Assembly (NCBI GenBank): GCA_964593365.1
Contig: CAZQGQ010000001.1
Location: 178,384 to 242,383, forward strand
Reading direction: 5' to 3'
DNA: 64,000 bases
From: an uncultured Candidatus Saccharibacteria bacterium
GTDB taxonomy: Bacteria; Patescibacteriota; Minisyncoccia; Phycocordibacterales; Phycocordibacteraceae
In this document: in pieces, positions 1 through 64,000 of the stretch
How positions within the stretch are numbered: position 1 is the stretch's first letter
Layout of the letters: each line of letters begins with the position of its first letter
The notes under the pieces: model-generated
The model's input: only the letters and a program-made list of their open reading frames with translations
Database searches by the model: none
Told to the model about the DNA's origin: nothing
Made by a program: the position numbers and the translations under genes

Positions 1-1
1 C

Positions 2-460
2 GTGCTTGGTGCCGTCTCCTTCGTGTTCTCACTCGCTGCGCTTGGCATCCTCGCGTACGCAAGCATGCGCATGTATCAGATACGGGAACAGGAGCATCAT
101 GACAACCTTTCCAATCTCGATCCGGTAGAAGCCGAGCACGCGAAAGATCATTCGCGCTGGGCGCATATCCAGACGCTTATCGAGAGCGCTCATGCGCGCG
201 ATTGGCGCGAAGCCATCATGGAAGCGGATATTATGCTCGAGGACATGCTCGTCGAGCGCGGGTATGAAGGAGAGACGACCGCTGAACGCCTGAAGAAAGT
301 AAGCCAGGAGAAATTCAAGACGCTTCCGGAAGCATGGGAAGCGCACAAGGTCCGCAACTCCATCGCGCATGAAGGAATCGCGTACCCGCTTACTGACCAC
401 CTGGCATACCGAACTATCAAGCGCTACGAGGCGGTATTCAAGGAATTCGGAGAAATCTAG
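2..460 (+). CDS. hypothetical membrane-anchored protein (5' partial); contains an R-x4-H (HEPN-like) motif 'RNSIAH'
   Basis: ORF runs to the window edge; N-terminal hydrophobic helix; no family recognised. Confidence 0.4.
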   Translation: MLGAVSFVFSLAALGILAYASMRMYQIREQEHHDNLSNLDPVEAEHAKDHSRWAHIQTLIESAHARDWREAIMEADIMLEDMLVERGYEGETTAERLKKVSQEKFKTLPEAWEAHKVRNSIAHEGIAYPLTDHLAYRTIKRYEAVFKEFGEI

Positions 461-498
461 CTTGCTTTGGGCTCGAAATCCGTTATAGTATCGGCAAT

Positions 499-569
499 AG
501 CGGGGTAGAGGAGAGGTACCTCACGAGGCTCATAACCTCGGGACGCGGGTTCGATTCCCGCCCCCGCAA
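499..569 (+). tRNA. tRNA-Met (anticodon CAU); 1:72 A.A mismatch, possibly initiator-like
   Basis: Cloverleaf folded by hand: acceptor gcgggg/ccccgc, D-stem gagg/cctc, anticodon stem cgagg/cctcg with loop cuCAUaa, T-arm gcggg-ttcgatt-cccgc. No encoded CCA. Ends are +/-2 nt. Confidence 0.65.
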
Positions 570-606
570 CACGATTTAGCGTACGAAACGCCTAAGCATC
601 ACTACT

Positions 607-2277
607 ATGCACACAATCACAAAACAGCTGAGTTTGGTTGCTGCGATAGCGCTGTTTGCTATGCCTCTAGGCGGAGCATACGCCCAAGTAGGAACTGCGT
701 GTCAGGCTCCTACGATCAATCTCTCAAAGGGGAGCACCGACGCGACAACTGGTGGGCAAGTTTCGCGTCTGCAGCGATTCTTGGTTCAGCACGAGAGCGG
801 ATCAAGCGTACTCATTTCCGGCACGTTTGATGCAATTACCGAGTCGGCTCTTAAGCGTTTCCAAACAAAATACGGGATCGCAAACTCAGGTGCTGCAAAC
901 ACAACAGGCTACGGCGCGGTCGGTCCGCTCACTCGCGCCACGATGCAGCGCACATGCGGTGCGTCCATACCGACGACAACGAGCGTCACTCCTTTACGTA
1001 ATCTGACTCCAGAGGTCCAAGTCGAGACAGTAGCCGATAACAAAGTGGTGGGCCGCTATCAGAACCTCCCAGCTAATTCCCAGATCCTATTGATTGATTT
1101 CTACAGCGGGAAGCAAGTTACAGGCTCCGACACGATCTACGTTCGCGCAGGCGGAAGCGGTTCATTTTCTTTTACCATCGATGACGATTGGAATGACGGC
1201 TCAGGAAGCCTGTTTAAGGTACAGGCCATGCCAGCTGGCGCATCGTGGCCGATCCTTGCAGTGAGTAAGAACTTCCAAGACGCCCGTAACGTAAAAAAGA
1301 GCCCTACCTGCACATTCACCTCCAGCTCCTATCAGGTCCAAAGCGGCGAGCGGTTCAAGCTCTCCTGGTCAAGCAAGGGAGCGAAGTTCGTATTCTGGGA
1401 AGGCAAGGAGGAATCGAAGAAGGGAAGCACGTCTTTGATCGAGACCGAGCCTGGCGTCCATCAGTATCACGTCACTGCTCAGGGCGATACGCTCCAAGCA
1501 CTATGCTTCGTACACGTGACGGTGACGGGAACCGGGGGGACAAGTAGCCCGCTTCCTGTAAGTCCTGTTACGACAACGAAGCCGTCAGGATCTTTTAGTA
1601 ACTCGTCCCTTACCGCCTACGTTGAGAATCCCGTTATTTCCGGCGCAGCCAAGGGAGTGACGACAGTCGGCTTCTCGATCGGGAAGGGTGACAAGGTGTA
1701 CGGAAGCGGCGACATCCAAGTCATTAACGGGGTGTGGACGCACCGTGTCGGCACGTCGCTTGCAAACGGCAAATACGACATTACCCTCTCGTACTATGAC
1801 GCAGTCGGAAGGAAGAGCGTGACCCTCAGCAAGGAAACCTTGGTCGTCAGCGCGTACTCGGAAGCAAGGGAAGCAGCCGGGAGCCCGGTCATCGTAAGCG
1901 TCTATGAGAGCTCTTCATCGGACGGGACTATCGTAGTGCGCTTGGAAGGAAACGATCGAACCCTGCCGCAGCCGCTGGTGCTTTCTGCATCGCGTCCGGT
2001 TAAGTGGGTCGTCGAGAATCCAGATGATCTGCCTCTCACAAAGATTATCGTTGTTGAATATAGTGGACGTCAGACCGTGAGCGCACCACAAGGAGTGAAG
2101 ATTGAGTATCTCAACCACAATCCGGACAGCGATGATTCGTATTCGTCTAAGAAAGGGATCCGAGCGGACGATCTCCTTGCTCTGTTGAAACGAAAGTTCG
2201 GGTATGGCGTTAGCGGAGTATTCGAAGAAAAGCGGTCAACCAATTTCATCGAGCTTTACATGGGCATAAAAGGCTAG
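607..2277 (+). CDS. secreted protein with putative peptidoglycan-binding domain (PG_binding_1-like) and repeated Ig/beta-rich region
   Basis: Signal peptide; the segment 'LQRFLVQHESGS..FDAITESALKRFQTKYGI' resembles the PG-binding repeats also seen in the M23 peptidase at 25643-27043. Confidence 0.5.
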   Translation: MHTITKQLSLVAAIALFAMPLGGAYAQVGTACQAPTINLSKGSTDATTGGQVSRLQRFLVQHESGSSVLISGTFDAITESALKRFQTKYGIANSGAANTTGYGAVGPLTRATMQRTCGASIPTTTSVTPLRNLTPEVQVETVADNKVVGRYQNLPANSQILLIDFYSGKQVTGSDTIYVRAGGSGSFSFTIDDDWNDGSGSLFKVQAMPAGASWPILAVSKNFQDARNVKKSPTCTFTSSSYQVQSGERFKLSWSSKGAKFVFWEGKEESKKGSTSLIETEPGVHQYHVTAQGDTLQALCFVHVTVTGTGGTSSPLPVSPVTTTKPSGSFSNSSLTAYVENPVISGAAKGVTTVGFSIGKGDKVYGSGDIQVINGVWTHRVGTSLANGKYDITLSYYDAVGRKSVTLSKETLVVSAYSEAREAAGSPVIVSVYESSSSDGTIVVRLEGNDRTLPQPLVLSASRPVKWVVENPDDLPLTKIIVVEYSGRQTVSAPQGVKIEYLNHNPDSDDSYSSKKGIRADDLLALLKRKFGYGVSGVFEEKRSTNFIELYMGIKG

Positions 2278-2301
2278 CTTCGAGCTGCCTGCCCGATACC
2301 G

Positions 2302-3000
2302 CTAACGCCTTCTGAACGTCTCGATCTCTCGGATCGAGCGGTTGCGGTGAATCAGTTCGTCGTTACGAACTGTTTCAAAGAATTCGTATTCGCTTTTCAC
2401 CTCTCGTCCGTAAAAGGCGAGGAAGTCGGAGACGACGGGGTTTTTCTTCAGGTGCTCCTCATTCCGGTTTATGAACTCCTGGTACTGCTTGAACGCATGG
2501 CGCTCGAACAGGTAATTCAGTTCGAGCGATGCCCGATGCGAGAGCATATAGAGGAAGTAGATAATCCAAAAGTAGATGAGCGCGAACAAGAGCGGTACGA
2601 GCGTGTATTTCACGAACCCGACGCGACCATGCTTCTTTGCAAGGTGCGACATCAAGACGACGTGCATGGTCTCGTTGTCCTGGGCTGCGCGCGTGAATGC
2701 GGTTGTCTTCGTAAGACGCATCGCGTGGTCCTCATCCCCATGGAATGCGGAGAGAAGGGTGTAGCTTGCCACCTCCCATGACTGGTACGGAATACGAGCG
2801 ACTACCTCTAGCGCCTTGAATTTTCCATACGAAGGCCGGCGTCCGAAGAGAAGGTTCCCGAAAGTCATCAGTATCCAGCCAAGTACGGCCGGAACGACGC
2901 CTACCTTGTAGTGGTCGTAGGGCTTTGCGTACTCCTCGCGGAGCTTCGGGTCCATGAGCTCTCGCACCAGGTCCTCATGCGACTGAAAATCCTCTGTCAT
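2302..3000 (-). CDS. alternative oxidase (AOX/PTOX) family di-iron carboxylate protein
   Basis: Motifs NETMHVVLM (cf. NERMHLM), LELNYLFERHAF (cf. LEEEAxHSY) and RNDELIHRN (cf. RADEAHHRD) match the four-helix di-iron ligand pattern of AOX. Confidence 0.55.
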   Translation of the reverse strand: MTEDFQSHEDLVRELMDPKLREEYAKPYDHYKVGVVPAVLGWILMTFGNLLFGRRPSYGKFKALEVVARIPYQSWEVASYTLLSAFHGDEDHAMRLTKTTAFTRAAQDNETMHVVLMSHLAKKHGRVGFVKYTLVPLLFALIYFWIIYFLYMLSHRASLELNYLFERHAFKQYQEFINRNEEHLKKNPVVSDFLAFYGREVKSEYEFFETVRNDELIHRNRSIREIETFRRR

Positions 3001-3065
3001 GATCGCTACTGTAGCATGCTCGCGCTCTGGAATTAGATTGGTTTTGCCGTATAGTACCCAAGATT

Positions 3066-3785
3066 ATGCAGGTAGTTATTCTCGCCGCAGGACGCGGAAC
3101 GCGCATGAAGGACCTCACCGTGGAGCTTCCAAAGCCCATGCTCCTTGTCGCTGGCAAAACCCTCCTTGAGCGCAAGTTCAACGAGCTTCCGCCTGAGGTA
3201 AGTGAGGTCATTATGGTAATCGGCTACCAAGGGGATAAGATCCGTGAGTACTTCGGTGATAGCTTGAACGGGACTGCTATCCGCTACGTCGAGCAGGAGA
3301 CCTTGGACGGGACCGGAGGTGCGCTCTGGAAAGCACGTCCACTATTGAAGGGTCGTTTCCTCGTCATGATGGGGGATGACCTGTATTCCCGAGAAGACAT
3401 CGACAAATGCATCGCAACTCCAGGCTGGGTGATCGGCGTCGAGGAGCGCGAATCCCTTTCAAGCGGCGGCTGCATCATCACTAACGCAGATGGGACTATC
3501 GCGGACATACAGGAAGGCAATCACGGAGGCGCTCCGGGCTTTATAAGCACGAACCTCTTCGCGCTTGATATGAGCGTGTTCGACTATCCTCTTGTGCCAA
3601 AGAGCGCAGGAAGCGATGAGTACGGATTGCCGCAAAGCGTGCTCGCGGCTTCTAAGAGCGGTTCCGTCCCTTTTACTGCAGTTATCGCAACCGGCTGGTT
3701 CCAGGTGACCGATCCCGATGACCTCACCAAAGCGGAGGAATGGCTTGCTTCCCGAGGAGCGGTTGAAGGAGAGGCTAAGAAATAG
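3066..3785 (+). CDS. sugar-phosphate nucleotidyltransferase (NTP_transferase family)
   Basis: N-terminal 'VILAAGRGTRM' G-x-G-T-R motif and 'GGALW' typical of sugar-1-phosphate nucleotidylyltransferases. Confidence 0.7.
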   Translation: MQVVILAAGRGTRMKDLTVELPKPMLLVAGKTLLERKFNELPPEVSEVIMVIGYQGDKIREYFGDSLNGTAIRYVEQETLDGTGGALWKARPLLKGRFLVMMGDDLYSREDIDKCIATPGWVIGVEERESLSSGGCIITNADGTIADIQEGNHGGAPGFISTNLFALDMSVFDYPLVPKSAGSDEYGLPQSVLAASKSGSVPFTAVIATGWFQVTDPDDLTKAEEWLASRGAVEGEAKK

Positions 3786-3800
3786 TAAGGTGTTCTCACT

Positions 3801-3874
3801 GCTGGTGTAGCTCAGGTAGTTAGAGCATAGGACTCATAAACCTAAGGTCGCAGGTGCAAGTCCTGCCACCAGCA
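3801..3874 (+). tRNA. tRNA with CAU anticodon (Ile2/lysidine-type or elongator Met)
   Basis: Acceptor gctggtg/caccagc, D-arm gctc..gagc, anticodon loop cuCAUaa, T-arm gcagg-tgcaagt-cctgc (resembles the tRNA-Ile2 UUCAAGU T-loop). A.A mismatch at 31:39. Confidence 0.6.
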
Positions 3875-3893
3875 CACTGTTATACTCGCTCGT

Positions 3894-4145
3894 ATGGATG
3901 CAACCACCTTTATAGGTGTCCTTGGGGCGGGGATTCTCCTTATCGCGTTTATCGCGAACGAGACAGGGAAGCTCAGGGCTGAGACCTTCGCCTATGACCT
4001 CCTGAACCTCGTCGGGGCGGCTCTCTTGGTCTGGTACGCCCTTCTGCTTGAGTCCATCCCGTTCCTCATCCTTGAGGGCATCTGGGCCCTGGTTGCATTC
4101 CGGGACGTCTTCACGAAGCTTGCCGTACGGGGAAAAAACGGCTAA
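3894..4145 (+). CDS. small hypothetical membrane protein (2-3 TM)
   Basis: 83-aa hydrophobic ORF between two tRNAs. Confidence 0.4.
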   Translation: MDATTFIGVLGAGILLIAFIANETGKLRAETFAYDLLNLVGAALLVWYALLLESIPFLILEGIWALVAFRDVFTKLAVRGKNG

Positions 4146-4168
4146 AGTGCTCTTTGTTCGAAACGTTT

Positions 4169-4242
4169 GCGGTCGTAGCTCAACTGGTTAGAGCACCCGC
4201 CTGTCACGCGGGAGGTTGCGAGTTCAAGTCTCGTCGACCGCG
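4169..4242 (+). tRNA. tRNA-Asp (GUC)
   Basis: Acceptor gcggtcg/cgaccgc, anticodon stem-loop cccgc-cuGUCac-gcggg, T-arm cgagttcaagtctcg. Confidence 0.85.
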
Positions 4243-4246
4243 CAAA

Positions 4247-4290
4247 GCACAAAGCCACCCGAAAGGGTGGCTTTGTGCGTGTATACTTTT
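4247..4290 (+). terminator. perfect 14-bp hairpin (GCACAAAGCCACCC-gaaa-GGGTGGCTTTGTGC) plus U-tract; copy 1 of a ~45 nt direct repeat
   Basis: Inverted repeat read directly; a near-identical copy lies at 5071-5119. Confidence 0.6.
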
Positions 4291-4332
4291 CACATGCCTC
4301 CAGAAACTGTCTTCGCGCCTCGAAGCTCTGTA

Positions 4333-4986
4333 ATGATGCGAATCAGTATCTTCGTAGCACTGCTACTCACTTTTTTTGTTGGATGTATTGGAACCTACTT
4401 TATCCTCACTTCGCGCACCACGGAGGAGGTATCTATACCAACAAATACTGAAGATGGGCGTGTGTGGGTTACGTATTCGTCCATAGTAACTGCAACAACG
4501 ACCACACATGTCTCGGCAAATGGAGAGCCATACTCAATAGCACATTCTGCAGGCTTTAGTATTGCAGTGCCTGTAAGGGAGGCCTACGAAGCTGCCCTTG
4601 AAAGCTATCCCTTTCAAACCTCAATTGAAGTTCAGGATTCAGCGGTAACTTTCAGGGCTCCTGTAGGAACTACAGATTCCGAGTACAACACCTTTATTGC
4701 CCTATATCTTGAGAGAAATGATACGAGCGACTATACAACTCAGGAAAGTTGCGTTATGTGTCAATCCTATGTGAAGGAAGTAAATACTCAGGGAGTTACG
4801 TACTATCGTTATGGCGAGTATCGACGTGGCTTGAATGCACAATATCAGTTTCCAAACATAGATGATGCGGCCACGACGCTTCAGATAACGATTAATTCGC
4901 ATAAGGACTATACCGACGAAGAGATACTAAGAATTTTAAATAGCGTCAAGAAGATAACAGAGACTCAATCTCTTACTCACGACTAG
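4333..4986 (+). CDS. hypothetical N-anchored/secreted protein encoded in a low-GC cassette
   Basis: The ORF annotated from 4216 overlaps tRNA-Asp, so the start is moved to ATG 4333 (MMRISIFVALLL signal/TM). Composition is visibly AT-richer than the flanks. Confidence 0.5.
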   Translation: MMRISIFVALLLTFFVGCIGTYFILTSRTTEEVSIPTNTEDGRVWVTYSSIVTATTTTHVSANGEPYSIAHSAGFSIAVPVREAYEAALESYPFQTSIEVQDSAVTFRAPVGTTDSEYNTFIALYLERNDTSDYTTQESCVMCQSYVKEVNTQGVTYYRYGEYRRGLNAQYQFPNIDDAATTLQITINSHKDYTDEEILRILNSVKKITETQSLTHD

Positions 4987-5070
4987 TAAATTTCACAATT
5001 AGAGACTCTAGAGATAAGTGTCTCCGTGCTTTACAGCTCTAAATCTTAATTCCAACAACGTCCACTAGCT

Positions 5071-5119
5071 CGCGCAAAGTACAAGGCCATCTGAAAGGGT
5101 GGCTTTGTGCGTTATATAC
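5071..5119 (+). repeat. copy 2 of the ~45 nt direct repeat, with an imperfect hairpin (GGGTGGCTTTGTGC 3' arm conserved)
   Basis: 'cgcgcaaagtacaaggccatctgaaagggtggctttgtgcgttatatac' vs 4241-4283 'cgcaaagcacaaagccacccgaaagggtggctttgtgcgtgtatac'. Confidence 0.6.
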
Positions 5120-5127
5120 TCTCAAGC

Positions 5128-5631
5128 ATGACCACCAACCGTCGAAGCCTCTTTTTTGCTTTGGTTCTTATTGCCGTTGTCGTGCTCGGTATCTGGTATC
5201 TTACGAGCGTAAAGAGCGGAGAAGTGCCTGAAGAGACGTGGACGCATGAATATATTCCCTACCCTCACCCTCAATTCGTTCCGCAGTGGCCAAACGAGTT
5301 CCATAATGGTCTCGTCATATCGCCTCAGTCAGCATCAAGCGTAAAGGCGGACCAAGCGTATCTGGAGAGTCCCGGTTTTATTGTCGTGCATCGCGTAGTT
5401 CGGGATTCTCCTGAAGAAGTGTTAGGCGTAAGTTCGTATCTTGCTAATGGCCTTCATAAGGACGTGCCGCTTAATGCTTCTCTTGAGGCAAACTCAATCT
5501 ATTTCGCTTTTCTCTACGCGGATGACGGAGACAGGGTCTTTGACATTACCAAAGACGCAAGACTTAAGTTCTACGACGCGCCGAACAAGACATACCCTGA
5601 AAACCGGGTCGCTCAGTTTGAGACCCTATAA
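5128..5631 (+). CDS. hypothetical N-anchored protein
   Basis: Start moved to ATG 5128 (MTTNRRSLFFALVLIAVVVL TM helix); no known domain. Confidence 0.45.
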   Translation: MTTNRRSLFFALVLIAVVVLGIWYLTSVKSGEVPEETWTHEYIPYPHPQFVPQWPNEFHNGLVISPQSASSVKADQAYLESPGFIVVHRVVRDSPEEVLGVSSYLANGLHKDVPLNASLEANSIYFAFLYADDGDRVFDITKDARLKFYDAPNKTYPENRVAQFETL

Positions 5632-5634
5632 AGA

Positions 5635-6102
5635 TTAGGATGAGGTGCGGTTACTCACGAGAATAAACACGATTGCCAAGACCACGCCAAGAAGGCAGCC
5701 TGCGGCTACCTGAAGTGGCGTATGGACGCCAAGATCGATACGACTCAAACAGATGGCAATCGCTGCAATCGCGCAGGCGCCATAGATTACATGCCGTAGG
5801 GGTTTCTGCATATTCCGTGCGAGGTAGCAAAGCGCAAGCGCAAGGAATACAGATCCGGATGCATGTCCGCTCGGGAACGCATAGCCGGCGGCTTCAATAA
5901 GCGCGTCGTTTGGACGAGGGATACGGAGGGTTTCCTTCAGAATTTGCGTCGAGAGCATGAGACCGAGTGCGCTCATTGCGAAGCAAAACGCCCGTAGCGG
6001 ATTTCGTTTCGATATAAGCCATATAACAATGAGCGCTACAGCGACCAGAAAGCCTTCGGTGCTCGCGATCTTCGTGAAGAGAAATAGGTAGAGAGAATCC
6101 AT
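5635..6102 (-). CDS. PAP2-family phosphatase (phosphatidic acid / undecaprenyl-diphosphate phosphatase-like)
   Basis: PAP2 motifs 'FPSGHAS' and 'SRIDLGVHTPLQV' (SRxxxxxHxxxD) in a multi-TM protein. Confidence 0.8.
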   Translation of the reverse strand: MDSLYLFLFTKIASTEGFLVAVALIVIWLISKRNPLRAFCFAMSALGLMLSTQILKETLRIPRPNDALIEAAGYAFPSGHASGSVFLALALCYLARNMQKPLRHVIYGACAIAAIAICLSRIDLGVHTPLQVAAGCLLGVVLAIVFILVSNRTSS

Positions 6103-6188
6103 GTGTCATCTATTCTAACCTGCGTAGAAATTAACGCGCCTAGGTAAGGTGTTTTCCCATCAGTAGAACTTGGTATACTGCCACCACC

Positions 6189-6893
6189 ATGCCTCCGAAT
6201 GAGAGCTTTGCTGCGCTTCGAAGCAAAAACACAGCGCCGGCATTTCATACGCGCTTCGAAAAGGCGTTTACGTTTATCAAGGGACATGTTGAGGAGCCTG
6301 GAGAGCCGCGTTTGTTCCGTAAAGTGAATATCTCCAAGTTCGACGTCATTCCGCTTGGAGTGCCGGAACGAATGCAGATGCTCATCGATGAATGCGAGAT
6401 ATATCTCGCGATGCCTATGTGGACCGATAAGTTCGGCACGAACCATCATCGAGTGGAAGACGAGGGCGAGCCTGGACGGCGTGATTGGCGCAACGATCCC
6501 GCATCCATTGCCGAATACGGCGCTGACGTCATGAAGGTGCTAAGCGAAGAGAACCGCCTCATGGTCAACAATATGACCAACATCCAGATAGCCGCACGAG
6601 GCCTCTGGAACGCGATGAATAGCACCATAATCGAATCCCCGGACATTGACCGACTCAAAGCCTCCGTCGAGGCTCTCTATCGCGCGTTCGGGGAGCGCGT
6701 TATGACAGAAGAAGAGACCAAAGGCATGACCGACAGGGTTAAGAAGTACATGCGCGAGCAGGTTTTTACTCTCTTCATGACCAAGTACAAAGACTGGCCG
6801 AATCTTGCTGAGGACGGGATAAACGGGAAAGTTCCGTTCGTAAAGGAGTTCAGCGCGAAGCTGCGCGAGTACTTAGACGTCGCTAGCAGCTAG
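6189..6893 (+). CDS. hypothetical protein
   Basis: 234-aa soluble ORF; no family recognised. Confidence 0.4.
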   Translation: MPPNESFAALRSKNTAPAFHTRFEKAFTFIKGHVEEPGEPRLFRKVNISKFDVIPLGVPERMQMLIDECEIYLAMPMWTDKFGTNHHRVEDEGEPGRRDWRNDPASIAEYGADVMKVLSEENRLMVNNMTNIQIAARGLWNAMNSTIIESPDIDRLKASVEALYRAFGERVMTEEETKGMTDRVKKYMREQVFTLFMTKYKDWPNLAEDGINGKVPFVKEFSAKLREYLDVASS

Positions 6894-8053
6894 CGCGTAT
6901 CCTTGAGCCAAAGAGAAGGCAAAAGCCCGAGAAGCATCACGACGCCAAGCGCGATAAAAAGGTACTGAAGCGGGAACGCGAACAGGAAGAGGACGCCGAG
7001 CAGGGGACCGATGATGTAGGCGATAGGCCGGAGCATCCGGTACGCGCTCACTTCGCCCGAGTCTCCGCCGTGCACGTGCTTGAAGAAATACGCTTCGCTC
7101 CCGATATCAAGGAGCGCGGCCCCGACGCGTGTACCAAAGAGTGCGAGTGCCCATACCCAGACGCTCGTAGCGGTAATAAGAGCAAGTGCCGCTACTGCAA
7201 TTGCAGAGAGCACGAAGCCTGTAAGCAGCACCTCCTGTTCGCCCCAGGCAGAGTCCTCAAGGCGACCCACAGGAATCTCAAGCACGAGGAAAGGGATGAG
7301 CATCACCGCAAAGACGATCGCCATATGCTCAAGCGGCATGCCGATGTACTCGTGGAGATAGAGAGGGACATACACGACCATGACCGAATAAAAGATCTGC
7401 AGCAGGAACTGCACGCAAAAGATGCTCTGGAGATCCTTAGAAGCAGAGACCTTTCGGAAGACTGCGGGCCAGTCGGGGCGCTCGTACTCTGCGTCCTGGA
7501 ACTCTCGAAGAAGCCTTCCAGAAATGATCGCAAGCGCGAAGAGCATCAGGGAGCCAACCAGATACACGAATGAGAACGCGCCATTTGCAAGAAGCACGAT
7601 CAGAAGGATCTGCGCCGCTGCCAGTCCTCCGTTGACGAGCGTCACGTACATGCCGCGACGCCCGCCCGTCTTATGGATGTCGCCTGAAACGGTTGCAAGG
7701 AAGATATCGATTAGCACGTAGAGGCTCACCGAAAGCCCGATCGCCGCTGAAAGCAATAACGCGGAGACCAGTGGGATAGTACTCACTGCTACTGCAAAAA
7801 AGAGCGCTCCTGCAGCAACGAAGCCCATGACAAGCAGGTGCCGGTCTCCGAACATGCGAAGCGCGAACGGGACAAGGAGCATGAGAGCAAGCGCGACAGC
7901 GTAGCCCAAGGCTGAGATCATGCCGACGCCCTGGTCGGTAAACCCAAGCTCATCCAGATAGGATGAGTTCAGGAAGATAATGAGCCCGTACTGAAGGCTG
8001 TAGAGAAAGGAAAGTATGAAAATGTTCCTGCGAAGGACGCTTGCAACAGTCAT
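6890..8053 (-). CDS. MFS-type transporter (12 TM)
   Basis: Hydropathy pattern of ~12 TM helices with MFS-like loops; 4-nt overlap with the convergent upstream gene. Confidence 0.65.
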   Translation of the reverse strand: MTVASVLRRNIFILSFLYSLQYGLIIFLNSSYLDELGFTDQGVGMISALGYAVALALMLLVPFALRMFGDRHLLVMGFVAAGALFFAVAVSTIPLVSALLLSAAIGLSVSLYVLIDIFLATVSGDIHKTGGRRGMYVTLVNGGLAAAQILLIVLLANGAFSFVYLVGSLMLFALAIISGRLLREFQDAEYERPDWPAVFRKVSASKDLQSIFCVQFLLQIFYSVMVVYVPLYLHEYIGMPLEHMAIVFAVMLIPFLVLEIPVGRLEDSAWGEQEVLLTGFVLSAIAVAALALITATSVWVWALALFGTRVGAALLDIGSEAYFFKHVHGGDSGEVSAYRMLRPIAYIIGPLLGVLFLFAFPLQYLFIALGVVMLLGLLPSLWLKDTR

Positions 8054-8096
8054 GACTCTCCTTATTCTAGCACCTGACTTCCGCTACTTCTGCGTG

Positions 8097-8462
8097 CTAC
8101 TGGCCGCTACCTTCTTTGCGGATAGCATCGAACTCGCGTTCAAACGTATCGATGACCTCGTCGCTGCCGTCCTCGATATCGATGAGCTGGTTTCGCGCTG
8201 AGTCGATAGCCTTGATGAGCTCGTCGAGCTTGAGGTGCACGGCATGCGCATCGCGGTTCTGGGTGTTCTGAATGAGGAACACCATGAGGAAGGTAAGGAT
8301 TGTCGTACCTGTGTTCACCATGAGCTGCCAGGTGGTAGAGAAATGGAACACGGGTCCCAAGACTGCCCAGAGCACAATGAGTGAAAAGGCGACGACAAAC
8401 GCCCACGGGGATCCGGTAACGCCGCTCGTCCAGTGAGCTACTCTTCGAAATAGGTCATGCAT
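8097..8462 (-). CDS. small membrane protein of the low-affinity iron permease (Fet4-like) / DUF1003-type family
   Basis: 'TGTTILTFLMVFLIQNTQNRDAHAVHLKLDELI' resembles the conserved core of these small bacterial permease-like proteins. Confidence 0.45.
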   Translation of the reverse strand: MHDLFRRVAHWTSGVTGSPWAFVVAFSLIVLWAVLGPVFHFSTTWQLMVNTGTTILTFLMVFLIQNTQNRDAHAVHLKLDELIKAIDSARNQLIDIEDGSDEVIDTFEREFDAIRKEGSGQ

Positions 8463-8567
8463 ATGCCCACATCATACCAGCTTCATAAGAGAGAGGGCCT
8501 GTTATCCGACCGAGCAAAAGATTGAAATAACCCCGTAAATTGGTTAGGATTCCCAAGTTCGCATCTA

Positions 8568-8642
8568 GCCGATGTAGCTCAGGGGTAGAGCAACTCCATG
8601 GTAAGGAGTAGGTCGGCGGTTCAATTCCGCCCATCGGCTCCA
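8568..8642 (+). tRNA. tRNA-Thr (GGU), CCA encoded
   Basis: Acceptor gccgatg/catcggc, anticodon stem-loop actcc-auGGUaa-ggagt, T-arm ggcggttcaattccgcc, 3' CCA. Confidence 0.8.
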
Positions 8643-8666
8643 GGACATGGTCACCCGTGTCTGTGC

Positions 8667-8742
8667 GCCATCGTAGCTCAGTTGGTAGAGCATCTCACTC
8701 GTAACGAGAAGGTCGCCGGTTCAATCCCGGCCGATGGCTCCA
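8667..8742 (+). tRNA. tRNA-Thr (CGU), CCA encoded
   Basis: Acceptor gccatcg/cgatggc, anticodon loop cuCGUaa, T-arm gccggttcaatcccggc, 3' CCA. Confidence 0.75.
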
Positions 8743-8745
8743 AAC

Positions 8746-9522
8746 TCACTTCGATCCTTTTTGTCTCCAGAGAAAGTCGAAATATCGTTGGTAATTCTTT
8801 GCGATCTCGGAGTTGATTATCTCAACGACAAAATACGACCCGATATACGAGCGAATAGCGATGCGATCATCCATAATCGCCGTGCAACTCGTGTCGCTTG
8901 TGATAAGTGGATTCTGTTTGAACTCAGTTAAGCCCTTCGTTGTCTTGGCGTACGTTCGGTCTTTAGCCATAACGTCAGGAACGATATGCTTCAAATGGAG
9001 TTTCTTTTGCTTTTGCAGATCTGCGAGTTCTTCAACTACCCCGGGACCCATAATGTCGTACCACTGCGGGGACACACCAAGAAAGCGAAGGGTGCTACCG
9101 ACTTTCGCATTTCCGTACGTTCTGCGCTCGTGTTGTCGTATCTCATCTATTCCTTCGTACACGACAATCCCTTGGGCACTGCCTTTTGAAAGGGAAGAGA
9201 GTTCTCTGATAGCGTCTTTTGCGACGGCCTCCTTCTCATGGATCGCACTTAAGAGCTGAATGGGTGGGAGCGCTCGGTATACGGCAACCCCTTTTATTTG
9301 GGATACGGATATAAGCTTCTTATCAACAAGTTCCGAAAGAGCCGTGTATACAAGATTTCGGTGAAGTCCCGTGCTTTTGATAAGTTCTCCCGCTTTAGCC
9401 TCGCCTTCGCGCGAGAGTTTCAGATACACCGTTGACTGGTTGGGAGTAAGCCCGACCTTTTGCAAGTTCTGATATAAGGCTGTCATCAGGTATATGATAG
9501 CGTTCGCATAAACCAGTGTCAA
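8746..9522 (-). CDS. TrmB-family transcriptional regulator (N-terminal wHTH)
   Basis: N-terminal 'LTPNQSTVYLKLSREGEAKAGELIKSTGLHRNLVYTALSELVDKKLI' HTH typical of the TrmB family; gene lies in a lower-GC segment. Confidence 0.55.
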   Translation of the reverse strand: MTLVYANAIIYLMTALYQNLQKVGLTPNQSTVYLKLSREGEAKAGELIKSTGLHRNLVYTALSELVDKKLISVSQIKGVAVYRALPPIQLLSAIHEKEAVAKDAIRELSSLSKGSAQGIVVYEGIDEIRQHERRTYGNAKVGSTLRFLGVSPQWYDIMGPGVVEELADLQKQKKLHLKHIVPDVMAKDRTYAKTTKGLTEFKQNPLITSDTSCTAIMDDRIAIRSYIGSYFVVEIINSEIAKNYQRYFDFLWRQKGSK

Positions 9523-9592
9523 TATGACAAAGCTGTCATAAGGGGAGGTGTCATCATAAATATGTTGACTTTACTGGATTTTCTATGATATT

Positions 9593-10015
9593 TTGCCCTC
9601 GCTACATATGACACATTCAACACCGACATCGACAGGCGACCCGTTCGGTTACTTACTTACCCTTGACCTATACGGGTGCCAAGAAGGCGCCTGTGATGAT
9701 CTTGATCTCTGTTATCGCTTCCTTGTTGATCTTGTAGAGAAGCTTGGCATGCATAAACAGTCACCGCCTTTCATATTCAGAAGCGACGAACAGAAGTATC
9801 CAGATAAAGCAGGTCTCTCCGGATGGGTTCCGCTCATAGAAAGCGGTATTCAGATACACACACTTATCCCGAAAAACTTCATATCAGTCGACGTTTACTC
9901 ATGTAGGGAGTTCTCGACAGATGAAATCGCCGAATTTGCCAAAGGATACTTCGCCTGCGAGGAGGTCGAGATGAACTTTGTCCTTCGAGGTTTGAAATAT
10001 AACCAAATAACCTAA
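9593..10015 (+). CDS. speH: S-adenosylmethionine decarboxylase proenzyme, small bacterial/archaeal class (pyruvoyl-dependent)
   Basis: Aligns by eye to B. subtilis SpeD: 'LYGC', processing-site 'ESG' and 'IQIHTLIPKNFISVDVYSCRE' (cf. [24 protein letters not shown]). Confidence 0.65.
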   Translation: MPSLHMTHSTPTSTGDPFGYLLTLDLYGCQEGACDDLDLCYRFLVDLVEKLGMHKQSPPFIFRSDEQKYPDKAGLSGWVPLIESGIQIHTLIPKNFISVDVYSCREFSTDEIAEFAKGYFACEEVEMNFVLRGLKYNQIT

Positions 10016-10020
10016 ATCTC

Positions 10021-10836
10021 ATGACTCGCCCTGAAATGCCGTCTTCTGTAGAAACAGATCTTTCTGCGATTGAGAGCAAGGACTTCGGTACCTATTGGTA
10101 CTTGGTCCAGAAGTTCTATCACGAGAAGTTCTTCAACTCAGACTATCTGGGAAGCCTTATTGCGTATCTCGATAAACTACAGCCAGCTAGGGTCCTTGAT
10201 GCTTCCTGTGGCATTGGGTATCCAGCTATTGAACTGGCTCAGCATGGTTTCAATATCACCTGCAGTGACGGCGACGAATCGCTTCTCCGGGTATTTGAAA
10301 AGCGATTGAGAGAGAGCGATGTTGCGATACCCATCCATCACGCTCGTTGGGCAGAGCTCCCAGAAAAAATAGATGGAACGTTTCCGATTGTCCTGTGTCT
10401 TGATAGTTCGATAACGTATGCAAACTCATGGGGAAGTGAAGGAGAAATAAATCTGCCTCAGACTCGGGAAGAGATACGTAAATCCCTTCAGGGTTTCTAC
10501 GACATGCTCGAACCTGGGGGCAAAGCCGTAATAGGCCTTGGTGAGTACGCCTTTACCGATGATCGGGTAGAGGGAAAGATCGTCGATCTAGGCACCCAAG
10601 CGATAGGAGGCCAGACCGTTCAGCTTGTCTGGAAGCTTGAGTTTGACTATGAACAGAAGAAGAAAACCTGGCACTCAGTCTTCACTACTAACGGTAGAGA
10701 ATATACGCGGACATTCTATAGCTACATGCTCATGGCAGACGAGCTTGAGGAGCTATTACGAGAGGTTGGATTCACCGCTATAGAAACTGAGCCAACTCCG
10801 GGCGGGTACGACAGAAACGTTATCGCAACAAAATAG
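10021..10836 (+). CDS. class I SAM-dependent methyltransferase, glycine/sarcosine N-methyltransferase-like
   Basis: 'RVLDASCGIGYPAIELAQHGFNITCSDGDESLLRVFEKR' parallels GNMT '[40 protein letters not shown]'; downstream 'LCLDSS..GGKAVIG' also parallels GNMT. Confidence 0.6.
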   Translation: MTRPEMPSSVETDLSAIESKDFGTYWYLVQKFYHEKFFNSDYLGSLIAYLDKLQPARVLDASCGIGYPAIELAQHGFNITCSDGDESLLRVFEKRLRESDVAIPIHHARWAELPEKIDGTFPIVLCLDSSITYANSWGSEGEINLPQTREEIRKSLQGFYDMLEPGGKAVIGLGEYAFTDDRVEGKIVDLGTQAIGGQTVQLVWKLEFDYEQKKKTWHSVFTTNGREYTRTFYSYMLMADELEELLREVGFTAIETEPTPGGYDRNVIATK

Positions 10837-10840
10837 ACAT

Positions 10841-10866
10841 CGGTTCAATCCCGTCGATGGCTCCCG
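10841..10866 (+). repeat. direct repeat of the 3' end (T-arm plus acceptor) of tRNA-Thr(CGU); putative attR-like duplication
   Basis: 'cggttcaatcccgtcgatggctccc' vs tRNA 3' end 'cggttcaatcccggccgatggctcca' (8716-8742); 24/26 identity. Confidence 0.6.
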
Positions 10867-10896
10867 AGAGTTAGCAACATACGTTAATATAGGGGA

Positions 10897-11268
10897 ATGG
10901 CAGGCAATAACGGACGTAATGGACCTCCCCCTCCACCAAAACCCCTAGAAGATTGGGAGCGAATCGATAGGATACGGCGCATTCTTGAAGATCTCGAGCA
11001 GGAGGATCAGCACCAAGAGCAGAGTATTGCGTCGCAGGAAGAGCAGGTTGCAATCGATGAGAGCGAGACAAAGCGCCTTTATGATTCATGGGCAGGCGTG
11101 CCGGAGGGGAAAGAAAAGTTTAAGAAGAGCATGGAAGAGCATATTGCCGCCAAGCGGAAAGAGATCGCGCGCCGTCGCGAGGTGCTTAAGGAAAGCAAAG
11201 AAGGGATAAAGAAGTTGAAGGAGGAGCTTGAGCAAATCGCTCGAAACCTTGATGTAACCAAGCACTAG
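10897..11268 (+). CDS. hypothetical coiled-coil protein with N-terminal poly-Pro tract
   Basis: 123-aa charged helical ORF ending 5 nt before prfB, in the -1 frame relative to it. Confidence 0.4.
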
Positions 11269-11279
11269 GATTGTTTTCT

Positions 11280-12158
11280 ATGGCCGACGAAACAGTTAAT
11301 CCCCGCATTCTTGAGATTGAAGTGATGATGATGGAGCCCGATTTCTGGGCGGACAAAGACGCTGCGCAGAAAATCGTGCGCGAGTACCAGGCGTTGAAAG
11401 ACGGAGGCACGGGAGACCCGCTTCAAGACGGGGACGCGACGCTTGCAGTTCTTGCGGGAGCTGGCGGAGACGACGCGGAAGATTTTGCCGCGATGCTAAA
11501 ACGCATGTACGAAGGGTACGCGAAGATAAAAGGATGGGGCGTACGCTTACTAGATGAGAACGAGAACTCGCAGGGCGGATATCGAAGCGTTCTGCTTGAG
11601 ATCAAAGGTTCTGGCGTATACGGCCGTCTGAAGCATGAGGCGGGCGTGCATCGCCTTGTCCGCATCTCTCCTTTTAATGCAAACGATAAGCGTCAGACGT
11701 CCTTTGCGATGGTCGAGGTGCATCCGACGGAAGCTCCTAAAGATAAGATCGAGCTTAAGGCCGATGACCTCGACATCCAGTTCGCGCGCTCAGGAGGGGC
11801 AGGCGGACAGAACGTAAACAAACGAGAGACCGCAGTACGCATCGTGCACACCCCGACGGGGATAAGCGCTCACGTCTCAAGCGAGCGGAGCCAACTGGCT
11901 AACCGAGAGAAGGCCATGGAGCTCGTGAAGGCAAAGCTCTACAAGCTTCAGGAGGAAGAGCGTGAAGCGGAGACCGCAGGACGCACGCTTTCTAAGACGA
12001 CGGCGAACGAATGGGGCAGCCAGCGCCGTTCCTACGTCCTCCACCCCTATAAGATGGTGAAAGACCACGCCTCAGGGCACGAATCGGGGAATCCGGATGC
12101 GGTATTAGCTGGTGAGCTTGATGATTTTATAGACGCAGCTTCCGCGGGTGGGGTATAA
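11280..12158 (+). CDS. prfB: peptide chain release factor 2 (short form, no canonical +1 frameshift site)
   Basis: GGQ motif '[11 protein letters not shown]' and the RF2-specific 'SPF' tripeptide. ATG 11280 has AGGA 9 nt upstream (an alternative TTG start is at 11271). An in-frame TGA at 11250 blocks upstream extension. Confidence 0.8.
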
Positions 12159-12168
12159 TGCACCGGAC

Positions 12169-12849
12169 ATGATTTATTTCGACAATGTGACGAAGACGTA
12201 CCGCGACGGTACTCCCGCTCTTGATGAGATAACGCTCTCCATCTCTCCAAAAGAATTCGTCTCCATTGTCGGACACTCGGGCGCAGGCAAGACAACGCTC
12301 CTCAAGATGCTTCTCGTTGAGGATCATCCAACTACAGGCTCTGTCTTTTTTGAATCGACCGACATACATACGCTTCCGAAGAACTCCCTCCACCACTATC
12401 GCCGCAAGATCGGCACCGTCTTCCAGGATTTCCGCTTGATCCCGCACCGAACTGCCTACGAGAACATCGCGTTTGCGATGGAAGCCGCAGGACGCGCAGA
12501 CGATGAGATCGCGTCAGACGTTCCCTACATTCTTGATCTCGTTGACCTTGGAGATAAGGCGAATCATTTCCCTAACCAGCTCTCCGGAGGGGAGCAGCAG
12601 CGCGTTGCGATCGGCCGCGCGATCATCAACCAGCCGGACGTTATCGTCGCGGATGAGCCGACCGGAAACTTGGATCCGGTTAACACTTATGACGTCATTG
12701 AAATCTTGAAGAAGATTAACGAGCTCGGCACGACCGTCATCATCACGACGCACAATAAGGGCGTCGTTGATTCTGTCGGCAAGCGCGTCATCACGATGGA
12801 CAAGGGACGCGTGGTGCGAGACGACGCTAACGGCCGCTATAGCCTATAA
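12169..12849 (+). CDS. ftsE: cell division ATP-binding protein FtsE
   Basis: Walker A 'GHSGAGKTT', ABC signature 'LSGGEQQR', Walker B 'ADEPTGNLD'; immediately upstream of ftsX. Confidence 0.85.
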
Positions 12850-12851
12850 CT

Positions 12852-13778
12852 ATGAACTGGATGACCCTCAAGCGAATTGCAATTAACGGAGCGAGAAGCT
12901 TCGCGAGAAGCGGTGCGGTTTCGTTTGCGACCGTGCTCATCATGACCGTTACCTTGGGCATCATCGGCCTCTTGGTATTCTTGTCTGCTCTTTTGACCTA
13001 CACGCTGAACGAAATCAAGGATAAAGTCGACGTCAACATCTACTTTGCTACAAGCGCTGCAGAAAGCGACATCGTCGCGCTCCAGAAGGATTTGACTGAG
13101 CTTCCTGAAGTCGAGCGCGTTACCTATACCTCTCGCGAACAAGCACTCGAGGAGTTCCGCGAGCGCCATGCTGGCGATCAGCTCACCCTCCAGGCCCTCG
13201 AAGAGCTTGGTGATAACCCCCTTGGGGCCTCCCTTGCTGTTAAGGCCAAGGATCCTTCCCAGTACGAGCGCATCGTTACGTTCCTTGAGGATGAGCCTGC
13301 GCTCTCAGGAGATGGCACATCGATCATCGACCGCGTGAACTATTTCCAGAATAAGCTCGTGATTGACCGCCTCACAGGCGCTATCCGGGCAACGGAAGCC
13401 GCAGGCGCCCTCATCGTCATACTCTTTGCGCTTGCCTCAGCGGTCATCACCTTTGCTACCGTTCGTCTTGCCATCTACACGACTCGAGACGAGATCGGGG
13501 TCATGCGCCTCATGGGAGCCTCGAACTTCTTCATTCGCGGTCCGTTCATCGTGACGGGCATCATGGCAGGCGTTATCGCAGCCGTCATCGTCCTGGTCGC
13601 CCTCTATCCGATCTCCTGGTACGCAGGATCTGCGACAGCATCATGGCTTGGCGGATTCAACGTCTTCACGTACTACACTGCAAACTTCCCGCTCTTCTTC
13701 CTGACGCTTGTAGGAGCAGGTGTGTTGCTTGGAGGACTCGCAAGCTTCTTCGCCGTCCGTCGGTATCTCAAGATCTAA
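12852..13778 (+). CDS. ftsX: cell division permease FtsX
   Basis: 4-TM topology with a large periplasmic loop; directly follows ftsE. Confidence 0.8.
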   Translation: MNWMTLKRIAINGARSFARSGAVSFATVLIMTVTLGIIGLLVFLSALLTYTLNEIKDKVDVNIYFATSAAESDIVALQKDLTELPEVERVTYTSREQALEEFRERHAGDQLTLQALEELGDNPLGASLAVKAKDPSQYERIVTFLEDEPALSGDGTSIIDRVNYFQNKLVIDRLTGAIRATEAAGALIVILFALASAVITFATVRLAIYTTRDEIGVMRLMGASNFFIRGPFIVTGIMAGVIAAVIVLVALYPISWYAGSATASWLGGFNVFTYYTANFPLFFLTLVGAGVLLGGLASFFAVRRYLKI

Positions 13779-13779
13779 T

Positions 13780-15453
13780 ATGGCCATCAAAGGACACAAA
13801 TACATATTCGTCATCGGCGGAGTAATGTCGGGTGTCGGGAAAGGGATCGCCACATCTTCGATCGGCCTTATTTTGAATAGACGCGGGTTTGAAGTGAATC
13901 TTGCAAAGATTGATCCGTACTTGAACGTTGATGCGGGCACGATGAATCCGACAGAGCACGGTGAAGTGTTCGTGCTTAACTCGGGGCTTGAGACCGATCA
14001 AGATATGGGCAACTACGAGCGATTCCTTGGGCGCGACCTTGAGGCGCAAGACTACATGACCTCCGGCATGGTGTATCAGTCGGTGATCGCTCGCGAGCGA
14101 GCGCTTGAATACGGAGGCAAGTGCGTCGAGGCGGTCCCGCATGTCCGCGATGAAATTCTTCGAAGAATCGAATCCGCAGCTGCGCATAACGGAAGCCAGA
14201 TCTCGGTTATCGAAGTTGGAGGAACCGTAGGGGATTTCCAGAACGCTCTCTTTATAGACGCTGCTCGCGTTTTGAAGGCAAAGCATCCGGGAGACGTTCT
14301 TTTCGTGCTGGTGTCCTATCTTCCGGTTCCCTCGACTATCGGAGAGATGAAGACGCGACCGACCCAGCATGCTATCCGCGAGCTCTCAAGCTATGGCGTC
14401 CAGGCAGACTTCATCGTCGCTCGCGCGAACATGCCCCTCGATGACAAGCGCAAGGAGAAGCTTGCTATCTCGTGCTCGGTGCTTCCTGAGCGAATCATCT
14501 CCGCTCCTGACGTTGAATCAATCTATGACGTGCCGCTTAACTTTGAGAAGGATAACCTCGGAGACCTTCTGCTTGATGCACTCTCTCTTTCCACGTCAAA
14601 GCGAGCAAATCTTTCTGACTGGGAAGCGTTCGTGAAGCGCACGAAGATCAAGGAGCCGACGGTGTCGATTGGTATCGTAGGGAAGTATTTCGATACGGGT
14701 GACTTCGTCCTTTCAGACGCGTATCTTTCAGTCATAGAAGCTATCAAGTTCTCAGCCGCTGAGATAGGAGTAAAGGCGAACATTACCTGGTTGAATTCGA
14801 AAGATTCGAAAGCCCACGACGGGACAATGCAGGGCTGGGACGGCGAACGCTTGAAGGAGCTCGACCAGTTCGATGGAATCATCGTGCCGGGAGGGTTTGG
14901 CGAAACCGGCATTGAGGGCAAGATACGCGTTATCCAATACGCGAGAGAGAAGAAGATTCCATACTTCGGGCTCTGCTACGGCATGCAGCTTGCAGTCATT
15001 GAGTTCTGCCGTAACGTGCTCGGCCTCACAAATGCCCACACGGTTGAGATTAATCCTGCAACCGAGCATCCGATCGTTGATGTGATGCCTGAACAGAAAG
15101 ACGTGATCGCCCAGAGTAACTACGGCGGCACCATGCGCCTTGGGTCATATACCGCGGAGATCAAGAAAGGGACCATCGCTCGGGAAGCGTATGGCAAGGA
15201 CAAGGTAGAAGAGCGCCACCGCCACCGCTACGAGATCAATCCCGAGTATGTGGAGCAGATCGCCAAAGGAGGAATGACCTTCTCTGGAACCTCTCCAGAC
15301 GGCGTTCTCATGGAAATCGCTGAGCTTCCCAAAGACGTGCACCCATTCTTTCTTGGAACCCAGTTCCATCCAGAGCTCATAGCGCGCCCACTTACTCCGC
15401 ATCCGTTGTTCACGCAGTTCCTCAAAGCAGCGAAAGAGCGTTCAGGCAAATAG
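13780..15453 (+). CDS. pyrG: CTP synthase
   Basis: N-terminal 'KYIFVIGGVMSGVGKGI' and a C-terminal glutamine amidotransferase domain ('GLCYGMQ', 'HRHRYEIN'). Start moved to ATG 13780. Confidence 0.9.
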   Translation: MAIKGHKYIFVIGGVMSGVGKGIATSSIGLILNRRGFEVNLAKIDPYLNVDAGTMNPTEHGEVFVLNSGLETDQDMGNYERFLGRDLEAQDYMTSGMVYQSVIARERALEYGGKCVEAVPHVRDEILRRIESAAAHNGSQISVIEVGGTVGDFQNALFIDAARVLKAKHPGDVLFVLVSYLPVPSTIGEMKTRPTQHAIRELSSYGVQADFIVARANMPLDDKRKEKLAISCSVLPERIISAPDVESIYDVPLNFEKDNLGDLLLDALSLSTSKRANLSDWEAFVKRTKIKEPTVSIGIVGKYFDTGDFVLSDAYLSVIEAIKFSAAEIGVKANITWLNSKDSKAHDGTMQGWDGERLKELDQFDGIIVPGGFGETGIEGKIRVIQYAREKKIPYFGLCYGMQLAVIEFCRNVLGLTNAHTVEINPATEHPIVDVMPEQKDVIAQSNYGGTMRLGSYTAEIKKGTIAREAYGKDKVEERHRHRYEINPEYVEQIAKGGMTFSGTSPDGVLMEIAELPKDVHPFFLGTQFHPELIARPLTPHPLFTQFLKAAKERSGK

Positions 15454-15563
15454 CCAAAACCCGCACTTTCGTACGGGCCTTGGGCTAGTGGATTAAGAGC
15501 GCAACATTGCGCCCCGTGCGGATCCCGTACACCTGCGCAAGGCACACGGACCGCAACAAAGAA

Positions 15564-15587
15564 CAAAAAGGCGTACGGCAGGTACGC
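15564..15587 (-). terminator. rho-independent terminator for the kinase/regulator operon (GCGTAC-ggcag-GTACGC plus U-run on the minus strand)
   Basis: Hairpin and T-tract read on the minus strand just downstream of the kinase stop. Confidence 0.45.
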
Positions 15588-15632
15588 GTACGTACTATTG
15601 CACCATGCACCCAGTGAGGTGTCGATGAAGTT

Positions 15633-16799
15633 CTACTTTGAGAAGTCGATTGCTATCTCTCCTGGGCCCGATCCCGCTTCTTTCTCTTTGCGGTTCTTTC
15701 TGCAGGGAAGGGTGATGGTGACGATAGTCCCTTTGCCCAAATCACTTTTAATGGAGATGCTTCCTTTATGAATCTTGACGAGCTCGCTCACGATCGCAAG
15801 CCCGAGCCCCGAGCCTCCGCTGGCACGGTTTCTCGACTGGTCGCCTCGATAAAAGGGCTCGAAGATCCGGTCCAGGTCCTTCTCGCCGATACCGACGCCT
15901 GAGTCCTCGACGATAATGTCCATCTGTCCGCGGTAGTTGGGTTCGGTTGAGATCTGGACGGTCCCGCCCACGAGAGAGTAGTTAATGGCATTCTTGACGA
16001 CGTTGGAGACGATCTGTTCGATCGCTGAGGCGTTCCCCCAAACGAAGCAGTAATCGTTCTTGCTTACTACAATGCTTATACGCTTATGCTCAGCGAGGTC
16101 TTCAAGAGAGCTTGCGACACGCTCCAATATAGGGCTCATGTCGACGTTAGAGAATTCCATCTTCTCCGGACGAAGCAAGGCGTTCATTGAAAGGAGGTTG
16201 TTGATGATGTCTGAGATACGGTCGAGCTCTTCGATATTGCTTCGAAGCGTCTCCTGGGTATCCGTATCAAGGCGCTCATTGAAAAGTGCGACCTCGGTAT
16301 TGGTCTTGATGATTGAAAGGGGAGTGCGAAGCTCGTGGGCTACGTTCCCGACAAACTGCTTCTGGCTCTTGAGGGCGTTTCCAGCGGGGACGAGAGCGAT
16401 CCTCGTGATGAGGTAGCCAAACGTTGCAGCTACCGCTAAGACGCCTGAGCCTGCAAGCACCATGGCACGCTGCTTCTCGTACTCGAGGTTGTACGCGATC
16501 ATGGTGCTATCGAGGTTCGGGGCGGTTCCTGAGACGATACTCTTGGCGATGCTGTCGGTGATGCTGCTGATGAGGCCCGTGACGACCTCGTCATACATCA
16601 TAGATAGCGCGAAGAGCATGATGCCGAGCACCACGACGGCGAAGCCGACCTGTAAGAGGACGACGTTCCAGCCGGTTCGATAGAAGATGTCCCTGCGGTA
16701 CCTACGTGCGAAGGCGGTAACCGATTCCGCGAATGGTTTCAAATATGCTTGGAGCGTTCTTCTGATCGAGCTTTTGTCTGAGGTTTTTGATGTGGACAT
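15633..16799 (-). CDS. two-component sensor histidine kinase
   Basis: H-box 'HELRTPLS' and G-box 'GGSGLGLAIV'; 2 N-terminal TM helices. The annotated start overlaps the response regulator by 98 nt, so the true start is probably internal. Confidence 0.8.
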   Translation of the reverse strand: MSTSKTSDKSSIRRTLQAYLKPFAESVTAFARRYRRDIFYRTGWNVVLLQVGFAVVVLGIMLFALSMMYDEVVTGLISSITDSIAKSIVSGTAPNLDSTMIAYNLEYEKQRAMVLAGSGVLAVAATFGYLITRIALVPAGNALKSQKQFVGNVAHELRTPLSIIKTNTEVALFNERLDTDTQETLRSNIEELDRISDIINNLLSMNALLRPEKMEFSNVDMSPILERVASSLEDLAEHKRISIVVSKNDYCFVWGNASAIEQIVSNVVKNAINYSLVGGTVQISTEPNYRGQMDIIVEDSGVGIGEKDLDRIFEPFYRGDQSRNRASGGSGLGLAIVSELVKIHKGSISIKSDLGKGTIVTITLPCRKNRKEKEAGSGPGEIAIDFSK

Positions 16800-17376
16800 C
16801 GACGACGTTGCTGAAGGCTTCGTAATTGAAGTCCCATAGATGCGCGATGAAATCCTCGCGATTTATGACTTCGTTTGGGTGGCGCATGAAGTATTCCAGG
16901 AGCCTGAACTCTTTGAGGGTGAGGGCCACTTCCTTGCCGTCCTTGGTCACCTTGTGCTGCACCGGATCAAGTTCGATGTCGTCAGCCTTGAGGACTGTCG
17001 GCAGCGCTTCCGATGGTCGGCGCAGTATAGCCTGGATGCGAGCGATGAGCTCATCGAAGGAAAACGGCTTCACCATGTAGTCGTCAGCCCCAGCAAGAAG
17101 AAGTTCTACCTTATGTTCGGTTTCGTTTCTCGCTGTTAGGACGAGAATAGGAGTGGTCACCCCCTGTTCCCGGGCTTCTTTGCAGATCTCATTGCCCGTC
17201 TTGGAAGGGAGCATGAGGTCGAGGATGATGAGGTCGTAGTCGCCTGCGTGGACCAGGATCCTCGTGAGGGCCTCCTGGCCGTCCCCAAGCGTGTCTACGG
17301 CGTACCCCTTGGAGGTGAGGCCCTTGGACACGATGTTCGCAAGCTTCGGTTCGTCTTCAACGAGAAGTATTCGCAT
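16702..17376 (-). CDS. OmpR-family response regulator (receiver plus winged-helix)
   Basis: 'MRILLVEDEP..DLIILDLMLP' receiver domain and C-terminal '..GYRLRT' winged helix. Confidence 0.85.
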   Translation of the reverse strand: MRILLVEDEPKLANIVSKGLTSKGYAVDTLGDGQEALTRILVHAGDYDLIILDLMLPSKTGNEICKEAREQGVTTPILVLTARNETEHKVELLLAGADDYMVKPFSFDELIARIQAILRRPSEALPTVLKADDIELDPVQHKVTKDGKEVALTLKEFRLLEYFMRHPNEVINREDFIAHLWDFNYEAFSNVVDVHIKNLRQKLDQKNAPSIFETIRGIGYRLRT

Positions 17377-17437
17377 GGATCCTTGTTAGTGGCGGGTAAG
17401 TATCGCCAGGGCGATAGGGCTACTCTCACAGATGTAC

Positions 17438-17505
17438 CATGAACGCTTCATGAAGCTTCTTCATATTATCATAAAAGAGGGCCTAGATATTGAATATTTC
17501 ATGAA
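17438..17505. promoter_or_regulatory. direct repeats of CATGAA at 11-bp spacing upstream of the response-regulator gene (candidate OmpR-type autoregulatory boxes)
   Basis: CATGAAcgcttCATGAAgcttcttCATattatCAT .. ttCATGAA, read directly 60-130 bp upstream of the regulator start codon. Confidence 0.35.
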
Positions 17506-17575
17506 TATCGATTGAAGAATCGGCTTGACTACGGTATTGTCAGGAAACCACTGGCCACACTGGCCTTTGTGTCTT

Positions 17576-17646
17576 TGCGAGATCGTCTAATGGTAGGACA
17601 ACGGACTCTGAATCCGTTTATCTAGGTTCGAATCCTAGTCTCGCAG
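17576..17646 (+). tRNA. tRNA-Gln (CUG)
   Basis: Acceptor tgcgaga/tctcgca, anticodon stem-loop acgga-cuCUGaa-tccgt, T-arm ctaggttcgaatcctag. Confidence 0.7.
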
Positions 17647-17658
17647 CAGTCATGAATA

Positions 17659-17726
17659 CCCTGTCTGGTGACCTAGACAGGTAACAGTCCGAAACGACCC
17701 GTCTAATGACCTAGACGGGTCGTTTC
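17659..17726 (+). repeat. two tandem hairpins sharing the loop core GACCTAGAC (7-bp stem and 15-bp perfect stem) between tRNA-Gln and the island
   Basis: cCTGTCTggtGACCTAGACAGg and GAAACGACCCGTCTAatGACCTAGACGGGTCGTTTC. Confidence 0.55.
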
Positions 17727-17851
17727 GTTCTATCTACACAAACTACGAAGATAGGTGCTCTTAACGCTATGGGTCAATAGAGATCCATTTATATGGGATC
17801 TTTATTGTGATAGAATTACTGGAAGGTTATATTCAGTAGCCTAACAATTTT

Positions 17852-19390
17852 ATGAGTAAAAAAGACAACAAGAAGACACTCAAAGTCCCTGCACTTAGGG
17901 TGAATCAGTGGCTAAAGAAGTGGGACGGTATTAAGTGGGATATCGGACAACACAGAAGGAAGCCGGAGAACTGTTTCTATGTTTTTTCGCTGTCAGCAAA
18001 GCAACTCAGAGCTCTTTCAGGTGTTTATAGGCGAGATACGCAAACGCGTACTGGTCTGCAAAGAACCCATGAGCCAAAGCGATCCGAGAATATCGGTAAG
18101 TACGTTAAATATGGATACCCTTGGTCTGACTTAACAGACGATCAGAGAAAGGAAGGGCGTTTTGATCATTTACAGAAACCGGGATGGCTACCTACAGCAA
18201 TTGTGGTAAACATTCTTACAAAGGACGATTCACGCAATGGGAAAAAAGTTGCAGCTGAAGATTTGATCAAAATCATAAGTGACACACAAAAAAATACTCA
18301 AATAGAGCTTCCAAAATCATTTACAAATTCTGAAACATGGAAAGTAAAACAGGAACGCCCCATCGAGATTATTGATGGGCAACATCGCTTGTTGGCTTTT
18401 GACGATGACGAGATATCCGGTGATTACGAATTACCAGTAGTTGCATTTTATGGACTGGATATTAGTTGGCAGGCATATCTATTTTGGACGATCAACATTA
18501 AGCCAAAACGAATCAACCCAAGTTTAGCTTACGATCTTTATCCATTACTGCGTACAGAGGAATGGTTGGAGCAGTTTGAAGGGCATAAAGTTTACAGAGA
18601 AGTTAGGGCACAGGAACTTGTTGAAATGCTTTGGTCAGAAGAGAAGAGTGCATGGTATCGAAGAATTAATATGTTGGGAGAAAGTGGCGGCCCTTCAGTT
18701 ACTCAGGCTGCGTGGATTCGAGCTCTTACTAAAACTTTTATCAAATCATTTGAGGGAGGAAAGAAAAATAAAATTGGAGGATTGTTTGGTGCGCCGGTTG
18801 GAAAAGACAAAATTGCAATTCCTTGGAATCGCGCTCAGCAAGGAGCGTTGTTGATCCATTTATGGAATGAGATAAGTGAGGCCGTTGAAAATTCCAAAGA
18901 AAGATGGGTAAAGGAGCTTCGTGATAAAAAGAAACAAGAATACAAGCGAGGGATTGATGGAGATGTTGCTTTATTCGGGCCGTATTCGTTGTTGACTAAT
19001 GACCAAGGTGTCTCCGTGGTTCTAAATATTAGCAATGACCTCCTCTTTCTGGAGAAAGACAAGCTTAACCTACAGGAGTGGGAATTTGATGCCGAGGGTA
19101 GCGTTACCGAAGCGCTCAGTTCACTTACAAAAAAACAAAAAAAGTTATCAGAATACGTATCTCGTCTCGCTAAAGCGATAGCAACTTTTGACTGGAGAAC
19201 ATCTGCAGCTGTGGGCTTAACGGAAAATGAACGGACGCAGAAACTTTCTTATAGAGGTGGTAGTGGGTATAAGGAATTTCGCAGGCAACTTCTTAAGCAT
19301 CTTATCAATGATGCTCATTTTGGTGACTCTGCAAAGGAGATCTATCAAGCTCTAGGATATGCCAAGGAAGACACCAAAAAAATCAAATAA
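17852..19390 (+). CDS. DGQHR-domain protein (DndB-like, ParB/sulfiredoxin fold)
   Basis: Signature 'EIIDGQHRLLAF'; low-GC gene, first in a four-gene overlapping operon. Confidence 0.65.
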   Translation: MSKKDNKKTLKVPALRVNQWLKKWDGIKWDIGQHRRKPENCFYVFSLSAKQLRALSGVYRRDTQTRTGLQRTHEPKRSENIGKYVKYGYPWSDLTDDQRKEGRFDHLQKPGWLPTAIVVNILTKDDSRNGKKVAAEDLIKIISDTQKNTQIELPKSFTNSETWKVKQERPIEIIDGQHRLLAFDDDEISGDYELPVVAFYGLDISWQAYLFWTINIKPKRINPSLAYDLYPLLRTEEWLEQFEGHKVYREVRAQELVEMLWSEEKSAWYRRINMLGESGGPSVTQAAWIRALTKTFIKSFEGGKKNKIGGLFGAPVGKDKIAIPWNRAQQGALLIHLWNEISEAVENSKERWVKELRDKKKQEYKRGIDGDVALFGPYSLLTNDQGVSVVLNISNDLLFLEKDKLNLQEWEFDAEGSVTEALSSLTKKQKKLSEYVSRLAKAIATFDWRTSAAVGLTENERTQKLSYRGGSGYKEFRRQLLKHLINDAHFGDSAKEIYQALGYAKEDTKKIK

Positions 19391-20717
19391 CACCTTTCCT
19401 TCGAATGCATATTCAAGGGAAGCGACCCAGGCAACCTTCAATAGACTGAAGGCTTATCTTGATGATGATCGCTGGCTTGCGCGAGGGAATCGATATGCGA
19501 TCAAATGTGTTGATCGTATTCGAAAGGACTATAAGCAAGACTCTAGAACGAAAGTAATTACAAACGATATAGTCGAGAAGCATCTTGCTGAATATATAGC
19601 TGCTTCTGCGCCTGTCCACGCAATAGATGGGTGGGGTTTTTTAGGGAAAGCAATCGCAAGTCACTCAATTGGAGATATTGAGGCATGTAAGCATTTTGCT
19701 TATTATGCGCAGCTTCGAGCTGTCATGTCACTGATGGCCAGTGAAGGTATTGGAGTTTTTGATAACAAGCATTTTGCAATAAAGAATGCGGATCGGAGAA
19801 CTTCGTCTGTGACAGCCCCGAAAAAGAGTTCCACGCATGATTTTGCAGGTTCGCAGTTTAGATCATGGGCAAAATCAAAGAGTTCCGGAGCTCTGCTTGA
19901 GAAGATAATTCGACCCAGAGGTATCTCTCTTGAGGAATGGTTTAAGGAAATTTCACCAACAAAAGTTAGTTGGCTGGCTCAAGACTGGCTTGATCATTGG
20001 GGATATGACTTAAATAAATTTAAGAAAGATCAAGATGCTCGAAACAGAGCAAGTTATAGACCAACAATTCTAGACCGTGACTTAAATTATCGAAACGCTT
20101 CAGTTGTAAGTGACTCGATTGAACTTGTGGATGCGATCTGGAGAATGTGTTCACCTGATAGCGTCGGTGGTTTCAGCCTGGATTTGCAGCTAATGAGAGT
20201 TAGTTGGGATGAATATTCGCGTATGAGAGGAACGACTCCGACTCGAGCTGATAGAGAAAAGGTTTTAAGTGACTTAGGTATCTTGCAACCAGAATTAGGT
20301 AATCTAGTCGACTTTTTTGAACGTACAACTTCATCCGTAGATTCAATCATCTTAACTGAAGCACGTAAGAAAGGTTCACCCGAAGATGTCGATTATCACT
20401 CGCAAATGCTATGTCGTGCCACAATTCTGCTACGTCTTGCCACTGGGGCATCAGCTTCTCTTATAGCAAAGGCTAAGTTCGATAAGGATGATTTGAAGTT
20501 TTGGTCAGATTTTGTTGGTGAGAACTCGGGCTTGTGGGAGTCAGGTGCTCCAAACCCTATTACAGATATGTGGAACGAAGTTGAAGAAGCTTTGCATGAC
20601 CTCAACGTTAAAGCACCCTCAATTAATAATCATTATAAATGGCGTTCTGAACTCGCAAATGAAGTACTGACCTTGTCTGGGTGTGAGCGTATTGGTTTAG
20701 CCCGATTTTGCCTATGA
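19359..20717 (+). CDS. hypothetical protein, no recognisable domain (island component 2)
   Basis: 452 aa; 32-nt overlap with the upstream gene and 10-nt overlap with the downstream one. Only a weak P-loop-like 'GWGFLGKA'. Confidence 0.5.
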   Translation: MPRKTPKKSNNTFPSNAYSREATQATFNRLKAYLDDDRWLARGNRYAIKCVDRIRKDYKQDSRTKVITNDIVEKHLAEYIAASAPVHAIDGWGFLGKAIASHSIGDIEACKHFAYYAQLRAVMSLMASEGIGVFDNKHFAIKNADRRTSSVTAPKKSSTHDFAGSQFRSWAKSKSSGALLEKIIRPRGISLEEWFKEISPTKVSWLAQDWLDHWGYDLNKFKKDQDARNRASYRPTILDRDLNYRNASVVSDSIELVDAIWRMCSPDSVGGFSLDLQLMRVSWDEYSRMRGTTPTRADREKVLSDLGILQPELGNLVDFFERTTSSVDSIILTEARKKGSPEDVDYHSQMLCRATILLRLATGASASLIAKAKFDKDDLKFWSDFVGENSGLWESGAPNPITDMWNEVEEALHDLNVKAPSINNHYKWRSELANEVLTLSGCERIGLARFCL

Positions 20718-21961
20718 AATACATGGGCTCAAAACGTTATATGTTAAATAACGGTCTTGGTACTTTGATACGAGATCAGTTACCTCATGCTAACAGGGTG
20801 ATAGATCCATTTTGTGGAGCAGGATCAGTAATTCAATTTGCAGCAAAGAATTCTGATAAGGAGATAATTGCCGGCGATCTTCAGCAGTATGCAATTGTAC
20901 TCGCAAGGGCTGTTATTGAACGTACAAAGCCAGTTGATGTGCCTATGTTACAGACTAGTTGGTTACTTAAGGCGGAAGAACAACTGTCGAGATCTAAGCT
21001 TTTTCTGCAAGCAAAGAAGAACGACATTAATTATTCCCAAAATGTAGAAGAGTGGGTAAAAAAATCTCGCCAACTATGTGAGATTCCTTCAAAGATTGGA
21101 CCTGTATGGGGTGCTTACGGTGGTCATTACTTCAGTCCTAAGCAAGCGCTTATTATTGATTATCTTATTAAGTGTTTGCCTGAGAAGACCACTGACCGGA
21201 ATGTCTGTTTAGCTGCCCTGATAACTGCAGCTTCAAGATGTGCTGCAGCTCCGGGACATACAGCCCAGCCTTTTCAACCTACTGAAGGTGCTTCTAAGTT
21301 TATAAAGATCTCTTGGAACATGGATGTGCTCAAGTCTTGTTTAAATGCTTTGACTGAGATCGCACCGCTACATGCCAAAACAAATGGTGCTGCATATGTT
21401 GGAAGCGCTGAGAAGCTCACACAAAAAATGCAAAAAGGAGATCTGGTAATAATTGACCCTCCTTATTCAGGGGTACAATATAGTCGTTTTTATCATGTAT
21501 TAGAGACCATCGCGCGTGGCAAATGCGGAAAGGTAGAAGGGGTAGGGCGTTATCCTGTATTGTCAGAGCGCCCTCAGTCGTCTTTTAGTAATGTTGGTCA
21601 ATCTGTCGAAGCTCTCGATATTCTTCTAAAAAAGTTATCAGAGAGAGAAGTTGTCGTAATTTTTACTTTCCCTAAGGGCGATTGCAGTAACGGTTTATCC
21701 GGAAAGGTGATTGCAGACAGTGCAAAAAAGTATTTCACAATAGATAAAAAGAGCAGAACACACCATCATGTAGTGAAGGGTAAGTTCAGCACTTTAGGTG
21801 GAAATAATAAACTTAAACTAAAAAACAACGAGGTTAAAAGATCTCGAGTGACCTCTGAGGAGCTTATCCTCCTTCTTAAGCCGAGAGTATCAAAGTCAGT
21901 ATCACGTAGCAAACAAAAACAAAAGATAAAAACACGTAAGAGCTATGCACAATATCGGTAA
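20708..21961 (+). CDS. D12-class (Dam-like) N6-adenine DNA methyltransferase with a Lys-rich C-terminal tail
   Basis: 'YMGSKRYML' (cf. KWAGGKR), 'DPFCGAGSV' (FxGxG) and catalytic 'IIDPPYSG' (DPPY). Confidence 0.7.
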   Translation: MPMKYMGSKRYMLNNGLGTLIRDQLPHANRVIDPFCGAGSVIQFAAKNSDKEIIAGDLQQYAIVLARAVIERTKPVDVPMLQTSWLLKAEEQLSRSKLFLQAKKNDINYSQNVEEWVKKSRQLCEIPSKIGPVWGAYGGHYFSPKQALIIDYLIKCLPEKTTDRNVCLAALITAASRCAAAPGHTAQPFQPTEGASKFIKISWNMDVLKSCLNALTEIAPLHAKTNGAAYVGSAEKLTQKMQKGDLVIIDPPYSGVQYSRFYHVLETIARGKCGKVEGVGRYPVLSERPQSSFSNVGQSVEALDILLKKLSEREVVVIFTFPKGDCSNGLSGKVIADSAKKYFTIDKKSRTHHHVVKGKFSTLGGNNKLKLKNNEVKRSRVTSEELILLLKPRVSKSVSRSKQKQKIKTRKSYAQYR

Positions 21962-22823
21962 AAAGATAACTATATATCTCGTTACAGGACTTCCAAAAGG
22001 AGTTCGAGAGGCCCGTATCGATCAGTGGAGTGGTAAAGCAGTTTGCGGTCCTCGAAACGCATTAAAAGAGATAATCGCTTTGCCTGAAGTTGAGTCGGGC
22101 GCATGTATATATTTTCTTATAGGCATTCCAGATGACGGAGGGTTGCTTGATGTATATGTTGGAGAAGCAGATGGGTTTAAAGAAAGAATTAAACACCATG
22201 ACTACAAGAAAGAGTGGTGGCAAGACGTTGTAGTATTTGTCAGTCAAGATAAATCACTTACAAAAACGGGAATTCAGTATCTTGAGAGTGTTTGTATCGA
22301 GCGTCTAAAGCAGATTGGCAAATGTAATCTTAAGAATGGTAATAGTCCCTCTCTACCTACAACGCCTAAGGAAGACTTAAGTGGTCTCGAACTGTTTTAT
22401 ATGAATCTTGCAACAATTATGCCCTTGCTTGGTTATGATATCTTTGTTCAAAACGAAAAATCACCTGGTAAGAATACGGTAGAGAGTCCAGTTTTTACGT
22501 GCAAGAAAGGAGTGAATATTGTTGCGGAAGCATATTTACTCGAAGATGGAAAAATGCGTGTTTTAAAAGGGTCAAAAGCGTCAGCAGAAGAAACACCTTC
22601 TTTTCAAAGCCATCCATATAAAAAACTAAAAAATGAGTTAATAAAAATCAATCGCTTGGTACCTCAAGGTGACATTCTTATCTTTTCTGATGATTACGTT
22701 TTTGACAGCTCAAGCGCTGCATCAGCCGTTATACAAGCTCGATCTTCACCGGGACCTATAGAATGGAAACTGAAAAAGGGAGGTAAAACTTTGAGAGAGT
22801 ATCTAAACTCAAAGATTCAATGA
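21945..22823 (+). CDS. GIY-YIG nuclease domain protein with a C-terminal DUF4357-like domain
   Basis: 'ACIYFLIGIPDDGGLLDVYVGEADGFKERIKHH' fits GIY-(10-11 aa)-YIG plus the Arg/Glu pattern; 17-nt overlap with the methyltransferase. Confidence 0.55.
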   Translation: MHNIGKKITIYLVTGLPKGVREARIDQWSGKAVCGPRNALKEIIALPEVESGACIYFLIGIPDDGGLLDVYVGEADGFKERIKHHDYKKEWWQDVVVFVSQDKSLTKTGIQYLESVCIERLKQIGKCNLKNGNSPSLPTTPKEDLSGLELFYMNLATIMPLLGYDIFVQNEKSPGKNTVESPVFTCKKGVNIVAEAYLLEDGKMRVLKGSKASAEETPSFQSHPYKKLKNELIKINRLVPQGDILIFSDDYVFDSSSAASAVIQARSSPGPIEWKLKKGGKTLREYLNSKIQ

Positions 22824-22956
22824 GAGTTATAACTGCAGAAGCCATATTTTAATCTTCTCAGGTATTGAGACACGTCGCTTTAAACACTTCATACAACAGT
22901 ATAAGTTATTGATCTCACGCAATTTTCACGACCCTTTTTGTATCCTTCATAGCGTG

Positions 22957-22995
22957 AAAAACACCCGTGTCTTCAAGCAAGAAACGGGCGTTTTT
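22957..22995 (+). terminator. rho-independent terminator closing the island operon
   Basis: aaaacacccgt..aacgggcgttttt hairpin followed by a T-tract. Confidence 0.5.
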
Positions 22996-23024
22996 CATTT
23001 TCTTATCAGCTCATAACAAAAACT

Positions 23025-23537
23025 ATGACTTATAAGAACACGCAGGTTCTCACAGGATTCTCGATCATTATGGCCGCCGCGGTACTTGCCGCCGCTGCAG
23101 CATCCCTCCCATCTCAAGCTGCTGCAGACAATGGGTCTAAGGCAATGAAGCTTGATAACGGGCTCTCAGTATCAATTGGAACTAACGGCAACGTGCTCGT
23201 GCGAGGTGCGGAAGTGGAAAAGGTCTCAGGAGGCGTCGTGACCGCACGAACTGCCTGGGGCGACACGGATATATCCTGGCGCGTCCAAACGGATAGCGAT
23301 ACGGATATCCTTACCAAGTCCGGATCTAACTCGTCCTTCGCTGACGTAACCGTTGGCGACGAGATCAGCTTCAGCGGATCGCTTGATTCCAATGACGGCT
23401 CCTTCGCTGTCGATGCAAGCGTCTTGAAGAACTGGTCTGAAGACGATGAGGATGACAAGCCACAAGGAAATGCGTGGGGTTCATGGAAGAAATGGGGCGA
23501 CAAGGTCTCTAACTCCTTCAGCTTCTGGCATAAATAG
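23025..23537 (+). CDS. secreted hypothetical protein
   Basis: Signal peptide (AAAVLAAAAAS); Ser/Asp-rich; preferred over the antisense ORF 23114-23608. Confidence 0.45.
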   Translation: MTYKNTQVLTGFSIIMAAAVLAAAAASLPSQAAADNGSKAMKLDNGLSVSIGTNGNVLVRGAEVEKVSGGVVTARTAWGDTDISWRVQTDSDTDILTKSGSNSSFADVTVGDEISFSGSLDSNDGSFAVDASVLKNWSEDDEDDKPQGNAWGSWKKWGDKVSNSFSFWHK

Positions 23538-23651
23538 CCAAAGCTCTCTAAAAGGCATCTGACGCACAAACCCGGCTTCTGCCGGGTTTGTTGTATAGCG
23601 ATCTCCACGCTTCATAAAAAGCGCATACGGGCCCTTGGTACAATTTAAGAT

Positions 23652-24077
23652 ATGTCACATTCAGCAACTGCATCAACCATTATCAACGCCCCCAAGGAGA
23701 AGGTTTGGGACGCCCTTACCAAGCCTGAGCAGGTAAAGGAGTACTTCTTCGGGACAGATCTCGTCACTACCTGGGAGCCAGGAAGCCCGGTGTATTTCAG
23801 GGGCGAGTGGGAAGGGAAGAAATACGAGGATAAGGGAACAGTGCTCACCTTCAACCCGCCCGAGAGCATGTCGTATGACTACTGGAGCAACTTAAGCGGA
23901 GACGAGGATATCCCTGAAAACTACCAGCTCCTTTGCTACACCCTGGAGGACGTTCCAGAGGGTACGAAAGTAACGATCGATCAGTCGAACGTGGACACGC
24001 AAGAACGCGCTGATCACTCAGCGGAGAACTGGAAGGGGGTCCTCAAAGGACTGAAGTCGTTTGTTGAAGGAGCTTAG
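23652..24077 (+). CDS. SRPBCC-superfamily protein (AHSA1/polyketide-cyclase-like)
   Basis: 'INAPKEKVWDALTKPEQVKEYF' typical of AHSA1/START-like folds. Confidence 0.55.
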   Translation: MSHSATASTIINAPKEKVWDALTKPEQVKEYFFGTDLVTTWEPGSPVYFRGEWEGKKYEDKGTVLTFNPPESMSYDYWSNLSGDEDIPENYQLLCYTLEDVPEGTKVTIDQSNVDTQERADHSAENWKGVLKGLKSFVEGA

Positions 24078-24277
24078 GCTCGCTTCACGTTGCCTGCGTA
24101 CGGGCCCTTCTTGCTCGGGATCACAGTGAAGGTGACTTTGTCGCCTACCTTGAGTTCCTTGAAGTCGACTCCGACGACGGCATCTGCATGGAAAAACAGT
24201 CGGTCCTTGAGACCTACGCGCTTGATGAAACCTGATGATCGGTCGCCGAGTTCAGCGATAACGCCTTTGTTGTGCAT
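24074..24277 (-). CDS. cold-shock domain protein
   Basis: 67 aa, 'GVIAELGDRSSGFIKR..FFH' cold-shock-domain RNP motifs. Confidence 0.75.
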   Translation of the reverse strand: MHNKGVIAELGDRSSGFIKRVGLKDRLFFHADAVVGVDFKELKVGDKVTFTVIPSKKGPYAGNVKRA

Positions 24278-24343
24278 GGAAAAGAGAGTTTGTGTGACGT
24301 ACCAGGTGCCGAAAGCGCCCTTTCGGGCGCTTTCGATTGTCGG

Positions 24344-24544
24344 TTAGACGCGGCTGACGCGAACTGCCTTGGGTCCTTTCGGGCCCTCCTCAACTTCGAA
24401 AGTCACCGAGTCGCCCATCTGAAGTTCTTCGAACTTCACGTTCACGAGTTCGTTGAGGTGGAAGAAGAGATCTTTTTCCACTCCGTCTCGCTTGATGAAG
24501 CCGAAGCCTTTTTCAGTCAGGCCCGCAATTGTTCCTTGCTGCAT
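24344..24544 (-). CDS. cold-shock protein (CspA family)
   Basis: 'KGFGFIKRDGVEKDLFFH' canonical RNP1/RNP2 motifs. Confidence 0.85.
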   Translation of the reverse strand: MQQGTIAGLTEKGFGFIKRDGVEKDLFFHLNELVNVKFEELQMGDSVTFEVEEGPKGPKAVRVSRV

Positions 24545-24671
24545 GAGAGTCGTATGTGTCGATACACCTGATAAACATCAAGTGCAGGAGGCTGACCATC
24601 GAAACCCGACTCGCTTCTTGTATACAGCTCTGCGATTGACCTACGGATACTAACGTAAAAGAGGGATTTCG

Positions 24672-25529
24672 TCAATCAAACACCTGTTCCGGGTACACAT
24701 GCTCTATCTCAGGCAGCACGTCAGGGATGGTGCTCACGGTCTCTACTGTTCCTGCTTCCTGGTCGATATAGAGGAGCGCGCTCGCCACATTGTTGTCATA
24801 GCGCAGTTCCTCAAGGCGAAGAAGCGGGTTCACGTTGAAGGTCAGGCGGTATTCTCCGGTCGGAAGATCAGTGATATCCAAATCCTGGTCCGGGTAGTCG
24901 TAGAAGTAGGTGTCACCCCAGCCGATCGAGACTCCTTGGAGCTCTTTCCAGCACACCTTGTAGAGCGCGTCTTCTGAGCGGTTAGGAAGATCGAGCGCGA
25001 CCCGGCTGATGTCGCGGAGGCAGAACGTCGCCTTCTCGCTCCAGGTTCGCTTCTCGCTCTCATCTCCTTCGGTCGAGAGCGAGTACTCTACGAAATCGCT
25101 GTAATGGTAATGGAGATGCTCTTGGTGCCAAAGGAAGTTCCCGACGATCCTGTCTCGGTACGCGTCATCGTTTCGGTAGATGCGCTGGAACACGTCACGC
25201 TCGATGTCTTCGCGGATTCCTGCGGTAGCTTCGTCTGCGCGAAGCTCCATGACTCCGTCGCCTTGGTTGTAATAGACGGTACTGAAAAGAAGATAAGTTC
25301 GGCCGGCAGATTCCTGGACAACGACATCTTGGGGCGGAAGGGGAACAAGATCAGGGAGCAAATCTCCTGAAGCGCGTCGTTCATCCAGAACCTCTTGGGT
25401 TTCTGGCACGATCACTTCTTTCTTAGGAGCGTTCTCCATAATGGCAAACGCCGCTACCGGTATCAGGGCTACCAGCAGGAGAATGAGAAGGGGATGGCGA
25501 CGAATCGTTCCTTTTATATCGTGGGACAT
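24672..25529 (-). CDS. lysyl oxidase-like copper amine oxidase (secreted)
   Basis: 'FLWHQEHLHYHYSDF' matches the LOX copper-binding W-H-x-x-H-x-H-Y-H motif; start moved to the signal peptide at M19. Confidence 0.45.
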   Translation of the reverse strand: MSHDIKGTIRRHPLLILLLVALIPVAAFAIMENAPKKEVIVPETQEVLDERRASGDLLPDLVPLPPQDVVVQESAGRTYLLFSTVYYNQGDGVMELRADEATAGIREDIERDVFQRIYRNDDAYRDRIVGNFLWHQEHLHYHYSDFVEYSLSTEGDESEKRTWSEKATFCLRDISRVALDLPNRSEDALYKVCWKELQGVSIGWGDTYFYDYPDQDLDITDLPTGEYRLTFNVNPLLRLEELRYDNNVASALLYIDQEAGTVETVSTIPDVLPEIEHVYPEQVFD

Positions 25530-25642
25530 GAAAGTATCAGAACTTAGTCCCCTCATAATGACCTTGAAACGAGCTAGATGCAATTCGAACTAGTTCATCA
25601 AGGCTTCATGCAAAGTTGCTATATTCTTGCCATACTTACTCT

Positions 25643-27043
25643 ATGAACATATTCCATCGCTTGGGCGTCATCGCCTTCATCGCTGTCTTCTTTATTCTTT
25701 CGCTTCCAGCTGCTACTAACGCTCAGTCGAGGAACCGTTCCTATGATCGCGACGCATGGGAGCAGTGGCGTGAGCAGTGGGAAGATTCTGAGGAAGGAGA
25801 CTCAGATGACGGGGACGAAGACAACGAAGAGCGCTATTCGGAGTCCCGCCGCACTTCAAGCGCGATGCGAAATAAGATAAACGACCTTGATGAGGACGCG
25901 GTCGACAATATACCGATCCCGATACTCTTTGGCGTCGAGGTACGAGACCTCTTCCCGAACTTCGGAGATCCTCGAGACGGAGGAAGTCGCTCGCACGAGG
26001 GCTTCGACATCATGGCCGCCGAAGGCACGCCCATCGTCTCCCCGACTGAAGCAGTCGTGCTCCGGACGAGCAAGGGATCAAGCGCAGGAAACTATGTCAC
26101 GACCGCAAACCCGGGCGAGGAAACCTTCGTCTACATGCACCTTGATGAGATTGCAGACATCGATGACGGGGACGTGCTCAAAGTAGGAGACATCATCGGC
26201 TACGTCGGTAACACCGGAAACGCTTCCGGAGGACCAGCGCATCTCCACCTTGAGATTCGCGATGATGATCGCGATCCGACCGACCCGTACCCACGCCTCT
26301 CTCGCGTCTTCTCGCTTGAAGACAAGATGGAGTATCTCGAAGACATTCTCAAAGACGTCGATGACGAAGAGGAATTCGCGGAGTTCCTAGTCGCCCAGTA
26401 CCGAAACGATTTCGTAGCAGCGCGTAACGCCTCTATCGAACTTCCGGAAGAGATTGAAGACGCGCTTGGAAGTTCAGCAGGGATTGTTGTCACGGCAGCA
26501 GCCGGAGACGATCTTACGCTCGGTTCACAGGGCGCGAAAGTCACCGCGCTCCAAAGCTTCCTGATCTCAAACAACGCAGGGGTGAGCGCCCGTGCGCTTG
26601 CAAACGCTGGCGCAACCGGCTACTTCGGCCCCATCACGCAGCAGGCGCTTATCGAATACCAGAAATCAGCTGGCATCACGCCTGCAACCGGCTACTACGG
26701 CGCAACGACCCGCGCACGCATTCTGAAGACCGAAGTGCCTAAGCCCCCAACCGCAAGCTCGTCAGCCTCAGAAACGATTCCTGCTCCTGCAGGACAGATG
26801 CCAACGACTGACCTCGTGCTCGGTTCTCGCGGAAGCGCAGTCGTGTGGCTCCAGGACTACCTCATCAAGAAGAGCGTCGGCCTTGCAGCAGAAGACCTTA
26901 AGAAGGCTACCGCAACCGGCTACTTCGGTGCGATCACGCAGAAAGCCCTCATGGAGTACCAGAGCGCAAATAGCATCACTCCTTCAAACGGAAACTTCGG
27001 TCCAGAAACGCGAGCGCATATCGCGGCGACCGAAGCCCTCTAA
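25643..27043 (+). CDS. M23-family peptidoglycan metalloendopeptidase with two PG-binding repeats
   Basis: 'HEGFDI..', 'GNTGNASGGPAHLHLEI' (HxH) and two 'LQxxL..GYFGxxTxxAL.EYQ' PG_binding_1-like repeats. Confidence 0.8.
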   Translation: MNIFHRLGVIAFIAVFFILSLPAATNAQSRNRSYDRDAWEQWREQWEDSEEGDSDDGDEDNEERYSESRRTSSAMRNKINDLDEDAVDNIPIPILFGVEVRDLFPNFGDPRDGGSRSHEGFDIMAAEGTPIVSPTEAVVLRTSKGSSAGNYVTTANPGEETFVYMHLDEIADIDDGDVLKVGDIIGYVGNTGNASGGPAHLHLEIRDDDRDPTDPYPRLSRVFSLEDKMEYLEDILKDVDDEEEFAEFLVAQYRNDFVAARNASIELPEEIEDALGSSAGIVVTAAAGDDLTLGSQGAKVTALQSFLISNNAGVSARALANAGATGYFGPITQQALIEYQKSAGITPATGYYGATTRARILKTEVPKPPTASSSASETIPAPAGQMPTTDLVLGSRGSAVVWLQDYLIKKSVGLAAEDLKKATATGYFGAITQKALMEYQSANSITPSNGNFGPETRAHIAATEAL

Positions 27044-27049
27044 GCCACA

Positions 27050-27673
27050 ATGAACTCAGGACGCATCATCGGGTTTATCATTCTTGGACTCTTCCTCTTA
27101 TTCTTCTGGTTCCTCATGGAGAAGGGAGCAGAAGTAGCGCCTGAAGTGCCCATCGAAACAGTGGAGAATGAGCCCTACGGCTACCGCTTCTCGCATTCTT
27201 CCGGCTATTCAATGTATGACCACGGCTCTGAGTATCTTTCAGTCGGGACACCGACCGAGGATGGGTTCGAGTCTGCAGTTGACCTTATCGTGAGCGAGAA
27301 CGGAACGGACACGACGTTCGAAAGCTTCGATGCGTTCGCGCTCTCTCGGGCACAGACCTTCTGCGCCGCAGACGGGCCGGGCGAATCGATGAGCTGCACG
27401 GACATCATGGAGCGCAACTCCTTCACGACCGAAAGCGGTCTAAAAGGAGAAGAGCTCTATCTAACCTTGGTCCGTACCAACCTGCGAGACGGCACATCGG
27501 TCGAAGGAAGGTTCGGCCCCGTGTTTGTCTTTGACATAAGCAATCACGCGATGGGCTCTGAGTATGCGGCGCTGTTCGTGTATGAGCCTCTCTACTCCTT
27601 CTTCGAGAACCCGAACCCAGACCTCGTGCGCGATATCGCAGCATCAGTGGAAACCTTCGAACCGAGGCGCTGA
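27050..27673 (+). CDS. hypothetical N-anchored protein
   Basis: TM helix followed by an acidic extracytoplasmic domain; no family recognised. Confidence 0.45.
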   Translation: MNSGRIIGFIILGLFLLFFWFLMEKGAEVAPEVPIETVENEPYGYRFSHSSGYSMYDHGSEYLSVGTPTEDGFESAVDLIVSENGTDTTFESFDAFALSRAQTFCAADGPGESMSCTDIMERNSFTTESGLKGEELYLTLVRTNLRDGTSVEGRFGPVFVFDISNHAMGSEYAALFVYEPLYSFFENPNPDLVRDIAASVETFEPRR

Positions 27674-27688
27674 CCCCGTGCTATCCTA

Positions 27689-28123
27689 GTGCGCATGACC
27701 CCCGACCTACTCGTGTTTGGCCCGCTTGAGATGCAGTTCACGTTTAGCCTCGTGCTTGCCTTGGTGCTCGGGCTTGTGATCGGCGCTGAGCGCGAGACGC
27801 GCGGCAAGGATGCCGGCATCTCAACGCACATACTCGTTATCGCAGGAGCGATGCTCTTTACGCTTATCTCCAATATCGTTGACCCGCTCTCAACCTCCCG
27901 CATCGCTTCCCAGATCGTCGTTGGTATCGGCTTCCTTGGCGCCGGCCTCATCTTGAAGGATGGCGTTACGGTCCGTAACCTCACGACCGCGGCAAGTCTT
28001 TGGTTTTCAGCTGCGGTTGGTATGGCAATCGGCTACGAGTTCTACACAATAGCGATCATCGGAGGCATTGCGGCAGTCATCATCCCTCGCATCCCAAGCC
28101 TCAATAAGCACGGAGGTGAATAA
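27689..28123 (+). CDS. MgtC/SapB-family membrane protein
   Basis: 'GAERETRGKDAGIST..' and 'GIGFLGAGLI..TTAASLWFSAAVGMAIG' MgtC signature. Confidence 0.75.
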   Translation: MRMTPDLLVFGPLEMQFTFSLVLALVLGLVIGAERETRGKDAGISTHILVIAGAMLFTLISNIVDPLSTSRIASQIVVGIGFLGAGLILKDGVTVRNLTTAASLWFSAAVGMAIGYEFYTIAIIGGIAAVIIPRIPSLNKHGGE

Positions 28124-28161
28124 CGCTCCTTTCTCCTTTTCTTCGGGCTACCATTACCTCT

Positions 28162-28923
28162 ATGAGCCTGCGCCGCGGTCTTTTGCATAACGCTTTCCAA
28201 AACGAGAAGGCGAAGGTCTTCTACGTTGTTAACGACCTGGTTGCGCTTGTCATCCTCGCTTCCGTCACGACTGTCATTTTGGAGACGGTTCCTGAGCTCT
28301 TTTCTCGCTACCAAGGCGTCTTCGTCACGATAGAAATCTTCTTCCTAGTCTTCTTTACGGTCGAATACATACTGCGCATCTATACCGCACCCAATAGGCT
28401 CAAATACATATTTAGCCCGCTTGGTCTTTTGGACGCCATCGCGCTTCTACCGAGCCTCTTCCTGCTTGGCGCGACGACCGAGCTCCATCTCCTATGGGTG
28501 TTCCGCCTCCTTCGCATCTTGCGATTGCTTCGCACCGCGCGATTGGTACGCTTCCTTGCTCCACGGAAACAGGACCGCGAGCGGATCACTCGCATTGCAA
28601 GCAATGTCCATTGGATCAACATAGAGATTTATCTCTTTGCGCTCATGCTTGTCGTCGTATTCTCGGCGACCCTCATGCACTTTGCTGAAGGCATGCTTCC
28701 CGGAAGCCACTTCGCCACTATTCCTGACGGCATGTGGTGGGCGATCGTGACTATCACCTCGGTAGGGTATGGAGACGCGGTACCAGTCACTGCGCTTGGA
28801 AAAGTGATCGCATCAGGCACGATGCTCGCGGGCCTCGCGCTCTTTGGCATCATGCTCGTGGTTGTCGGCAAGAGTTTGCAGGAAGCCCTGTTCGGGTCCG
28901 AGGTTGTAAGTCATAAGAAATAA
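28162..28923 (+). CDS. voltage-gated potassium channel (6TM, S4 sensor plus TxGYGD filter)
   Basis: S4 'LRILRLLRTARLVRF' and selectivity filter 'TITSVGYGD'. Confidence 0.8.
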   Translation: MSLRRGLLHNAFQNEKAKVFYVVNDLVALVILASVTTVILETVPELFSRYQGVFVTIEIFFLVFFTVEYILRIYTAPNRLKYIFSPLGLLDAIALLPSLFLLGATTELHLLWVFRLLRILRLLRTARLVRFLAPRKQDRERITRIASNVHWINIEIYLFALMLVVVFSATLMHFAEGMLPGSHFATIPDGMWWAIVTITSVGYGDAVPVTALGKVIASGTMLAGLALFGIMLVVVGKSLQEALFGSEVVSHKK

Positions 28924-28924
28924 T

Positions 28925-29245
28925 ATGGCAGACGCATCTGGAGCAGAAGCTTTTACTGCAGGCGCACCTCCTTCTGAAGAAGCGCTCACGAAGAAGTATG
29001 GAGAGAAGATCGAACTCTTCCCGATCACGCATAGCTCGCAGGGACTTATTCCTATAGACCAGCTCCAGGTCATTCTCGCCGGTCGCCCGCTTGAAGTGCG
29101 AAAGATCTTGGAAGTAGATTCAAGCGCCAGACTCTATGGCTTTACTTTTTTCATAGACGGCAAGCTCTATCTGGAAACGCATCGGGAGCCGACCCTGGGA
29201 GCCGCCGCAAAGCGCGTTATGGCTGCTTTGCAGCAGTCTGCGTAG
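28925..29245 (+). CDS. hypothetical protein
   Basis: 106 aa, start coupled to the channel gene stop; unknown function. Confidence 0.4.
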   Translation: MADASGAEAFTAGAPPSEEALTKKYGEKIELFPITHSSQGLIPIDQLQVILAGRPLEVRKILEVDSSARLYGFTFFIDGKLYLETHREPTLGAAAKRVMAALQQSA

Positions 29246-29312
29246 TCCCTTGTATCAACAGCTTGCAGCTACTACCCGAGGAGTATACTGAAGGGGTACG
29301 TTATAAACCTTA

Positions 29313-29756
29313 TTGTTATCCATGAACAACATTCTTGATTGCCAGTGCTCGAGCAAGTGGGCAGGTTTTGCTCCGCTCGTGCTTCGCCTTGTCACAGGTA
29401 TTATTTTCGCTCTTCACGGTTATCAGAAACTCACGGAAATGGGCATCGCAGGAACTGCAGGATTCTTGGATGGGATCGGATTCCCAGCCGCACCGTTCTT
29501 CGCAGTCGTCCTCATCGTTGCTGAACTTCTCGGCGGTATCCTCCTTATCCTCGGCGTATTCACGCACTGGGTAGCTAAGATCCTCGCTGTTGTCGCAGTC
29601 GTCGCTTTGGTGACCGTTCACCTTGGAAACGGCTTCTTCATCTCAGGAGGAGGCTACGAGTACATCCTTCTCATCCTTGCCGCTTCTATCTCCCTCATGA
29701 TCACTGGTCCAGGGAAGTGGGCGCTCGATGGAAAGATCTTCAAGCGAGGAGAGTAG
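29313..29756 (+). CDS. DoxX-family membrane protein
   Basis: 4-TM protein with 'LRLVTGIIFALHGYQKL' DoxX N-terminal motif; terminator hairpin at 29776-29796. Confidence 0.65.
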   Translation: MLSMNNILDCQCSSKWAGFAPLVLRLVTGIIFALHGYQKLTEMGIAGTAGFLDGIGFPAAPFFAVVLIVAELLGGILLILGVFTHWVAKILAVVAVVALVTVHLGNGFFISGGGYEYILLILAASISLMITGPGKWALDGKIFKRGE

Positions 29757-29901
29757 TCACTCTTCGCGAAGCATAAAGGCCCCGTAAGGGGCTTTTGTGC
29801 TATTCACCTCTCCTTCATCGGAGGGTAGGTACTATTTTCTCCGTACCGATCCGACAGCGTGTCGGATGCGGGGGCCTAGCTAATTAACACCTCTACTATT
29901 T

Positions 29902-30588
29902 ATGACTCTACGTAAGATCCTTACGGCGCTTACGGTGGTTGCGCTTGTTCTTCCAGCAGGAGCAAGCCTCGCCGCCGAAGCTAACGACACCAGAGGAAGT
30001 GCAGCACTTGAAGTACAGGGAACAGGCGGAGGTGCAACCATTGACCTCGATGCCAGTGTTTCTGGCGACGCTGCTACCGGAACGGAAGCAGAAGACACAA
30101 GCGACACGAACGAAACGAACGCAGGCACAGACGGCTCGCTTCGCGTGAATGCGCTTGGCATTCCTGTCCTTACGTCAGCGCAGGTGACAACTGACGCAGA
30201 CCTCGAGCTCTTCCGAGAGAACATGCGTCTTGAAGACAAGAATGTCGCAGCAGTGAACCTCGACTCTGAGGAAGAGGTTACAGTCGAGTACTGGCACAAA
30301 GGACATCTGCTCGGACTCTTTCCCGTCAGCATTAAGTCAACGACTTCTGTCATGGAAGGCAGTGATGGACGAGCAACGGTGCAGACCCGGATGCCGTGGT
30401 GGAACTTGTTTGTGACTGGCACCGGACGCATTGGAAGCTCGGTTGATTCCTCGCTTGGAGGGTCAACGACCTTGCAGGGAGACTTCGGCCTCTCTGCAGA
30501 CGCAGCTGCACGGGCACGGGTGCTTGAAGCGATCGCACGGGCGCATGCGCAAGCCTCAACGAAGACAAGTGCTGCGGTAATTCAATAG
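29902..30588 (+). CDS. secreted hypothetical protein
   Basis: Signal peptide; Thr/Asp-rich; terminator at 30599-30625. Confidence 0.45.
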   Translation: MTLRKILTALTVVALVLPAGASLAAEANDTRGSAALEVQGTGGGATIDLDASVSGDAATGTEAEDTSDTNETNAGTDGSLRVNALGIPVLTSAQVTTDADLELFRENMRLEDKNVAAVNLDSEEEVTVEYWHKGHLLGLFPVSIKSTTSVMEGSDGRATVQTRMPWWNLFVTGTGRIGSSVDSSLGGSTTLQGDFGLSADAAARARVLEAIARAHAQASTKTSAAVIQ

Positions 30589-30676
30589 CGCAGACAAAGA
30601 AAAGCCGCTCTTTTGAGCGGTTTTTCTATGCACCAGCGTATCTTCTCCCCGAGAAAACAGGTGGTACGATGAACCT

Positions 30677-31147
30677 ATGCAAAACAATACTATGGCTTGG
30701 ATCTTGGGAATCGTGCTTGTCGTCGTCCTCATTGGAGGAGCCTATTACGTAGGCAAGAAAGAAGCCGTTGCGCCGACAACGGAGACGCCAACCGAAACGA
30801 CGCAGGACACGACCTCGGAGAAAATGATCGCGCCGAAGTGGACCTTTATCGACAAGGGCGAGGATGCGCAGACAGGCGCCCCTATGACGCAGGTGTCAGT
30901 TACGTTTGCGGGAACGACCCGCGATCTTGGCGTGCATCAGGGATCGTGCTCTACCATCGAAGGATCGTCCTGGACCTTGGTTGATGGAGAACTATCCGGC
31001 GCCATCTGCTGGTTTGCAGGAGGCGGAGTTGAGTTCGGCATCTTCAAGGAAGGAAACAATTATGTAGTGAAGCAGGGAGACTTGGATGAGGGAAGCGCGG
31101 AAGACCCGGGTCTTCGCGGTAACTTCCGAACGCTCGTAACTTTCTAA
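30677..31147 (+). CDS. hypothetical N-anchored protein
   Basis: Single N-terminal TM helix; unknown function. Confidence 0.45.
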   Translation: MQNNTMAWILGIVLVVVLIGGAYYVGKKEAVAPTTETPTETTQDTTSEKMIAPKWTFIDKGEDAQTGAPMTQVSVTFAGTTRDLGVHQGSCSTIEGSSWTLVDGELSGAICWFAGGGVEFGIFKEGNNYVVKQGDLDEGSAEDPGLRGNFRTLVTF

Positions 31148-31151
31148 TCAT

Positions 31152-31706
31152 ATGAAAACAGTCATAACAGCAATCGTCGTCGTACTCGCGCTTATCATCG
31201 CCGGCTATTTCTTCTACGCAGGGATGATGCCGTGGCAGCAGCAGGGAGCTCCGCTGGGGGTTAACTTCTACGCAAACGGCACGCAGGGAATCTCATTCGA
31301 GTATCCGCAGACCTACATCCTCACGGAGCGCGAAGTCGGAAACGCCGAGCGCGCCCACTACGCCATCACGCTCATCCACGAAAGCGATGCGCAGCCTCGG
31401 GAAAACTCCGAAGGGCCTCCAGCAGTCGCAATCGACATCTACGAGAACACGACCAATCAGACCTTGGAGCAATGGCTCACCACGAGCGAATCGAACCGCA
31501 ATCTTGGCAGCAGCGCTCTGGTCGAGCGAACGGTCGACGGGGCAGACGCCGTCTCCTACCACTGGTCAGGCCTCTATGAGGGCGACACGACAGCATTCCT
31601 CCACAATGGATCGATCGTCGTTGTCTCAGTGACGTATATCGCTCCAGAGGATGAGATACGAGCCGTGTACGTAAAGATCCTGAGCTCGCTTGACCTTGTT
31701 CCCTAG
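31152..31706 (+). CDS. hypothetical N-anchored protein
   Basis: Single N-terminal TM helix; unknown function. Confidence 0.45.
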   Translation: MKTVITAIVVVLALIIAGYFFYAGMMPWQQQGAPLGVNFYANGTQGISFEYPQTYILTEREVGNAERAHYAITLIHESDAQPRENSEGPPAVAIDIYENTTNQTLEQWLTTSESNRNLGSSALVERTVDGADAVSYHWSGLYEGDTTAFLHNGSIVVVSVTYIAPEDEIRAVYVKILSSLDLVP

Positions 31707-31748
31707 GGCTCAGCCAATCTTCACGAGAGAGGAGTATCCTTAGAGGAT

Positions 31749-32171
31749 ATGCACTTCAACAACCTGACAGGCCTTCAGAAGCTTCTTCTTGGCGTTCTCC
31801 TTCTTATCCTTATCGGCCTTGGTGCGAGCATGCTCTTTGGAAGAGAGGGAACGGAACTGCTTCCGGAAGAAGAAAAGGCTGCGCTTATCCCGGGACCCCG
31901 GAGCTTCGACGGAACGTATGAGTGCCTTCCGCATAGAGATACGAGCGGACCGCAGACGCTTGAATGCGCGTTTGGCATCCAAACCGATGACGGCGATCAC
32001 CACGGCCTTAGCTTGACCGCGCTCGCGCCTTCGCTTGCCGATACGCTCCAGACCGGAACTCGCATACGCGTGCAGGGCGTGTATGTGCCAGTGGAAGCAC
32101 TGAGCTCTGACGCCTGGCAGCGCTATGACATAGAAGGCATTCTCCAGGTGGATACCCTGGAGCTCATATAA
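31749..32171 (+). CDS. hypothetical N-anchored protein
   Basis: Single N-terminal TM helix; unknown function. Confidence 0.45.
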   Translation: MHFNNLTGLQKLLLGVLLLILIGLGASMLFGREGTELLPEEEKAALIPGPRSFDGTYECLPHRDTSGPQTLECAFGIQTDDGDHHGLSLTALAPSLADTLQTGTRIRVQGVYVPVEALSSDAWQRYDIEGILQVDTLELI

Positions 32172-32213
32172 GCGGTGCTAGACTTATACGCATAACAAAC
32201 TAATCATTTCCCT

Positions 32214-32636
32214 ATGGAAGTACCTATCAACTATGTAGCGGTTCTGCTTGCGGTCGTAGCTGCGGTTATCATCGGGGTGCTCTGGTATGGGCCTTTGTTC
32301 GGTAAGGCGTGGATGAATCTTATGGGATTCACTGCTGAGAGCATGAAGGCCATGAAGATGAGCCGCACAGGAGCGTTCATCGGTATTATCGTCATGTCAT
32401 TCTTGACGGCATACGTGCTTGCGCACGGTCTTGTCTTTGGCAACGCCTACCTTGGCATGTCAGGAGTCGGAAGCTCTATGATGGGAGCATTCTGGTACTG
32501 GCTCGGGTTTGCCGTTCCTCTCACTGCGGGATCGTATTTGTGGGAAGGAAGGTCTTGGAAGCTGTGGGCCTTGAACGCGGCGTACTACTTGGTGTCGTTC
32601 CTTGTTATGGGCGCGATACTCGGAAGTTTCGCTTAG
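32214..32636 (+). CDS. DUF1761-family membrane protein
   Basis: 'INYVAVLLAVVAAVIIGVLWYGPLFGKAW' matches the DUF1761 N-terminal pattern. Confidence 0.55.
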   Translation: MEVPINYVAVLLAVVAAVIIGVLWYGPLFGKAWMNLMGFTAESMKAMKMSRTGAFIGIIVMSFLTAYVLAHGLVFGNAYLGMSGVGSSMMGAFWYWLGFAVPLTAGSYLWEGRSWKLWALNAAYYLVSFLVMGAILGSFA

Positions 32637-33246
32637 GCGTCTCCATTCCTGCAGGCAGCGTGCGAAAGGTAATTGAATAGCGAAGGCCTTCAACGGCCGG
32701 GATTGAATGCTGGAAGTTCCAGCGGCTTTCGCTTTGCATGATGTACGCGCTCCGGGGCTCAAGCGGAATCGCGATGATGTCCTTAGTGCTTCTCTTGGCT
32801 CCTCGCATACGGGAGTTGATGGGCCGAAGACGCATCTTGCACCAGCTTCCAAGCGAGATGCCGATGACCGTATCGAAGGTCTCGTTGTCTCGGTGCCACC
32901 CGATCGCGCTCCCGGGCGAGTATTCGGTCACCAGAGCCTCGACCACCCGCGTAACGGGAAGATCGAGCCACTTGGCGACCTTGCGCTGGATGGGACGCAG
33001 AAAGATCGGAAGCGGCGGGCCTTTCATAAGCTTCTCTTTCTCAAAGTCATAGCTCCAGCCGAAGTTCATGACGCGCCGCTTAGCGGCGTATTCCTCGGTC
33101 AGCGGATGCTCGAGAGGAAGATCTTCAAAGTAGCCAATGAGCTCGCGCTCTTCGGCCTCGGTAAGGAATTGCGGGCGATACACGAAGCCGTTCGGGAGCG
33201 TCGTCCCGATATCAAAGAGAGTTCCTTGGTCTTTAGCTCGCGGCAT
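32605..33246 (-). CDS. AlkB-family Fe(II)/2-oxoglutarate-dependent dioxygenase
   Basis: 'IGWHRDNE' (HxD) and 'RYSITFR' 2OG-binding motifs. Confidence 0.7.
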   Translation of the reverse strand: MPRAKDQGTLFDIGTTLPNGFVYRPQFLTEAEERELIGYFEDLPLEHPLTEEYAAKRRVMNFGWSYDFEKEKLMKGPPLPIFLRPIQRKVAKWLDLPVTRVVEALVTEYSPGSAIGWHRDNETFDTVIGISLGSWCKMRLRPINSRMRGAKRSTKDIIAIPLEPRSAYIMQSESRWNFQHSIPAVEGLRYSITFRTLPAGMETPKRNFRVSRP

Positions 33247-33502
33247 GGAGAGCTATTGTAACAAAGCGGTCATATCTTAATCCTCACCTCATCAAGGCTT
33301 TCGTATGGTTTGCGTCTAGAGGTCGATTTTATCCGGAACTCACACTGCCCATCTTTATGCTTTATGACGGAACTCGCCGGGATAACGGCGACAGCGAACG
33401 CGATCCGAATACGACGGGCGATGACGGCGGAACGGCCGGCACGACAAGCGGAGGAGAGGACACGGAACGAACGGACGAGATGTAGACCCCTATAAGGGGA
33501 AA

Positions 33503-33534
33503 GAAAAAGGCGCGAGAACTCTCGCGTCTTTTTC
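33503..33534. terminator. bidirectional rho-independent terminator (A-run, CGCGAG-aact-CTCGCG, T-run)
   Basis: Read directly in a 525-bp non-coding gap. Confidence 0.5.
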
Positions 33535-33771
33535 TATTCACGTATTCTTCAGGCGCCTTTGTGTATGCTTTCAGCTATGAAAGCACCACAACACACAACC
33601 GGAAACGAGTTCTGCATGTGCGCTTCCTGCGGCGGACCCTCATACACGACGCTCGACTTCAGTAGCGTCTTCGATTCCGCACCGCTCTTGGCTTCTTAGT
33701 AATCCCAGCTGAGATCTGCGAAGCCAAAGGGAAGACAGAAATAGCAAGAATGGTCTAGGACGATTGGAATT

Positions 33772-34749
33772 CTAGTCTAAATCCTCGATAGCTATACCAA
33801 TCTTTGAATAGACTTCCTTCAATACAGACTCACGAGTCGGGTTACCTCGAACATCAATAGACATTGCTCGTAATACTGCCTCGCCATGGCTTAAGCTGAA
33901 CTTACTCTGTTCCTCGAGTTTGTCTGAGAGATTATGGGCGGCTCGAAGGATCATCTGACCTCCAGCTTCCTCGTTCGGGTCGCCTTCCAAAGAAACACGC
34001 TTTAGTTCAACGGTCCAAAGTATGGCCAGGAGAAGACTATCCATGTCTTTAAAAGGATTAAACCTGTCAGAGAGTAGATACGAGGTAAGTCCAGGAGACT
34101 GATAAATAGCATGCTTTATGATTTCGGCTAAACCTATCTGAATCTGGTCTGTTGAGAGGTAAGAAAGGAAGTCCGGATCAATGATAACTAATGACGGTTC
34201 GTAGAAGCTCTTGTATGCGTGTTTTACATAGCTTCCGTTCTCAATCTTATTGACGCGTACCTTGCCTCCAACCGCTGTATCAGACATGGAAAGGACTGTC
34301 GTTGGTACAAGCACAAGATCCAAAGACAGCTTCTCTGCGATATACGCGGCACAATTGAGAATGATCCCTCCTCCAACGGCAACGATACGCTGATTTTCAG
34401 ATGTCAGCTTATTAGCAAGATCATCTAGATAGTCCAAGGTCTTCAGCTCACCCTCTATGGGGTTGAAGACCAGGAAGCGCCCAACCTTATCTTTATACGT
34501 TGCTAGGTATGGCTCCACCGCTTTATCTATGAGCAAGAGGTCACTGCTTTTAAAAGAGAACTGGCTAAGACCTTGAACTACTAATTTATAGTGAGGCAAT
34601 GTGCTGTAGCGAGGGTGATTGGCAGGTATAGAAAATAGGAGCGGCTCATTTGCTCTTGGGTCAAAGCCAGGAGAGGCGAGACCCGTAGACCATTTGTGGT
34701 CTACGGGCAGCGATCTCTCTAAGAGCTCTTCGTATGACGCTAGGCGCAT
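33772..34749 (-). CDS. 3-dehydroquinate synthase-like sugar-phosphate cyclase (orphan; lower GC)
   Basis: 'VAVGGGIILNCAAYIAEKL' and 'LVLVPTT' nucleotide-binding motifs of the DHQS / iron-ADH fold; no other shikimate genes nearby. Confidence 0.5.
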   Translation of the reverse strand: MRLASYEELLERSLPVDHKWSTGLASPGFDPRANEPLLFSIPANHPRYSTLPHYKLVVQGLSQFSFKSSDLLLIDKAVEPYLATYKDKVGRFLVFNPIEGELKTLDYLDDLANKLTSENQRIVAVGGGIILNCAAYIAEKLSLDLVLVPTTVLSMSDTAVGGKVRVNKIENGSYVKHAYKSFYEPSLVIIDPDFLSYLSTDQIQIGLAEIIKHAIYQSPGLTSYLLSDRFNPFKDMDSLLLAILWTVELKRVSLEGDPNEEAGGQMILRAAHNLSDKLEEQSKFSLSHGEAVLRAMSIDVRGNPTRESVLKEVYSKIGIAIEDLD

Positions 34750-34789
34750 TTTCGTATCTTACTACGGAGCTTCGCTAGACGGGACTTGT

Positions 34790-37700
34790 CTATACGGTTT
34801 CTGTCGGCTCCTTAGCGAAGCGCGCACGTACTGACTTGCCTGGCCAGCGATGGTAGAGGACGGGGATGAGTACGAGCGTGAGAACGGTTGAGAACGCAAG
34901 ACCGAACATGATGGTGAACGCGAGTGGTCCCCAGAGCGCCGAGGCAAGAGAAAGCGGAATCATACCGACGACCGTCACGATGGTCGTGAGGATGATCGGG
35001 CGGAAGCGGGAAGCCGCAGCTTCAACCACAACGTCAGTCAATGTGCGTCCCGGGTGCTCTCGCCCGATGCGCCCGATCGAGTCCATGAGAATTATGGCGT
35101 GGTTAATGATGACGCCCGCGAGCGCTATGATGCCGAGCATCGATGGGAAGGAAAGAGGGGCGCCCGTTACCATGAGCCCAATCAAGGCTCCAATAAGGGA
35201 GAGCGGCACCACGGAAAGAAGGTAGAGGGAGAGGCGGAAGGAGTTGAACTCGAGCACGAGGATGGCGAGCATGAGCGCGATGCCGGCCAAGAAAGCGACA
35301 CCCATTTCTGCAAACGACTGGTTCACGTCTTCGGTCTCGCCGCCGATCTTCATCTCGACGCCAGGGGCGAGCGGCTCTTCGCTCATGCGCTTGTTGAAGT
35401 CGGAAACCAATTGCAGCGGGTTTGCGGTCGGGACGGCGCCTGCTTCTACGGTTGCGACGCGCGTGCCGTCTTCGTGCCGTATCACGCTTTCCGCCTGCTC
35501 GTACTCGATGCTTGCGATCGAGGAGAGGGGGATATAGCCAGTAGCGCTCGGGATCCCGAGCGAGCGCACTGCGTCGATGGTCGTGTGATTCGTCTCTTCA
35601 GGGCTCTGATAGTTCGGGTTCAGATCAAGCTTGGTGCGCACTTCGATCTCTTCTCCGTTTGCCCGGATGGTCGCTGCTTCGCTTCCAAAGAGGGCAGCGC
35701 GAAGGGTCGCAGAGACTACGGCAGGAGAGACACCGGCTGCTGCGGCTTTTGCCGTATCAAGGCGGACCACAAACTCAGGGCTATCGTTACGCGTTGATGT
35801 CGTCACGTTCACCGTTCCTGGCATATCAGCAAGGATGCGCGCGGCGCGCTCCGTCGTCTGTGAAAGAGCGGACAAGTCGTCTCCGGTAAAGGTCACGAGG
35901 ACCGCGGCGCCCGTTGGAGGACCGCCTGCAGGCTCTTCGATCTTTACGCGTGCAGAGGTGACTTCTTTCACGCGCTCGCGAAGCTCAGAAACAACCACGG
36001 CGCTCGTCTCCTTACGATCCTTATCGAGGTTCAGTGTGATGTTGGCGACGTTTGCGCCTGAGCCTCCCGTTCCGCTAAAAAAGCTGCCAGATCCTACTTC
36101 AGACACGAAAGACGCGATGCGTCCGTCCGCATACAAGAGCTCCTCTACTTCGCGAACCGAAAGGTCCGTCTGGGCGAGCGTCGTCCCCTGAGGCTTCTCC
36201 ACTTCGATGTACGCGAGATCGCTGTTTTCCGGAGGGAAGAAGATGACCTTCACTGCTCCGACCATCGGGAGGATCAAGACGAGAACGAACAATCCGATGA
36301 TGCCCCAGAGGAAACGGTTCTCCTTCTTTCGGTCTCCGAGGATGCCGCGAAGGAACTTCTTGTACCACTCCTGCGCCTTCTCGTTATAGTCCTCCTGGAT
36401 ACGTTCGATGCGGCTCAAGGTCGGGCGGATGATGTAGAGGGCGTACAAAGGAACGAGACCAAGCGCCACAATAATCGAAGCAATGAGTACGAAGATAACG
36501 GTGTAAGGAATAGAGGCGACGAATTTGCCCAAGATGCCTGAGAGGAAGAACAAAGGTACGAATACCGCAACGGTGGTCATCGTGCCTGCGATAAGCGGCC
36601 AGGCGTATTCCTGGATCGCGGCGACCGCAGCTTCGCGCTTGTCCCCGTATTTCACGAGACGCGTGTGTATTGCCTCGACAACCACAATCCCCGAGTCGAC
36701 CAAGATACCGATCGCAAGGATGAGCGAGAACAAGGAGATGAAGTTGATCGTGTTCCCGGACGCCGCGATGCCGATGAAGGCGATCAAGAACGAGAGCGGG
36801 ATGGCAAGCGCTGCTGCAAGAGATTCTCTCCAGCCAAGAGTAAGGAGGAGCATGAGCATAACGAGCGCGGTCGTCTCAAGCCCGACGCGCGTGAGCTCGG
36901 TCAGGTCATGGTTCACATCATCTGCCGCGTCATACGAAATAACAGTCCGCGTTCCAGCCAAGGTCGTCTCTTCAAGCTCTGCAATCTTCTTTTTGATTTC
37001 TGATCCTATGGAAACGATGTTGCCTCCGCGGCTCTTGAAGACCGAGAAGGTAAGTGCAGGCTCTGACGGATTTCCTTCAACTGATACGCGTGAGAACGTG
37101 CGCGGGTCCTCGAGCCCGTTCACGACCTCTGCGACGTCTCGAATATAAATAGGTGCGCCGCCAGCTCCCCGAAGGGCAACGCCGGCAACGTCATCCGGGC
37201 TCGTGATTCCTGCTTCAAGCCGGACCGCGTACGCGATGTTGTCGACCGTGATGGACCCTGCAGGAGCGCCGATCCCTGAAAGGCGAAGCGCTGTCGTTAT
37301 GTCTGAAAGGGTGAGTCCCTGCTGGCGAAGGCGTGCTTCAGAAACGATCACCTGCACTTCGCGGGCTCTCACCCCTGAGATCGAAACACTTGAGACGCCC
37401 GCAATGCGCTCGATCTCGTTTTGAATCTCATCTCCAAGGGCAGTGAGTTCTTCCGGAGCAAGGTCGCCAGACACCGATGCGATCATGATCGGCTGGTCGG
37501 CGAAGTTAACGTCAGTGACGGTAGGGTCTTCGGCGTCTGCAGGAAGTTCGGGGCGGACCTTATCAACTTCGTCTTTCAGAAGCTGGATGGAACGTTCGAT
37601 GTTTGCTGAAGCATCGAACTCGACCGTGACGTTTGAAACCCCTCCGCCAGACGAAGAGGTAACTTTGGAAACGCGTTCAAGGCCGATGACCTTGTCTTCT

Positions 37701-37903
37701 ATCTTGTCGGTGATGAGGCGCTCGACGTCTTCTGCGCCTGCGCCTGGGAGTATGGTCGTGACGATGCCGACCGGGATCTGCACCTCAGGCGAAGATTCCT
37801 TCGGAATGATGATAACGGCGTACACCCCTGCAAGCAGGAGTACGACAGACAACAGGATCGTGAAGTGATGCTTGTCGAGGAAAAACGTCCAGAACTTCGT
37901 CAT
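34790..37903 (-). CDS. RND-family efflux transporter (AcrB/HAE1-like)
   Basis: 1037 aa, 12 TM helices with two large periplasmic loops. Confidence 0.9.
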   Translation of the reverse strand: MTKFWTFFLDKHHFTILLSVVLLLAGVYAVIIIPKESSPEVQIPVGIVTTILPGAGAEDVERLITDKIEDKVIGLERVSKVTSSSGGGVSNVTVEFDASANIERSIQLLKDEVDKVRPELPADAEDPTVTDVNFADQPIMIASVSGDLAPEELTALGDEIQNEIERIAGVSSVSISGVRAREVQVIVSEARLRQQGLTLSDITTALRLSGIGAPAGSITVDNIAYAVRLEAGITSPDDVAGVALRGAGGAPIYIRDVAEVVNGLEDPRTFSRVSVEGNPSEPALTFSVFKSRGGNIVSIGSEIKKKIAELEETTLAGTRTVISYDAADDVNHDLTELTRVGLETTALVMLMLLLTLGWRESLAAALAIPLSFLIAFIGIAASGNTINFISLFSLILAIGILVDSGIVVVEAIHTRLVKYGDKREAAVAAIQEYAWPLIAGTMTTVAVFVPLFFLSGILGKFVASIPYTVIFVLIASIIVALGLVPLYALYIIRPTLSRIERIQEDYNEKAQEWYKKFLRGILGDRKKENRFLWGIIGLFVLVLILPMVGAVKVIFFPPENSDLAYIEVEKPQGTTLAQTDLSVREVEELLYADGRIASFVSEVGSGSFFSGTGGSGANVANITLNLDKDRKETSAVVVSELRERVKEVTSARVKIEEPAGGPPTGAAVLVTFTGDDLSALSQTTERAARILADMPGTVNVTTSTRNDSPEFVVRLDTAKAAAAGVSPAVVSATLRAALFGSEAATIRANGEEIEVRTKLDLNPNYQSPEETNHTTIDAVRSLGIPSATGYIPLSSIASIEYEQAESVIRHEDGTRVATVEAGAVPTANPLQLVSDFNKRMSEEPLAPGVEMKIGGETEDVNQSFAEMGVAFLAGIALMLAILVLEFNSFRLSLYLLSVVPLSLIGALIGLMVTGAPLSFPSMLGIIALAGVIINHAIILMDSIGRIGREHPGRTLTDVVVEAAASRFRPIILTTIVTVVGMIPLSLASALWGPLAFTIMFGLAFSTVLTLVLIPVLYHRWPGKSVRARFAKEPTETV

Positions 37904-37904
37904 A

Positions 37905-39443
37905 CTACGGCGCCTCTATGATGGTGACTCGTTCGCCCTCGGCAAGGCCGCGTGCGTCTGCAACGATGCGAAGTGATGGATCAAGGGCTGTTGTGATCTC
38001 AATGCGTCCTCCGCGAACGGCACCAGTCTCAACCAGGATGGCTGCAAGGCGTCCTTCCTCGTTTACGGTAAAGACGACACGATCATCAGCGCGAAGCTTC
38101 ACGCTTGCAAGCGGAAGGAGTATCGGGCCTTGGGTTACTTCGCTTGTGGCGGCACCAGGAAGCGCGACGCGAACCGAAGCGCCGTTCGTAAGATTGGATG
38201 ACGCATCGATGGCGATACGGATCTCGACTTGCTTGGTGACCGGATCAAGCGCAGGGGAGATCGCCGTCACGATTCCCTCGTGTGTTTCTTCTACAAAAAC
38301 TTTCGTACCGACTGAAAGCGCTTCTCGATCGGCTTCTGAGATATACGCGACTACTTCAAGCGCGTTGTTTTGCGCGACCGTTGCAACGTGGGTGAGCGCG
38401 GTGACGTAATCGCCTCGCTGGATTGGGAGGAAGTTTATCGTGCCGCCAATTGGAGCGCGTACGACGGTCTGCTCCAGGTTTGCCTGGGCCGCGCGAAGCG
38501 AACCAAGTGCTGTCTTTACGGATGCGTCTACGCTTGCGGTTGCGCCCACTTCGCCGCTTCGGAACGCCCCGCGCGCAGCTGAAAGGGAAGCAAGGACGCT
38601 ATCGACGGTTGCTCTGGCTGACGCAAGTCCTGCAGCTTGCGCGGGGCTTGTTCCCGCGTCGCGGCGGTTTGCAGAGTCTGCAAGTCGAGTAAGGAAATCA
38701 GAGACGCGGCGCACCACTCGTTCCGCCTCGTCAAGCAAGGTTTGCGGATTCCGGTCCTCAGCGCCTTCCAAATTGCTCTGCCAAGTGTTCATCTCTCGCG
38801 AGAGTTCGGCGCGCTCGCGGGAGAGCCAGTTGCGGTCGGTGCCGTTGGCCGTGATGCGGAGCGTCGGACCGATGCCGGTCGGAGCGCCAAAGAACAGATC
38901 GATATCGTTTTCCATCGTGACGTCGATGTTGGTGTACGCGCTTCGGTACGCGTTTTGCGCGCTTATCACCTCCTCATCCAAGGAAGTCGCATTTCTCGCC
39001 GCGACTGCTGAGTCGTAATTTCCTTCAGCCTGGAGGACTGCAGCGCGTTCGCGCGCGTTCTCGAGGCTCGCGATCACGTAGCCTGCTGGCACGCTTGCGC
39101 CAAGGGAGGTGTTTACGCGCTCGACGGTGCCTCCAGTCTTTGCAAGGATCTTCGCTTCTGCAATCGAGTGGACGGTACCAAGTACGTTTCCGCCGCTTCC
39201 AGCTCCCGAGAGCTCGTTCAAGGGGCGAAGCGAGACAGCGCGAAGGGACGAGGTGTCTCCTGCAGGAGCGCCTCCGCCAGCAAGCGCAAAGCCCGCGATG
39301 ACGAGAACGGCGAGAAGCGCCGCGATGCCGATCTGGAATTTCTTTGAAAGCCCGCGATACCCGCGCCAGAGTGCGCCAAACAGAGCGCCCGTATCTTTTA
39401 CAAGACGAGTGGCTGCGTTACCGATGGATGAAAAGCGGTTCAT
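37905..39443 (-). CDS. RND efflux periplasmic adaptor (membrane fusion protein) with long coiled-coil
   Basis: N-terminal TM helix plus barrel/lipoyl/coiled-coil architecture; stop adjoins the RND pump start. Start probably M15 (39443). Confidence 0.7.
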   Translation of the reverse strand: MNRFSSIGNAATRLVKDTGALFGALWRGYRGLSKKFQIGIAALLAVLVIAGFALAGGGAPAGDTSSLRAVSLRPLNELSGAGSGGNVLGTVHSIAEAKILAKTGGTVERVNTSLGASVPAGYVIASLENARERAAVLQAEGNYDSAVAARNATSLDEEVISAQNAYRSAYTNIDVTMENDIDLFFGAPTGIGPTLRITANGTDRNWLSRERAELSREMNTWQSNLEGAEDRNPQTLLDEAERVVRRVSDFLTRLADSANRRDAGTSPAQAAGLASARATVDSVLASLSAARGAFRSGEVGATASVDASVKTALGSLRAAQANLEQTVVRAPIGGTINFLPIQRGDYVTALTHVATVAQNNALEVVAYISEADREALSVGTKVFVEETHEGIVTAISPALDPVTKQVEIRIAIDASSNLTNGASVRVALPGAATSEVTQGPILLPLASVKLRADDRVVFTVNEEGRLAAILVETGAVRGGRIEITTALDPSLRIVADARGLAEGERVTIIEAP

Positions 39444-39536
39444 ACGTTGTACTAAAAGGCGTAAGTAAACGGCAGTATAACACAATGGGCGTTTCCGGAG
39501 TTGGGCGCATCTAATGCGGTATACTCGAAAGAGCTC

Positions 39537-40559
39537 ATGAGAATTCCGTCGTTCGTCCGTCGTTTCCTCGACTCGAATGCAACGCGCGTTTCAAATCCGC
39601 GTGGCAAAGTGCTGCGACTGTTAGGTGCGCTCGCGCTTCTTCTGGTCGCGCTCTTGCTCGGGTACTCCGAACTCTTTGGTCCTCCGCACCGGGACGATCA
39701 GGAACTCTTCGAATTCATCGTAACGCCGGAAGCTGCGGAAGGGGACATTGCCGCATTCCTTGAGGAAGCGGGCATCGTCCGTCACGCGGTCGCGTTCCGT
39801 ATCGCGAACACCGGGGCAGAGCGCGGAGTCGTTCGACCCGGCGGGTACCGCATCTCGCTCTCGCAAGATGCGTGGACAGTCGCGGACACGCTTTCCAAAG
39901 CGCCCTACCTAGCGTGGGTCACCATTCCCGAAGGGTATCGGAAGGAGCAGATCGCTGAGATGCTCTCGGAAACGCTCGCATGGTCCCCGGAAGAGGTGGC
40001 GCTCTGGAGCGCGGCTTCGTCAGGGGGACTGCGTGAGGGCTTTTATTTTCCTGACACCTATCTCATACCGTCAGACCAGACGCCAGAACAGATCACTGAG
40101 CGCTTCCGCGGGCGCTTCGAAGATGCGTATGCTCCCTATGCCGCAGAAGCGGCGGAGCTTGGCATGGACTGGACGGAAGTCGTCACGCTCGCATCCCTCA
40201 TCGAGCGCGAAGCTGCCAAAAACGACAAGGAGCTTGTCGCAGGCATACTCCTGAACCGTCTTGAGCGCGGCATGCTCTTGCAGGTGGATGCGACCTTGCA
40301 GTACATACGAGGCGCACCAGGCAAGTGGTGGCCGGTACCGCGCTCGCAGGATAAATATCTCGAGTCTCCCTTTAATACGTATCGGCATGTAGGTCTTCCG
40401 CCCCAGCCGATAGCTAATCCGTCCCTCAATTCCATCGTAGCGGTGCTGCGGGCGGATGAGACGAGCTGCCTCTATTACCTGCATGACGCGAAGGGGCGCA
40501 TCCACTGCTCGCCTAACTACCAAGGGCACGTGGACAACATCAATATCTATCTGCGCTAG
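39537..40559 (+). CDS. mltG: endolytic murein transglycosylase MltG (YceG-like)
   Basis: 'ASLIEREA..', 'LQVDATLQY' and 'YNTYRHVGLPPQPIANP' YceG signature. An alternative TTG start is at 39501. Confidence 0.75.
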   Translation: MRIPSFVRRFLDSNATRVSNPRGKVLRLLGALALLLVALLLGYSELFGPPHRDDQELFEFIVTPEAAEGDIAAFLEEAGIVRHAVAFRIANTGAERGVVRPGGYRISLSQDAWTVADTLSKAPYLAWVTIPEGYRKEQIAEMLSETLAWSPEEVALWSAASSGGLREGFYFPDTYLIPSDQTPEQITERFRGRFEDAYAPYAAEAAELGMDWTEVVTLASLIEREAAKNDKELVAGILLNRLERGMLLQVDATLQYIRGAPGKWWPVPRSQDKYLESPFNTYRHVGLPPQPIANPSLNSIVAVLRADETSCLYYLHDAKGRIHCSPNYQGHVDNINIYLR

Positions 40560-40625
40560 CCTTGCTTGCTTGAGGTTCCGTTCCGCGCTATCTTTCCTTA
40601 TATAGGGCCTGCCGGCCTCTTTTTT

Positions 40626-42428
40626 ATGGAAATACGAAACATCGCGATCATCGCTCACGTGGACCACGGCAAGACAACCTTGACGGACGCCTTGCTGCGC
40701 CAGACAGGAGCTGCGGTCGAGGGCGTATCCATGGACTCGAACACCCTTGAGAAGGAGCGCGGCATCACCATCTACTCCAAGAACGCCTCGGTCACCTATA
40801 AGGGAACGAAGATCAACATCGTCGACACCCCGGGCCACGCGGACTTCGGTTCTGAAGTGGAGCGCGTCTTGCGTTCCATCGACTCCGTGCTTTTGGTAGT
40901 CGATGCGCAGGAAGGGCCGATGCCGCAGACCCGCTTCGTGCTCAAGAAGTCTTTGGAACTTGGATTGAAGCCTATTTTGGTACTGAATAAAATTGATAAG
41001 CCAGCAGCTGATCCAGCTCGCGCTGAGGAGCAGGTGCTCGAACTCTTCCTTGACCTCGGAGCTAGCGACGACCAGGCAAACTTCACGACCGTGTACGCGA
41101 TCGGACGCGATGGCGTTGCCGCAAAGACCCTCGACGATATGCCCTCTAACGGAGGATCGGCGATGGACCTGACAGCGCTTTTGGACACCGTGCTTGAGAA
41201 GGTTCCCGTAGCATCCTCCCCTGAAGCCGCTGCTAAGCCGCTTCGCTTGCAGGCTTTTAACCTCGCCTACGACAACTTCTTGGGACGCCTCGCAATCGCG
41301 CGCGTGTACGAAGGAGTCGTGAAGGCCGGAGACGCAGTGACGGTCAAAAAGCCAGACGGCACTCCTCGAACCGGAAAGATCACCAAGATCTTCACCTTCA
41401 ACGGCCTTGAGCGCGTTGACGCGGCGTCAGCTGAGGCAGGCGACATCGTCATCATCGCGGGTCTTCCTGACATCTTTATCGGAGAGACCATCTCGACTGA
41501 TCCCTCAGTGGAGCCGCTTCCAGCGATCGCAATCGATGAGCCGACCATCACGCTGAACTTCCTCGTCAACAACTCTCCGTTTGCAGGAAAGGAAGGAAAG
41601 TTCGTCACCTCCCGCCAGCTTCGCGAATACCTCGAGCGCGAGCTTGAAGTGAACGTCGGGTTGAAAGTCGACTTCGTCTCGCCAGACTCATTCAAGGTCT
41701 CCGGACGCGGCGAGCTCCACATCGCCATTCTCCTTGAGAACATGCGCCGCGCAGGGTATGAGCTCCAGGTCTCCCAGCCGCAGGTCATCATCCGGGAAGA
41801 GGAAGGCCAGAAGCTCGAGCCGTACGAGGAAGTCATCATCGACACACCAAGCGAATTCCAGGGATCGATCATCGAGCGCCTTGGAACGCGCGCATTCGTG
41901 TTGCAGAACATGGTGCAGGAGGGAAGCGGCGTCCGTATCACCCTTGAAGGACCTACCCGCGGTATTTTGGGATACAAGAACCAGTTCGTTATCGATACAA
42001 AAGGAGAAGGAATTCTTTCCTCACGCGTCTTGGGCTTCAAGCCCTACGCAGGCGAGATCAAGAAGCGCCAGGTAGGCTCGATGATCTCCATGGCAAGCGG
42101 GAAGGCCTTGGGCTACGCGCTCTGGATGCTCCAGGATCGCGGCATGCTCTACATCGGCCCTGCAACGGAAACGTACGAAGGCATGGTGATCGGCAACACC
42201 TCCAAGGGCGAAGAGATGATGGTGAATCCGACCAAGGGAAAGAACCTCACGAACGTCCGCTCATCTGGAAACGACGAAGCTATCACGCTCGTTCCTGCCT
42301 TCACGCTCACCATCGAGCGCGGACTCGAGATCATGGCAGTGGATGAGTATCTTGAGATCACTCCTGCAAGCGTGCGCCTTCGCAAGCAGTTCCTCACGGA
42401 AAGCGACCGCGCCAAGGCAAGACGCTAG
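40626..42428 (+). CDS. typA: translational GTPase TypA/BipA
   Basis: 'IAIIAHVDHGKTTL', 'DTPGHADF' and 'NKIDK' G-motifs with the BipA-specific C-terminus. Confidence 0.9.
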   Translation: MEIRNIAIIAHVDHGKTTLTDALLRQTGAAVEGVSMDSNTLEKERGITIYSKNASVTYKGTKINIVDTPGHADFGSEVERVLRSIDSVLLVVDAQEGPMPQTRFVLKKSLELGLKPILVLNKIDKPAADPARAEEQVLELFLDLGASDDQANFTTVYAIGRDGVAAKTLDDMPSNGGSAMDLTALLDTVLEKVPVASSPEAAAKPLRLQAFNLAYDNFLGRLAIARVYEGVVKAGDAVTVKKPDGTPRTGKITKIFTFNGLERVDAASAEAGDIVIIAGLPDIFIGETISTDPSVEPLPAIAIDEPTITLNFLVNNSPFAGKEGKFVTSRQLREYLERELEVNVGLKVDFVSPDSFKVSGRGELHIAILLENMRRAGYELQVSQPQVIIREEEGQKLEPYEEVIIDTPSEFQGSIIERLGTRAFVLQNMVQEGSGVRITLEGPTRGILGYKNQFVIDTKGEGILSSRVLGFKPYAGEIKKRQVGSMISMASGKALGYALWMLQDRGMLYIGPATETYEGMVIGNTSKGEEMMVNPTKGKNLTNVRSSGNDEAITLVPAFTLTIERGLEIMAVDEYLEITPASVRLRKQFLTESDRAKARR

Positions 42429-42493
42429 TCCTCATACTTTTTTCACGCAAAGAGAGCTATAAGAAGGGGGTTACCAGCAATAACCCGTAATCC

Positions 42494-42652
42494 ATGCTTC
42501 TTACTATCGCAGTCCTTCTTATTGTTCTCTGGGTACTTGGCTTTGTAACCTCCTATACGCTTGGAGGATTCATCCATCTCCTTCTTCTCATCGCGATCGT
42601 CATGGTCCTTGTCCGTGTCATCCGGGGGAAGAATCCATTGCCTCCCGCATAG
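42494..42652 (+). CDS. lmo0937-family small membrane protein (52 aa)
   Basis: Hand-translated 'MLLTIAVLLIVLWVLGFVTSYTLGGFIHLLLLIAIVMVLVRVIRGKNPLPPA'. Absent from the ORF track, which lists an antisense ORF here instead. Confidence 0.55.
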   Translation: MLLTIAVLLIVLWVLGFVTSYTLGGFIHLLLLIAIVMVLVRVIRGKNPLPPA

Positions 42653-42889
42653 TCTCTTTTGAGTGTAGGCAACGGGCGCGCAGCACACCTGCGCGCCCTT
42701 GCTGTATCGGGGTTGCCGTGCTATTGTATGGCTACAACGATCCTCCTCACTGGTTTATCGTCTTGGGAGTTACTCAAGACCGCCCTGAAGAAATAGGAGA
42801 ACGGGCGAAACTCTCGAGGCGTTGCTTAGAAACCACATAGGGCGCGGCTTCTTCTCTTTTCCGCCGTACCCTCAAACCTTACATTCAGT

Positions 42890-44212
42890 ATGGCAACTAC
42901 ATACATCGTGCGAAAGAACAGCCGGAACGACCTCGCAGGTCGCCCGGGATATGAGCGCTTTGGCGCTAAGCGACGTGGACCTGGAGGTCCTAGCAAGAGC
43001 CGTGGACCAAGTTCCAGCGGTGGCGGCAGTCGCGGTCGCGGAGCTCCCTCACGAGGGGGTCGCGGCGGAGGACGAAACAACCGCCAGGAAATGGCAGTCG
43101 ACCTCACCAAGCTCGTTAATAAAGCAAAGCCAGGAGTAGTCGAGGCACCATTTGTCCCGATTCACACCTTCGCGGACTTCCCGATAGACACGCTCTTGAA
43201 GGAAAACATCATCACGAAGGGCTACCTTCTGCCAACACCCATCCAGGATCAGTCGATCCCGCATGTGCTTAAGGGCGAAGACGTCGTCGGACTTGCAAAC
43301 ACCGGAACCGGAAAGACGGCAGCCTTCCTCATTCCTCTTATCGATAAAGTAATGAAGCTTCGCGCGCTTAACGAAACGGAACGGGTACTCATCATGGTCC
43401 CGACCCGCGAGCTTGCGATCCAGATCGAGGCTGAGTTCTGGGGCTTTGCAAAGCGCCTCAACATGAACGCCGTCGTCTGTGTCGGAGGAGCAGGCATCGA
43501 GCCGCAGATCCGCGTGCTTCGCCGCTCACCGTCATTTGTGATCGGTACGCCAGGACGCTTGAAGGACCTCATGGAGCGCCGAGAGCTTAACCTCTCAGAC
43601 TTCGGTACCGTCGTTCTCGACGAGGCTGACCGTATGCTCGACATGGGCTTCATCGACGACATGCGTCAGATCCTCTCGAAGATGAAAAGCGAGCGTCACA
43701 CGCTCTTCTTCAGCGCGACCATGGGACGCGATGTCGAGCGGCTCGTAAACGACTTCTTGAAGAATCCGGTTCGCATCTCGGTTAAGACCCGCGACACGGC
43801 CGCAACCATCGATCAGGACGTCATCTACGCGACCCGAGACAACAAGTTCGACAAGCTCATGGAGCTTCTCAAGAAGCCCGAGTTTGATAAGACCCTGGTC
43901 TTCGGACGCACCAAACACGGCGTTGAGCGTCTCTCAAAGGACATCAGCCGCGCTGGCGTTCCCGCTGAATCGATTCACGGAGACAAGACGCACGGACGCC
44001 GCCAGAAGGCACTCGGTCTTTTCAAGAAGGACCATGTGAAGGTGCTGGTCGCAACTGACGTTGCTGCTCGCGGCCTTGATATCTCAGGTGTCTCGCACGT
44101 CATTAACTTCGACTTGCCAGCGACCTATGAGGATTACACGCACCGAATCGGCCGAACAGGCCGCGCCGGACTCTCTGGAAAGGCTCTGACCTTCATCGAG
44201 TCTCCACGATAA
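42890..44212 (+). CDS. DEAD-box ATP-dependent RNA helicase with N-terminal RG/RGG-rich extension
   Basis: Q-motif 'PTPIQ', 'ANTGTGKT', 'DEAD', 'SAT' and 'HRIGRTGRAG'; terminator at 44237-44272. Confidence 0.9.
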   Translation: MATTYIVRKNSRNDLAGRPGYERFGAKRRGPGGPSKSRGPSSSGGGSRGRGAPSRGGRGGGRNNRQEMAVDLTKLVNKAKPGVVEAPFVPIHTFADFPIDTLLKENIITKGYLLPTPIQDQSIPHVLKGEDVVGLANTGTGKTAAFLIPLIDKVMKLRALNETERVLIMVPTRELAIQIEAEFWGFAKRLNMNAVVCVGGAGIEPQIRVLRRSPSFVIGTPGRLKDLMERRELNLSDFGTVVLDEADRMLDMGFIDDMRQILSKMKSERHTLFFSATMGRDVERLVNDFLKNPVRISVKTRDTAATIDQDVIYATRDNKFDKLMELLKKPEFDKTLVFGRTKHGVERLSKDISRAGVPAESIHGDKTHGRRQKALGLFKKDHVKVLVATDVAARGLDISGVSHVINFDLPATYEDYTHRIGRTGRAGLSGKALTFIESPR

Positions 44213-44288
44213 CGCCTCTACACTTAACTTCATTGAGAAAACCGAAATCGATCAATTCTATTTCGGTTTTTTCATACCCTAACCACCC

Positions 44289-44558
44289 ATGAACGACTTT
44301 CTCAAGATGGATATCTTCTTCGTCGTAGCGACGATAAGCGTTATAGTAGTTGGGGTTCTTCTGTCGCTTGTCCTTTGGTATGGACTTCGGCTCGTTAAGA
44401 CCTGTGATCGCATATTGCAGGAAGTCGAAGGGGAAGCGAAAGCACTTCGCGCTGACATTGCAGAGACTAGGGCAAACCTAAAGCGTGAAGGGCGAGCGCT
44501 CTCCCGACTCATTGACTTCGTTGTGTCATCCGGACGGAAACTCTTGAAAGGTAAATAA
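44289..44558 (+). CDS. small hypothetical membrane protein
   Basis: N-terminal TM helix then a coiled segment. Confidence 0.4.
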   Translation: MNDFLKMDIFFVVATISVIVVGVLLSLVLWYGLRLVKTCDRILQEVEGEAKALRADIAETRANLKREGRALSRLIDFVVSSGRKLLKGK

Positions 44559-44572
44559 CTAATCGACTCATT

Positions 44573-45010
44573 ATGGCTACAACTAAAAAGAAGGCAGCAG
44601 CAAAAGGAAAGAAGAAAGGACAGGGCGCAGCTATCGCAGCAGGCGTGCTTGCTGCAGGAGCAGCCGCAGCCGCAGGGTATTACTTTTATGGCGCAAAAAA
44701 CGCCAAGCAGCACCGCACCAAGGCTGTTAAATGGGCAAAGGAAATGAAGCGAGACGTTGTCCGCGAAGCCAAGAAGCTCCAGAAGATCGATGAATCGGTC
44801 ATGCATGGCGTTGTCGACCGCATCGCAGGAGCGTACAAGGGCGGCAGGGGAATTGACGCAGCCGATCTGAAGCAGGTCGTCAGCGAACTCAAGTCCAACT
44901 GGCGCAAGGTGAAGAGTGAAGTTACCGGCAAGGGCAAGGCAAAGACCGCCAAGCGCTCAACGAAGAAAGTCGCAAAGAAGTCAGCAAAGAAGACCGCCAA
45001 GAAGCGCTAA
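44573..45010 (+). CDS. Lys/Ala-rich hypothetical protein (histone-H1-like basic tails)
   Basis: KKxAKK repeats at both termini. Confidence 0.45.
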   Translation: MATTKKKAAAKGKKKGQGAAIAAGVLAAGAAAAAGYYFYGAKNAKQHRTKAVKWAKEMKRDVVREAKKLQKIDESVMHGVVDRIAGAYKGGRGIDAADLKQVVSELKSNWRKVKSEVTGKGKAKTAKRSTKKVAKKSAKKTAKKR

Positions 45011-45019
45011 GCTCACTCT

Positions 45020-45214
45020 ATGAATTCAAACACCAACATCATCGTCGTCATTATCCTCGTTCTTCTGGTCGGCTTCGGCGTCTGGTACTTTACCGCCCGC
45101 CAAGCACCAGCGCCACAGGCGCCAGCCCAGGAAGCAAGCGATATACAGATTGAGATTGGCGGCGAAGCCGAAGGGCCAGCGCAGCCAGCAGAACCAGCAG
45201 AACCTGCTCAGTAG
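45020..45214 (+). CDS. small membrane protein with PA/PAE repeats
   Basis: 64 aa, N-terminal TM helix. Confidence 0.35.
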   Translation: MNSNTNIIVVIILVLLVGFGVWYFTARQAPAPQAPAQEASDIQIEIGGEAEGPAQPAEPAEPAQ

Positions 45215-45286
45215 CAGCACTCGGGAAGGGGAAATAGGGATGGGGTATACTGGTTCCTACACTACTCATAACCTGTTTCTTGCATC

Positions 45287-45988
45287 ATGGCATCAACGAA
45301 AGACAGTGCGTTCAACGAGAAGTACCTAACACCGCTCGCGGTCATCTTAGGTGCAATCATTATTGCTCTCGCGCTTGCCTTCGGGCGAGGCGGAGTTGAA
45401 CCGGCTCCAAACGAAGGAGAGCCTATGGTCGTCGACATCGCTGAGGTCAACACTGAAGCTTCTCCGTCAGTAGGAGAGAAGAATGCTCCGGTCACGATCG
45501 CAGTCTGGTTCGATTACCAGTGCCCGTTCTGCAAGCGCTTCGAGCTTGATACGCTCGAGCAGGTGTACCAGAACTACGTCGTCGACGGGAAAGTCCGCAT
45601 CGTCTACAAGGACTTCCAGTTCCTCGGTCCTGACTCAGCAACGGCAGCCCTCTTTGCCCGCGCAGTATGGGACGCAGAGCCTACGCACTTCCATGACTGG
45701 TATCTTGCCGTCATGAACGCGCAGGACGAGGAGCACGGAGGATTCGGTAACCTTGAGTCGCTCACTACCCTTACGCGAACCATCGAAGGAATCGATACGG
45801 ATCGCGTCTTGAAGGTCATGAATGACAAGAAGGCGGAGTTTGAGGCTGCTATCGCCGCAGACCGCCAGGAAGGAGCTTCCTTCGGCATTAACGGAACGCC
45901 AGGCATCGTCGTTGGAACGACCTTGCTCGCAGGCGCACGTCCGTACGCTGAAGTAAGCGCCCTTATCGACGCCGAACTCGCTAAGTAA
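45287..45988 (+). CDS. DsbA-family thiol:disulfide oxidoreductase
   Basis: 'YQCPFCKRFE' CxxC within a thioredoxin fold. Confidence 0.8.
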   Translation: MASTKDSAFNEKYLTPLAVILGAIIIALALAFGRGGVEPAPNEGEPMVVDIAEVNTEASPSVGEKNAPVTIAVWFDYQCPFCKRFELDTLEQVYQNYVVDGKVRIVYKDFQFLGPDSATAALFARAVWDAEPTHFHDWYLAVMNAQDEEHGGFGNLESLTTLTRTIEGIDTDRVLKVMNDKKAEFEAAIAADRQEGASFGINGTPGIVVGTTLLAGARPYAEVSALIDAELAK

Positions 45989-46061
45989 GAAGATATACGT
46001 GCTTGGTAACGCGCTCGGAGAGATCCGGGCGCGTTGCTTTTATGTGGTATACACTCATTCG

Positions 46062-46484
46062 ATGACCGAAGAGGAATTCAAGGCGCTTGCCGAATCTGTG
46101 TGGCAGGACCTCCCAGAGAAGTTTGCAGCGCGCATCAAGAATGTCGCGCTCTTGATCGAGGATGAGCCGGACGAAGAGACCAGGAAGGAAGAATGCCTTC
46201 TGGAAGGGGAATCCTTGTATGGGATCTACCGCGGCGTACCCAATACGCTTCGGGGCGCCGATTATGGAGTAGGCGGGACCCTTCCTGACACCATTACCCT
46301 GTATCGACTCCCCATACTGGAGGAGGCGAGAGAACTTACCGACACCGATACGAACATGTTCAAGGATATGGTGACAAAAGTGGTGCGAGAGACGGTCTGG
46401 CACGAGGTCGGCCACTATTTTGGCCTAGATGAGGATCCGATAAACAAGCGGGAAGGAGAGGGAACGAACAGGTTTGAGTCCTAG
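46062..46484 (+). CDS. zincin-like metallopeptidase family protein (DUF1025-type)
   Basis: 'TVWHEVGHYFGLDE' HExxH motif; start moved to ATG 46062. Confidence 0.55.
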   Translation: MTEEEFKALAESVWQDLPEKFAARIKNVALLIEDEPDEETRKEECLLEGESLYGIYRGVPNTLRGADYGVGGTLPDTITLYRLPILEEARELTDTDTNMFKDMVTKVVRETVWHEVGHYFGLDEDPINKREGEGTNRFES

Positions 46485-46511
46485 GCTGTCAGCTCGATAT
46501 ATACTGTTTGT

Positions 46512-46940
46512 ATGAAAAAGTTTTACTACCTCGGCACGTTGGTATTTGTTTTTTTGGTTCCTACAGTCGTTGCCGGATTCTTTCTTTCTAACTTTATTTC
46601 CCTTGAAGCACTCGTGCCGTTTGTAATATTAGTCACAATCATAGGAAGTATCTGGGATGTGTGGGCTACTCGTCACGGAAGAAAGGATCGAGTATGGCTT
46701 TGGCAATTTAATCGTAAGAATACGCTTGGTCCGCGATTCCTTGGCTTACCAATTGAAGAGTATTTGTTCTATGTCGTGAGTAGCGTGTACGTAATCTTTA
46801 TGTGGGAAGGACTGAAACTTATGCTCGCAGGAACCGTCTCCCAGGTGTATTGGACTATTGCCGCATTAGCCGGATGGACTCTTGTCTCTTTAGCAGCGCC
46901 ATACATTCTAGCGCCCAAAGGCGATAAGGTACTGAGCTAG
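46512..46940 (+). CDS. lycopene-cyclase-domain membrane protein
   Basis: 'LGLPIEEYLFYVV' within a 4-5 TM protein resembles CrtYcd-type domains; low-GC gene. Confidence 0.4.
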   Translation: MKKFYYLGTLVFVFLVPTVVAGFFLSNFISLEALVPFVILVTIIGSIWDVWATRHGRKDRVWLWQFNRKNTLGPRFLGLPIEEYLFYVVSSVYVIFMWEGLKLMLAGTVSQVYWTIAALAGWTLVSLAAPYILAPKGDKVLS

Positions 46941-46989
46941 AAAATTTCCAACATCGTCCCAGAGAGCCAGCAATGCTAAGCTGGTTTAC

Positions 46990-47532
46990 ATGAAAGAAGG
47001 CCATGTCATTTTCGATTTCGACCTCACGATTTGCTCTCTTGTAACAGACTGGGTTGAATGGCGAAAAGGAGTATGGAAACTTGTTAAAGAATTTGATCCT
47101 TCCTCTAATTACGAAGTAGAACAAATCAGGCATGCAACTCAGAACGATCTCATACATAAGTATGGTCTGGTCTTTAAAGCGCAGCTCGATAAAGCCAATG
47201 AAGAGCTCGAGCTGAAGTATATCGAGGGTTTTCTACCTAACGAAAAAGTAGTGGATTTCATACGAACCACAGATAAGAATCTTTACGTCTGGTCCTCTAA
47301 TTCGCGTGCAACTGTAGTGAAGCATCTGCAAGCTCTTGGCATAGAAGATAAGTTCCAGAAGATAGTGGCGCGAGAGCATGTGCATCTACTCAAGCCATCT
47401 CCTGAAGGCTTTTCCTTAATTTATAGTCCCCACAATATGTTAAAAGAGTACGTCCTCGTTGGCGATAGTGCATCGGATGCGAACGCAGCCTTAAATGCTG
47501 GAATTCGCTTTTTGCAGGTTGATTCCTTCTAA
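46990..47532 (+). CDS. HAD-superfamily hydrolase
   Basis: 'FDFDLT' motif I and 'VGDSASDANAALNAG' motif IV. Confidence 0.65.
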   Translation: MKEGHVIFDFDLTICSLVTDWVEWRKGVWKLVKEFDPSSNYEVEQIRHATQNDLIHKYGLVFKAQLDKANEELELKYIEGFLPNEKVVDFIRTTDKNLYVWSSNSRATVVKHLQALGIEDKFQKIVAREHVHLLKPSPEGFSLIYSPHNMLKEYVLVGDSASDANAALNAGIRFLQVDSF

Positions 47533-47598
47533 CCAGGCTCCAACATCGTCCAGCCAGCCAACTTGAGGCAGGCTCAGTGTCTAAGGTCGATGGTCTCG

Positions 47599-48699
47599 TC
47601 ATTCAGCTACTTCTGTCGGTGGAGCAGGAACTCTCGCTATTGCTTCCTCAAGAGCGTTATTAATCTGTTCAAGGATAGTCACAGCAGAACCAGAGCTTCC
47701 TATCGCATCCTCGCCTCGTATGGCAAAGGTCGATTTAGCCACCTTGAAATGAGTGAGTCTGAATTTGCGCAGGAATAGAAGACACTTTCGTAAAGATTGT
47801 GCCGATGCATTCTCTCCACCATGTCCATGCTGTAGCAGCTTTGATAGCGCAGAAGGCTTACCTAAAAGCTGTGCTGCAAACTCTCTGTATACGCGGGGGC
47901 CATTAGCAGCGCTGTGGGTAATATGCGAGTTGTACCACTCCTGGTTGGAATCTGAGCTCCAGAGAAGTAGGTCAACGAGATATATAGGGACTTGCGCACC
48001 TCCAGGGCCAAAGTATTCCTTACCTTCGAACTTGATAGGATCTGAATAGGGTCGGATGCTGTTCATGAATACGTCAGGCGGAATATTGCGCGCCTCTCGC
48101 ATGCCCTCGACCATTCCTCCAAGTCCGGTAACGATTTTCTCGCAAAGAGAGACGTACTCTGCCGAGTTCTCAGGCGTGCGGCTGAGCTGTTCAGCACTCT
48201 CGATCGCTAGGAATAACGAATCCATACCTATCTGGAAACCACGAAGAAGCGCACGTTCATGCTCGCTACTTGAGAAGGTACGCAGGCGCTCACCAGGCGG
48301 ATTTCTAAAGATGTAGGTATATACGGAATCACGCGGTGATTCTCCAGTTAGTTCTATGAGCCGGCGAGCTGTATCCCGTATTTCCGGATGGGCTTCAATA
48401 TCGACACCGCGTACGCCAAGAGCAGTTGTTAGGAAGCAGAAATCGCGATGCACAGCGAAGAGCTGTTCTCGGGTATGAGGACTCGCGAGGAATGCGTCAG
48501 TGCGCTTAGAAAGGGATATCGCTTCTTGCAGGAGCTCCTCCATATTTCTTGACTCATTGAGCTCCCGGAAGCGGGTTTTGAAAAACTCGTCTGCCTCAAG
48601 CGGGTCATATTCTCGAACACGCTCATCAAAATTCACCCATTCGTTGATTTGCTCAACGTTGTTTTTGGGTTTATTGGAGCCTGCTTCAGGATCAATCAT
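47599..48699 (-). CDS. hypothetical protein (366 aa)
   Basis: Low-GC; no confident family match (faint resemblance to PrnB/IDO-like helical proteins). Confidence 0.4.
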   Translation of the reverse strand: MIDPEAGSNKPKNNVEQINEWVNFDERVREYDPLEADEFFKTRFRELNESRNMEELLQEAISLSKRTDAFLASPHTREQLFAVHRDFCFLTTALGVRGVDIEAHPEIRDTARRLIELTGESPRDSVYTYIFRNPPGERLRTFSSSEHERALLRGFQIGMDSLFLAIESAEQLSRTPENSAEYVSLCEKIVTGLGGMVEGMREARNIPPDVFMNSIRPYSDPIKFEGKEYFGPGGAQVPIYLVDLLLWSSDSNQEWYNSHITHSAANGPRVYREFAAQLLGKPSALSKLLQHGHGGENASAQSLRKCLLFLRKFRLTHFKVAKSTFAIRGEDAIGSSGSAVTILEQINNALEEAIARVPAPPTEVAE

Positions 48700-48812
48700 T
48701 GGGGCAATAATACCATTTCAAAATAAAGGACAAACCTCGTACATTGGCCACCTAGACAGAGCCTGGCATAGATTGCATTTGGGTTCCACCATCGTCCCAG
48801 ACAGCCAGCAAG

Positions 48813-49250
48813 GTGCTGTATTCTAAATACATGGATATTTTTGAAGAAGTACGAAAGCAGAACTTCCCATCAGGGCACTACATAGTCGTTGGAAGCGGCA
48901 TTATGGTTGTAAAAGGAATTAGAGATACACAGGATCTAGATATTGTAGTTTCAGAAGCATTATTTGAGCAGTGTAAGGCTGAAGGCTGGGAAACCCATGA
49001 ATGGACCAAGGCTCATATTCCCGGTAAACCCTGGCTTAGAAAAGGAAACGTGGAGCTCTACATTGAGATCAGTAGAAAAACGGGCGGCATACCTCTCGAA
49101 GGTCTTCTAGCCGAAGCAGAAGTAATTCAAGGAATACCGTTCATTACCTTAGAAAGACTCATAGATTTTAAAAAAGAGTACGGTCGTCAGAAAGATTTTG
49201 AGGATATAGAAATGATCGAGCAGTATTTAAGAAATACTCAAAGTTCTTAG
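48813..49250 (+). CDS. hypothetical protein
   Basis: GTG start at 48813 (ATG alternative at 48831); unknown function. Confidence 0.4.
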   Translation: MLYSKYMDIFEEVRKQNFPSGHYIVVGSGIMVVKGIRDTQDLDIVVSEALFEQCKAEGWETHEWTKAHIPGKPWLRKGNVELYIEISRKTGGIPLEGLLAEAEVIQGIPFITLERLIDFKKEYGRQKDFEDIEMIEQYLRNTQSS

Positions 49251-49298
49251 AACAGCTCCAGCATCGCCTCAGCCACCCGGCGGGGGTATAATTTCTAT

Positions 49299-49706
49299 AT
49301 GCAAAAGGTTGTTAGGAAGGTCACTTTCGCAGACGTAGTAGTGGCTATTCTGTTTCTCGTAAGCCCGGTGGCTGGTATTTATTTCAGAACCCTGAGAGCG
49401 ATATATTTTGACTACTACACGGGGCTTATAAATGACCCTGGCCATCGATGGGTAGCAACCTTCAATAAGATTCTCGTCATTCTCGTCGCTGCTGGCACTG
49501 CAATTTTATACAATCTCAACCGTGACAATCCTTCAAACTGGATCTCCTATTTCAGCGACGACGTGTTCCTTAACATGGCTTTTGCTCAGACTGCTGGCTG
49601 GCCAAGCTTCTTCATCCTCTATGCGCTTTCGGCGATGTTGTATTTCTATGGGAAGTATAGAGACGTTCTTATCAGGAAAATAAACGAGAATGCCAAAGTC
49701 TGGTAG
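49299..49706 (+). CDS. hypothetical membrane protein (4 TM)
   Basis: Hydrophobic 135-aa ORF. Confidence 0.4.
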   Translation: MQKVVRKVTFADVVVAILFLVSPVAGIYFRTLRAIYFDYYTGLINDPGHRWVATFNKILVILVAAGTAILYNLNRDNPSNWISYFSDDVFLNMAFAQTAGWPSFFILYALSAMLYFYGKYRDVLIRKINENAKVW

Positions 49707-49755
49707 TAGATGTAAACGTCGTTCCCGAGAGACAACAGCCTGTTAGTATGACCAC

Positions 49756-50223
49756 ATGGTTTCCCTTTGCTCGATGAAGAATATTCTAATCACAGCCGCA
49801 GCACTCATTCTCGTCGGAGGCGCTGCTTACTTCCTTACGCAGGAAGAGTCGCAGGTTCCGCCTACAGACATGCCTGCACCCGAGCAGACTCGCGGTGCGC
49901 CAGTATTCAAGTGGTCTTTTGAAGAGGGTGAAGAGGAAGGCATTCAGCAGACGAGCATCAGCCTCACCGCGACCTACGAGAATGGTACATCTGACACCAA
50001 GCTCATTGCCGCGATAGAAGGAGGCTGCAACAGCTACGAGAATGCGGATAGCGACGTATACGAGCACTCTACAATGATCATCTGCTACTACGCTGGGCTT
50101 GGCCGGTACTTCAAAGTGATTGAGGACGGGGAAGGATATGTTGTCCAGCAGCGGATGTTCGAGGAAGCATCACCTGATTACAATCCGCCACAGCGTCCCT
50201 ACGAAAATCTCACGCGATTCTAG
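49756..50223 (+). CDS. secreted hypothetical protein
   Basis: Signal peptide/anchor then a Cys-containing domain. Confidence 0.4.
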   Translation: MVSLCSMKNILITAAALILVGGAAYFLTQEESQVPPTDMPAPEQTRGAPVFKWSFEEGEEEGIQQTSISLTATYENGTSDTKLIAAIEGGCNSYENADSDVYEHSTMIICYYAGLGRYFKVIEDGEGYVVQQRMFEEASPDYNPPQRPYENLTRF

Positions 50224-50226
50224 CCT

Positions 50227-50589
50227 CTACTTTCGCAAGATCTTCTCCATCGCCTTTCCTTTGGCCAGTTCGTCGATGAGCTTATCCAAATAGCGAATTG
50301 CCTGCATGGTCGGCTCCTTGATATCTTCCACTCGAACGCCACATACGACGCCTGTTATCAGGGCGCGTGAAGGATTGAGCTTCGGAGCTTCCGCAAAGAA
50401 CGTTTCAAAATCTACTTTCTTCTTTATCTGAGCTCCGAGCTCCTTCTGGCTATAGCCTGTCAGCCAACGAATAGCCTCATCGACTTCTTTCTTCGTACGT
50501 CCTTTTCTCTCTGCCTTAGTGACATACAAGGGATAAACGCTCGCAAAACTCATTGTAAAGATTCGATGTTTTGCCGTTGTGTTCTTCAT
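50227..50589 (-). CDS. DUF2200-family protein
   Basis: '[37 protein letters not shown]' matches the DUF2200 core. Confidence 0.6.
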
Positions 50590-50643
50590 GGTCTTGATGA
50601 AAGGCTAGCACGAAGGTGTACCTGCATCCACCAAACAATCGTC

Positions 50644-50922
50644 ATGCTACGATTTGCCTACGACATGCCTGCGTATTTCGTCTATCTCCTTGAATGCAGC
50701 GACGGGAGTATCTACACCGGTATCGCAACTGACGTTGCACGAAGGTTTCAGGAGCACCAAAAGGGCATCGGTAGCCACTTCACGCGTGCTCGGAAAGTGA
50801 AGAACGTGTTATACACGGAAAAGCACCCGACTCGAAGCTCGGCCTTGAAACGAGAGTATGAAATAAAGGGCTGGACGAGAAAGAAGAAGCTCCTCCTAGT
50901 GCAGCAAGGCGGACCCGCATAA
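50644..50922 (+). CDS. GIY-YIG nuclease superfamily protein (UPF0213/YhbQ-like)
   Basis: 'YFVYLLECSDGSIYTGIATDVARRFQEH' GIY..YTG..R..E motif. Confidence 0.65.
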   Translation: MLRFAYDMPAYFVYLLECSDGSIYTGIATDVARRFQEHQKGIGSHFTRARKVKNVLYTEKHPTRSSALKREYEIKGWTRKKKLLLVQQGGPA

Positions 50923-50969
50923 GGCTCATTTGATATACTTGGAGGAAGTTACATATAACCTCTATCCCT

Positions 50970-51455
50970 ATGCAAAAGATCACTCCCAACCTCTGGTTCG
51001 ATACTCAGGCGGAAGAAGCCGCGAACTTCTATGCTTCTTTGTTCAAGGATTCAAAAATCGGAAGGATAAGCCACTACGACGAAGCGAGCGCAAAGGTTTC
51101 TGGAATGCCCGCGGGCTCGGTTCTCGCGGTCGAATTTGAGCTTCAGGGGCAGCAGTTTGTCGGCATAAACGGCGGACCGGTGTTTAAATTCAACGAGGCC
51201 GTATCGTTTGCGATCGACTGCAAGGACCAGGAAGAAGTGGATTACTTCTGGGAAAAGCTCACCGCAGGAGGAGGAGAGGAGAGTGTCTGCGGATGGCTCA
51301 AGGACAAGTATGGCGTATCGTGGCAGGTAACCCCGACGATACTCAACGAAATGCTTGCGGATAAGGATCAGGTAAAGGCAGGACGAGCAATGAAGGCGAT
51401 GCTGGAGATGAAGAAGATCGACATTGCAAAGCTAGAAGAGGCCTTCGAGGGATAA
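50970..51455 (+). CDS. VOC-family protein (PhnB / 3-demethylubiquinone-9 methyltransferase-domain-like)
   Basis: 'ITPNLWFDTQAEEAANFY' and 'YGVSWQV' typical of PhnB-like glyoxalase-fold proteins. Confidence 0.7.
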   Translation: MQKITPNLWFDTQAEEAANFYASLFKDSKIGRISHYDEASAKVSGMPAGSVLAVEFELQGQQFVGINGGPVFKFNEAVSFAIDCKDQEEVDYFWEKLTAGGGEESVCGWLKDKYGVSWQVTPTILNEMLADKDQVKAGRAMKAMLEMKKIDIAKLEEAFEG

Positions 51456-51472
51456 GTGCTAAACTGGGCAGC

Positions 51473-51862
51473 ATGAAGAAACTCATCATCGCGGTGCTAG
51501 TTCTGGCTGCCCTTGTCGCGCTCTTTTACGCCTTTAACGCGTATATCTACAACGAAAAGCAAGCAGACACCTCAATCTATTCCTTTGGTTCCTACGGCTA
51601 CCGCTGCGGCGACGGAACGGAATTCACCATGTCACCCTCAGAAGACATGGAGAGCATCCTCCTTATCCCAGCCACGAGCGTCGAGCGCATTCCTGAAACG
51701 ATCATCTCACGAACTGAAAGCGAGACCGGAGCGCGCTATGAAGGGAACGGCATCGTCTTCCACGCCCATGGGGAGACGGTAGCTCTCTCGACTGATGAGT
51801 TTGAGACGACCTGCCTTCCGATGACAAGTCAGGACGAAGCTCCGTTTAACTTTGGCGACTAG
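51473..51862 (+). CDS. MliC-like lipoprotein (membrane-bound lysozyme inhibitor family)
   Basis: Signal/anchor, then 'YRCGDG..' and 'TGARYEGNG..' with a second Cys (MliC pattern). Confidence 0.5.
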   Translation: MKKLIIAVLVLAALVALFYAFNAYIYNEKQADTSIYSFGSYGYRCGDGTEFTMSPSEDMESILLIPATSVERIPETIISRTESETGARYEGNGIVFHAHGETVALSTDEFETTCLPMTSQDEAPFNFGD

Positions 51863-52404
51863 GAGGCGCTTTGCAGAAGCTGCGCAAACTCCTTCTGCAC
51901 CTTCTGAAGCTTGGGGGCGATGATCACTTGGCAGTATCCCTGCGACGTATTCCGTTCGTAGTAATCCTTGTGGTATTCCTCAGCAGGGAAGAAGCGTTTC
52001 AAAGGCTCAACTGTCGTCACGATCGGATCACCCTCAGCAGCTGACGCTTCAAGCTCAGCGATGAATGTCTCTGCTTCGGTCTTTTGCTCAGCAGAGGTAG
52101 AGAAGATAACGGAGCGATACTGCGTCCCCACATCATTCCCTTGTCGGTTTAATTGCGTCGCATCATGGGAGGCGAAGAAGATGGTAAGAAGGGTCCGGTA
52201 GGAGACCTGGTCGGGATTGTATTGCAAACGTATTACCTCAACGTGATCGGTATCTCCTCGAGACACTTCTTCATACGTTGGATTGTCGGTGCGGCCTCCT
52301 GCATATCCAGGCTCGACTGAAGAGACGCCGCGAAGCATTTTGAAGACCGCTTCGGTGCACCAGAAGCACCCGCCTCCAAATACTGCTGTCTGAAGTTTAG
52401 CCAT
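51859..52404 (-). CDS. msrA: peptide methionine sulfoxide reductase MsrA
   Basis: 'AVFGGGCFWCTEAVF' active site; start at M8. Confidence 0.9.
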   Translation of the reverse strand: MAKLQTAVFGGGCFWCTEAVFKMLRGVSSVEPGYAGGRTDNPTYEEVSRGDTDHVEVIRLQYNPDQVSYRTLLTIFFASHDATQLNRQGNDVGTQYRSVIFSTSAEQKTEAETFIAELEASAAEGDPIVTTVEPLKRFFPAEEYHKDYYERNTSQGYCQVIIAPKLQKVQKEFAQLLQSAS

Positions 52405-52408
52405 GCAC

Positions 52409-52816
52409 TTAGGCTTTCTTCTCAAAAGCTAAGCAGACGGAATTGATGCAATAGCGCTTGCCTCCTTTTTCTTCAGGCCCGTCATTAAAGAGATGCCCCA
52501 AGTGCCCTCCGCATTTCTTGCAAAATACCTCAGTGCGGCGCATGCCAAAGGAATCGTCGAAGCGAGTGCCTACGTTTTCTGCGACTGCGGGATCCGTAAA
52601 GGAAGGCCAGCCGCTGCCAGAATCAAACTTCGTGTCAGACGAAAATAGCATGTTGCCGCAAGCGCGGCAGTGATACATGCCTGCTTCCTTGTTATCTATA
52701 TATTTCCCTGAGAAGGGAGCTTCGGTCCCATGCTCTCGAAGCACTTCGTATTCCTCCGGGGAAAGCTCTTTCTGCCATTCTTCTTCAGACTTCTGGACAG
52801 GTTCCATACGCCCCAT
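52409..52816 (-). CDS. msrB: peptide methionine sulfoxide reductase MsrB
   Basis: Two CxxC zinc sites and the catalytic 'RTEVFCKKCGGHLGHLF' motif; start at M52 of the annotated ORF. Confidence 0.9.
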   Translation of the reverse strand: MGRMEPVQKSEEEWQKELSPEEYEVLREHGTEAPFSGKYIDNKEAGMYHCRACGNMLFSSDTKFDSGSGWPSFTDPAVAENVGTRFDDSFGMRRTEVFCKKCGGHLGHLFNDGPEEKGGKRYCINSVCLAFEKKA

Positions 52817-52835
52817 GATACTATATCGAGCATCG

Positions 52836-53285
52836 ATGGCTAAGAAATATCTCATCGCGCTCGTTCTCGCGCTTGCGTTCCTCGGCCTTCTCGACTCCTG
52901 GTATCTTGCCCAGAGCGCTGTCTCAAATAGCCCCATTGTCTGCGACATAGACGGGTTAAACGACTGCAATACCGTCGCGCAAAGCCCGTACTCAAAACTC
53001 CTCGGTATTCCGCTTGCTGTCTACGGCATAGTCTTTTACGGGGCGCTCATACTCGTTTCCGTTATGCTGCTTCGCCTCGAGACCCGAAAGCTCTATCAGG
53101 TACATATGGCAGTAGCCGGAATAGGTGCTCTCGCTTCCGTCTACTTCATTTTCGTCCAGATGACCCTTATCCGGGCCTTCTGCATCTACTGCATCGCGTC
53201 AGCCGTCATAAGCTTTGTGGTCTTAGGCCTTTCCCTCTACCTCTATCGCCGTTTCGCCCCGCAACTGCCTGCTGTGGTACCATAG
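52836..53285 (+). CDS. vitamin K epoxide reductase (VKOR) family protein
   Basis: 4 TM, loop Cys pair 'CDIDGLNDC' and active-site 'CIYC'; start moved to ATG 52836. Confidence 0.7.
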   Translation: MAKKYLIALVLALAFLGLLDSWYLAQSAVSNSPIVCDIDGLNDCNTVAQSPYSKLLGIPLAVYGIVFYGALILVSVMLLRLETRKLYQVHMAVAGIGALASVYFIFVQMTLIRAFCIYCIASAVISFVVLGLSLYLYRRFAPQLPAVVP

Positions 53286-53289
53286 CTTC

Positions 53290-54426
53290 ATGAGAGCGTG
53301 CCTCCTTCTTCTGGCGCTCATATCGCTTCCAGCGTCTTCGTTTGCGGCGACCGTGAGTGCGGACCGTTCCGTAGATATCTCCGTTTCTCCTTCAGACAAC
53401 GCCTACCTTGCCGGAGGTGATGTACGTATCCAGGCACCGCTTCCCGCTGACCTTCTCGCTGCCGCAGCAACGCTCCGGATCCTTGCTCCTGTGGGCGGGG
53501 ACATCTTCGTCGTTGGCGGGACCATCGAGCTTGGAGCCCCTGCTGCAGGGGATATGCGCGCGGCTGGCGGCCACATCGTCATAAACGACATGGTCACAGG
53601 GGACCTTGCGGCGCTCGGTGCCTTCGTGAAGGTCATCGGGCAAACGGGCAATGTGAACGTCGCTGGAGGGACAGTAGAGCTTCTTGGAGGATCGCATGGA
53701 GCGGTGAACGCTTACGGAGGAACGGTAACGCTTGCAGGAACCTATGACGGGAACGTGCACGTGGTCGCTTCCGACCGGATCATCGTCAGCGACAATACAG
53801 TGATCCGGGGCGTACTTGAATACAACGCGCCTCAGGAAGCCCAGCTACCTGAATCAGCGATCGTCGAAGGGGGCGTTCGCTATGTAGGCTCGGCATCGTT
53901 CTTGCCGACTGCAGAAGAAGCGCAGGCCTTTGCGCTTGCAGGAGTTGGCATATTCCTCGTTGTCCGTCTCCTTGCCTTCATGCTCGTTGCCGGACTTCTG
54001 ACCGGGCTCTTCCCAACCTTCGCTCGAAGGCTCGTGGACGAGACGCTCGCGCATTCGTTCGAGGGCTTTATGAAAGTAACGGCAATCGGCCTCATCCTCA
54101 CTGTCGTTACGCCACTCATCATCCTGCTCCTCCTCGTCTCCTTCGTCGGGATGGGCGTCGCGCTCTTGCTTGGTGCCGCGTATGCGCTTCTCTTGGTGCT
54201 CGGCTATCTGTACGCCGCAACGCTTGCAGGAAGCATGGTCGCGCGAAAAGTATTCAAGCGAGATACGGTTTTGTGGAGGGACGCGGTGATCGGCGTTGTG
54301 ATTTTATACGTGATCGGCATGATTCCCGTCATAGGCTTTGTTATCTCCTTCGTGCTTGCGGCAGCGGCCCTTGGCGCGCTCGCTTCCTTGTTCTACTCCT
54401 TTGCATATAAGCGAGATGACGTCTAA
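53290..54426 (+). CDS. secreted/membrane protein with bactofilin-like beta-helical repeats and a C-terminal 4-TM domain
   Basis: Signal peptide; many 'GG.V.V.G' repeats; hydrophobic C-terminal third. Confidence 0.4.
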   Translation: MRACLLLLALISLPASSFAATVSADRSVDISVSPSDNAYLAGGDVRIQAPLPADLLAAAATLRILAPVGGDIFVVGGTIELGAPAAGDMRAAGGHIVINDMVTGDLAALGAFVKVIGQTGNVNVAGGTVELLGGSHGAVNAYGGTVTLAGTYDGNVHVVASDRIIVSDNTVIRGVLEYNAPQEAQLPESAIVEGGVRYVGSASFLPTAEEAQAFALAGVGIFLVVRLLAFMLVAGLLTGLFPTFARRLVDETLAHSFEGFMKVTAIGLILTVVTPLIILLLLVSFVGMGVALLLGAAYALLLVLGYLYAATLAGSMVARKVFKRDTVLWRDAVIGVVILYVIGMIPVIGFVISFVLAAAALGALASLFYSFAYKRDDV

Positions 54427-55087
54427 GAACGTACCTGACGAACGGAAGAAGCGTGCGCTAGCGATCGTTCGCTACCTCAAGAAAGCGTACCCCGACCCCG
54501 CAACCGAGCTCCACTACCAGACACCGTTCCAGCTCGTTGCGGCGGTCATGCTTTCGGCCCAGTGCACGGACAAGAACGTGAACCGCGTTACCGCAACGCT
54601 CTGGAAGAAGTACAAGTCGATCGATGACTTTGCCGCAGCAAATCTCACGACGCTTACTAAAGAACTCTCTTCGATTCCGTTTTATAGAAATAAGGCGAAG
54701 GCGATCAAGGGAGCCGCTACGAAGATCAACGAGTCCTTCAAAGGAAAGGTCCCGAAGACCGAAGCCGAGCTCGTCTCGCTTCCCGGGATCGGGTACAAGA
54801 CCGCGCACGTGGTCTTGGGAGAGCTCTTTGATCAGTGGGAAGGAATTCCAACCGACACGCATGTGAGGCGCTTCGCGCTTCGTTTTGAGCTGACGAAACA
54901 GACCGACCTCACGAAGACCTCCAAGGACCTCGAGGCTCTTATCCCGAAGAAAGACTGGAGGTACGTGAATAACGGCCTGGTGCTCTATGGCCGCTACGTG
55001 TGCTCTGCGCGTCCCCACGACTGCCTTGCGCACCCACTCACTAAGCTCTATCCGAAGGCTGCCAGCATTTGGCCTAAGGCAAAATAA
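54416..55087 (+). CDS. nth: endonuclease III
   Basis: HhH-GPD fold ('LPGIGYKTAHVV') with a C-terminal [4Fe-4S] Cys cluster ('C..ARPHDC'). Confidence 0.85.
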   Translation: MTSKNVPDERKKRALAIVRYLKKAYPDPATELHYQTPFQLVAAVMLSAQCTDKNVNRVTATLWKKYKSIDDFAAANLTTLTKELSSIPFYRNKAKAIKGAATKINESFKGKVPKTEAELVSLPGIGYKTAHVVLGELFDQWEGIPTDTHVRRFALRFELTKQTDLTKTSKDLEALIPKKDWRYVNNGLVLYGRYVCSARPHDCLAHPLTKLYPKAASIWPKAK

Positions 55088-55103
55088 CGGTAGGATAAGG
55101 GTA

Positions 55104-55793
55104 ATGGAAAAGCGTCCGGTAGCAGTGTTTGATATAGACGGGACTGTCTTCCGCTCATCATTGTTTCTTGAACTTCTAAAACGGCTCGTAAAGAAAGGAG
55201 TGCTCCCGGCTGATTTCAAGGAAGCATACGAACAGGAACGATTGCGGTGGATGGATCGCCAAGGAGACTATGAGGTGTATGTTGCGAAAGCGGTGCAAGC
55301 CTTCGTTTCCAATATCAAAGGCATTTCATACGAAGAGGTCGCGGATATCGCAGGGGAGATAATCGAAGAGAAGAAGAATCGCGTCTACCGCTATACGCGG
55401 GATCTGGTGCGCGAGCTAAAAGGGAAAGGATACTTCTTGCTTGCGATCTCGCATTCGCCGCGCTTCATCGTCGACGGCTTCTGCCACGAAGCAGGATTCG
55501 ATAAGACGTACGGCTTTTTCTACGAGACGGGGCCTTCAGGGAATTTCACAGGAGAAGTAGCAGACGTCGATGTCATCAATAATAAGGCAGCCATTCTTCA
55601 GCGCGCTGTGCGCAAAGAAGAACTGACGCTCGAAGGCTCGGTTGGAGTAGGAGACACGGAAAGCGATATCCCGATGCTTGAGATGGTAGAGACCCCAATC
55701 GCATTCAACCCAAACCAAAAGCTTTTGGATCACGCCAAAAAGCGAGGATGGAAAGTGGTCGTTGAGCGCAAGGATGTCATTTACGAGCTCTAA
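55104..55793 (+). CDS. HAD-IB family phosphatase (phosphoserine-phosphatase-like)
   Basis: 'VAVFDIDGTV' motif I and 'VGDTESDIPML' motif IV. Confidence 0.65.
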   Translation: MEKRPVAVFDIDGTVFRSSLFLELLKRLVKKGVLPADFKEAYEQERLRWMDRQGDYEVYVAKAVQAFVSNIKGISYEEVADIAGEIIEEKKNRVYRYTRDLVRELKGKGYFLLAISHSPRFIVDGFCHEAGFDKTYGFFYETGPSGNFTGEVADVDVINNKAAILQRAVRKEELTLEGSVGVGDTESDIPMLEMVETPIAFNPNQKLLDHAKKRGWKVVVERKDVIYEL

Positions 55794-56592
55794 GCTAGCG
55801 TCCTTCCGAAAGACGGTGTGGGATCACTCTAAAGCGCATGGCAGGCATGCGCTTCCATGGCGAGCGACCACAGACCCGTACAAGGTTCTGGTGTCAGAAA
55901 TCATGCTCCAGCAGACGCAGGTAGAGCGCGTCATCCCGTACTACCAGGCCTGGCTGAAGCGGTTCCCGAACGTGAGCTCACTCGCACAAGCTCCTCTTAG
56001 TGACGTTCTTCGCTTGTGGCAGGGGCTCGGCTATAACCGCCGCGCAAAGAACCTGCATGCGGCCGCGAAGGCAATCGCGAAAGGCGGCGCATTCCCGAAG
56101 ACTGTTTCCGAACTTGAAGCGCTCCCTGGCATCGGCCCCTATACGGCCAAGGCAGTGGCAGCATTTGCATACAACCAAGACGTTACTTTTGTCGAAACGA
56201 ATATACGCACAGTGATAACGCATCATTTCTTCCCACAAAAGAAAATTGTGGAAGACAGGGAGATTGAAGCTGTCCTTTCCAAGGCTCTGCCGAAAGGAAA
56301 GTCGCGCGAGTGGTACGGGGCGCTTATGGATTATGGAAGCCATCTAAAGCGTTCAGGAATTAAGTTGAACGCAAAAGCCAAAGGCTACACGAAGCAATCC
56401 AGGTTCGAGGGCTCTGCACGCCAAGCACGCGGCATGATCTTGAAGGCGCTCGTTAAAGGCGGACGTTCAGGAGAATTTCTCGTGGATCTGTTAGGAACCA
56501 AGCGACGGATGCAGATGAAAAGCCAGATCGCGATCCTCACGAAAGAAGGGATGGTAGAGCTTTCTAAGGGAAAGTTTAGACTTCCTAGATAA
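55774..56592 (+). CDS. HhH-GPD DNA glycosylase, MutY/adenine-glycosylase-like N-terminal domain (no NUDIX, no Fe-S Cys cluster seen)
   Basis: 'LVSEIMLQQTQV', 'LPGIGPYTAKAVAAFAY'; terminator at 56596-56624. Confidence 0.6.
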   Translation: MSFTSSKLASFRKTVWDHSKAHGRHALPWRATTDPYKVLVSEIMLQQTQVERVIPYYQAWLKRFPNVSSLAQAPLSDVLRLWQGLGYNRRAKNLHAAAKAIAKGGAFPKTVSELEALPGIGPYTAKAVAAFAYNQDVTFVETNIRTVITHHFFPQKKIVEDREIEAVLSKALPKGKSREWYGALMDYGSHLKRSGIKLNAKAKGYTKQSRFEGSARQARGMILKALVKGGRSGEFLVDLLGTKRRMQMKSQIAILTKEGMVELSKGKFRLPR

Positions 56593-56639
56593 ACGCAAAC
56601 CGCCGCTTTTTAAAGCGGCGGTTGCTCTACAGTTTCTTC

Positions 56640-58574
56640 TTATACTCCGATCAAGACCGGGATAACCATCGGTGCCTTGTTGGTTCGAGAGAACAGATAG
56701 CCTGCCATGGTGTCGGTAAGCTGGTTCTTCACGAAATCAAGGTCAACCGGGTTCATTCCCTCAGTCGAGTCCTCGACTGTCTTCTTGATGAGAAGGCGGG
56801 CTTGGTTCAGAAGATCCTGAGACTCTCGCAGATAGATGAATCCGCGGGAGATGATATCAGGGGACTTCCGCAGTTTGCCGGTCTTTAGGTGCACGGTCGC
56901 GATGATGACGAACATGCCGTCCTTGGCGAGCATCTGGCGGTCGCGGATCACGACCTCCTGCATGTCGCCGATGGCGAATCCGTCGACAATCAACGGAGCG
57001 TTTGGCACCTTATCCTTGTGGATCATGAGGCGCTCGCCGTCCACGATGTCGATCACCATGCCGTTATCGGCAAGGACGATGTTCTCGCGAGGGAAGCCTG
57101 CCTGCTCGACTGCCTTTGCGTGTGAGCTTGTCATAGAGTAGTAGCCGTACGCTGGCATGAAGAACTTCGCGTTCACCTGCTTGTTGATCCAGACCAACTC
57201 TCCGGTTTGTCCGTGTCCTGTGGAGTGCACGTCAGAGGAGCGGTAATGGATCAGGGTGACCTTGTTGCGGAAGAGGTTATCCTTCAAGCGCTGCACGGCG
57301 ATCTCGTTTCCAGGAATAACCGATGACGAGAGCACGATAGTATCTCGCTCGTTAAGCGTGATGCTCTTGTGCTGCTTGGTTGCGATGCGCATAAGCGCTG
57401 CGAATTCCTCACCCTGCGCGCCTGTTGCCAAGACGACGATCTTGTCTGGCGGATAATCGCCTATCTCGGTCGCGGGGACAACGGTTCCCTTGGCGATCTT
57501 GAGGAGGCCGGTCTTCTCTGCGATCTCAAGGTTCGTCTTGATCGAACGGCCTTCCATAACCACCTTCTTCCCGAGTCGCTCGGCGATCTGGATGATATGG
57601 ATCATGCGCTCGAACTGGGACGCGAAGGTGCCGATAATGAGGCGTCCTTTCACCGTCTTCACGATCTCCTCCAAGGTCTCATGGACCTTTCGTTCGGGGA
57701 TCGAGAAGCCGTCCTTCTCGGCGTTTGTTGAGTCTGCAATAAAGAACAGGTTGTTGTCCTTTCCGATCTCGCCCCACTTCTTGGCTTCTGCTTCAGTGGC
57801 GACGCCATCGACATGGTCGAGCTTCAAGTCTCCTGTCGCAACGACGTTGCCGTAGGGCGTCTCGATCGAGATACCCATCGAGTCAGGGATAGAGTGCGTG
57901 ACTGGGAAGAACTTCACTCGTGTTCCTCCAATGGTGTGCGTTGACCCAGGCTCAACCACCACGAGGTTTGGAGCGGGCATCTCAGGATATTCTTCCTGAC
58001 GCTTCTGGATCATCACGGCAGAAAGGTTCTGCGTGTAGATAGGGGGGTTCCCGAATCGGTTCATGAGGAACGGGATGCCGCCGATGTGGTCGAGGTGGCC
58101 GTGGGTAATGAAGACCGCGCGTACGCGTTCTTGGTTCTTCTCAAGGTAACTGGTGTTAGGGAGCATGTAGTCGACGCCTGGAGCCGTGTCTTCGGAGACG
58201 AACTGGAAGCCCACGTCGCAGACGAAGATATCGTTGCCGCTTTCAACGGCAAACATGTTGCGTCCCACTTCCTCGACGCCGCCAAGAGGCACGATGCGAA
58301 CGACGTTTGGTGCGACTGGGTCAGGGAAGTAATCAGCTACTTTTCGGACTGTTGGGGCCGAGGGGGATCGGCGCATGCCGCCGCGGCGCATGTCGCGCTG
58401 CTTTCCTCCGGATCGTCCGCCTGCTGCGCGAGGTCCTCCGGTTCGAGGTCCGCGAGACGGGCCCTGGGGCCCTGCTCCGCGATTGCCGCGGAAGGGAGGG
58501 CGTCCACCTGCCTGATCGCCGCCTTGGCGGGAATCTGGAGCGGGTGCTGGGGCCGGTGCTGGTGCAAAGTTCAT
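56640..58574 (-). CDS. rnj: ribonuclease J (metallo-beta-lactamase/beta-CASP) with ~90-aa N-terminal RG-rich extension
   Basis: 'FITHGHLDHIGG' HxHxDH motif, beta-CASP and C-terminal domains; N-terminus 'PAPAPAPAP..RGNRGAGPQG'. Confidence 0.85.
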   Translation of the reverse strand: MNFAPAPAPAPAPDSRQGGDQAGGRPPFRGNRGAGPQGPSRGPRTGGPRAAGGRSGGKQRDMRRGGMRRSPSAPTVRKVADYFPDPVAPNVVRIVPLGGVEEVGRNMFAVESGNDIFVCDVGFQFVSEDTAPGVDYMLPNTSYLEKNQERVRAVFITHGHLDHIGGIPFLMNRFGNPPIYTQNLSAVMIQKRQEEYPEMPAPNLVVVEPGSTHTIGGTRVKFFPVTHSIPDSMGISIETPYGNVVATGDLKLDHVDGVATEAEAKKWGEIGKDNNLFFIADSTNAEKDGFSIPERKVHETLEEIVKTVKGRLIIGTFASQFERMIHIIQIAERLGKKVVMEGRSIKTNLEIAEKTGLLKIAKGTVVPATEIGDYPPDKIVVLATGAQGEEFAALMRIATKQHKSITLNERDTIVLSSSVIPGNEIAVQRLKDNLFRNKVTLIHYRSSDVHSTGHGQTGELVWINKQVNAKFFMPAYGYYSMTSSHAKAVEQAGFPRENIVLADNGMVIDIVDGERLMIHKDKVPNAPLIVDGFAIGDMQEVVIRDRQMLAKDGMFVIIATVHLKTGKLRKSPDIISRGFIYLRESQDLLNQARLLIKKTVEDSTEGMNPVDLDFVKNQLTDTMAGYLFSRTNKAPMVIPVLIGV

Positions 58575-58605
58575 ATAATGAATGCTAAGAAATAAATAAT
58601 TCTCT

Positions 58606-60348
58606 CTACGGTTTCGGCAGTGGCTGCCTTCCGTGTACTAAAAATGGCCAAACGGCTTCCGTGCGGCGATACCACTCGGACACTCCCTGGAAGCGGTCCG
58701 AGGGCGAAGCAACCTGCGCAATCGATACTCCTTTCAAACTCTCGGGAATCGCGTACAGGAAGTCCGGTGCGTGGGTGAAGACCGCCGGGAAGTCTTCCTT
58801 GATAAGCGTGTCTACTTTCTCAAGATCTTCCGTAACGCCTTCAGCATCTGCTTCTTCGCGGATTCCTACCAGAAGATCGTCTACCGCGCTGTTGGTGTAC
58901 ATCGCGATATTCAATCCCGGGTCGTTTCGCTCGGAAGAGTGCCAGAACGCGAAGAGGTCTTGATCGCGTCCTACCACCATGCCAAAGAGAAGTGCCTCGT
59001 AGCGGCGCGGGCGGATCACGCTTACCGCAAGGTCTCCCGGCTCGTAAAACTCGATCGAGACCGGAACCCCGAGCTTCTCCCAGTCAATGCGAAGCCGCTC
59101 GCTGATCGCTTTGAGCTCCGTGACGTTCGAGGTCTTCACGGTAATCGAAAGCTCAAGCTCTTCTTCCTCGTGCTTCCAGATCCGAGACTCCCCGTCATAA
59201 CTCCAGCCGCTCGCCTCGAGGATGCGCGCAGCTTCAGCAATCCGATCCGCTTCAATTTGCGCTGGAGGCGCAGAAGGAATACCGCTTCCGGGAGGGACGG
59301 GTCCCCACACCGGCGTTGCGTATCCTCCAAGCACGCTCTCCGCAATGCTCTCTCGATCGGTTGCGACTGAGAGCGCACGGCGAACTTCAAGGCGGGTAAA
59401 CAAGGGATTCTGGTTCTGGTTGAAGAAGACGCCGAAGATTCTCGAGTAGGGAGCGCGAAGCGCGCCCTCCTGCGGAATCCCGTACGCGCTTTCAACCCGT
59501 CCTCCCTCGAGCGCTCGCGCAAGGTCTTCGTTTTTTGCAAAGAAGACCATGCGGATCTCATCGAGGTAGGCGCGTCCAGTCGCGTAGCCGTCATAGGCTT
59601 CAAGGTCGTAACGCTCAATCACTCCATCCTTATCCCGGTCAACGTTCTCGACTTTATAGGGTCCCGCACCAATAGGGCGAGCCATATAGGGAGAGAACGG
59701 AAACTCTTCGTTGCTTATGTCACGCCATACGTGCGAAGGGAGAATCCCAAGAGTTACATCCTCAAGGAAAAATCCATACGCCCTAGCAAGCGTGAACTCC
59801 ACTGTCCGCGAATCAAGGCTCTCAACCGCAACTCCCGCCCAGTCCGCAAGCCGAGGGCTCTTGAGTCCCGGATCCTGCGCTTTGCGGACCGTGAACACAA
59901 CGTCTTCGGCAGTGATAGGCGAGCCGTCTGAGAACTCGAGATCCTCCCGGAGCGTGAACGTGTAGGTCTTACCGTCTTCAGAAATCTTATAGGACTCGGC
60001 AAGGACGGGAACCAGGGTTCCCTCTGCAGAACGCCCCATAAGGCCTGCATACGTAAGCGCTACCAGGTCACGATCGGTGTCAGACAAGGCAAGCAACGGA
60101 TTCACGAAGCGTGGCGCGCCAAGCGCTCCTTCAGTCAACGTCCCTCCATAGGAAGGAACTTCAACGAGAAACGTTCGCTCGATGGCGTAGAGACCCCAGA
60201 GCGCAAAGAGTGCGACACAAGCGCCTAGTACTCCTGCGATCAGTTTGTCGCCTGGAGACAGCGTTTGCACGTACGCAAAAAGGCGTCCGAAGGAACTTCG
60301 CCACGCGGAAGACCAGGTCTCCCGCAGCTTTGAAAGCCGCTCATTCAT
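58606..60348 (-). CDS. ABC transporter substrate-binding protein, family 5 (oligopeptide/dipeptide)
   Basis: N-terminal anchor then a ~530-aa SBP_bac_5-like domain. Confidence 0.65.
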   Translation of the reverse strand: MNERLSKLRETWSSAWRSSFGRLFAYVQTLSPGDKLIAGVLGACVALFALWGLYAIERTFLVEVPSYGGTLTEGALGAPRFVNPLLALSDTDRDLVALTYAGLMGRSAEGTLVPVLAESYKISEDGKTYTFTLREDLEFSDGSPITAEDVVFTVRKAQDPGLKSPRLADWAGVAVESLDSRTVEFTLARAYGFFLEDVTLGILPSHVWRDISNEEFPFSPYMARPIGAGPYKVENVDRDKDGVIERYDLEAYDGYATGRAYLDEIRMVFFAKNEDLARALEGGRVESAYGIPQEGALRAPYSRIFGVFFNQNQNPLFTRLEVRRALSVATDRESIAESVLGGYATPVWGPVPPGSGIPSAPPAQIEADRIAEAARILEASGWSYDGESRIWKHEEEELELSITVKTSNVTELKAISERLRIDWEKLGVPVSIEFYEPGDLAVSVIRPRRYEALLFGMVVGRDQDLFAFWHSSERNDPGLNIAMYTNSAVDDLLVGIREEADAEGVTEDLEKVDTLIKEDFPAVFTHAPDFLYAIPESLKGVSIAQVASPSDRFQGVSEWYRRTEAVWPFLVHGRQPLPKP

Positions 60349-60360
60349 GAATCAAGGGAT

Positions 60361-60627
60361 TCAGATGAGAAAACCAAGGATCGCGGTAAGGGTGAAGAGA
60401 ACGGCTATAACGATAGTCGCCTGGAACAGGAATTTCTCTGCGCCTCTGCGCTTATAGAATGTCGATGCGAAGTTGTCGCCTCCGAAGGCTCCTCCTAGAG
60501 ATGCACCGCGATTTTGCAGCACGATCCCGGTTATAAGGAGGAGGGAGAGGACTAGTTGCGCATACGGCAGCATTGCCTTGAGAGTCTCCATCTGTAGGGG
60601 AGAGAATAGCATACGAAAAAGGGCCAA
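60361..60627 (-). CDS. secG: preprotein translocase subunit SecG
   Basis: 'LQNRGASLGGAFGG..FYKRRGAEKFL' SecG signature, 2 TM. Confidence 0.7.
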   Translation of the reverse strand: MALFRMLFSPLQMETLKAMLPYAQLVLSLLLITGIVLQNRGASLGGAFGGDNFASTFYKRRGAEKFLFQATIVIAVLFTLTAILGFLI

Positions 60628-60691
60628 GCAACGGGGTGTGGAAAGCAGAACGGCGCACCCCTAGAGTTACGCCGTTCGCCTCGCCGAGAGC

Positions 60692-61000
60692 CTACCAGGC
60701 CTGGCTGGTCAGGAAGAGCAGAGCCGTCAGCAGTAGCGGACCCGCGAACATGTAGCAGAAGAGCCAGGGAACCTTCGTTTCAAGGACGTGTTGAGGGCCG
60801 AGTTCTGGGATTGACTCGACCCGCACGCCCTCTACATACTGAGGCTTTGGATTCGGCGGTGTCCACGTGTTGTACCAGTGATGTCTTCGCACTCCCACGA
60901 CCAGCCAGTAGAGGCCGGCAGCGAGGCAGATTAGGCCAATCCAGTCGCCAAGGCTTATTCCCCGGGCGGTTTCGATCAGCGAATTCAGAGTCTGTAGCAT
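60692..61000 (-). CDS. hypothetical membrane protein
   Basis: 102 aa, 2-3 TM. Confidence 0.4.
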   Translation of the reverse strand: MLQTLNSLIETARGISLGDWIGLICLAAGLYWLVVGVRRHHWYNTWTPPNPKPQYVEGVRVESIPELGPQHVLETKVPWLFCYMFAGPLLLTALLFLTSQAW

Positions 61001-61164
61001 TCTCTCGGCCCTCCTTAGGCCTTAATAATATAATGTTACGAAAAAGAGAGAATGTCAATCTTGTAGCGACTCGCTCATTTACCTATACTTCATGCACGCC
61101 ATCCGAGCAGTCTCGGATTCGGGCACAGACTCGAACGCTTTTATAAAGCTAATTTTCTAATCAC

Positions 61165-63112
<1,948 letters not shown>

Positions 63113-63180
63113 TAAAAGAAGAGATGTGAGAACGGCGGTCGCACGTATGCGGCCGCCGTTTTCGTTGGAGTGGTTGGGGC

Positions 63181-63573
63181 TTACTTCCTCCCGCCAGATG
63201 CCGCGCCGAAATCCATGCCGCGCAACACGTTGATGCTAAGCGAACAGACTTTCAGTGCAGTCACACACGTAAGGAGTGTGCCGAGGACGATCGTATTCGT
63301 CGCTCTGAAATCAATCATCCACAAATCACGGTTATGCCCGGCGTACCAGACGCCGGCCGCGATCAGGACGAGTGAGATGACTGCGCCAATAGGTGTCTGC
63401 TGCTTATGGCCCTCGATAAAATAGTAGAGGACCTTCACCGACGCGCCGATAACGACGAGGGCTACGACTGCGGCTTCGCTCATGCTGAATCCCAATCCGA
63501 AAATGAGGGACACGATAACGAACCCGACGAGAGCAAGCGCGATGCCTGCCAACCAGTTAATGAACCTGAACAC
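63181..63573 (-). CDS. hypothetical membrane protein (HdeD/DUF308-like, 4 TM)
   Basis: Hydrophobic 130-aa ORF. Confidence 0.4.
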   Translation of the reverse strand: MFRFINWLAGIALALVGFVIVSLIFGLGFSMSEAAVVALVVIGASVKVLYYFIEGHKQQTPIGAVISLVLIAAGVWYAGHNRDLWMIDFRATNTIVLGTLLTCVTALKVCSLSINVLRGMDFGAASGGRK

Positions 63574-63677
63574 TTGCGTGCTCCTTCTCTACGACCAGCT
63601 CCAACAACCGGTCCATAACGGCAACTTCACCATAGATAGCGATATGTGTCAAAAGGGCAACGAAAACGGGACACTCC

Positions 63678-63818
63678 CTAAGAAGTGTCCCGTTTTTGGT
63701 CAGCTGACTGCCATACCCATACCGTGAAAGCGGCACAGAATACGGCGAGCAAGATGGCCGGCGTGTTGTCGCAAGCATACCCCGCAAGGAGCGCCGCGAC
63801 GCCAAGGAGTGTGCGCAT
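63678..63818 (-). CDS. putative 46-aa hydrophobic peptide (not in ORF track)
   Basis: Hand translation MRTLLGVAALLAGYACDNTPAILLAVFCAAFTVWVWQSADQKRDTS. GGAGGG sits 8 nt upstream of the ATG; the 3' end overlaps the 63667-63699 hairpin. Confidence 0.3.
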   Translation of the reverse strand: MRTLLGVAALLAGYACDNTPAILLAVFCAAFTVWVWQSADQKRDTS

Positions 63819-63906
63819 GAATTTAACCCTCCGCGGTCACCTTACTGCCACCGTTCCTTTTTGCAACTACAGGATTTGCTATACTAAGGAGATAACCCCT
63901 ACACCA

Positions 63907-64000
63907 ATGACTATCTTCTACATCGTACTCGGCATTGCAGTCCTCATCGTGCTCTGGCTCGTGTTCGCCTATAACGGTTTCGTCGCGCTTGTTAACCGCG
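63907..64000 (+). CDS. LemA-family protein (3' partial)
   Basis: 'MTIFYIVLGIAVLIVLWLVFAYNGFVALVNR' matches the LemA N-terminal TM/helix; runs off the window. Confidence 0.5.
   Translation, partial: MTIFYIVLGIAVLIVLWLVFAYNGFVALVNR

What the first reader, a model, noticed from the sequence alone, without database searches (positions are those of the whole stretch)
17576..23005. Low-GC 5.2 kb island at tRNA-Gln: DGQHR/DndB-like protein, unknown protein, Dam-class methyltransferase and GIY-YIG nuclease (candidate new defence system)
Four same-strand genes with overlapping stops and starts (32, 10 and 17 nt) sit immediately downstream of tRNA-Gln. Their composition is visibly AT-richer than the flanks. 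The set is bracketed by twin hairpins on one side and a terminator on the other. The island combines the DndB-like DGQHR signature ('IIDGQHRL') with a DPPY N6-adenine methyltransferase and a GIY-YIG nuclease, but lacks dndACDE, dpdA-like and integrase genes. Known DndB proteins act with Dnd sulfur-modification or Dpd deazaguanine machinery. Here the DGQHR protein is coupled to an R-M-like pair plus a 452-aa protein with no motif I can recognise. This architecture is not one I know as a described system.
Basis: partly seen in the sequence, partly recalled or inferred. Interest (0 to 1): 0.85.

Follow-up and report, generated by a model that had tools for sequence, protein, structure and literature searches.

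The report
Mobile four-gene adenine-methylation defence cassette
A 5.3-kb piece of foreign DNA next to a tRNA gene carries a DNA adenine methylase, a DNA-cutting enzyme and a widespread, unstudied pair of helper proteins; together they look like an uncharacterised variant of bacterial restriction-modification immunity.

Summary
Four overlapping same-strand genes lie after tRNA-Gln in a sharp low-GC block (about 0.41 against 0.53).

- **P1** is a DGQHR-domain protein above the curated cutoff, but it is not DndB or DpdB by the curated equivalog models.
- **P2** (452 aa) matches no sequence family. Its confident AlphaFold model has a HEPN-like helical core.
- **P3** is a D12 N6-adenine methyltransferase.
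- **P4** is a GIY-YIG nuclease with a RAMA/DUF4357 domain. It matches the unvalidated PADLOC candidate PDC-S14.

The set is not unique to this genome. P1-P2 are adjacent in 78 of 78 informative loci from many phyla. They nearly always sit with a DNA-modification gene: D12 methylases mostly, three other methylase families, or genuine dndCDE. P4 is an optional add-on, and other loci carry BglII-like or Mrr-like nucleases instead.

The same four genes recur in five other loci. In one they are the whole cargo of a tRNA-Asn integrative island with integrase and att repeats.

I found no named system that matches. My best reading is a mobile, methylation-based R-M-like cassette with a DndB-like control or sensor pair. 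All activities are inferred from sequence and context.

The parts
17576..17647 (+). tRNA-Gln (CTG). It marks the left edge of the low-GC island and is the probable former integration site.
   Evidence: ARAGORN and Rfam tRNA at 67.8 bits. Related four-gene islands sit directly after tRNA-Ala (L011) and tRNA-Asn (L033, with integrase and att repeats).
17660..17731 (+). Twin hairpins after the tRNA (17660-17681 and core 17690-17727). The second is terminator-like.
   Evidence: The fold gives -43.8 kcal/mol, z -7.4, with 0 of 200 shuffles as stable.
17788..17833 (+). Two overlapping sigma-70-like promoter matches upstream of P1. These are consensus matches only.
   Evidence: The number of such sites in the region does not exceed the shuffled expectation.
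17852..19390 (+). P1: a 512-aa DGQHR-domain protein with a ParB/Srx-fold NTPase-type N-terminal half and a helical C-terminal half.
19359..20717 (+). P2: a 452-aa all-alpha protein with no sequence-family match and a HEPN-like helical core. It is the obligate partner of P1.
20714..21961 (+). P3: a D12-class (Dam-family, alpha-type order) N6-adenine DNA methyltransferase, 415 aa from ATG 20714 or 417 aa from TTG 20708.
   Evidence: PF02086 scores 69.2 bits against a cutoff of 22. PADLOC MTase_II gives 9e-19. The sequence shows an N-terminal SAM-binding motif (DPFCGAGSV) and DPPY at residues 251-254. The start at 20714 follows the JGI call.
21945..22823 (+). P4: a 292-aa GIY-YIG nuclease with a C-terminal RAMA/DUF4357 domain (PADLOC candidate PDC-S14).
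   Evidence: PDC-S14 at 1e-80, DUF4357 at 55.2 bits and phrog_12629 at 5.9e-57. Invariant residues are Y56, Y71, G73, R81, E114 and N131. Of 41 family members, 38 hit DUF4357, 22 hit RAMA and 14 hit GIY-YIG weakly.
22954..22998 (+). Terminator-like hairpin followed by a T-rich tract. It lies at the right edge of the island, where GC returns to host level.
   Evidence: The fold gives -21.3 kcal/mol, z -4.5. Sequence, GC profile.

Best explanation
The island is the integrase-less remnant of a small element that inserts at tRNA genes. Its entire cargo is one four-gene operon. I read that operon as an adenine-methylation-based, restriction-modification-type defence cassette.

**Proposed mechanism (every step inferred).**
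1. P3, a D12-class N6-adenine methyltransferase, marks the resident DNA.
2. P4 is the DNA-cutting effector. It is a GIY-YIG nuclease whose C-terminal RAMA/DUF4357 domain reads DNA or its methylation state. The P3 mark keeps it off resident DNA.
3. P1 (a DGQHR ParB/Srx-fold NTPase related to DndB and DpdB) and P2 (a new 450-aa helical protein with a HEPN-like core) form an obligate pair. This pair travels with DNA-modification enzymes of many unrelated kinds and occupies DndB's slot in genuine dnd operons.
4. The pair most likely acts as an NTP-gated control or sensor unit. It would set when and how strongly modification, and with it restriction, operates. P2 may also serve as a back-up RNA-directed effector.

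**What is shown here:** gene content, domain and fold assignments, conserved gene order, repeated swapping of partner genes, and mobility.

**What is inferred:** every biochemical activity, the direction of methylation sensitivity of P4, and the role of P1-P2.
For: **Composition and domains.**

**The P1-P2 pair.**
- P1 and P2 are adjacent in 78 of 78 informative genome loci from about 20 phyla-level groups, including an archaeon.
- The neighbouring modification gene is a long D12 MTase in 47 loci and a short Dam in 13.
- In 6 further loci my profiles found a methylase elsewhere in the locus. These include three with Dam immediately upstream of P1, and one (L077) where the long D12 gene is run into P2 by a frameshift.
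- In 3 loci the neighbour is dndCDE, with a fourth carrying DndD/E.
- Of the 8 loci where my profiles found nothing, three carry N6_Mtase, N6_N4_Mtase or MT-A70.
- In L032 the downstream genes score as true DndC, DndD and DndE (684, 579 and 130 bits), with dnd_assoc_4 upstream.
- Partner types are scattered on a P1+P2 tree, so swaps were repeated.

**Published behaviour of relatives.**
- DndB is an ATP-modulated negative regulator of PT modification (PMC10853773; PMC4507180).
- DpdB is an ATPase needed for DpdA-mediated insertion (PMC12839542).
- A DndB-like protein binds ATP and GTP (bioRxiv 10.1101/2025.10.10.680097).

**The nuclease.**
- P4 is translationally coupled to P3 by a 17-nt overlap.
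- The P1-P2-P3-P4 order recurs in L011, L033, L074, L186 and L187.
- A permuted P4-P1-P2-P3 order occurs in L094.
- Twelve contig lengths are shared between the P4 and the P1/P2 homologue lists.
- Other loci carry BglII-family or Mrr-type nucleases next to the same module instead.
- RAMA was defined by its fusion to nucleases and methylases of N6A R-M systems (PMC4738411).

**Mobility.**
- L033 has tRNA-Asn, an integrase, the four genes and a 24/25-nt att repeat 7,175 bp downstream, with low GC throughout.
- L186 has a serine recombinase alongside.
- Other copies lie beside Tn7-like genes on pRt932, on Z. mobilis plasmid pZZM405 near DUF4433/macro-domain genes, and in conjugative-element contexts.
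Against: - Nothing here has been tested experimentally.
- Only about 10-12 of 80 loci have a recognisable nuclease among the immediate neighbours. In most genomes P1-P2 plus a methylase must either be complete in itself or be non-restrictive.
- P2 lacks the HEPN Rx4-6H motif. It has an invariant R228-N-x-A-S-Y233 instead. No HEPN sequence model matches it; only 1 of 59 members hits PF05168, weakly.
- Foldseek against the PDB found nothing significant.
- RAMA's preference for m6A was not confirmed experimentally, according to PMC11037411. That paper proposes GIY-YIG-RAMA as a methylation-dependent (type IV) enzyme, which is the opposite polarity to my model.
- I found no conserved operator upstream of P1.
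- I found no palindrome avoidance in the host flanks that would point to a recognition site.
- A two-protein, 960-aa 'controller' is much larger than classical R-M C proteins (own knowledge).
Confidence: 0.5

Rival explanations
1. P1-P2 are themselves the restriction or abortive-infection arm. P1 would be an NTP-gated DNA-scanning sensor and P2 a HEPN-type or novel effector. P1-P2 plus a methylase would then be a complete three-gene system, and P4 only an added second nuclease.
For: - Most loci have no adjacent nuclease, yet they sit in mobile-element or defence contexts. Examples are type I R-M and a kinase-STAND module in L004, AbiEii and integrases in L009, PIN/RHH in L008, DUF4433/macro-domain genes on pZZM405, and Tn7-like genes on pRt932.
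- P2 has a dense set of invariant polar residues that suggests an active site, and a HEPN-like fold.
- ParB-HEPN fusions exist (PMC3710099). The L071 765-aa protein combines a DGQHR domain with a weak Swt1-HEPN match.
- DGQHR relatives of the DUF262/GmrSD type act in restriction (PMC4619093).
Against: - One conserved pair (P1 is about 50% identical across phyla) would have to read chemically different marks, because it is partnered with at least five methylase types and with phosphorothioation.
- P2 has no Rx4-6H motif.
- No nuclease domain was detected in P1.
- The characterised DGQHR proteins DndB and DpdB act on the modification side.
Confidence: 0.25
2. The module is not a defence system. 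It would be a regulated epigenetic, addiction or anti-restriction module of mobile elements. P1, as a ParB-like clamp, would help a promiscuous methylase protect the element's DNA or stabilise the island. P3-P4 would act as a selfish post-segregational killing pair.
For: - The module sits on plasmids, integrative islands, Tn7-like elements and conjugative elements.
- ParB-fold fusions to DNA methylases are common in prophages and have been suggested to act in anti-defence (bioRxiv 10.1101/2025.10.10.680097).
- A ParB_N-N6_N4 methylase lies near the cassette in L186.
Against: - The P2 family is rare in viral contigs: 9 loci among 2.9 million.
- Nucleases of R-M type recur next to the module.
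- The four genes are the only cargo of a minimal island, which fits a host-beneficial or R-M-type cargo.
- Addiction and defence are not mutually exclusive for R-M systems (own knowledge).
Confidence: 0.12
3. P4 is an independent, methylation-dependent (type IV) GIY-YIG-RAMA nuclease, acting as the single-gene PDC-S14. It would merely neighbour an unrelated P1-P2-methylase module, as genes do in a defence islet.
For: - PDC-S14 is catalogued as a single-gene candidate.
- P4 homologues also occur in other R-M contexts without P1-P2 (L095, L096).
- GIY-YIG-RAMA has been suggested as a type IV candidate (PMC11037411).
Against: - P4 overlaps P3 by 17 nt, and only one terminator follows P4.
- The association recurs in two gene orders and at 30-80% P4 identity.
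- All four genes are mobilised together between att sites.
- An m6A-dependent nuclease beside an active N6A methylase would be self-destructive unless the sequence contexts differ.
Confidence: 0.08

Closest known systems
DndB within dndBCDE phosphorothioation systems
   Same: P1 has the DGQHR domain and passes the Pfam DndB threshold. The P1-P2 pair sits at the head of the operon, directly upstream of the DNA-modification genes. In L020, L032 and L080 those genes are genuine dndC, dndD and dndE. As in Dnd systems, the restriction or nuclease partner is variable and often absent (PMC10853773).
   Different: The window has no dndCDE; the modification enzyme is an adenine methylase. P1 is about 510 aa and scores 60.7 bits against the 450-bit cutoff of the Dnd-associated DGQHR model. 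It always comes with P2, a component not described for Dnd.
DpdB within Dpd 7-deazaguanine systems
   Same: Both are DGQHR ParB-like NTPases encoded next to a DNA-modifying enzyme. P1's only PADLOC hit is DpdB, at 6e-8.
   Different: P1 scores 29.9 bits against a 300-bit cutoff. The island has no DpdA/TGT-like gene, and the modification chemistry differs.
Type II restriction-modification systems with GIY-YIG or BglII-type nucleases and a controller protein
   Same: A Dam-family methylase is paired with a small DNA nuclease in one operon. Three related loci have a BglII-family REase with P1-P2 lying between or beside the REase and the methylase. That position resembles the C gene of some R-M operons (own knowledge).
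   Different: Two large conserved proteins (512 and 452 aa) stand where there would be at most an 80-aa C protein. The nuclease carries a RAMA reader domain. In most loci the nuclease is missing.
PADLOC phage-defence candidate PDC-S14 (GIY-YIG-RAMA/DUF4357)
   Same: P4 matches the PDC-S14 models over its full length (1e-80).
   Different: PDC-S14 is listed as a single-gene candidate, and I found no experimental validation. Here, and in at least seven other loci, it is embedded in a multi-gene operon.
[quoted passage not shown] 2013)
   Same: The three-part architecture is the same: a ParB-superfamily protein, a HEPN-fold protein and a DNA methylase (PMC3710099).
   Different: That family is reported to keep the Rx4-6H motif, and P2 does not. 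None of the 59 P2-family members hit a Pfam HEPN model, apart from one weak PF05168 match. I could not compare P2 directly with MAE_28990 itself.
DUF262/GmrSD-type and SspE-type ParB-fold restriction proteins
   Same: They share the ParB/Srx fold with a DGQ(H/Q)R motif and are linked to modification-aware defence (PMC4619093).
   Different: P1 has no fused HNH/DUF1524 nuclease. It matches the DGQHR subfamily, not DUF262 (GmrSD_N gives only E 0.06 in a relative).

Membership tests
DGQHR domain proteins (TIGR03187) | HMM score above the curated cutoff | tested here: met
   P1 scores 81.8 bits against a cutoff of 58.85. Pfam DndB scores 34.6 against 29.1.
DGQHR domain proteins (TIGR03187) | The QR pair, the DGQHR pentapeptide and the FxxxN motif (as listed in PMC4619093) | tested here: met
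   Q70 is nearly invariant. R71, D175-G-Q-H-R179, F211 and N215 are invariant across 48 homologues.
Dnd phosphorothioation system | dndC, dndD and dndE present with the DGQHR gene | tested here: not met
   Profiles built from true DndC, DndD and DndE found nothing in the 64-kb window. The island holds only four genes.
Dnd phosphorothioation system | The DGQHR protein reaches the Dnd-associated model cutoff (TIGR04172) | tested here: not met
   P1 scores 60.7 bits against a cutoff of 450. Even the P1 homologue next to real dndCDE scores only 61.8.
Dpd 7-deazaguanine system | DpdB equivalog score, and a DpdA (TGT-like) partner | tested here: not met
   NF041060 scores 29.9 bits against a cutoff of 300. 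None of the four island proteins has a TGT-like domain.
Type II restriction-modification | DNA methyltransferase with SAM-binding and catalytic (D/N)PP(Y/F) motifs | tested here: met
   PF02086 scores 69.2 bits. The sequence shows DPFCGAGSV near the N-terminus and DPPY at 251-254.
Type II restriction-modification | Adjacent endonuclease with intact catalytic residues | tested here: met
   The GIY-YIG constellation Y56, Y71, G73, R81, E114 and N131 is invariant in 41 homologues. Pfam GIY-YIG hits are weak (14 of 41, best E 0.0011), so the assignment rests on the motif plus NCBI naming.
Type II restriction-modification | The nuclease is blocked by the cognate methylation, and both recognise the same site | not testable with these tools
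   The recognition site is unknown. The k-mer avoidance analysis of the flanks was uninformative.
PADLOC candidate PDC-S14 | Full-length match to the PDC-S14 models | tested here: met
   PDLC04923 gives 1e-80 over residues 4-291, and PDLC04925 gives 7e-80.
PADLOC candidate PDC-S14 | Acts alone as an anti-phage gene | not testable with these tools
   No validation was found in the literature. Here the gene is operonic with three others.
HEPN superfamily (for P2) | HEPN four-helix core fold | tested here: met
HEPN superfamily (for P2) | Conserved Rx4-6H catalytic motif | tested here: not met
   No conserved R-x(4-6)-H exists in the family. The nearest element is the invariant R228-N-x-A-S-Y233-R-P.
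HEPN superfamily (for P2) | Match to a HEPN sequence model, including MAE_28990-type models | tested here: not met
   Of 59 members, none hits a HEPN Pfam model except one weak PF05168 hit at E 0.04. There are no NCBIfam hits and no PDB sequence-profile hits.
Type IV (methylation-dependent) GIY-YIG-RAMA nucleases (proposed class) | Cleavage requires m6A in the target | not testable with these tools
   This is only proposed in PMC11037411. The operonic active methylase argues against it but does not exclude it.
tRNA-targeting integrative island | Integrase plus direct repeats of the tRNA 3' end flanking the cargo | tested here: not met
   The window has no integrase and no repeat. Both features are present in the related island L033: an integrase at 3498-4637 and a 24/25-nt repeat at 3435-3459 and 10610-10634. 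The window copy therefore looks like a decayed version.

The most novel reading that the evidence does not exclude
P1-P2 is a new kind of restriction component that does not depend on the type of modification. A ParB-like, NTP-gated DNA clamp (P1) would be coupled to a non-canonical HEPN-fold effector (P2). The pair could be plugged onto chemically unrelated self-marks, either N6-methyladenine from at least five methylase types or phosphorothioate. It would convert the absence (or presence) of the mark into an immune response. DNA nucleases such as GIY-YIG-RAMA, BglII-like or Mrr-like enzymes would be optional second effectors.
Probability: 0.25. Interest if true: 0.85.

Novelty: new variant of a known kind. 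Interest (0 to 1): 0.68.

Why it matters
- **A widespread uncharacterised family.** The P2 family has more than 1000 clusters at 50% identity and occurs in at least 204 species-representative genomes across bacteria and at least one archaeon. It has no family annotation and no described function. Yet it is locked to a DGQHR protein and to DNA-modification genes.
- **The DndB question.** Working out what the pair does bears directly on a long-standing question: what DndB-type proteins do in DNA-modification systems. The candidates are regulator, helper ATPase and effector. Methylation is far easier to read out than phosphorothioation, which makes this a convenient system.
- **Small and portable.** The four-gene version is a 5-kb unit whose mobility as a single unit is documented here.
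- **Cultured carriers exist.** Three-gene (P1-P2-methylase) versions are present on Zymomonas mobilis plasmid pZZM405 and in Herbiconiux ginsengi, Sphingomonas colocasiae and several Bradyrhizobium species, so the hypothesis can be tested directly.
- **Annotation.** If the system is confirmed, it would add a family to defence-system catalogues. It would also change how 'orphan' Dam-family methylases next to DGQHR genes are annotated.

Tried and rejected
1. **P2-P3 fusion.** An apparent 826-aa P2-P3 fusion in L077 looked like Rosetta-stone evidence. The P2 C-terminus is out of frame, and a separate ORF carries it. I reject it as a frameshift artefact.
2. **Recognition site.** Palindrome and GATC avoidance in the 58-kb host flanks and in the island gave no signal.
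3. **Operator upstream of P1.** There is no motif shared beyond close relatives, and GATC counts are near chance.
4. **Empty-site comparison.** A metagenome scan with the flanking response regulator returned only relatives at 52% identity or less, so the insertion boundaries rest on GC and the tRNA alone.
5. **Structure and sequence searches for P2.** Foldseek of the P2 model against the PDB gave nothing at E <= 0.001. The afdb50 library was unavailable. PDB sequence-profile searches with P2, a P2 sub-alignment, P4 and P1 gave no useful hits.
6. **P3 specificity.** P3 matches T4 Dam structures only at E about 0.4, so its specificity cannot be inferred.
7. **Zymomonas methylome.** Published ZM4 data list only two type I motifs plus GANTC (PMC8432527). 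It is unclear whether that strain carries the 30,952-bp plasmid with the trio, so I draw no conclusion.
8. **Is the L093 middle gene a short P2?** No: hhalign gives a probability of 0.1%.
9. **Host identity.** Exact-sequence cluster look-up returned no names.
10. **Viral origin.** The P2 family is rare in viral contigs.

Full report
**1. Observation**

The overlaps are 32, 10 and 17 nt. The JGI gene call on the source contig starts the third gene at ATG 20714. That turns the 10-nt overlap into a 4-nt ATGA start/stop overlap.

- tRNA-Gln(CTG) lies at 17576-17647.
- GC drops from 0.51-0.57 to 0.37-0.43 between about 17650 and 22950, with sharp edges.
- The twin hairpins (17660-17681 and 17690-17727) fold at -43.8 kcal/mol, z -7.4.
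- The hairpin at 22954-22998 folds at -21.3 kcal/mol, z -4.5, and is followed by a T-rich run.
- The window holds no att-like repeat of the tRNA end, no homologue of the L033 tyrosine integrase and no dndC/D/E homologue.

**2. The four proteins**

*P2* matches nothing in Pfam, NCBIfam, PADLOC or PHROGs. That holds when 59 family members are scanned individually.
- Its AlphaFold model is confident (pLDDT 91.5, pTM 0.92) and almost entirely helical.
- Foldseek against the PDB found nothing significant.
- The family has no conserved Rx4-6H. It has an invariant D224-x3-R228-N-x-A-S-Y233-R-P235 element, plus invariant H87, D90, R120, H160, D217 and R353.

I therefore call P2 'HEPN-like fold, non-canonical site', and not a HEPN RNase.

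*P3* is a D12-class N6-adenine methyltransferase (PF02086, 69.2 bits) with an N-terminal SAM motif and DPPY. Its similarity to T4 Dam structures is marginal, so its target site is unknown.

*P4* matches the PADLOC candidate PDC-S14 over its full length (1e-80), DUF4357 and a PHROG of unknown function.
- Its family has invariant Y56, Y71, G73, R81, E114 and N131, which is the GIY-YIG constellation.
- RAMA was defined by its fusion to nucleases and methylases of N6A R-M systems and was predicted to discriminate m6A (PMC4738411).
- A later paper notes GIY-YIG-RAMA fusions as possible type IV enzymes, and reports that m6A preference of RAMA has not been confirmed (PMC11037411).

**3. Conservation elsewhere**

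The P2 family is large. It has 1058 representatives at 50% identity in the exhaustive search and 204 matching stretches among the species-representative genomes scanned. These range from Patescibacteria, Omnitrophota, Planctomycetota, Acidobacteriota, Chloroflexota and Cyanobacteria to Alphaproteobacteria, Actinomycetota and the archaeon Methanoregula. I called ORFs in 80 genome loci and searched them with iterated profiles of the four proteins.

- P1 lies directly upstream of P2 in 78 of 78 informative loci.
- The next gene is the long D12 methylase in 47 loci and a classical short Dam in 13.
- In 6 further loci my profiles found a methylase elsewhere in the locus. These include three with Dam immediately upstream of P1, and L077, where the long D12 gene is run into P2 by a frameshift.
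- In 3 loci the next genes are dndC-dndD-dndE. In L032 these score 684, 579 and 130 bits on the curated Dnd models, with dnd_assoc_4 upstream.
- Of the 8 loci where my profiles found nothing, three carry a gamma-type N6_Mtase, an N6_N4_Mtase or an MT-A70 methylase beside the pair.
- On a neighbour-joining tree of concatenated P1+P2, the partner types are scattered, so partner replacement happened repeatedly.
- P1 is about 50% identical across phyla, and P2 about 33%.

The invariant unit is therefore P1-P2. It is coupled to DNA-modification enzymes of at least six unrelated kinds.

**4. The nuclease partner is variable**

P4-type genes follow the methylase in L011, L033 and L074 and in two further metagenome contigs, L186 and L187. 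A P4 homologue at about 50% identity precedes P1-P2-P3 in L094. Another precedes a DGQHR-X-methylase trio in L093, whose middle gene is unrelated to P2. Twelve 'longest contig' lengths are shared between the P4 homologue list and the P1/P2 lists, which suggests at least that many co-carrying contigs.

P4 homologues also occur in other R-M contexts. Among 133 immediate neighbours of the module, the recurrent families are Mrr_cat (4), BglII-family REase (3), DUF4357 (3), N6_Mtase (3), integrases (3) and MT-A70 (2). The BglII-type REases sit directly upstream of P1, or of Dam-P1-P2, in L035, L083 and L089. Most loci have no recognisable nuclease next door.

**5. Mobility**

In L033 (a Patescibacteria genome) the order is tRNA-Asn, tyrosine integrase, P1-P2-P3-P4. 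A 24/25-nt copy of the tRNA 3' end lies 7,175 bp downstream, and the block has low GC. This is a complete integrative island whose only cargo is these four genes.

- L011 has the four genes directly after tRNA-Ala.
- L186 has a serine recombinase beside them.
- Three-gene versions lie on Z. mobilis plasmid pZZM405 near DUF4433 and macro-domain genes, on Rhizobium tumorigenes pRt932 beside Tn7-like genes, and in a Herbiconiux conjugative-element context.
- The family is rare in viral contigs: 9 loci.

The window copy at tRNA-Gln is best read as an integrase-less remnant of such an island.

**6. Mechanism**

What is shown is the anatomy. What follows is inference.

The simplest coherent model is an m6A-based R-M-type cassette. 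P3 marks resident DNA. P4 cuts DNA in the wrong methylation state. P1-P2 is the m6A-world counterpart of DndB.

Three lines of evidence place P1-P2 on the modification side:
- its fixed position at the head of modification operons;
- its indifference to which enzyme follows;
- the published roles of DndB as an ATP-modulated negative regulator and of DpdB as an ATPase needed for base insertion, together with ATP/GTP binding by a DndB-like protein.

Against a purely regulatory role stand the size and conservation of the pair, the apparent active site in P2, and the defence or mobile-element context of trios that have no nuclease. These keep the 'P1-P2 is itself the sensor/effector' model alive at roughly half the weight of the best explanation (0.25 against 0.5).

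I found no operator and no site avoidance that would decide between the two.

**7. Comparison with what is known**

The cassette works like a Dnd-style or R-M-style self-marking system. It fails the membership tests for Dnd (no dndCDE, sub-threshold model score) and for Dpd. P4 is a member of PDC-S14, a candidate for which I found no validation.

[quoted passage not shown] P2 does not match HEPN sequence models and lacks that motif. It is therefore at best a distant analogue.

Ten literature searches found no named system with this composition. PADLOC-DB v2.0.0 (2023) has no model for P2. Newer DefenseFinder and PADLOC releases could not be checked.

**8. Verdict**

This is a real, recurrent and mobile gene cassette: a new variant of modification-based defence built around an uncharacterised, widespread DGQHR plus HEPN-like pair. 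The nuclease is a catalogued candidate and an optional add-on, and the pair also serves true Dnd operons. Function is entirely inferred. Interest is 0.68.

Noticed in passing
L033:3383-10634 (Patescibacteria JBAZJR010000003.1): A complete 7.2-kb integrative island: tRNA-Asn, tyrosine integrase, P1-P2-P3-P4, and a 24/25-nt repeat of the tRNA 3' end. GC is 0.33-0.39 against about 0.50 in the flanks.
   Followed up: yes
window 58179-58282 (- strand): ARAGORN calls a 104-nt 'tRNA-Phe' here. It lies inside a 644-aa ORF (56640-58574) and has no Rfam tRNA match even at E <= 1, so it is very probably a false positive.
   Followed up: yes
L004:10449-14898, L009:9251-13780, L012 (downstream of the P1-P2-methylase trio): A recurrent three-gene module follows the trio: an unannotated protein of about 180-217 aa, a protein of about 950 aa with a kinase-like N-terminus and an ORC/CDC6-like STAND NTPase, and a protein of about 340-350 aa. 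It may be an alternative effector module.
   Followed up: partly
L071:6950-9244: A second DGQHR protein (765 aa) lies directly after the methylase. Its DGQHR region aligns with P1 (hhalign E 4.6e-12), and its C-terminus gives a weak, sub-threshold Swt1-like HEPN match. It may be a fused counterpart of the P1 plus HEPN-like arrangement.
   Followed up: partly
L035:3808-4416, L083:4840-5430, L089:4698-5339: BglII-family type II restriction endonucleases are encoded immediately upstream of P1, or of Dam-P1-P2. This embeds the pair inside otherwise classical R-M operons.
   Followed up: partly
L091 (Zymomonas mobilis ZM4 plasmid pZZM405, NC_013788.1, record 4808-8470): A cultured, genetically tractable carrier of the trio: DGQHR WP_012954783, hypothetical WP_012954782 and Dam WP_012954781, with DUF4433 and macro-domain genes about 1.9 kb downstream. 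The published ZM4 methylome lists no motif attributable to this Dam, but it is unclear whether that strain carries this plasmid.
   Followed up: partly
L186:10835-12827: A ParB_N-N6_N4 methylase fusion and a second N6_N4 methylase lie a few kb from another copy of the four-gene cassette, beside a serine recombinase.
   Followed up: no
window 24672-25583 (- strand): A 285-303-aa protein matches Pfam Lysyl_oxidase, an uncommon family in bacteria. It sits next to two tandem cold-shock-domain genes.
   Followed up: no
window 17775-17800: The short palindrome AGATCC...GGATCT contains two GATC sites and overlaps the promoter-like -35 region upstream of P1. GATC counts upstream of P1 across 13 loci are no higher than chance.
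   Followed up: partly

Follow-up and report, generated by a model that had tools for sequence, protein, structure and literature searches.

A widely conserved protein without a known family, paired with a DGQHR/DndB-like protein beside exchangeable DNA-modification genes, points to a three-gene module for DNA marking or defence not described before

What does a 452-residue protein with no recognisable domain do when it is encoded between a DndB-like gene and a DNA methyltransferase? The protein, here called X, lies in a low-GC island of the window, by which we mean the whole 64,000-nucleotide stretch of DNA analysed, from an uncultured Candidatus Saccharibacteria bacterium (Table 1). The original prediction had X translationally coupled to both neighbours, and the ORF is exactly as described: X begins 32 nt before the end of the upstream DGQHR/DndB-like gene, and its own TGA (20715-20717) overlaps the ATG of the methyltransferase gene as ATGA, or by 10 nt if an in-frame TTG at 20708 is taken as the methyltransferase start. 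A pseudogene or a misframed fusion of neighbouring genes is ruled out: X aligns along its entire length (100%) with homologues that are 78%, 64%, and 58% identical to it, and an identical protein is recorded on 11 contigs.

Table 1. Features of the island and its left edge (positions are those of the window)
Feature	Position	Strand	Basis or remark
tRNA-Gln(CTG), island left edge	17576..17647	+	ARAGORN; Rfam tRNA 67.8 bits; GC drop
Two similar palindromes, between tRNA and operon start	17660..17727	+	terminator-like scan
DGQHR/DndB-like ParB-fold protein, 512 aa	17852..19390	+	obligate upstream partner of X
X, 452 aa, unannotated family, nearly all-alpha	19359..20717	+	ATG start
D12-class (Dam-like, alpha-group) N6-adenine DNA methyltransferase, long form	20714..21961	+	Pfam, PADLOC, motifs
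GIY-YIG-like nuclease with C-terminal DUF4357, PADLOC candidate PDC-S14	21945..22823	+	PADLOC, Pfam, motif

X is a genuine, widely conserved protein without a known family or fold. Scans of Pfam, NCBIfam, PADLOC, and PHROGs gave no match, whether to a housekeeping family or to any other, and the known defence systems of PADLOC v2 (including MADS, BREX, and Ssp) contain 0 families that match it. When X alone was compared with the sequences of the PDB, the lowest E was 1.5; the family profile produced 0 matches at E<=10. The earlier statement that X has no recognisable domain is thus borne out, as is the statement that known nucleotide-binding, nuclease, and methyltransferase motifs are absent; in the literature searched, the family is not mentioned. 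One suggestion fell away, namely that the stretch GWGFLGKA is P-loop-like, which is true of its letters only. In a Walker A motif, GxxxxGK[ST] forms the loop that links a beta-strand to a helix; [AG]xxxxGK[ST] is absent from X, position K97 is Arg in 35 of 59 family sequences, residue 98 is Ala instead of Ser/Thr in 55 of the 59, and the stretch sits within a predicted long helix (73-103). We also rejected X as a paralogue of the C-terminal half of its partner (hhalign probability 0.3%). AlphaFold models X with confidence (pLDDT 91.6) as an almost entirely helical protein, without a convincing structural relative.

The family comprises 1,224 unannotated clusters at 50% identity and is found in at least 206 species, spread over many bacterial phyla and Methanoregula; it is absent from 50,697 phage genomes. 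Although overall identity is ~33%, members from different phyla share an invariant set of about 14 polar residues (S83, H87, D90, Y115, Y116, R120, H160, D217, D224, R228, S232, Y233, D275, and R353). The conserved cores of X (76-135, 211-240, 346-360, and 436-450), of which the second holds D217, D224, and R228-N-x-A-S232-Y233-R-P, are accompanied by variable segments (136-158, 241-255, 286-345, and 406-435). Judged from helical periodicity alone, the invariant residues would fall on one face of each core helix, a pattern typical of an active site rather than a scaffold. X is also the fastest-evolving member of the trio of DGQHR protein, X, and methyltransferase, with a mean pairwise identity of 0.34 compared with 0.51 and 0.47 for the other two, and this fast evolution together with the variable segments fits what is expected of a protein exposed to an arms race. 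X had been proposed to be a specificity, sensor, or effector subunit; the invariant polar residues and the fast evolution favour an enzymatic or effector (or sensor) role, and the specificity role fares poorly, as discussed below.

Across genomes, X is obligately paired with a DGQHR protein. Of 80 genome loci, 78 have a gene for this protein (~510 aa) directly upstream of X and in the same orientation, and contig ends cut the other two. The arrangement recurs in 9/9 viral-contig (IMG/VR) loci and on 2 plasmids (Zymomonas and Rhizobium); the two genes usually overlap or lie within a few nt of each other. With a DNA-modification gene in ~93% of informative loci, the functional link and co-expression proposed from the overlaps are strongly supported. 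The modification gene itself is exchangeable: a long D12 methyltransferase is present at 44 loci, a short one at 13, a D12 elsewhere in the locus at 7, DndC with DndD at 3, and N6_Mtase, N6_N4_Mtase, and MT-A70 at 1 each, while 5 of 75 informative loci have no modification gene within ~8 kb. What really functions as a unit is DGQHR and X together with a modification enzyme of any type. When all neighbourhood ORFs were clustered, only the trio families recurred, with no further conserved neighbour and no separate conserved nuclease, and therefore any effector must be in the DGQHR protein or X. A C-protein-like HTH controller was found upstream at only ~4 of 86 loci. The setting is mobile and defence-like, with frequent adjacency to restriction genes: type I R-M genes directly adjoin the X locus in several cases, DarTG-like genes lie on pZZM405, the Zymomonas mobilis plasmid that carries the trio as WP_012954783.1, WP_012954782.1, and WP_012954781.1, a Tn7-like element is present on pRt932, and a Herbiconiux locus has an ICE context. 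So constant a gene context around X is indicative of a module of three genes, hitherto undescribed, that serves DNA marking or defence.

The partner carries the DGQHR motif and the ParB/Srx fold and passes the curated thresholds of Pfam DndB and TIGR03187. It scores 60.7 bits against the DndB-type equivalog TIGR04172 (cutoff 450) and 29.9 bits against the DpdB model NF041060 (cutoff 300), and PADLOC gives a weak DpdB match only (6e-8). X co-evolves more tightly with this protein than with the methyltransferase. The mirror-tree correlation is 0.78 for DGQHR and X, compared with 0.47 and 0.50 when the two are paired with the methyltransferase (0.47 for X), and the permutation maximum is 0.17.

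The reading that we prefer, tentatively and at somewhat less than even confidence, is that DGQHR and X make up a two-protein, NTP-dependent module that senses whether DNA is modified. The system would be restriction-modification-like and new to description, and X would be its catalytic or effector subunit. The pair would form a complex that is the conserved core of the system, X being the obligate second subunit, and the adjacent interchangeable enzyme would mark host DNA, by Dam-like m6A methylation here and by DndC/DndD phosphorothioation elsewhere. The DGQHR protein would be a DNA-binding, NTP-dependent switch, by analogy with the ParB-fold domains of GmrSD, BrxU, and SspE, and X would be an enzyme or effector, perhaps a nuclease, whose novel helical fold carries a conserved His/Asp/Arg/Tyr site for acting on DNA that lacks the mark, and so would serve defence. 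This restriction-like reading is favoured because the pair stays constant as the modification module changes, because co-evolution is tighter within the pair, X evolves fast, and its polar residues are invariant, and because the context is mobile and the synteny obligate. It is weakened by the lack of a recognisable nuclease domain in X or its partner, by the loci without a modification gene, by the want of a known precedent for one module reading both m6A and phosphorothioate marks, and by a clustering of residues deduced from periodicity. If it holds, the trio would be a new compact R-M-like defence system, probably with a new nuclease fold.

Known systems offer partial parallels. GmrSD, BrxU, and SspE combine a ParB-fold DUF262 NTPase with a DUF1524 His-Me nuclease, sometimes split into GmrS and GmrD, and are modification-dependent (type IV) systems without a cognate methyltransferase. 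In contrast, neither a match to DUF1524 or His-Me nor a (D/E)H...N...N motif is present in X, and a modification enzyme is nearly always linked to DGQHR-X. BREX has a constant core that is combined either with m6A methylation (type 1) or with phosphorothioation by a DndC-like PAPS reductase (type 4) (PMC12914056). The exchange of m6A and Dnd genes around DGQHR-X resembles this swap; unlike BREX, however, the loci have no BrxC, PglZ, or BrxL, and X has no PADLOC match. As in classical type II R-M, a cognate D12 methyltransferase is present in the window, its FxGxG motif (FCGAG) lying at residue 33 and its DPPY motif at 248; it is 415 aa long from the ATG or 417 from the TTG at 20708, and matches Pfam MethyltransfD12 (6.1e-19), the generic PADLOC MTase_II models (9e-19), and mad2 (1e-6). 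The candidate endonuclease in such a comparison would be the GIY-YIG/DUF4357 gene (PADLOC PDC-S14, 1e-80; Pfam DUF4357, 6.7e-15; motif 'IYFL-x14-YVGEA..R'), which overlaps the methyltransferase gene by 17 nt. This gene follows the trio only in L009, L031, and L072, and is a clade-specific fourth gene outside the conserved core.

A bolder form of the restriction-like reading is possible though doubtful: that DGQHR-X is a new modification-agnostic, NTP-dependent restriction module made of a ParB-fold switch and a nuclease or effector of unseen all-helical fold, which evolution has combined with m6A methyltransferases of five unrelated classes and with Dnd phosphorothioation. Were it true, a compact three-gene system present in >200 species, from CPR bacteria to methanogens, would be missing from current catalogues, and at least the DGQHR-X class of DndB-like proteins would be effectors rather than mere repressors.

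The strongest competitor, which we regard as a real but minority prospect, makes DGQHR-X a governor or loader of modification enzymes, an elaborated DndB or DpdB. The ParB-fold NTPase would bind DNA or slide along it, and X, with no degradative role, would couple it to the neighbouring enzyme. It would either limit over-modification, by DndB-like transcriptional or direct control, or enable modification, as DpdB does for DpdA. The thresholds passed by the partner speak for such a governor, and characterised DGQHR proteins, which sit on the modification side, both support it and weaken the restriction-like reading: DndB and DpdB are members of modification operons (PMC4507180, PMC10853773, PMC12839542), where DndB is reported to regulate without being essential and DpdB to be an ATPase required for modification (PMC4507180, PMC12839542). 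ParB-fold fusions to SAM methyltransferases are also common and bind ATP (bioRxiv 10.1101/2025.10.10.680097). The same double weight attaches to three cyanobacterial loci (L018, L030, and L078), the only ones where dndC and dndD accompany the pair, which there occupies the exact dndB position ahead of both genes. It also attaches to the undetectable nuclease domain and to the GIY-YIG nuclease, which in the window's clade could supply the restriction activity separately.

Several observations are hard to fit to a governor. A two-protein regulator of 960 residues for one methyltransferase is not parsimonious, the ~14 invariant polar residues look catalytic, and the fast evolution of X would be unusual for a housekeeping-style regulator. 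Moreover, neither the chemistry nor the family of the enzyme matters to the pair (five methyltransferase classes and Dnd), which is hard to reconcile with enzyme-specific coupling, and co-evolution with the methyltransferase is much weaker than within the pair. The likeness to dndBCDE is also partial. While the partner is a DGQHR/ParB-fold protein above the DndB thresholds and its gene can take the place of dndB, it is ~510 aa long and scores far below the TIGR04172 cutoff, X has no counterpart in Dnd systems, and most X loci have a methyltransferase and no dnd genes. This includes the window, whose island holds only the DGQHR, X, D12 methyltransferase, and DUF4357 genes, dndC and dndD being absent. 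To our knowledge, the canonical dndBCDE operons of Salmonella and Streptomyces have no gene between dndB and dndC, and none is mentioned in the literature searched. With Dpd the trio shares a ParB-like DGQHR ATPase working with a DNA-modifying enzyme, but the island has no TGT/DpdA or DpdC, and X is unrelated to the PADLOC Dpd proteins. A governor role, if correct, would give a handle on the long-debated function of DndB/DpdB-type ParB-fold proteins, one class of which would need a dedicated partner. On either reading annotation is corrected, because cyanobacterial 'dndBCD' operons hold an overlooked gene.

An improbable alternative is that X is a divergent HEPN-type RNase or another suicide effector that degrades RNA or nucleotides once its DGQHR partner has detected an infection or a lapse in modification, as an abortive-infection backup to the modification system. 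When all 59 aligned family members were scanned against Pfam at E<=5, noise and one HEPN match appeared (PF05168 in 1/59 members, E=0.04), and matches of the X model to HEPN-like four-helix bundles are marginal and no stronger than those to other helical bundles. Unlike HEPN proteins (PDB 1wol, 1ufb, and 2hsb), X lacks the R-x4-6-H catalytic motif (R.{4,6}H), in place of which its conserved motifs are RNxASYRP and H347-x5-R353, and neither Pfam nor the PDB profile search gave a significant match to the HEPN clan. Among the sequences examined, there were only two DUF86-type HEPN ORFs, too few for a useful profile.

Least probable of all, by our estimate very unlikely, is an HsdS-like role as the DNA-sequence specificity (target-recognition) subunit of the adjacent methyltransferase, which would suit the variable central region (286-345) between conserved cores, the translational coupling, and the basic pI of 8.7, but D12 alpha-group methyltransferases have their own target-recognition region (here with ~120 residues between FxGxG and DPPY), X is kept when the methyltransferase is replaced by unrelated classes or DndCD, and it co-evolves with DGQHR instead. 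The sole apparent X-methyltransferase fusion, at L075, was rejected as a 'Rosetta stone': it is probably an indel artefact in a long-read MAG in which a frameshift also splits the DGQHR gene (404 + 149 aa), and in sister loci X and the methyltransferase are separate genes.

The island (17.8-22.9 kb) has a GC of 0.39-0.43 compared with ~0.54 in its flanks and abuts the tRNA-Gln(CTG) gene, which is its probable insertion site; no att-like direct repeats were found flanking it. Beside the tRNA gene, the palindromes at 17660-17682 and 17690-17727, of which the latter has a 16-bp stem, may act as terminators or as operators. The core that they share, GTCTNNTGACCTAGAC, has two exact matches, both here, and one 2-mismatch match at 12988, with 0.3 matches expected by chance. 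Elsewhere, the methylome of Z. mobilis ZM4 has all three of its m6A motifs assigned to other enzymes (PMC8432527); it is uninformative for the Dam of the trio, as that strain carries pZM32-39 and the trio is found only on pZZM405-type records. Plasmid pZZM405 itself offers a tractable copy of the trio.

The 452-aa protein of the window (hereafter X) is real and conserved, and belongs to an undescribed family. Its reading frame is present on the forward strand with an ATG start, as the original prediction had it, and the prediction's statement that X has no recognisable domain agrees with zero matches in Pfam, NCBIfam, PADLOC, and PHROGs. A word-indexed search retrieved 139 relatives, all of about 430–460 aa; all are unnamed or called "hypothetical", and Pfam recognises no domain in any of them. 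When 1.84 billion cluster representatives were searched exhaustively with a profile, 1,224 family members came up at E ≤ 1e-3, including 912 at E ≤ 1e-30; the best 150 of these 1,224 matches each align as one continuous stretch and are almost all about 420–490 aa long, with a few as short as 380. Among GTDB contigs (one genome per species), 206 stretches encode a relative, with hosts in Patescibacteria, Omnitrophota, Planctomycetota, Acidobacteriota, Chloroflexota, Cyanobacteria, Actinomycetota, Alpha-, Gamma-, and Deltaproteobacteria, Verrucomicrobiota, Ignavibacteria, Nitrospinota, and Elusimicrobia, and in the archaeon Methanoregula. No relative was found in 50,697 phage genomes. Within the literature searched, papers mentioning "DGQHR" hold no description of X, or of the trio that it forms with a DGQHR gene and a DNA methyltransferase (MTase).

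X is obligately paired with a specific DGQHR subfamily, and this pair is attached to interchangeable DNA-modification enzymes. The search for co-occurring DGQHR neighbours, an HMM-based survey of the ORFs of 80 genome loci, found X directly preceded by a same-strand DGQHR gene in 78, the other two being cut by contig ends; the spacing between the two genes is usually −4 to +5 nt. Among all clustered neighbourhood ORFs, the only recurring families are the DGQHR protein, X, and a D12 methyltransferase. The latter follows the pair in long form in 44 loci and in a short Dam-like form in 13, and occupies another place in the locus in seven, in three cases before the DGQHR gene. Three cyanobacterial loci (L018, L030, and L078, at about 5850–14600) have DndC (PAPS reductase) and DndD (SMC-like ATPase) after the pair instead. 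There the X gene sits between a dndB-like gene and dndC/dndD, and Uma2 nucleases and another DndD-like SMC ATPase are encoded upstream; X goes unmentioned in published accounts of cyanobacterial "dndBCD" operons. Single loci carry a type-I-like N6_Mtase as the modification gene (L074), a beta-class N6_N4 MTase directly upstream (L046), or an MT-A70 enzyme directly downstream (L066). Overall, DNA-modification genes are found in 70 of 75 informative loci (93%), and they fall into at least six unrelated kinds. Dnd-linked loci group as a single clade within the methyltransferase-linked ones on the X tree; the pair was thus kept through an exchange of the modification module. A precedent is BREX, where modification chemistry is swapped around a constant core, type 4 having a DndC-like enzyme in place of the PglX methyltransferase (PMC12914056). 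The trio also shares with Dnd and Dpd the known theme of a ParB-fold protein plus a DNA-modification enzyme.

Across 42 loci with the long MTase, the pairwise identities of DGQHR and X correlate at r = 0.78, against 0.47 for X with MTase and 0.50 for DGQHR with MTase (label-permutation maximum 0.17), and DGQHR and X thus form the tight evolutionary unit. Mean pairwise identity is 0.51 for DGQHR, 0.47 for MTase, and 0.34 for X, making X the fastest-evolving member.

The trio is often, but not always, found in defence or mobile contexts. It is present in all nine IMG/VR contigs that encode an X relative, very divergent copies included, and on plasmids pZZM405 of the model organism Zymomonas mobilis and pRt932 of Rhizobium tumorigenes, where PGAP calls X a "hypothetical protein". 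On pZZM405 of strain ZM4 (L098; NC_013788.1, 5328–8990), it comprises WP_012954783.1 (DGQHR), WP_012954782.1 ("hypothetical"), and WP_012954781.1 (Dam MTase), is followed by a DUF4433 and macro-domain (DarTG-like) pair, and has identical copies on the CP4 and NRRL B-12526 plasmids; pZZM405 is apparently outside the published ZM4 methylome. Other surroundings are a Tn7-like element on pRt932, an ICE/T4SS in Herbiconiux, and an Mrr-type nuclease in locus L062. In certain clades of Mycobacterium abscessus, a DGQHR protein and a Dam-type MTase are among four associated accessory genes in an epidemiological study (PMC9248903). Type I R-M genes directly adjoin the trio in L007/L010, L043, L053, and L068, among others, and in the loci just named (L007/L010 at 1088–10426) as well as L058 and L067, type I or IIG R-M genes (hsdR, hsdM, hsdS, or N6_Mtase-family ORFs) stand directly upstream of the DGQHR gene at gaps of 14–429 nt, on its strand in several. 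The arrangement suggests that some trios lie within type I R-M operons or have been added to them. A sample of ten flanking genes from other loci gave three R-M genes, one AAA_5 ATPase, five housekeeping genes, and one without assignment. In L009, the closest genome relative, an XRE-type HTH protein of 71 aa that looks like an R-M controller (C) protein is encoded 71 nt upstream of the DGQHR gene (6198–6413, +); only about 4 of 86 loci have comparable ORFs. What looks like an 826-aa X–MTase fusion in a Solirubrobacteraceae long-read MAG (L075, 6314–10400) is probably not natural but an indel artefact, given that the same locus has a frameshifted DGQHR gene, split into 404 and 149 aa.

X belongs to an unclassified family without a detectable structural relative. 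Against the PDB, its sequence gave no match (best E 1.5) and its family profile none at E ≤ 10. With the alignment of 59 family sequences, AlphaFold2 produced a confident model (mean pLDDT 91.6, pTM 0.92), nearly all helical with one small beta-hairpin at 138–151, for which Foldseek found no relative in the PDB (best E 0.26, TM < 0.2). The GWGFLGKA stretch, originally read as P-loop-like, is not a Walker A: it lies inside a predicted long helix, its Lys is Arg in 35 of the 59 homologues, the next residue is Ala in 55, and X contains no GxxxxGK[ST] motif. With a maximum 19-residue hydropathy of 1.33 and a pI of 8.7, the protein is soluble and mildly basic. Twenty-three alignment columns are invariant, among them the polar residues S83, H87, D90, Y115, Y116, R120, H160, D217, D224, R228, S232, Y233, D275, and R353, with a signature D-x3-A-R-N-x-A-S-Y-R-P at 224–235. 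Conservation centres on 76–135, 211–240, 346–360, and 436–450, and residues 136–158, 241–255, 286–345, and 406–435 are variable. Helical periodicity puts the invariant residues along helices 73–103 and 107–128 on single faces, which suggests that they could line a pocket.

The trio is a clean pattern, widely distributed and previously unreported, with a bearing on the debated function of DndB-type proteins; beyond family, pairing, and interchangeable enzymes, we infer the role of the pair. Our tentative preference is an R-M-like system in which the pair would be the arm reading modification status and X the catalytic or effector subunit of that arm. We favour this since no other conserved effector is present, X has an active-site-like invariant set of His, Asp, Arg, and Tyr and is the most rapidly evolving protein of the trio, the system is mobile and found among restriction genes, and BREX likewise swaps modification chemistry around a constant core. 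The main rival, somewhat less likely in our judgement, sees in the pair an elaborated DndB/DpdB that governs or loads modification enzymes. It is supported by what DGQHR proteins are known to do, by the exact dndB-like position of the pair in the cyanobacterial loci, and by the absence of a recognisable nuclease. DndB reportedly represses the dnd operon in an ATP-modulated way and is non-essential (PMC4507180); it has been re-read as a possible NTPase, nuclease, or effector (PMC10853773) and was earlier described as ParB fused to HEPN (PMC3632139); a DndB-like protein binds ATP and GTP, and ParB–MTase fusions bind ATP (bioRxiv 10.1101/2025.10.10.680097). That X is a HEPN-type suicide RNase is improbable, and an HsdS-like specificity subunit seems more improbable still. 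We take HEPN as a tentative fold-level resemblance and do not assign membership, since an R-x4-6-H motif is absent from X and a single one of the 59 family members touches Pfam HEPN (E = 0.04).

Features of the island and its left flank in the window
Feature	Position	Strand	Remarks
Two-component system: HisKA/HATPase_c sensor kinase and OmpR-type response regulator	15633–17376	−	
tRNA-Gln(CTG) gene	17576–17647	+	left border of low-GC four-gene island
Two similar palindromes	17660–17682 and 17690–17727		between tRNA and operon start
Gene 1, DGQHR/DndB-like, 512 aa	17852–19390	+	TIGR03187, Pfam DndB
Gene 2, X, 452 aa, ATG start	19359–20717	+	no known domain
Gene 3, D12-class N6-adenine DNA methyltransferase	ATG at 20714	+	FCGAG and DPPY motifs
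Gene 4, PDC-S14 (PADLOC single-gene candidate)/DUF4357	21945–22823	+	PADLOC match 1e-80, phrog_12629

In the window, the trio belongs to an island with a GC content of 0.39–0.43, compared to ~0.54 in the flanks, that starts just past a tRNA gene, a typical genomic-island insertion site; no integrase or att-like flanking direct repeat was found at the island. Gene 1 scores 81.8 bits on TIGR03187 (cutoff 58.85) and 34.6 on Pfam DndB (cutoff 29.1), and falls far under the DndB-type model TIGR04172 (60.7 vs. 450) and the DpdB model (29.9 vs. 300). The X gene is embedded by overlaps on both sides, as predicted: its first 32 nt are shared with the 3′ end of gene 1, and its stop TGA (20715–20717) overlaps the methyltransferase start as ATGA, an in-frame TTG at 20708 being an alternative start. 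Gene 4, which overlaps the methyltransferase gene by 17 nt, combines an N-terminal GIY-YIG-like motif with a C-terminal, weakly RAMA-like DUF4357 domain; a gene of this type comes after the trio in no loci other than those of the window, L009, L031, and L072, and in the window's clade it may partner the MTase as a methylation-sensing nuclease. Within the 64-kb window, exact matches to the palindrome core GTCTNNTGACCTAGAC are confined to the two palindromes, and allowing two mismatches adds one match, at 12988 (chance expectation 0.3 matches); the palindromes could be tRNA terminators or operator sites for the DGQHR protein. The two-component system directly left of the tRNA and island has a GC content normal for the host and appears unrelated to the island.

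Follow-up and report, generated by a model that had tools for sequence, protein, structure and literature searches.

A D12-class methyltransferase gene and a GIY-YIG nuclease gene form the 3' half of a four-gene operon whose conserved core is the methyltransferase with the two genes before it

We analysed a window of 64,000 nucleotides of contig CAZQGQ010000001.1 (assembly GCA_964593365.1), from an uncultured Candidatus Saccharibacteria bacterium, in which a methyltransferase gene (C) and a GIY-YIG nuclease gene (D) are genuinely linked and make up the 3' half of an operon A-B-C-D at 17852-22823 (Table 1). A sequence-only reading of the window had described C and D as a restriction-modification-like pair at 20708-22823, a span which is only half of the transcription unit. 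The reading frames overlap by 32 nt between A and B, by 4 nt (ATGA) between B and C and, exactly as had been stated, by 17 nt between C and D, C ending at 21961 and D starting at 21945. Together with the terminator-like hairpin on the 5' side and a drop of about 12 points in GC content, these overlaps point to a single translationally coupled operon. The pair was rightly placed inside an island: both C and D lie in a stretch with a GC content of 0.39-0.43, against about 0.53 on both flanks. That this low-GC island, which adjoins a tRNA-Gln gene, was horizontally acquired is part of the explanation which we favour below; neither an integrase nor att-type direct repeats that would explain its mobility were found. 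The promoter matches in Table 1 are weak evidence, as sigma-70-like matches are not more numerous in this region than in shuffled sequence.

Table 1. Features of the operon and of its 5' border (positions in the window)
Feature	Position	Strand	Description
tRNA-Gln (CTG)	17576..17647	+	found by ARAGORN; the low-GC island starts just past its 3' end (GC profile)
Perfect 16-bp hairpin, then T-rich tail	17690..17727	+	terminator-like, between tRNA and operon
Two overlapping sigma-70-like promoter matches	17788..17833	+	about 20-60 nt 5' of gene A; weak evidence
Gene A, 512 aa	17852..19390	+	DGQHR/DndB-like, ParB/Srx superfamily
Gene B, 452 aa	19359..20717	+	all-alpha, without sequence family
Gene C, 415 aa	20714..21961	+	D12-class (alpha-order) N6-adenine DNA methyltransferase, distinct long subfamily
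Gene D, N-terminal domain, residues 1-165	21945..22439	+	GIY-YIG nuclease fold, conserved N-terminal beta extension
Gene D, C-terminal domain, residues 180-292	22482..22823	+	DUF4357, RAMA-type fold, likely DNA-binding

Gene A scores above threshold with the DGQHR family TIGR03187 (E 6.6e-23, 81.8 bits for a cut-off of 58.85) and with PF14072 (34.6 bits for a cut-off of 29.1), and it contains the DGQHR pentapeptide as IDGQHRL. It is far under the equivalog cut-offs of DndB (60.7 bits against 450) and of DpdB (29.9 against 300), and no dndACDE, dpdA or ssp genes were found among the neighbours of the operon. We take A to be a DGQHR/DndB-like protein of the ParB superfamily, probably an NTP-dependent DNA-binding component. 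For gene B, we found neither a sequence family nor structural relatives over the whole chain. The protein is densely set with invariant His, Asp and Arg residues and has a motif R228-N-x-A-S-Y233 and a helical subdomain which is weakly HEPN-like; the catalytic Rx4-6H of HEPN domains is absent, as no His stands at +4 to +6 of this motif. B is probably an enzyme, built as a conserved helical protein. A long form of B (about 450 aa) and a short form (about 285 aa) were aligned with hhalign, where the D..RN.A[SN]Y motif is the sole aligning part: with a probability of 0.15%, homology of the two forms was not demonstrated. A sequence search of solved structures with A, B and C returned no match.

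Gene C matches the MethyltransfD12 family PF02086 (E 6.1e-19, 69.2 bits for a cut-off of 22). The D12 motifs DPFCGAG and DPPY, which the sequence-only reading had pointed out, are both there (VIDPFCGAGS and IIDPPYSG), and motif I (D31-x-F33-x-G35) and D248-P-P-Y251 are invariant across 30 homologues, which also share subfamily-specific sequence blocks. The motifs come in the alpha order, that is motif I, the target-recognition region, then motif IV. The name "Dam-class" given to this enzyme holds in the broad D12 sense but not for the Dam (GATC) subfamily proper, as C scores under the cut-offs of TIGR00571 (33.5 bits against 114.85) and of PRK10904 (19.1 against 441). The start of the gene had been set at TTG 20708, which is merely the first possible start of the open reading frame 20708-21961. 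We consider ATG 20714 likelier, because it overlaps the stop codon of B (ATGA), agrees with the public gene call of 415 aa and yields the MKYMGSKR with which the homologues begin. The Lys-rich tail KQKQKIKTRK, which had been called unusual, does exist but is not conserved and has no conserved significance: a homologue 92% identical to C stops directly after LLLNPKA, other homologues have variable tails or none, and the Lys/Arg-rich extension covers about 21890-21961. At the low power which 64 kb affords, the window shows no avoidance of short palindromes beyond CTAG and ATAT, and hence no trace of restriction pressure; GATC in particular has an observed/expected ratio of about 1. Avoidance of CTAG and ATAT is common to many bacterial genomes.

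The product of gene D consists of two domains joined by a disordered linker (residues 171-177). The N-terminal domain has a confident GIY-YIG fold, and its catalytic residues are intact on alignment, including the Arg and the Glu noted earlier: Y56, Y71, G73, R81, E114 and N131 are invariant among 35 homologues. The literal GIY(10)YVG which had been read in the sequence is absent, the actual arrangement being C54-I-Y56, 14 residues, then Y71-V-G73. The profile PF01541 gives no match with this domain even at an E-value of 10, and matches only 3 of the 35 homologues (best E 1.1e-3). With its invariant catalytic residues and its fold, D is plausibly an active nuclease. The open reading frame matches DUF4357 (E 6.7e-15), and the fold of the C-terminal domain is that of the RAMA domains of MPND and CcrM; the RAMA profile PF18755 matches D itself at E 0.0094 (16.3 bits, below the Pfam cut-off of 35.2) and 15/35 homologues, at best with E 5.9e-6. 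In the solved structures of the RAMA domains of MPND and CcrM, the contacts are made with the DNA backbone and none is base-specific, and the ability of such domains to discriminate 6mA is disputed, one study of MPND having seen no preference for 6mA (PMC9963953). Over its full length D matches the PADLOC candidate PDC-S14 (PDLC04923 at 1e-80, residues 4-291; PDLC04925 at 7e-80); it also matches phrog_12629. Two published views bear on this architecture: the association of a GIY-YIG (URI) domain with RAMA was predicted for restriction-modification systems that modify N6-adenine (Iyer, Zhang and Aravind 2016, PMC4738411), and GIY-YIG-RAMA fusions were named candidate 6mA-dependent Type IV enzymes by the NEB group (PMC11037411).

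We then surveyed the genomic company of the D family in 80 species-level loci. Partners were detected by calling open reading frames and searching them with profiles, as tblastn with the four window proteins lacked the sensitivity to detect diverged ones. C lies next to D in about 12 of these loci, which are spread over several phyla: Patescibacteria lineages, Planctomycetes, Firestonebacteria and unclassified bacterial MAGs, to which a look-up adds one Omnitrophica contig. A methylase candidate lies within 4 kb of D in 21/34 loci, against 8/34 in a control shell at 5-9 kb. We conclude that a link exists between D and adenine-methylation modules, as predicted by Iyer et al. (PMC4738411), and to this extent the "R-M-like pair" of the sequence-only reading stands; it is not, however, a two-gene system. 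The family is not obligately accompanied by a methylase (21/49 loci have no candidate within 4 kb, among them those of the close relatives L012, L021 and L022), and other members adjoin complete AlwI-type, Type III, Type ISP-like and Type I systems, with RE_AlwI beside D in about 20 loci and a Type III Res subunit in others. These facts speak against the pairing in the style of Eco29kI and Cfr42I which had been proposed, and D is most likely an accessory nuclease. Since some close relatives of D have no methylase candidate within 4 kb and many D proteins stand beside systems that already have an endonuclease, the data do not require that cutting be gated by methylation. The D proteins linked to A-B-C belong mostly to one clade, the clades of D track the type of the partner system, and the divergences of C and D are correlated (r = 0.70); D has switched genomic context several times.

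If D were a modification-dependent nuclease of Type IV, reading 6mA in foreign contexts through its RAMA domain and independently of C, its linkage to C would reflect the clustering of genes in defence islands. The existence of solitary D genes, the filing of PDC-S14 by PADLOC as a single-gene candidate, the opinion of the NEB group (PMC11037411) and the fusions of DUF4357 to Type IV proteins of the GmrSD and McrB types (PMC4619093, PMC11090510) all agree with this. However, a 6mA-dependent nuclease placed beside 6mA-writing methylases of many classes would put the DNA of its own host at risk, and the overlapping frames, the fidelity of clades to their partners and the correlated divergence of C and D favour functional coupling over chance clustering. 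As the 6mA preference of RAMA is moreover unconfirmed for MPND (PMC9963953), we hold this reading to be unlikely. D might also be a guard of the abortive-infection kind, by analogy with PrrC and RloC in Type I loci: the methylation or restriction-modification complex would hold D inactive until phage anti-restriction factors set D free to degrade DNA non-specifically. It would then make sense that D accompanies complete systems of several types which need no further endonuclease, that its type of DNA-binding domain is devoid of sequence specificity in solved structures, and that it has a conserved N-terminal extension, which could be a docking surface; suicide nucleases that serve modification systems as a back-up have been proposed (Makarova 2013; the 2024 Dnd reappraisal). 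But solitary D genes would have no partner to restrain them, and the guards that are known, PrrC and RloC, cut RNA and not DNA; a guard role seems to us improbable, to the same degree.

Seen from the other genes of the operon, the picture is different in that the conserved core is the trio A-B-C. In loci found with B, A stands directly 5' of B in 54/54 assessable cases and a D12 methylase directly 3' of B in at least 37/52, in its long form in 32/52; a different gene follows B in 8/52, and the five of these that were tested (5/5) are short D12 methylases. D is near the trio in only 4 of 51 such loci. All three loci found with C show the order DndB-B-C, and none of them has D. The methylases of the C family are thus nearly always in the company of A and B and rarely in that of D. 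The case which the sequence-only reading had opposed to its own proposal, an orphan Dam with no partner nuclease, comes close to what is observed, D being absent from 3/3 C-anchored and 47/51 B-anchored loci. As more than 90% of the loci of the trio are without D, the trio has to function in its absence, and the contribution of D may be unrelated. Because the core of the operon consists of the DGQHR protein, B and the methylase, the nuclease seems to be an optional extra and not a classic restriction partner. A classical two-gene Type II system, in which D would be a site-specific endonuclease of the kind of Eco29kI or Cfr42I, with C as its cognate methylase, A and B being unrelated neighbours or regulators, is in our opinion quite unlikely. 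It would account for the adjacency of C and D with overlapping frames, kept in about 12/80 loci, for the intact GIY-YIG catalytic set, and for the fact that no other nuclease domain is recognised by sequence in the operon of the window. It fits poorly with the nearly constant association of C-family methylases with A and B, with a variable gene order (D is found before A as well as after C), with relatives of D that stand beside RE_AlwI or Type III Res endonucleases or have no methylase candidate nearby, and with a RAMA domain whose solved structures are a poor match for site-specific recognition.

The trio is also present on Zymomonas and Rhizobium plasmids, on a Herbiconiux conjugative element and in 9 viral contigs, and at least 376 relatives of B were confirmed in one metagenome scan. 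Among the bacteria that carry the trio are Z. mobilis CP4 and NRRL B-12526, Rhizobium tumorigenes 932 and Herbiconiux ginsengi. Such carriers could suggest a role outside defence, A-B-C being a regulated orphan methylase module by which mobile elements would achieve anti-restriction or epigenetic control, and D a selfish insertion beside it, akin to a homing endonuclease. The fusions of ParB-fold proteins to methylases, for which an anti-defence role was suggested, are enriched in prophages (PMC12704722), the layout of D (GIY-YIG domain, linker, DNA-binding domain) resembles that of I-TevI, and its repeated switches of context would be those of a mobile gene. We judge this very unlikely, as the clades of D keep the same type of partner over deep divergence, unlike mobile homing genes, as D seldom occurs in collections of phages and viruses (two weak matches in phage genomes, none in viral contigs), and as most neighbours of the trio are defence genes: type I restriction-modification, AbiE, Abi_2, AIPR, GmrSD, DarTG-like and toxin-antitoxin genes. 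In the methylome of Zymomonas ZM4, only three m6A motifs were reported, all assigned to other enzymes (PMC8432527); as we could not place the 30,952-bp plasmid with the trio in the sequenced strain, we draw no conclusion from this methylome for the trio.

The explanation that we favour, though we would give it slightly less than an even chance, is that of a mobile four-gene operon in which A-B-C is the conserved unit and D an optional plug-in GIY-YIG effector adding gated DNA cutting. C, a D12 adenine methyltransferase, would write m6A on the resident DNA. D, a GIY-YIG endonuclease tethered to DNA through its C-terminal RAMA/DUF4357 domain, would supply or add a DNA-cutting arm under the control of either the methylation state or the A-B-C complex. 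The gene content, the catalytic motifs, the folds and the conserved linkage are results of the analysis. We infer that the substrate of D is DNA, that methylation is discriminated in the direction of cutting unmarked incoming DNA, that gating may involve contacts between the proteins, and that the operon may act against phages. Subfamilies of D would attach in the same manner to AlwI-type, Type III, Type ISP-like and Type I systems. A more far-reaching version, which we put forward tentatively and believe clearly less, is that A-B-C with or without D is an undescribed class of methylation-based defence system borne by plasmids, conjugative elements and prophages, where the part of a conventional restriction endonuclease would fall to an NTPase of the ParB fold and to a new enzyme resembling HEPN proteins, and D would be one of several interchangeable effector add-ons.

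Among known systems, the nearest to D are the URI+RAMA proteins (PMC4738411), which correspond to PDC-S14 and share its two-domain architecture, with a full-length match, and its association with N6-adenine methylases; they were predicted there, whereas the partner here is the DGQHR-B-D12 methylase trio, and we found no description of such a context. The Type II enzymes Eco29kI, Cfr42I and Hpy188I are like D in their GIY-YIG fold and residues and in having a methyltransferase gene next to them. The RAMA domain of CcrM belongs to the methylase itself, while that of D is attached to a nuclease. With the Dnd, Dpd and Ssp systems (DndB, DpdB, SspE), the operon has in common that a mobile defence island encodes a DGQHR/ParB-fold protein along with an enzyme that modifies DNA, but its modification enzyme is a D12 adenine methylase, and A does not reach the scores of the Dnd and Dpd equivalogs. 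The Type I rlo genes and PrrC/RloC are, like D, extra nuclease genes in or appended to restriction-modification operons of several types; PrrC and RloC are however anticodon RNases with ATPase domains, and D is a protein of the GIY-YIG DNase type.

The GIY-YIG-RAMA (PDC-S14) family is widespread, and the published views on it conflict, since it is taken either for the restriction arm of N6-adenine systems or for a 6mA-dependent Type IV enzyme; the operon offers a compact context in which these views can be tested. The trio itself is common and may be new: it is not in PADLOC-DB 2.0.0, and no description of it was found in the literature that we searched. Were the trio to act in defence, adenine methylation would become tied to the kind of ParB/DGQHR partner which accompanies phosphorothioate and deazaguanine modification of DNA. 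The trio could also be an unrecognised barrier to transformation in the bacteria that carry it, for instance in Z. mobilis CP4.

The methylase motifs of C are intact. C matches the D12 methyltransferase profile (PF02086, E 6.1e-19), and VIDPFCGAGS and IIDPPYSG, which hold the DPFCGAG and DPPY noted from the sequence, are both present. Motif I (D31-x-F33-x-G35) and D248-P-P-Y251 do not vary among 30 aligned homologues, nor do many subfamily-specific blocks (APGHTAQPFQPT, SRFYHVLE, GVGRYP, CSNGLSG and FSTLGGN). C had been called "Dam-class", which is true in the broad D12 sense but not for the Dam subfamily, against which it scores 33.5 bits for a cut-off of 114.85. Its Lys-rich tail, formerly taken as unusual, comes after LLLKP[KR], the last block that is conserved; in a homologue as close as 92% identity it is already missing or different, and we attach no significance to it. 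The likeliest start of C is the ATG at 20714, whose ATGA overlaps the stop of B, in agreement with a public 415-aa gene call.

The GIY-YIG motifs of D are intact as well. The literal GIY(10)YVG was a misreading, as D has C54-I-Y56, 14 residues, then Y71-V-G73; the conserved Arg and Glu are genuine, the catalytic set Y56, Y71, G73, R81, E114 and N131 being invariant in 35 homologues (47-78% identity). PF01541 (GIY-YIG) matches only 3/35 family members. The AlphaFold model of D, computed from a 35-sequence alignment, is confident (pLDDT 89.5, pTM 0.81) and consists of two domains with a disordered linker between them (residues 171-177). D carries a RAMA-fold domain. In sequence profile searches, the C-terminal domain of the family matches DUF4357 in 35/35 members and RAMA in 15/35, while the RAMA match of D itself (E 0.0094) is under the cut-off. 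The whole of D matches the PADLOC candidate PDC-S14 at 1e-80 and phrog_12629, whose function is unassigned there, at 5.9e-57.

Published views on the GIY-YIG-RAMA architecture differ. Iyer et al. 2016 assigned fusions of RAMA with URI (GIY-YIG) and with other nucleases to N6-adenine R-M systems (PMC4738411); for the NEB group, GIY-YIG-RAMA is a candidate 6mA-dependent Type IV enzyme (PMC11037411); GmrSD-type and McrB-type proteins also bear DUF4357 fusions (PMC4619093, PMC11090510). For MPND, the reported RAMA preference for 6mA was not reproduced, and both solved structures show RAMA contacting the DNA backbone only (PMC9963953). That D is an independent 6mA-dependent Type IV enzyme seems to us unlikely. 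The link of GIY-YIG-RAMA proteins with adenine methylases is already published, as a prediction, and the D family is a listed PADLOC candidate; we found no description of the DGQHR-B-D12 methylase trio (A, B and C) as a system in open-access full texts.

Genes A, B, C and D form a single operon (see the table). All four reading frames are co-directional, and the same genes are called publicly on a 647-kb metagenomic contig with the exact sequence of the window; the longest recorded contig with D measures 659 kb. C and D do lie within the low-GC island (GC content 0.39-0.43 across 17.8-23.0 kb, against about 0.53 in both flanks), and the 17-nt overlap of their frames is real. By eye, the loops of two hairpins just after tRNA-Gln both have TGACCTAGAC, and the second, a perfect 16-bp stem, was picked up by repeat and terminator scans; a pair of terminators is one possible reading, a small repeated element bordering the island another. 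Just outside the island lies a lysyl-oxidase-domain gene (PF01186; the domain is uncommon in bacteria), with two tandem cold-shock-domain genes after it. Elsewhere, a 104-nt "tRNA-Phe" with an insertion, called by ARAGORN, looks by eye like ordinary protein-coding DNA and is probably a false positive.

Coordinates of the features in the window and in the compared loci
Feature	Position	Strand	Remark
tRNA-Gln	17576-17647		low-GC region begins just beyond
Two hairpins	17660-17727	+	second at 17690-17727
Gene A	17852-19390	+	512 aa
Gene B	19359-20717	+	452 aa
Gene C	20708 or 20714 to 21961	+	D12 methylase
Gene D	21945-22823	+	292 aa
Cold-shock-domain genes	24074-24277 and 24344-24544		
PF01186 gene	24672-25583	-	
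"tRNA-Phe" call	58179-58282	-	
Class 2 five-gene cassette	L025:10001-16546		similar loci: L026-L029, L032-L035, L039, L040, L042, L043, L045, L047
DGQHR-B-Dam-family methylase trio	L181, 4808-8470 of the record		pZZM405, NC_013788.1
D-less trio locus	L088:10901-13774		

A scores 81.8 bits against TIGR03187 (cut-off 58.85), which makes it a DGQHR/DndB-like protein of the ParB superfamily. Its scores are far under the equivalog cut-offs of both Dnd and DpdB, and no dnd or dpd genes were found among its neighbours. In PADLOC-DB 2.0.0 its sole match is DpdB, a weak one, and B has none. B matches no family in Pfam, NCBIfam, PADLOC or PHROGs, and none of its 139 homologues (about 440-455 aa) has a Pfam domain. 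Its model is confident and almost wholly alpha-helical (pLDDT 91.1, pTM 0.92). H87, D90, R120, H160, D217, D224, R228, S232, Y233 and R353 are invariant in the family, H112 and H138 nearly so (49/51 and 48/51), and we predict that B is probably an enzyme. B has R-N-x-A-S-Y where HEPN proteins have R-x4-6-H, and the label HEPN is not justified.

We fetched 80 metagenomic loci anchored on B and counted those with enough flanking sequence. The A-B pairing is obligate, A being directly upstream of B in 54/54 loci. A D12 methylase usually adjoins the two genes: a long one is directly downstream of B in 32/52 loci, and another co-directional gene comes next in 8/52, a short D12 methylase in the 5/5 tested. 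Some of the loci where no methylase follows have D12 or N6_N4 methylases upstream, others a BglII-type endonuclease gene and a candidate methylase upstream. D is rarely present (within three genes of B in only 4/51 loci), and look-ups anchored on C gave DndB-B-C without D in 3/3. The sequence-only reading of C and D as an R-M-like pair is right in part: both genes are intact and linked, yet the two make up only half of an A-B-C-D unit. A classical Type II pair is quite improbable; what speaks most strongly against it is that D is rare beside C-family methylases and that D relatives coexist with other restriction endonucleases.

In the survey anchored on D, which took 80 loci with one genome for each species and combined ORF calls with profile matches, we saw three kinds of context. 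In class 1 (about 12 loci, or 13 with an Omnitrophica contig; D identity 51-74%) the order is DGQHR, B (long, about 450 aa, or short, about 285 aa), D12 methylase and D, except that L014 has ParB_N in place of DGQHR. Homology of short to long B is not demonstrable, the motif D..RN.A[SN]Y being their sole shared feature. Across D-homologue loci the same components recur in altered order: D-A-(285 aa)-C in a Patescibacteria genome, (176 aa)-A-C-D in the Omnitrophica contig, where a Type I R-M system is next to it. Class 2 (about 20 loci, D identity 33-38%) adds D to a complete AlwI-type R-M system: D, a RadC/JAB-D12 methylase fusion (about 602 aa), a second D12 methylase (301 aa), RE_AlwI (505 aa) and an AAA_15 ATPase. 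The fusion is unusual; the cassette occurs in Patescibacteria, MAGs labelled Gammaproteobacteria, Planctomycetes and one Woesearchaeota archaeon. Other contexts are Type III-like (ResIII with N6_N4_Mtase, or Res with RE_endonuc), a 1326-aa T5orf172-ResIII-Eco57I protein, Type I genes, and other defence-island genes such as AAA_15/21, AbiJ and reverse transcriptases. That D is a PrrC-like guard nuclease seems to us unlikely.

Of 49 loci, 28 have a methylase candidate no more than 4 kb from D; in the long-flank subset this holds for 21/34, against 8/34 in a 5-9 kb control shell. Close D relatives such as L012, L021 and L022 have none within 4 kb. In a neighbour-joining tree of D, trio-linked sequences fall mostly in one clade, D-first trio loci branch apart with D proteins of other contexts in between, and AlwI-linked proteins make up a deep clade of their own. 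Between pairs of loci, C identity correlates with D identity (r = 0.70, 8 trio loci). From the clades and this correlation, we infer that D is stably inherited with a given partner system and that partners were switched several times. This clade-level fidelity and the overlapping frames are the strongest argument against pure chance clustering of D. An orphan methylase module with a selfish GIY-YIG gene is very improbable.

We tentatively propose that C marks DNA, with A and B as its partner and D as a gated cutting arm. C would write m6A on resident DNA; A and B would be the conserved partner of the methylase, either a regulator or a sensor and effector, the role of A being suggested by analogy with DndB, DpdB and SspE and with a DndB-like protein that was shown to bind ATP/GTP; D would add DNA cutting, with either the methylation state or the complex as its gate.

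The context of the operon components is mobile and of the defence-island kind. The trio is found on pZZM405, a native 30,952-bp plasmid of the model organism Zymomonas mobilis (with matching plasmids of CP4 and NRRL B-12526), where it adjoins a DUF4433/macro-domain gene pair which we read as DarT/DarG-like. Rhizobium tumorigenes pRt932 carries the trio too, as do a Herbiconiux ginsengi conjugative element and nine IMG/VR viral contigs. At one D-less trio locus (L088), whose element also has integrases, AbiE and ArdC, the gene after the methylase encodes a 957-aa protein, with matches that are ORC/CDC6-like and, weakly, Kdo-kinase-like; this protein could be an alternative fourth component. For Mycobacterium abscessus, one study lists four clade-specific accessory genes of clinical lineages, two of them for a DGQHR protein and a DpnIIA-type adenine methylase (PMC9248903); this pair may be a further DGQHR-methylase module, in a pathogen. 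The ZM4 methylome has only three m6A motifs, each assigned to other enzymes (PMC8432527). If the sequenced ZM4 strain carries the trio plasmid, this would mean that the trio methylase is silent in culture.
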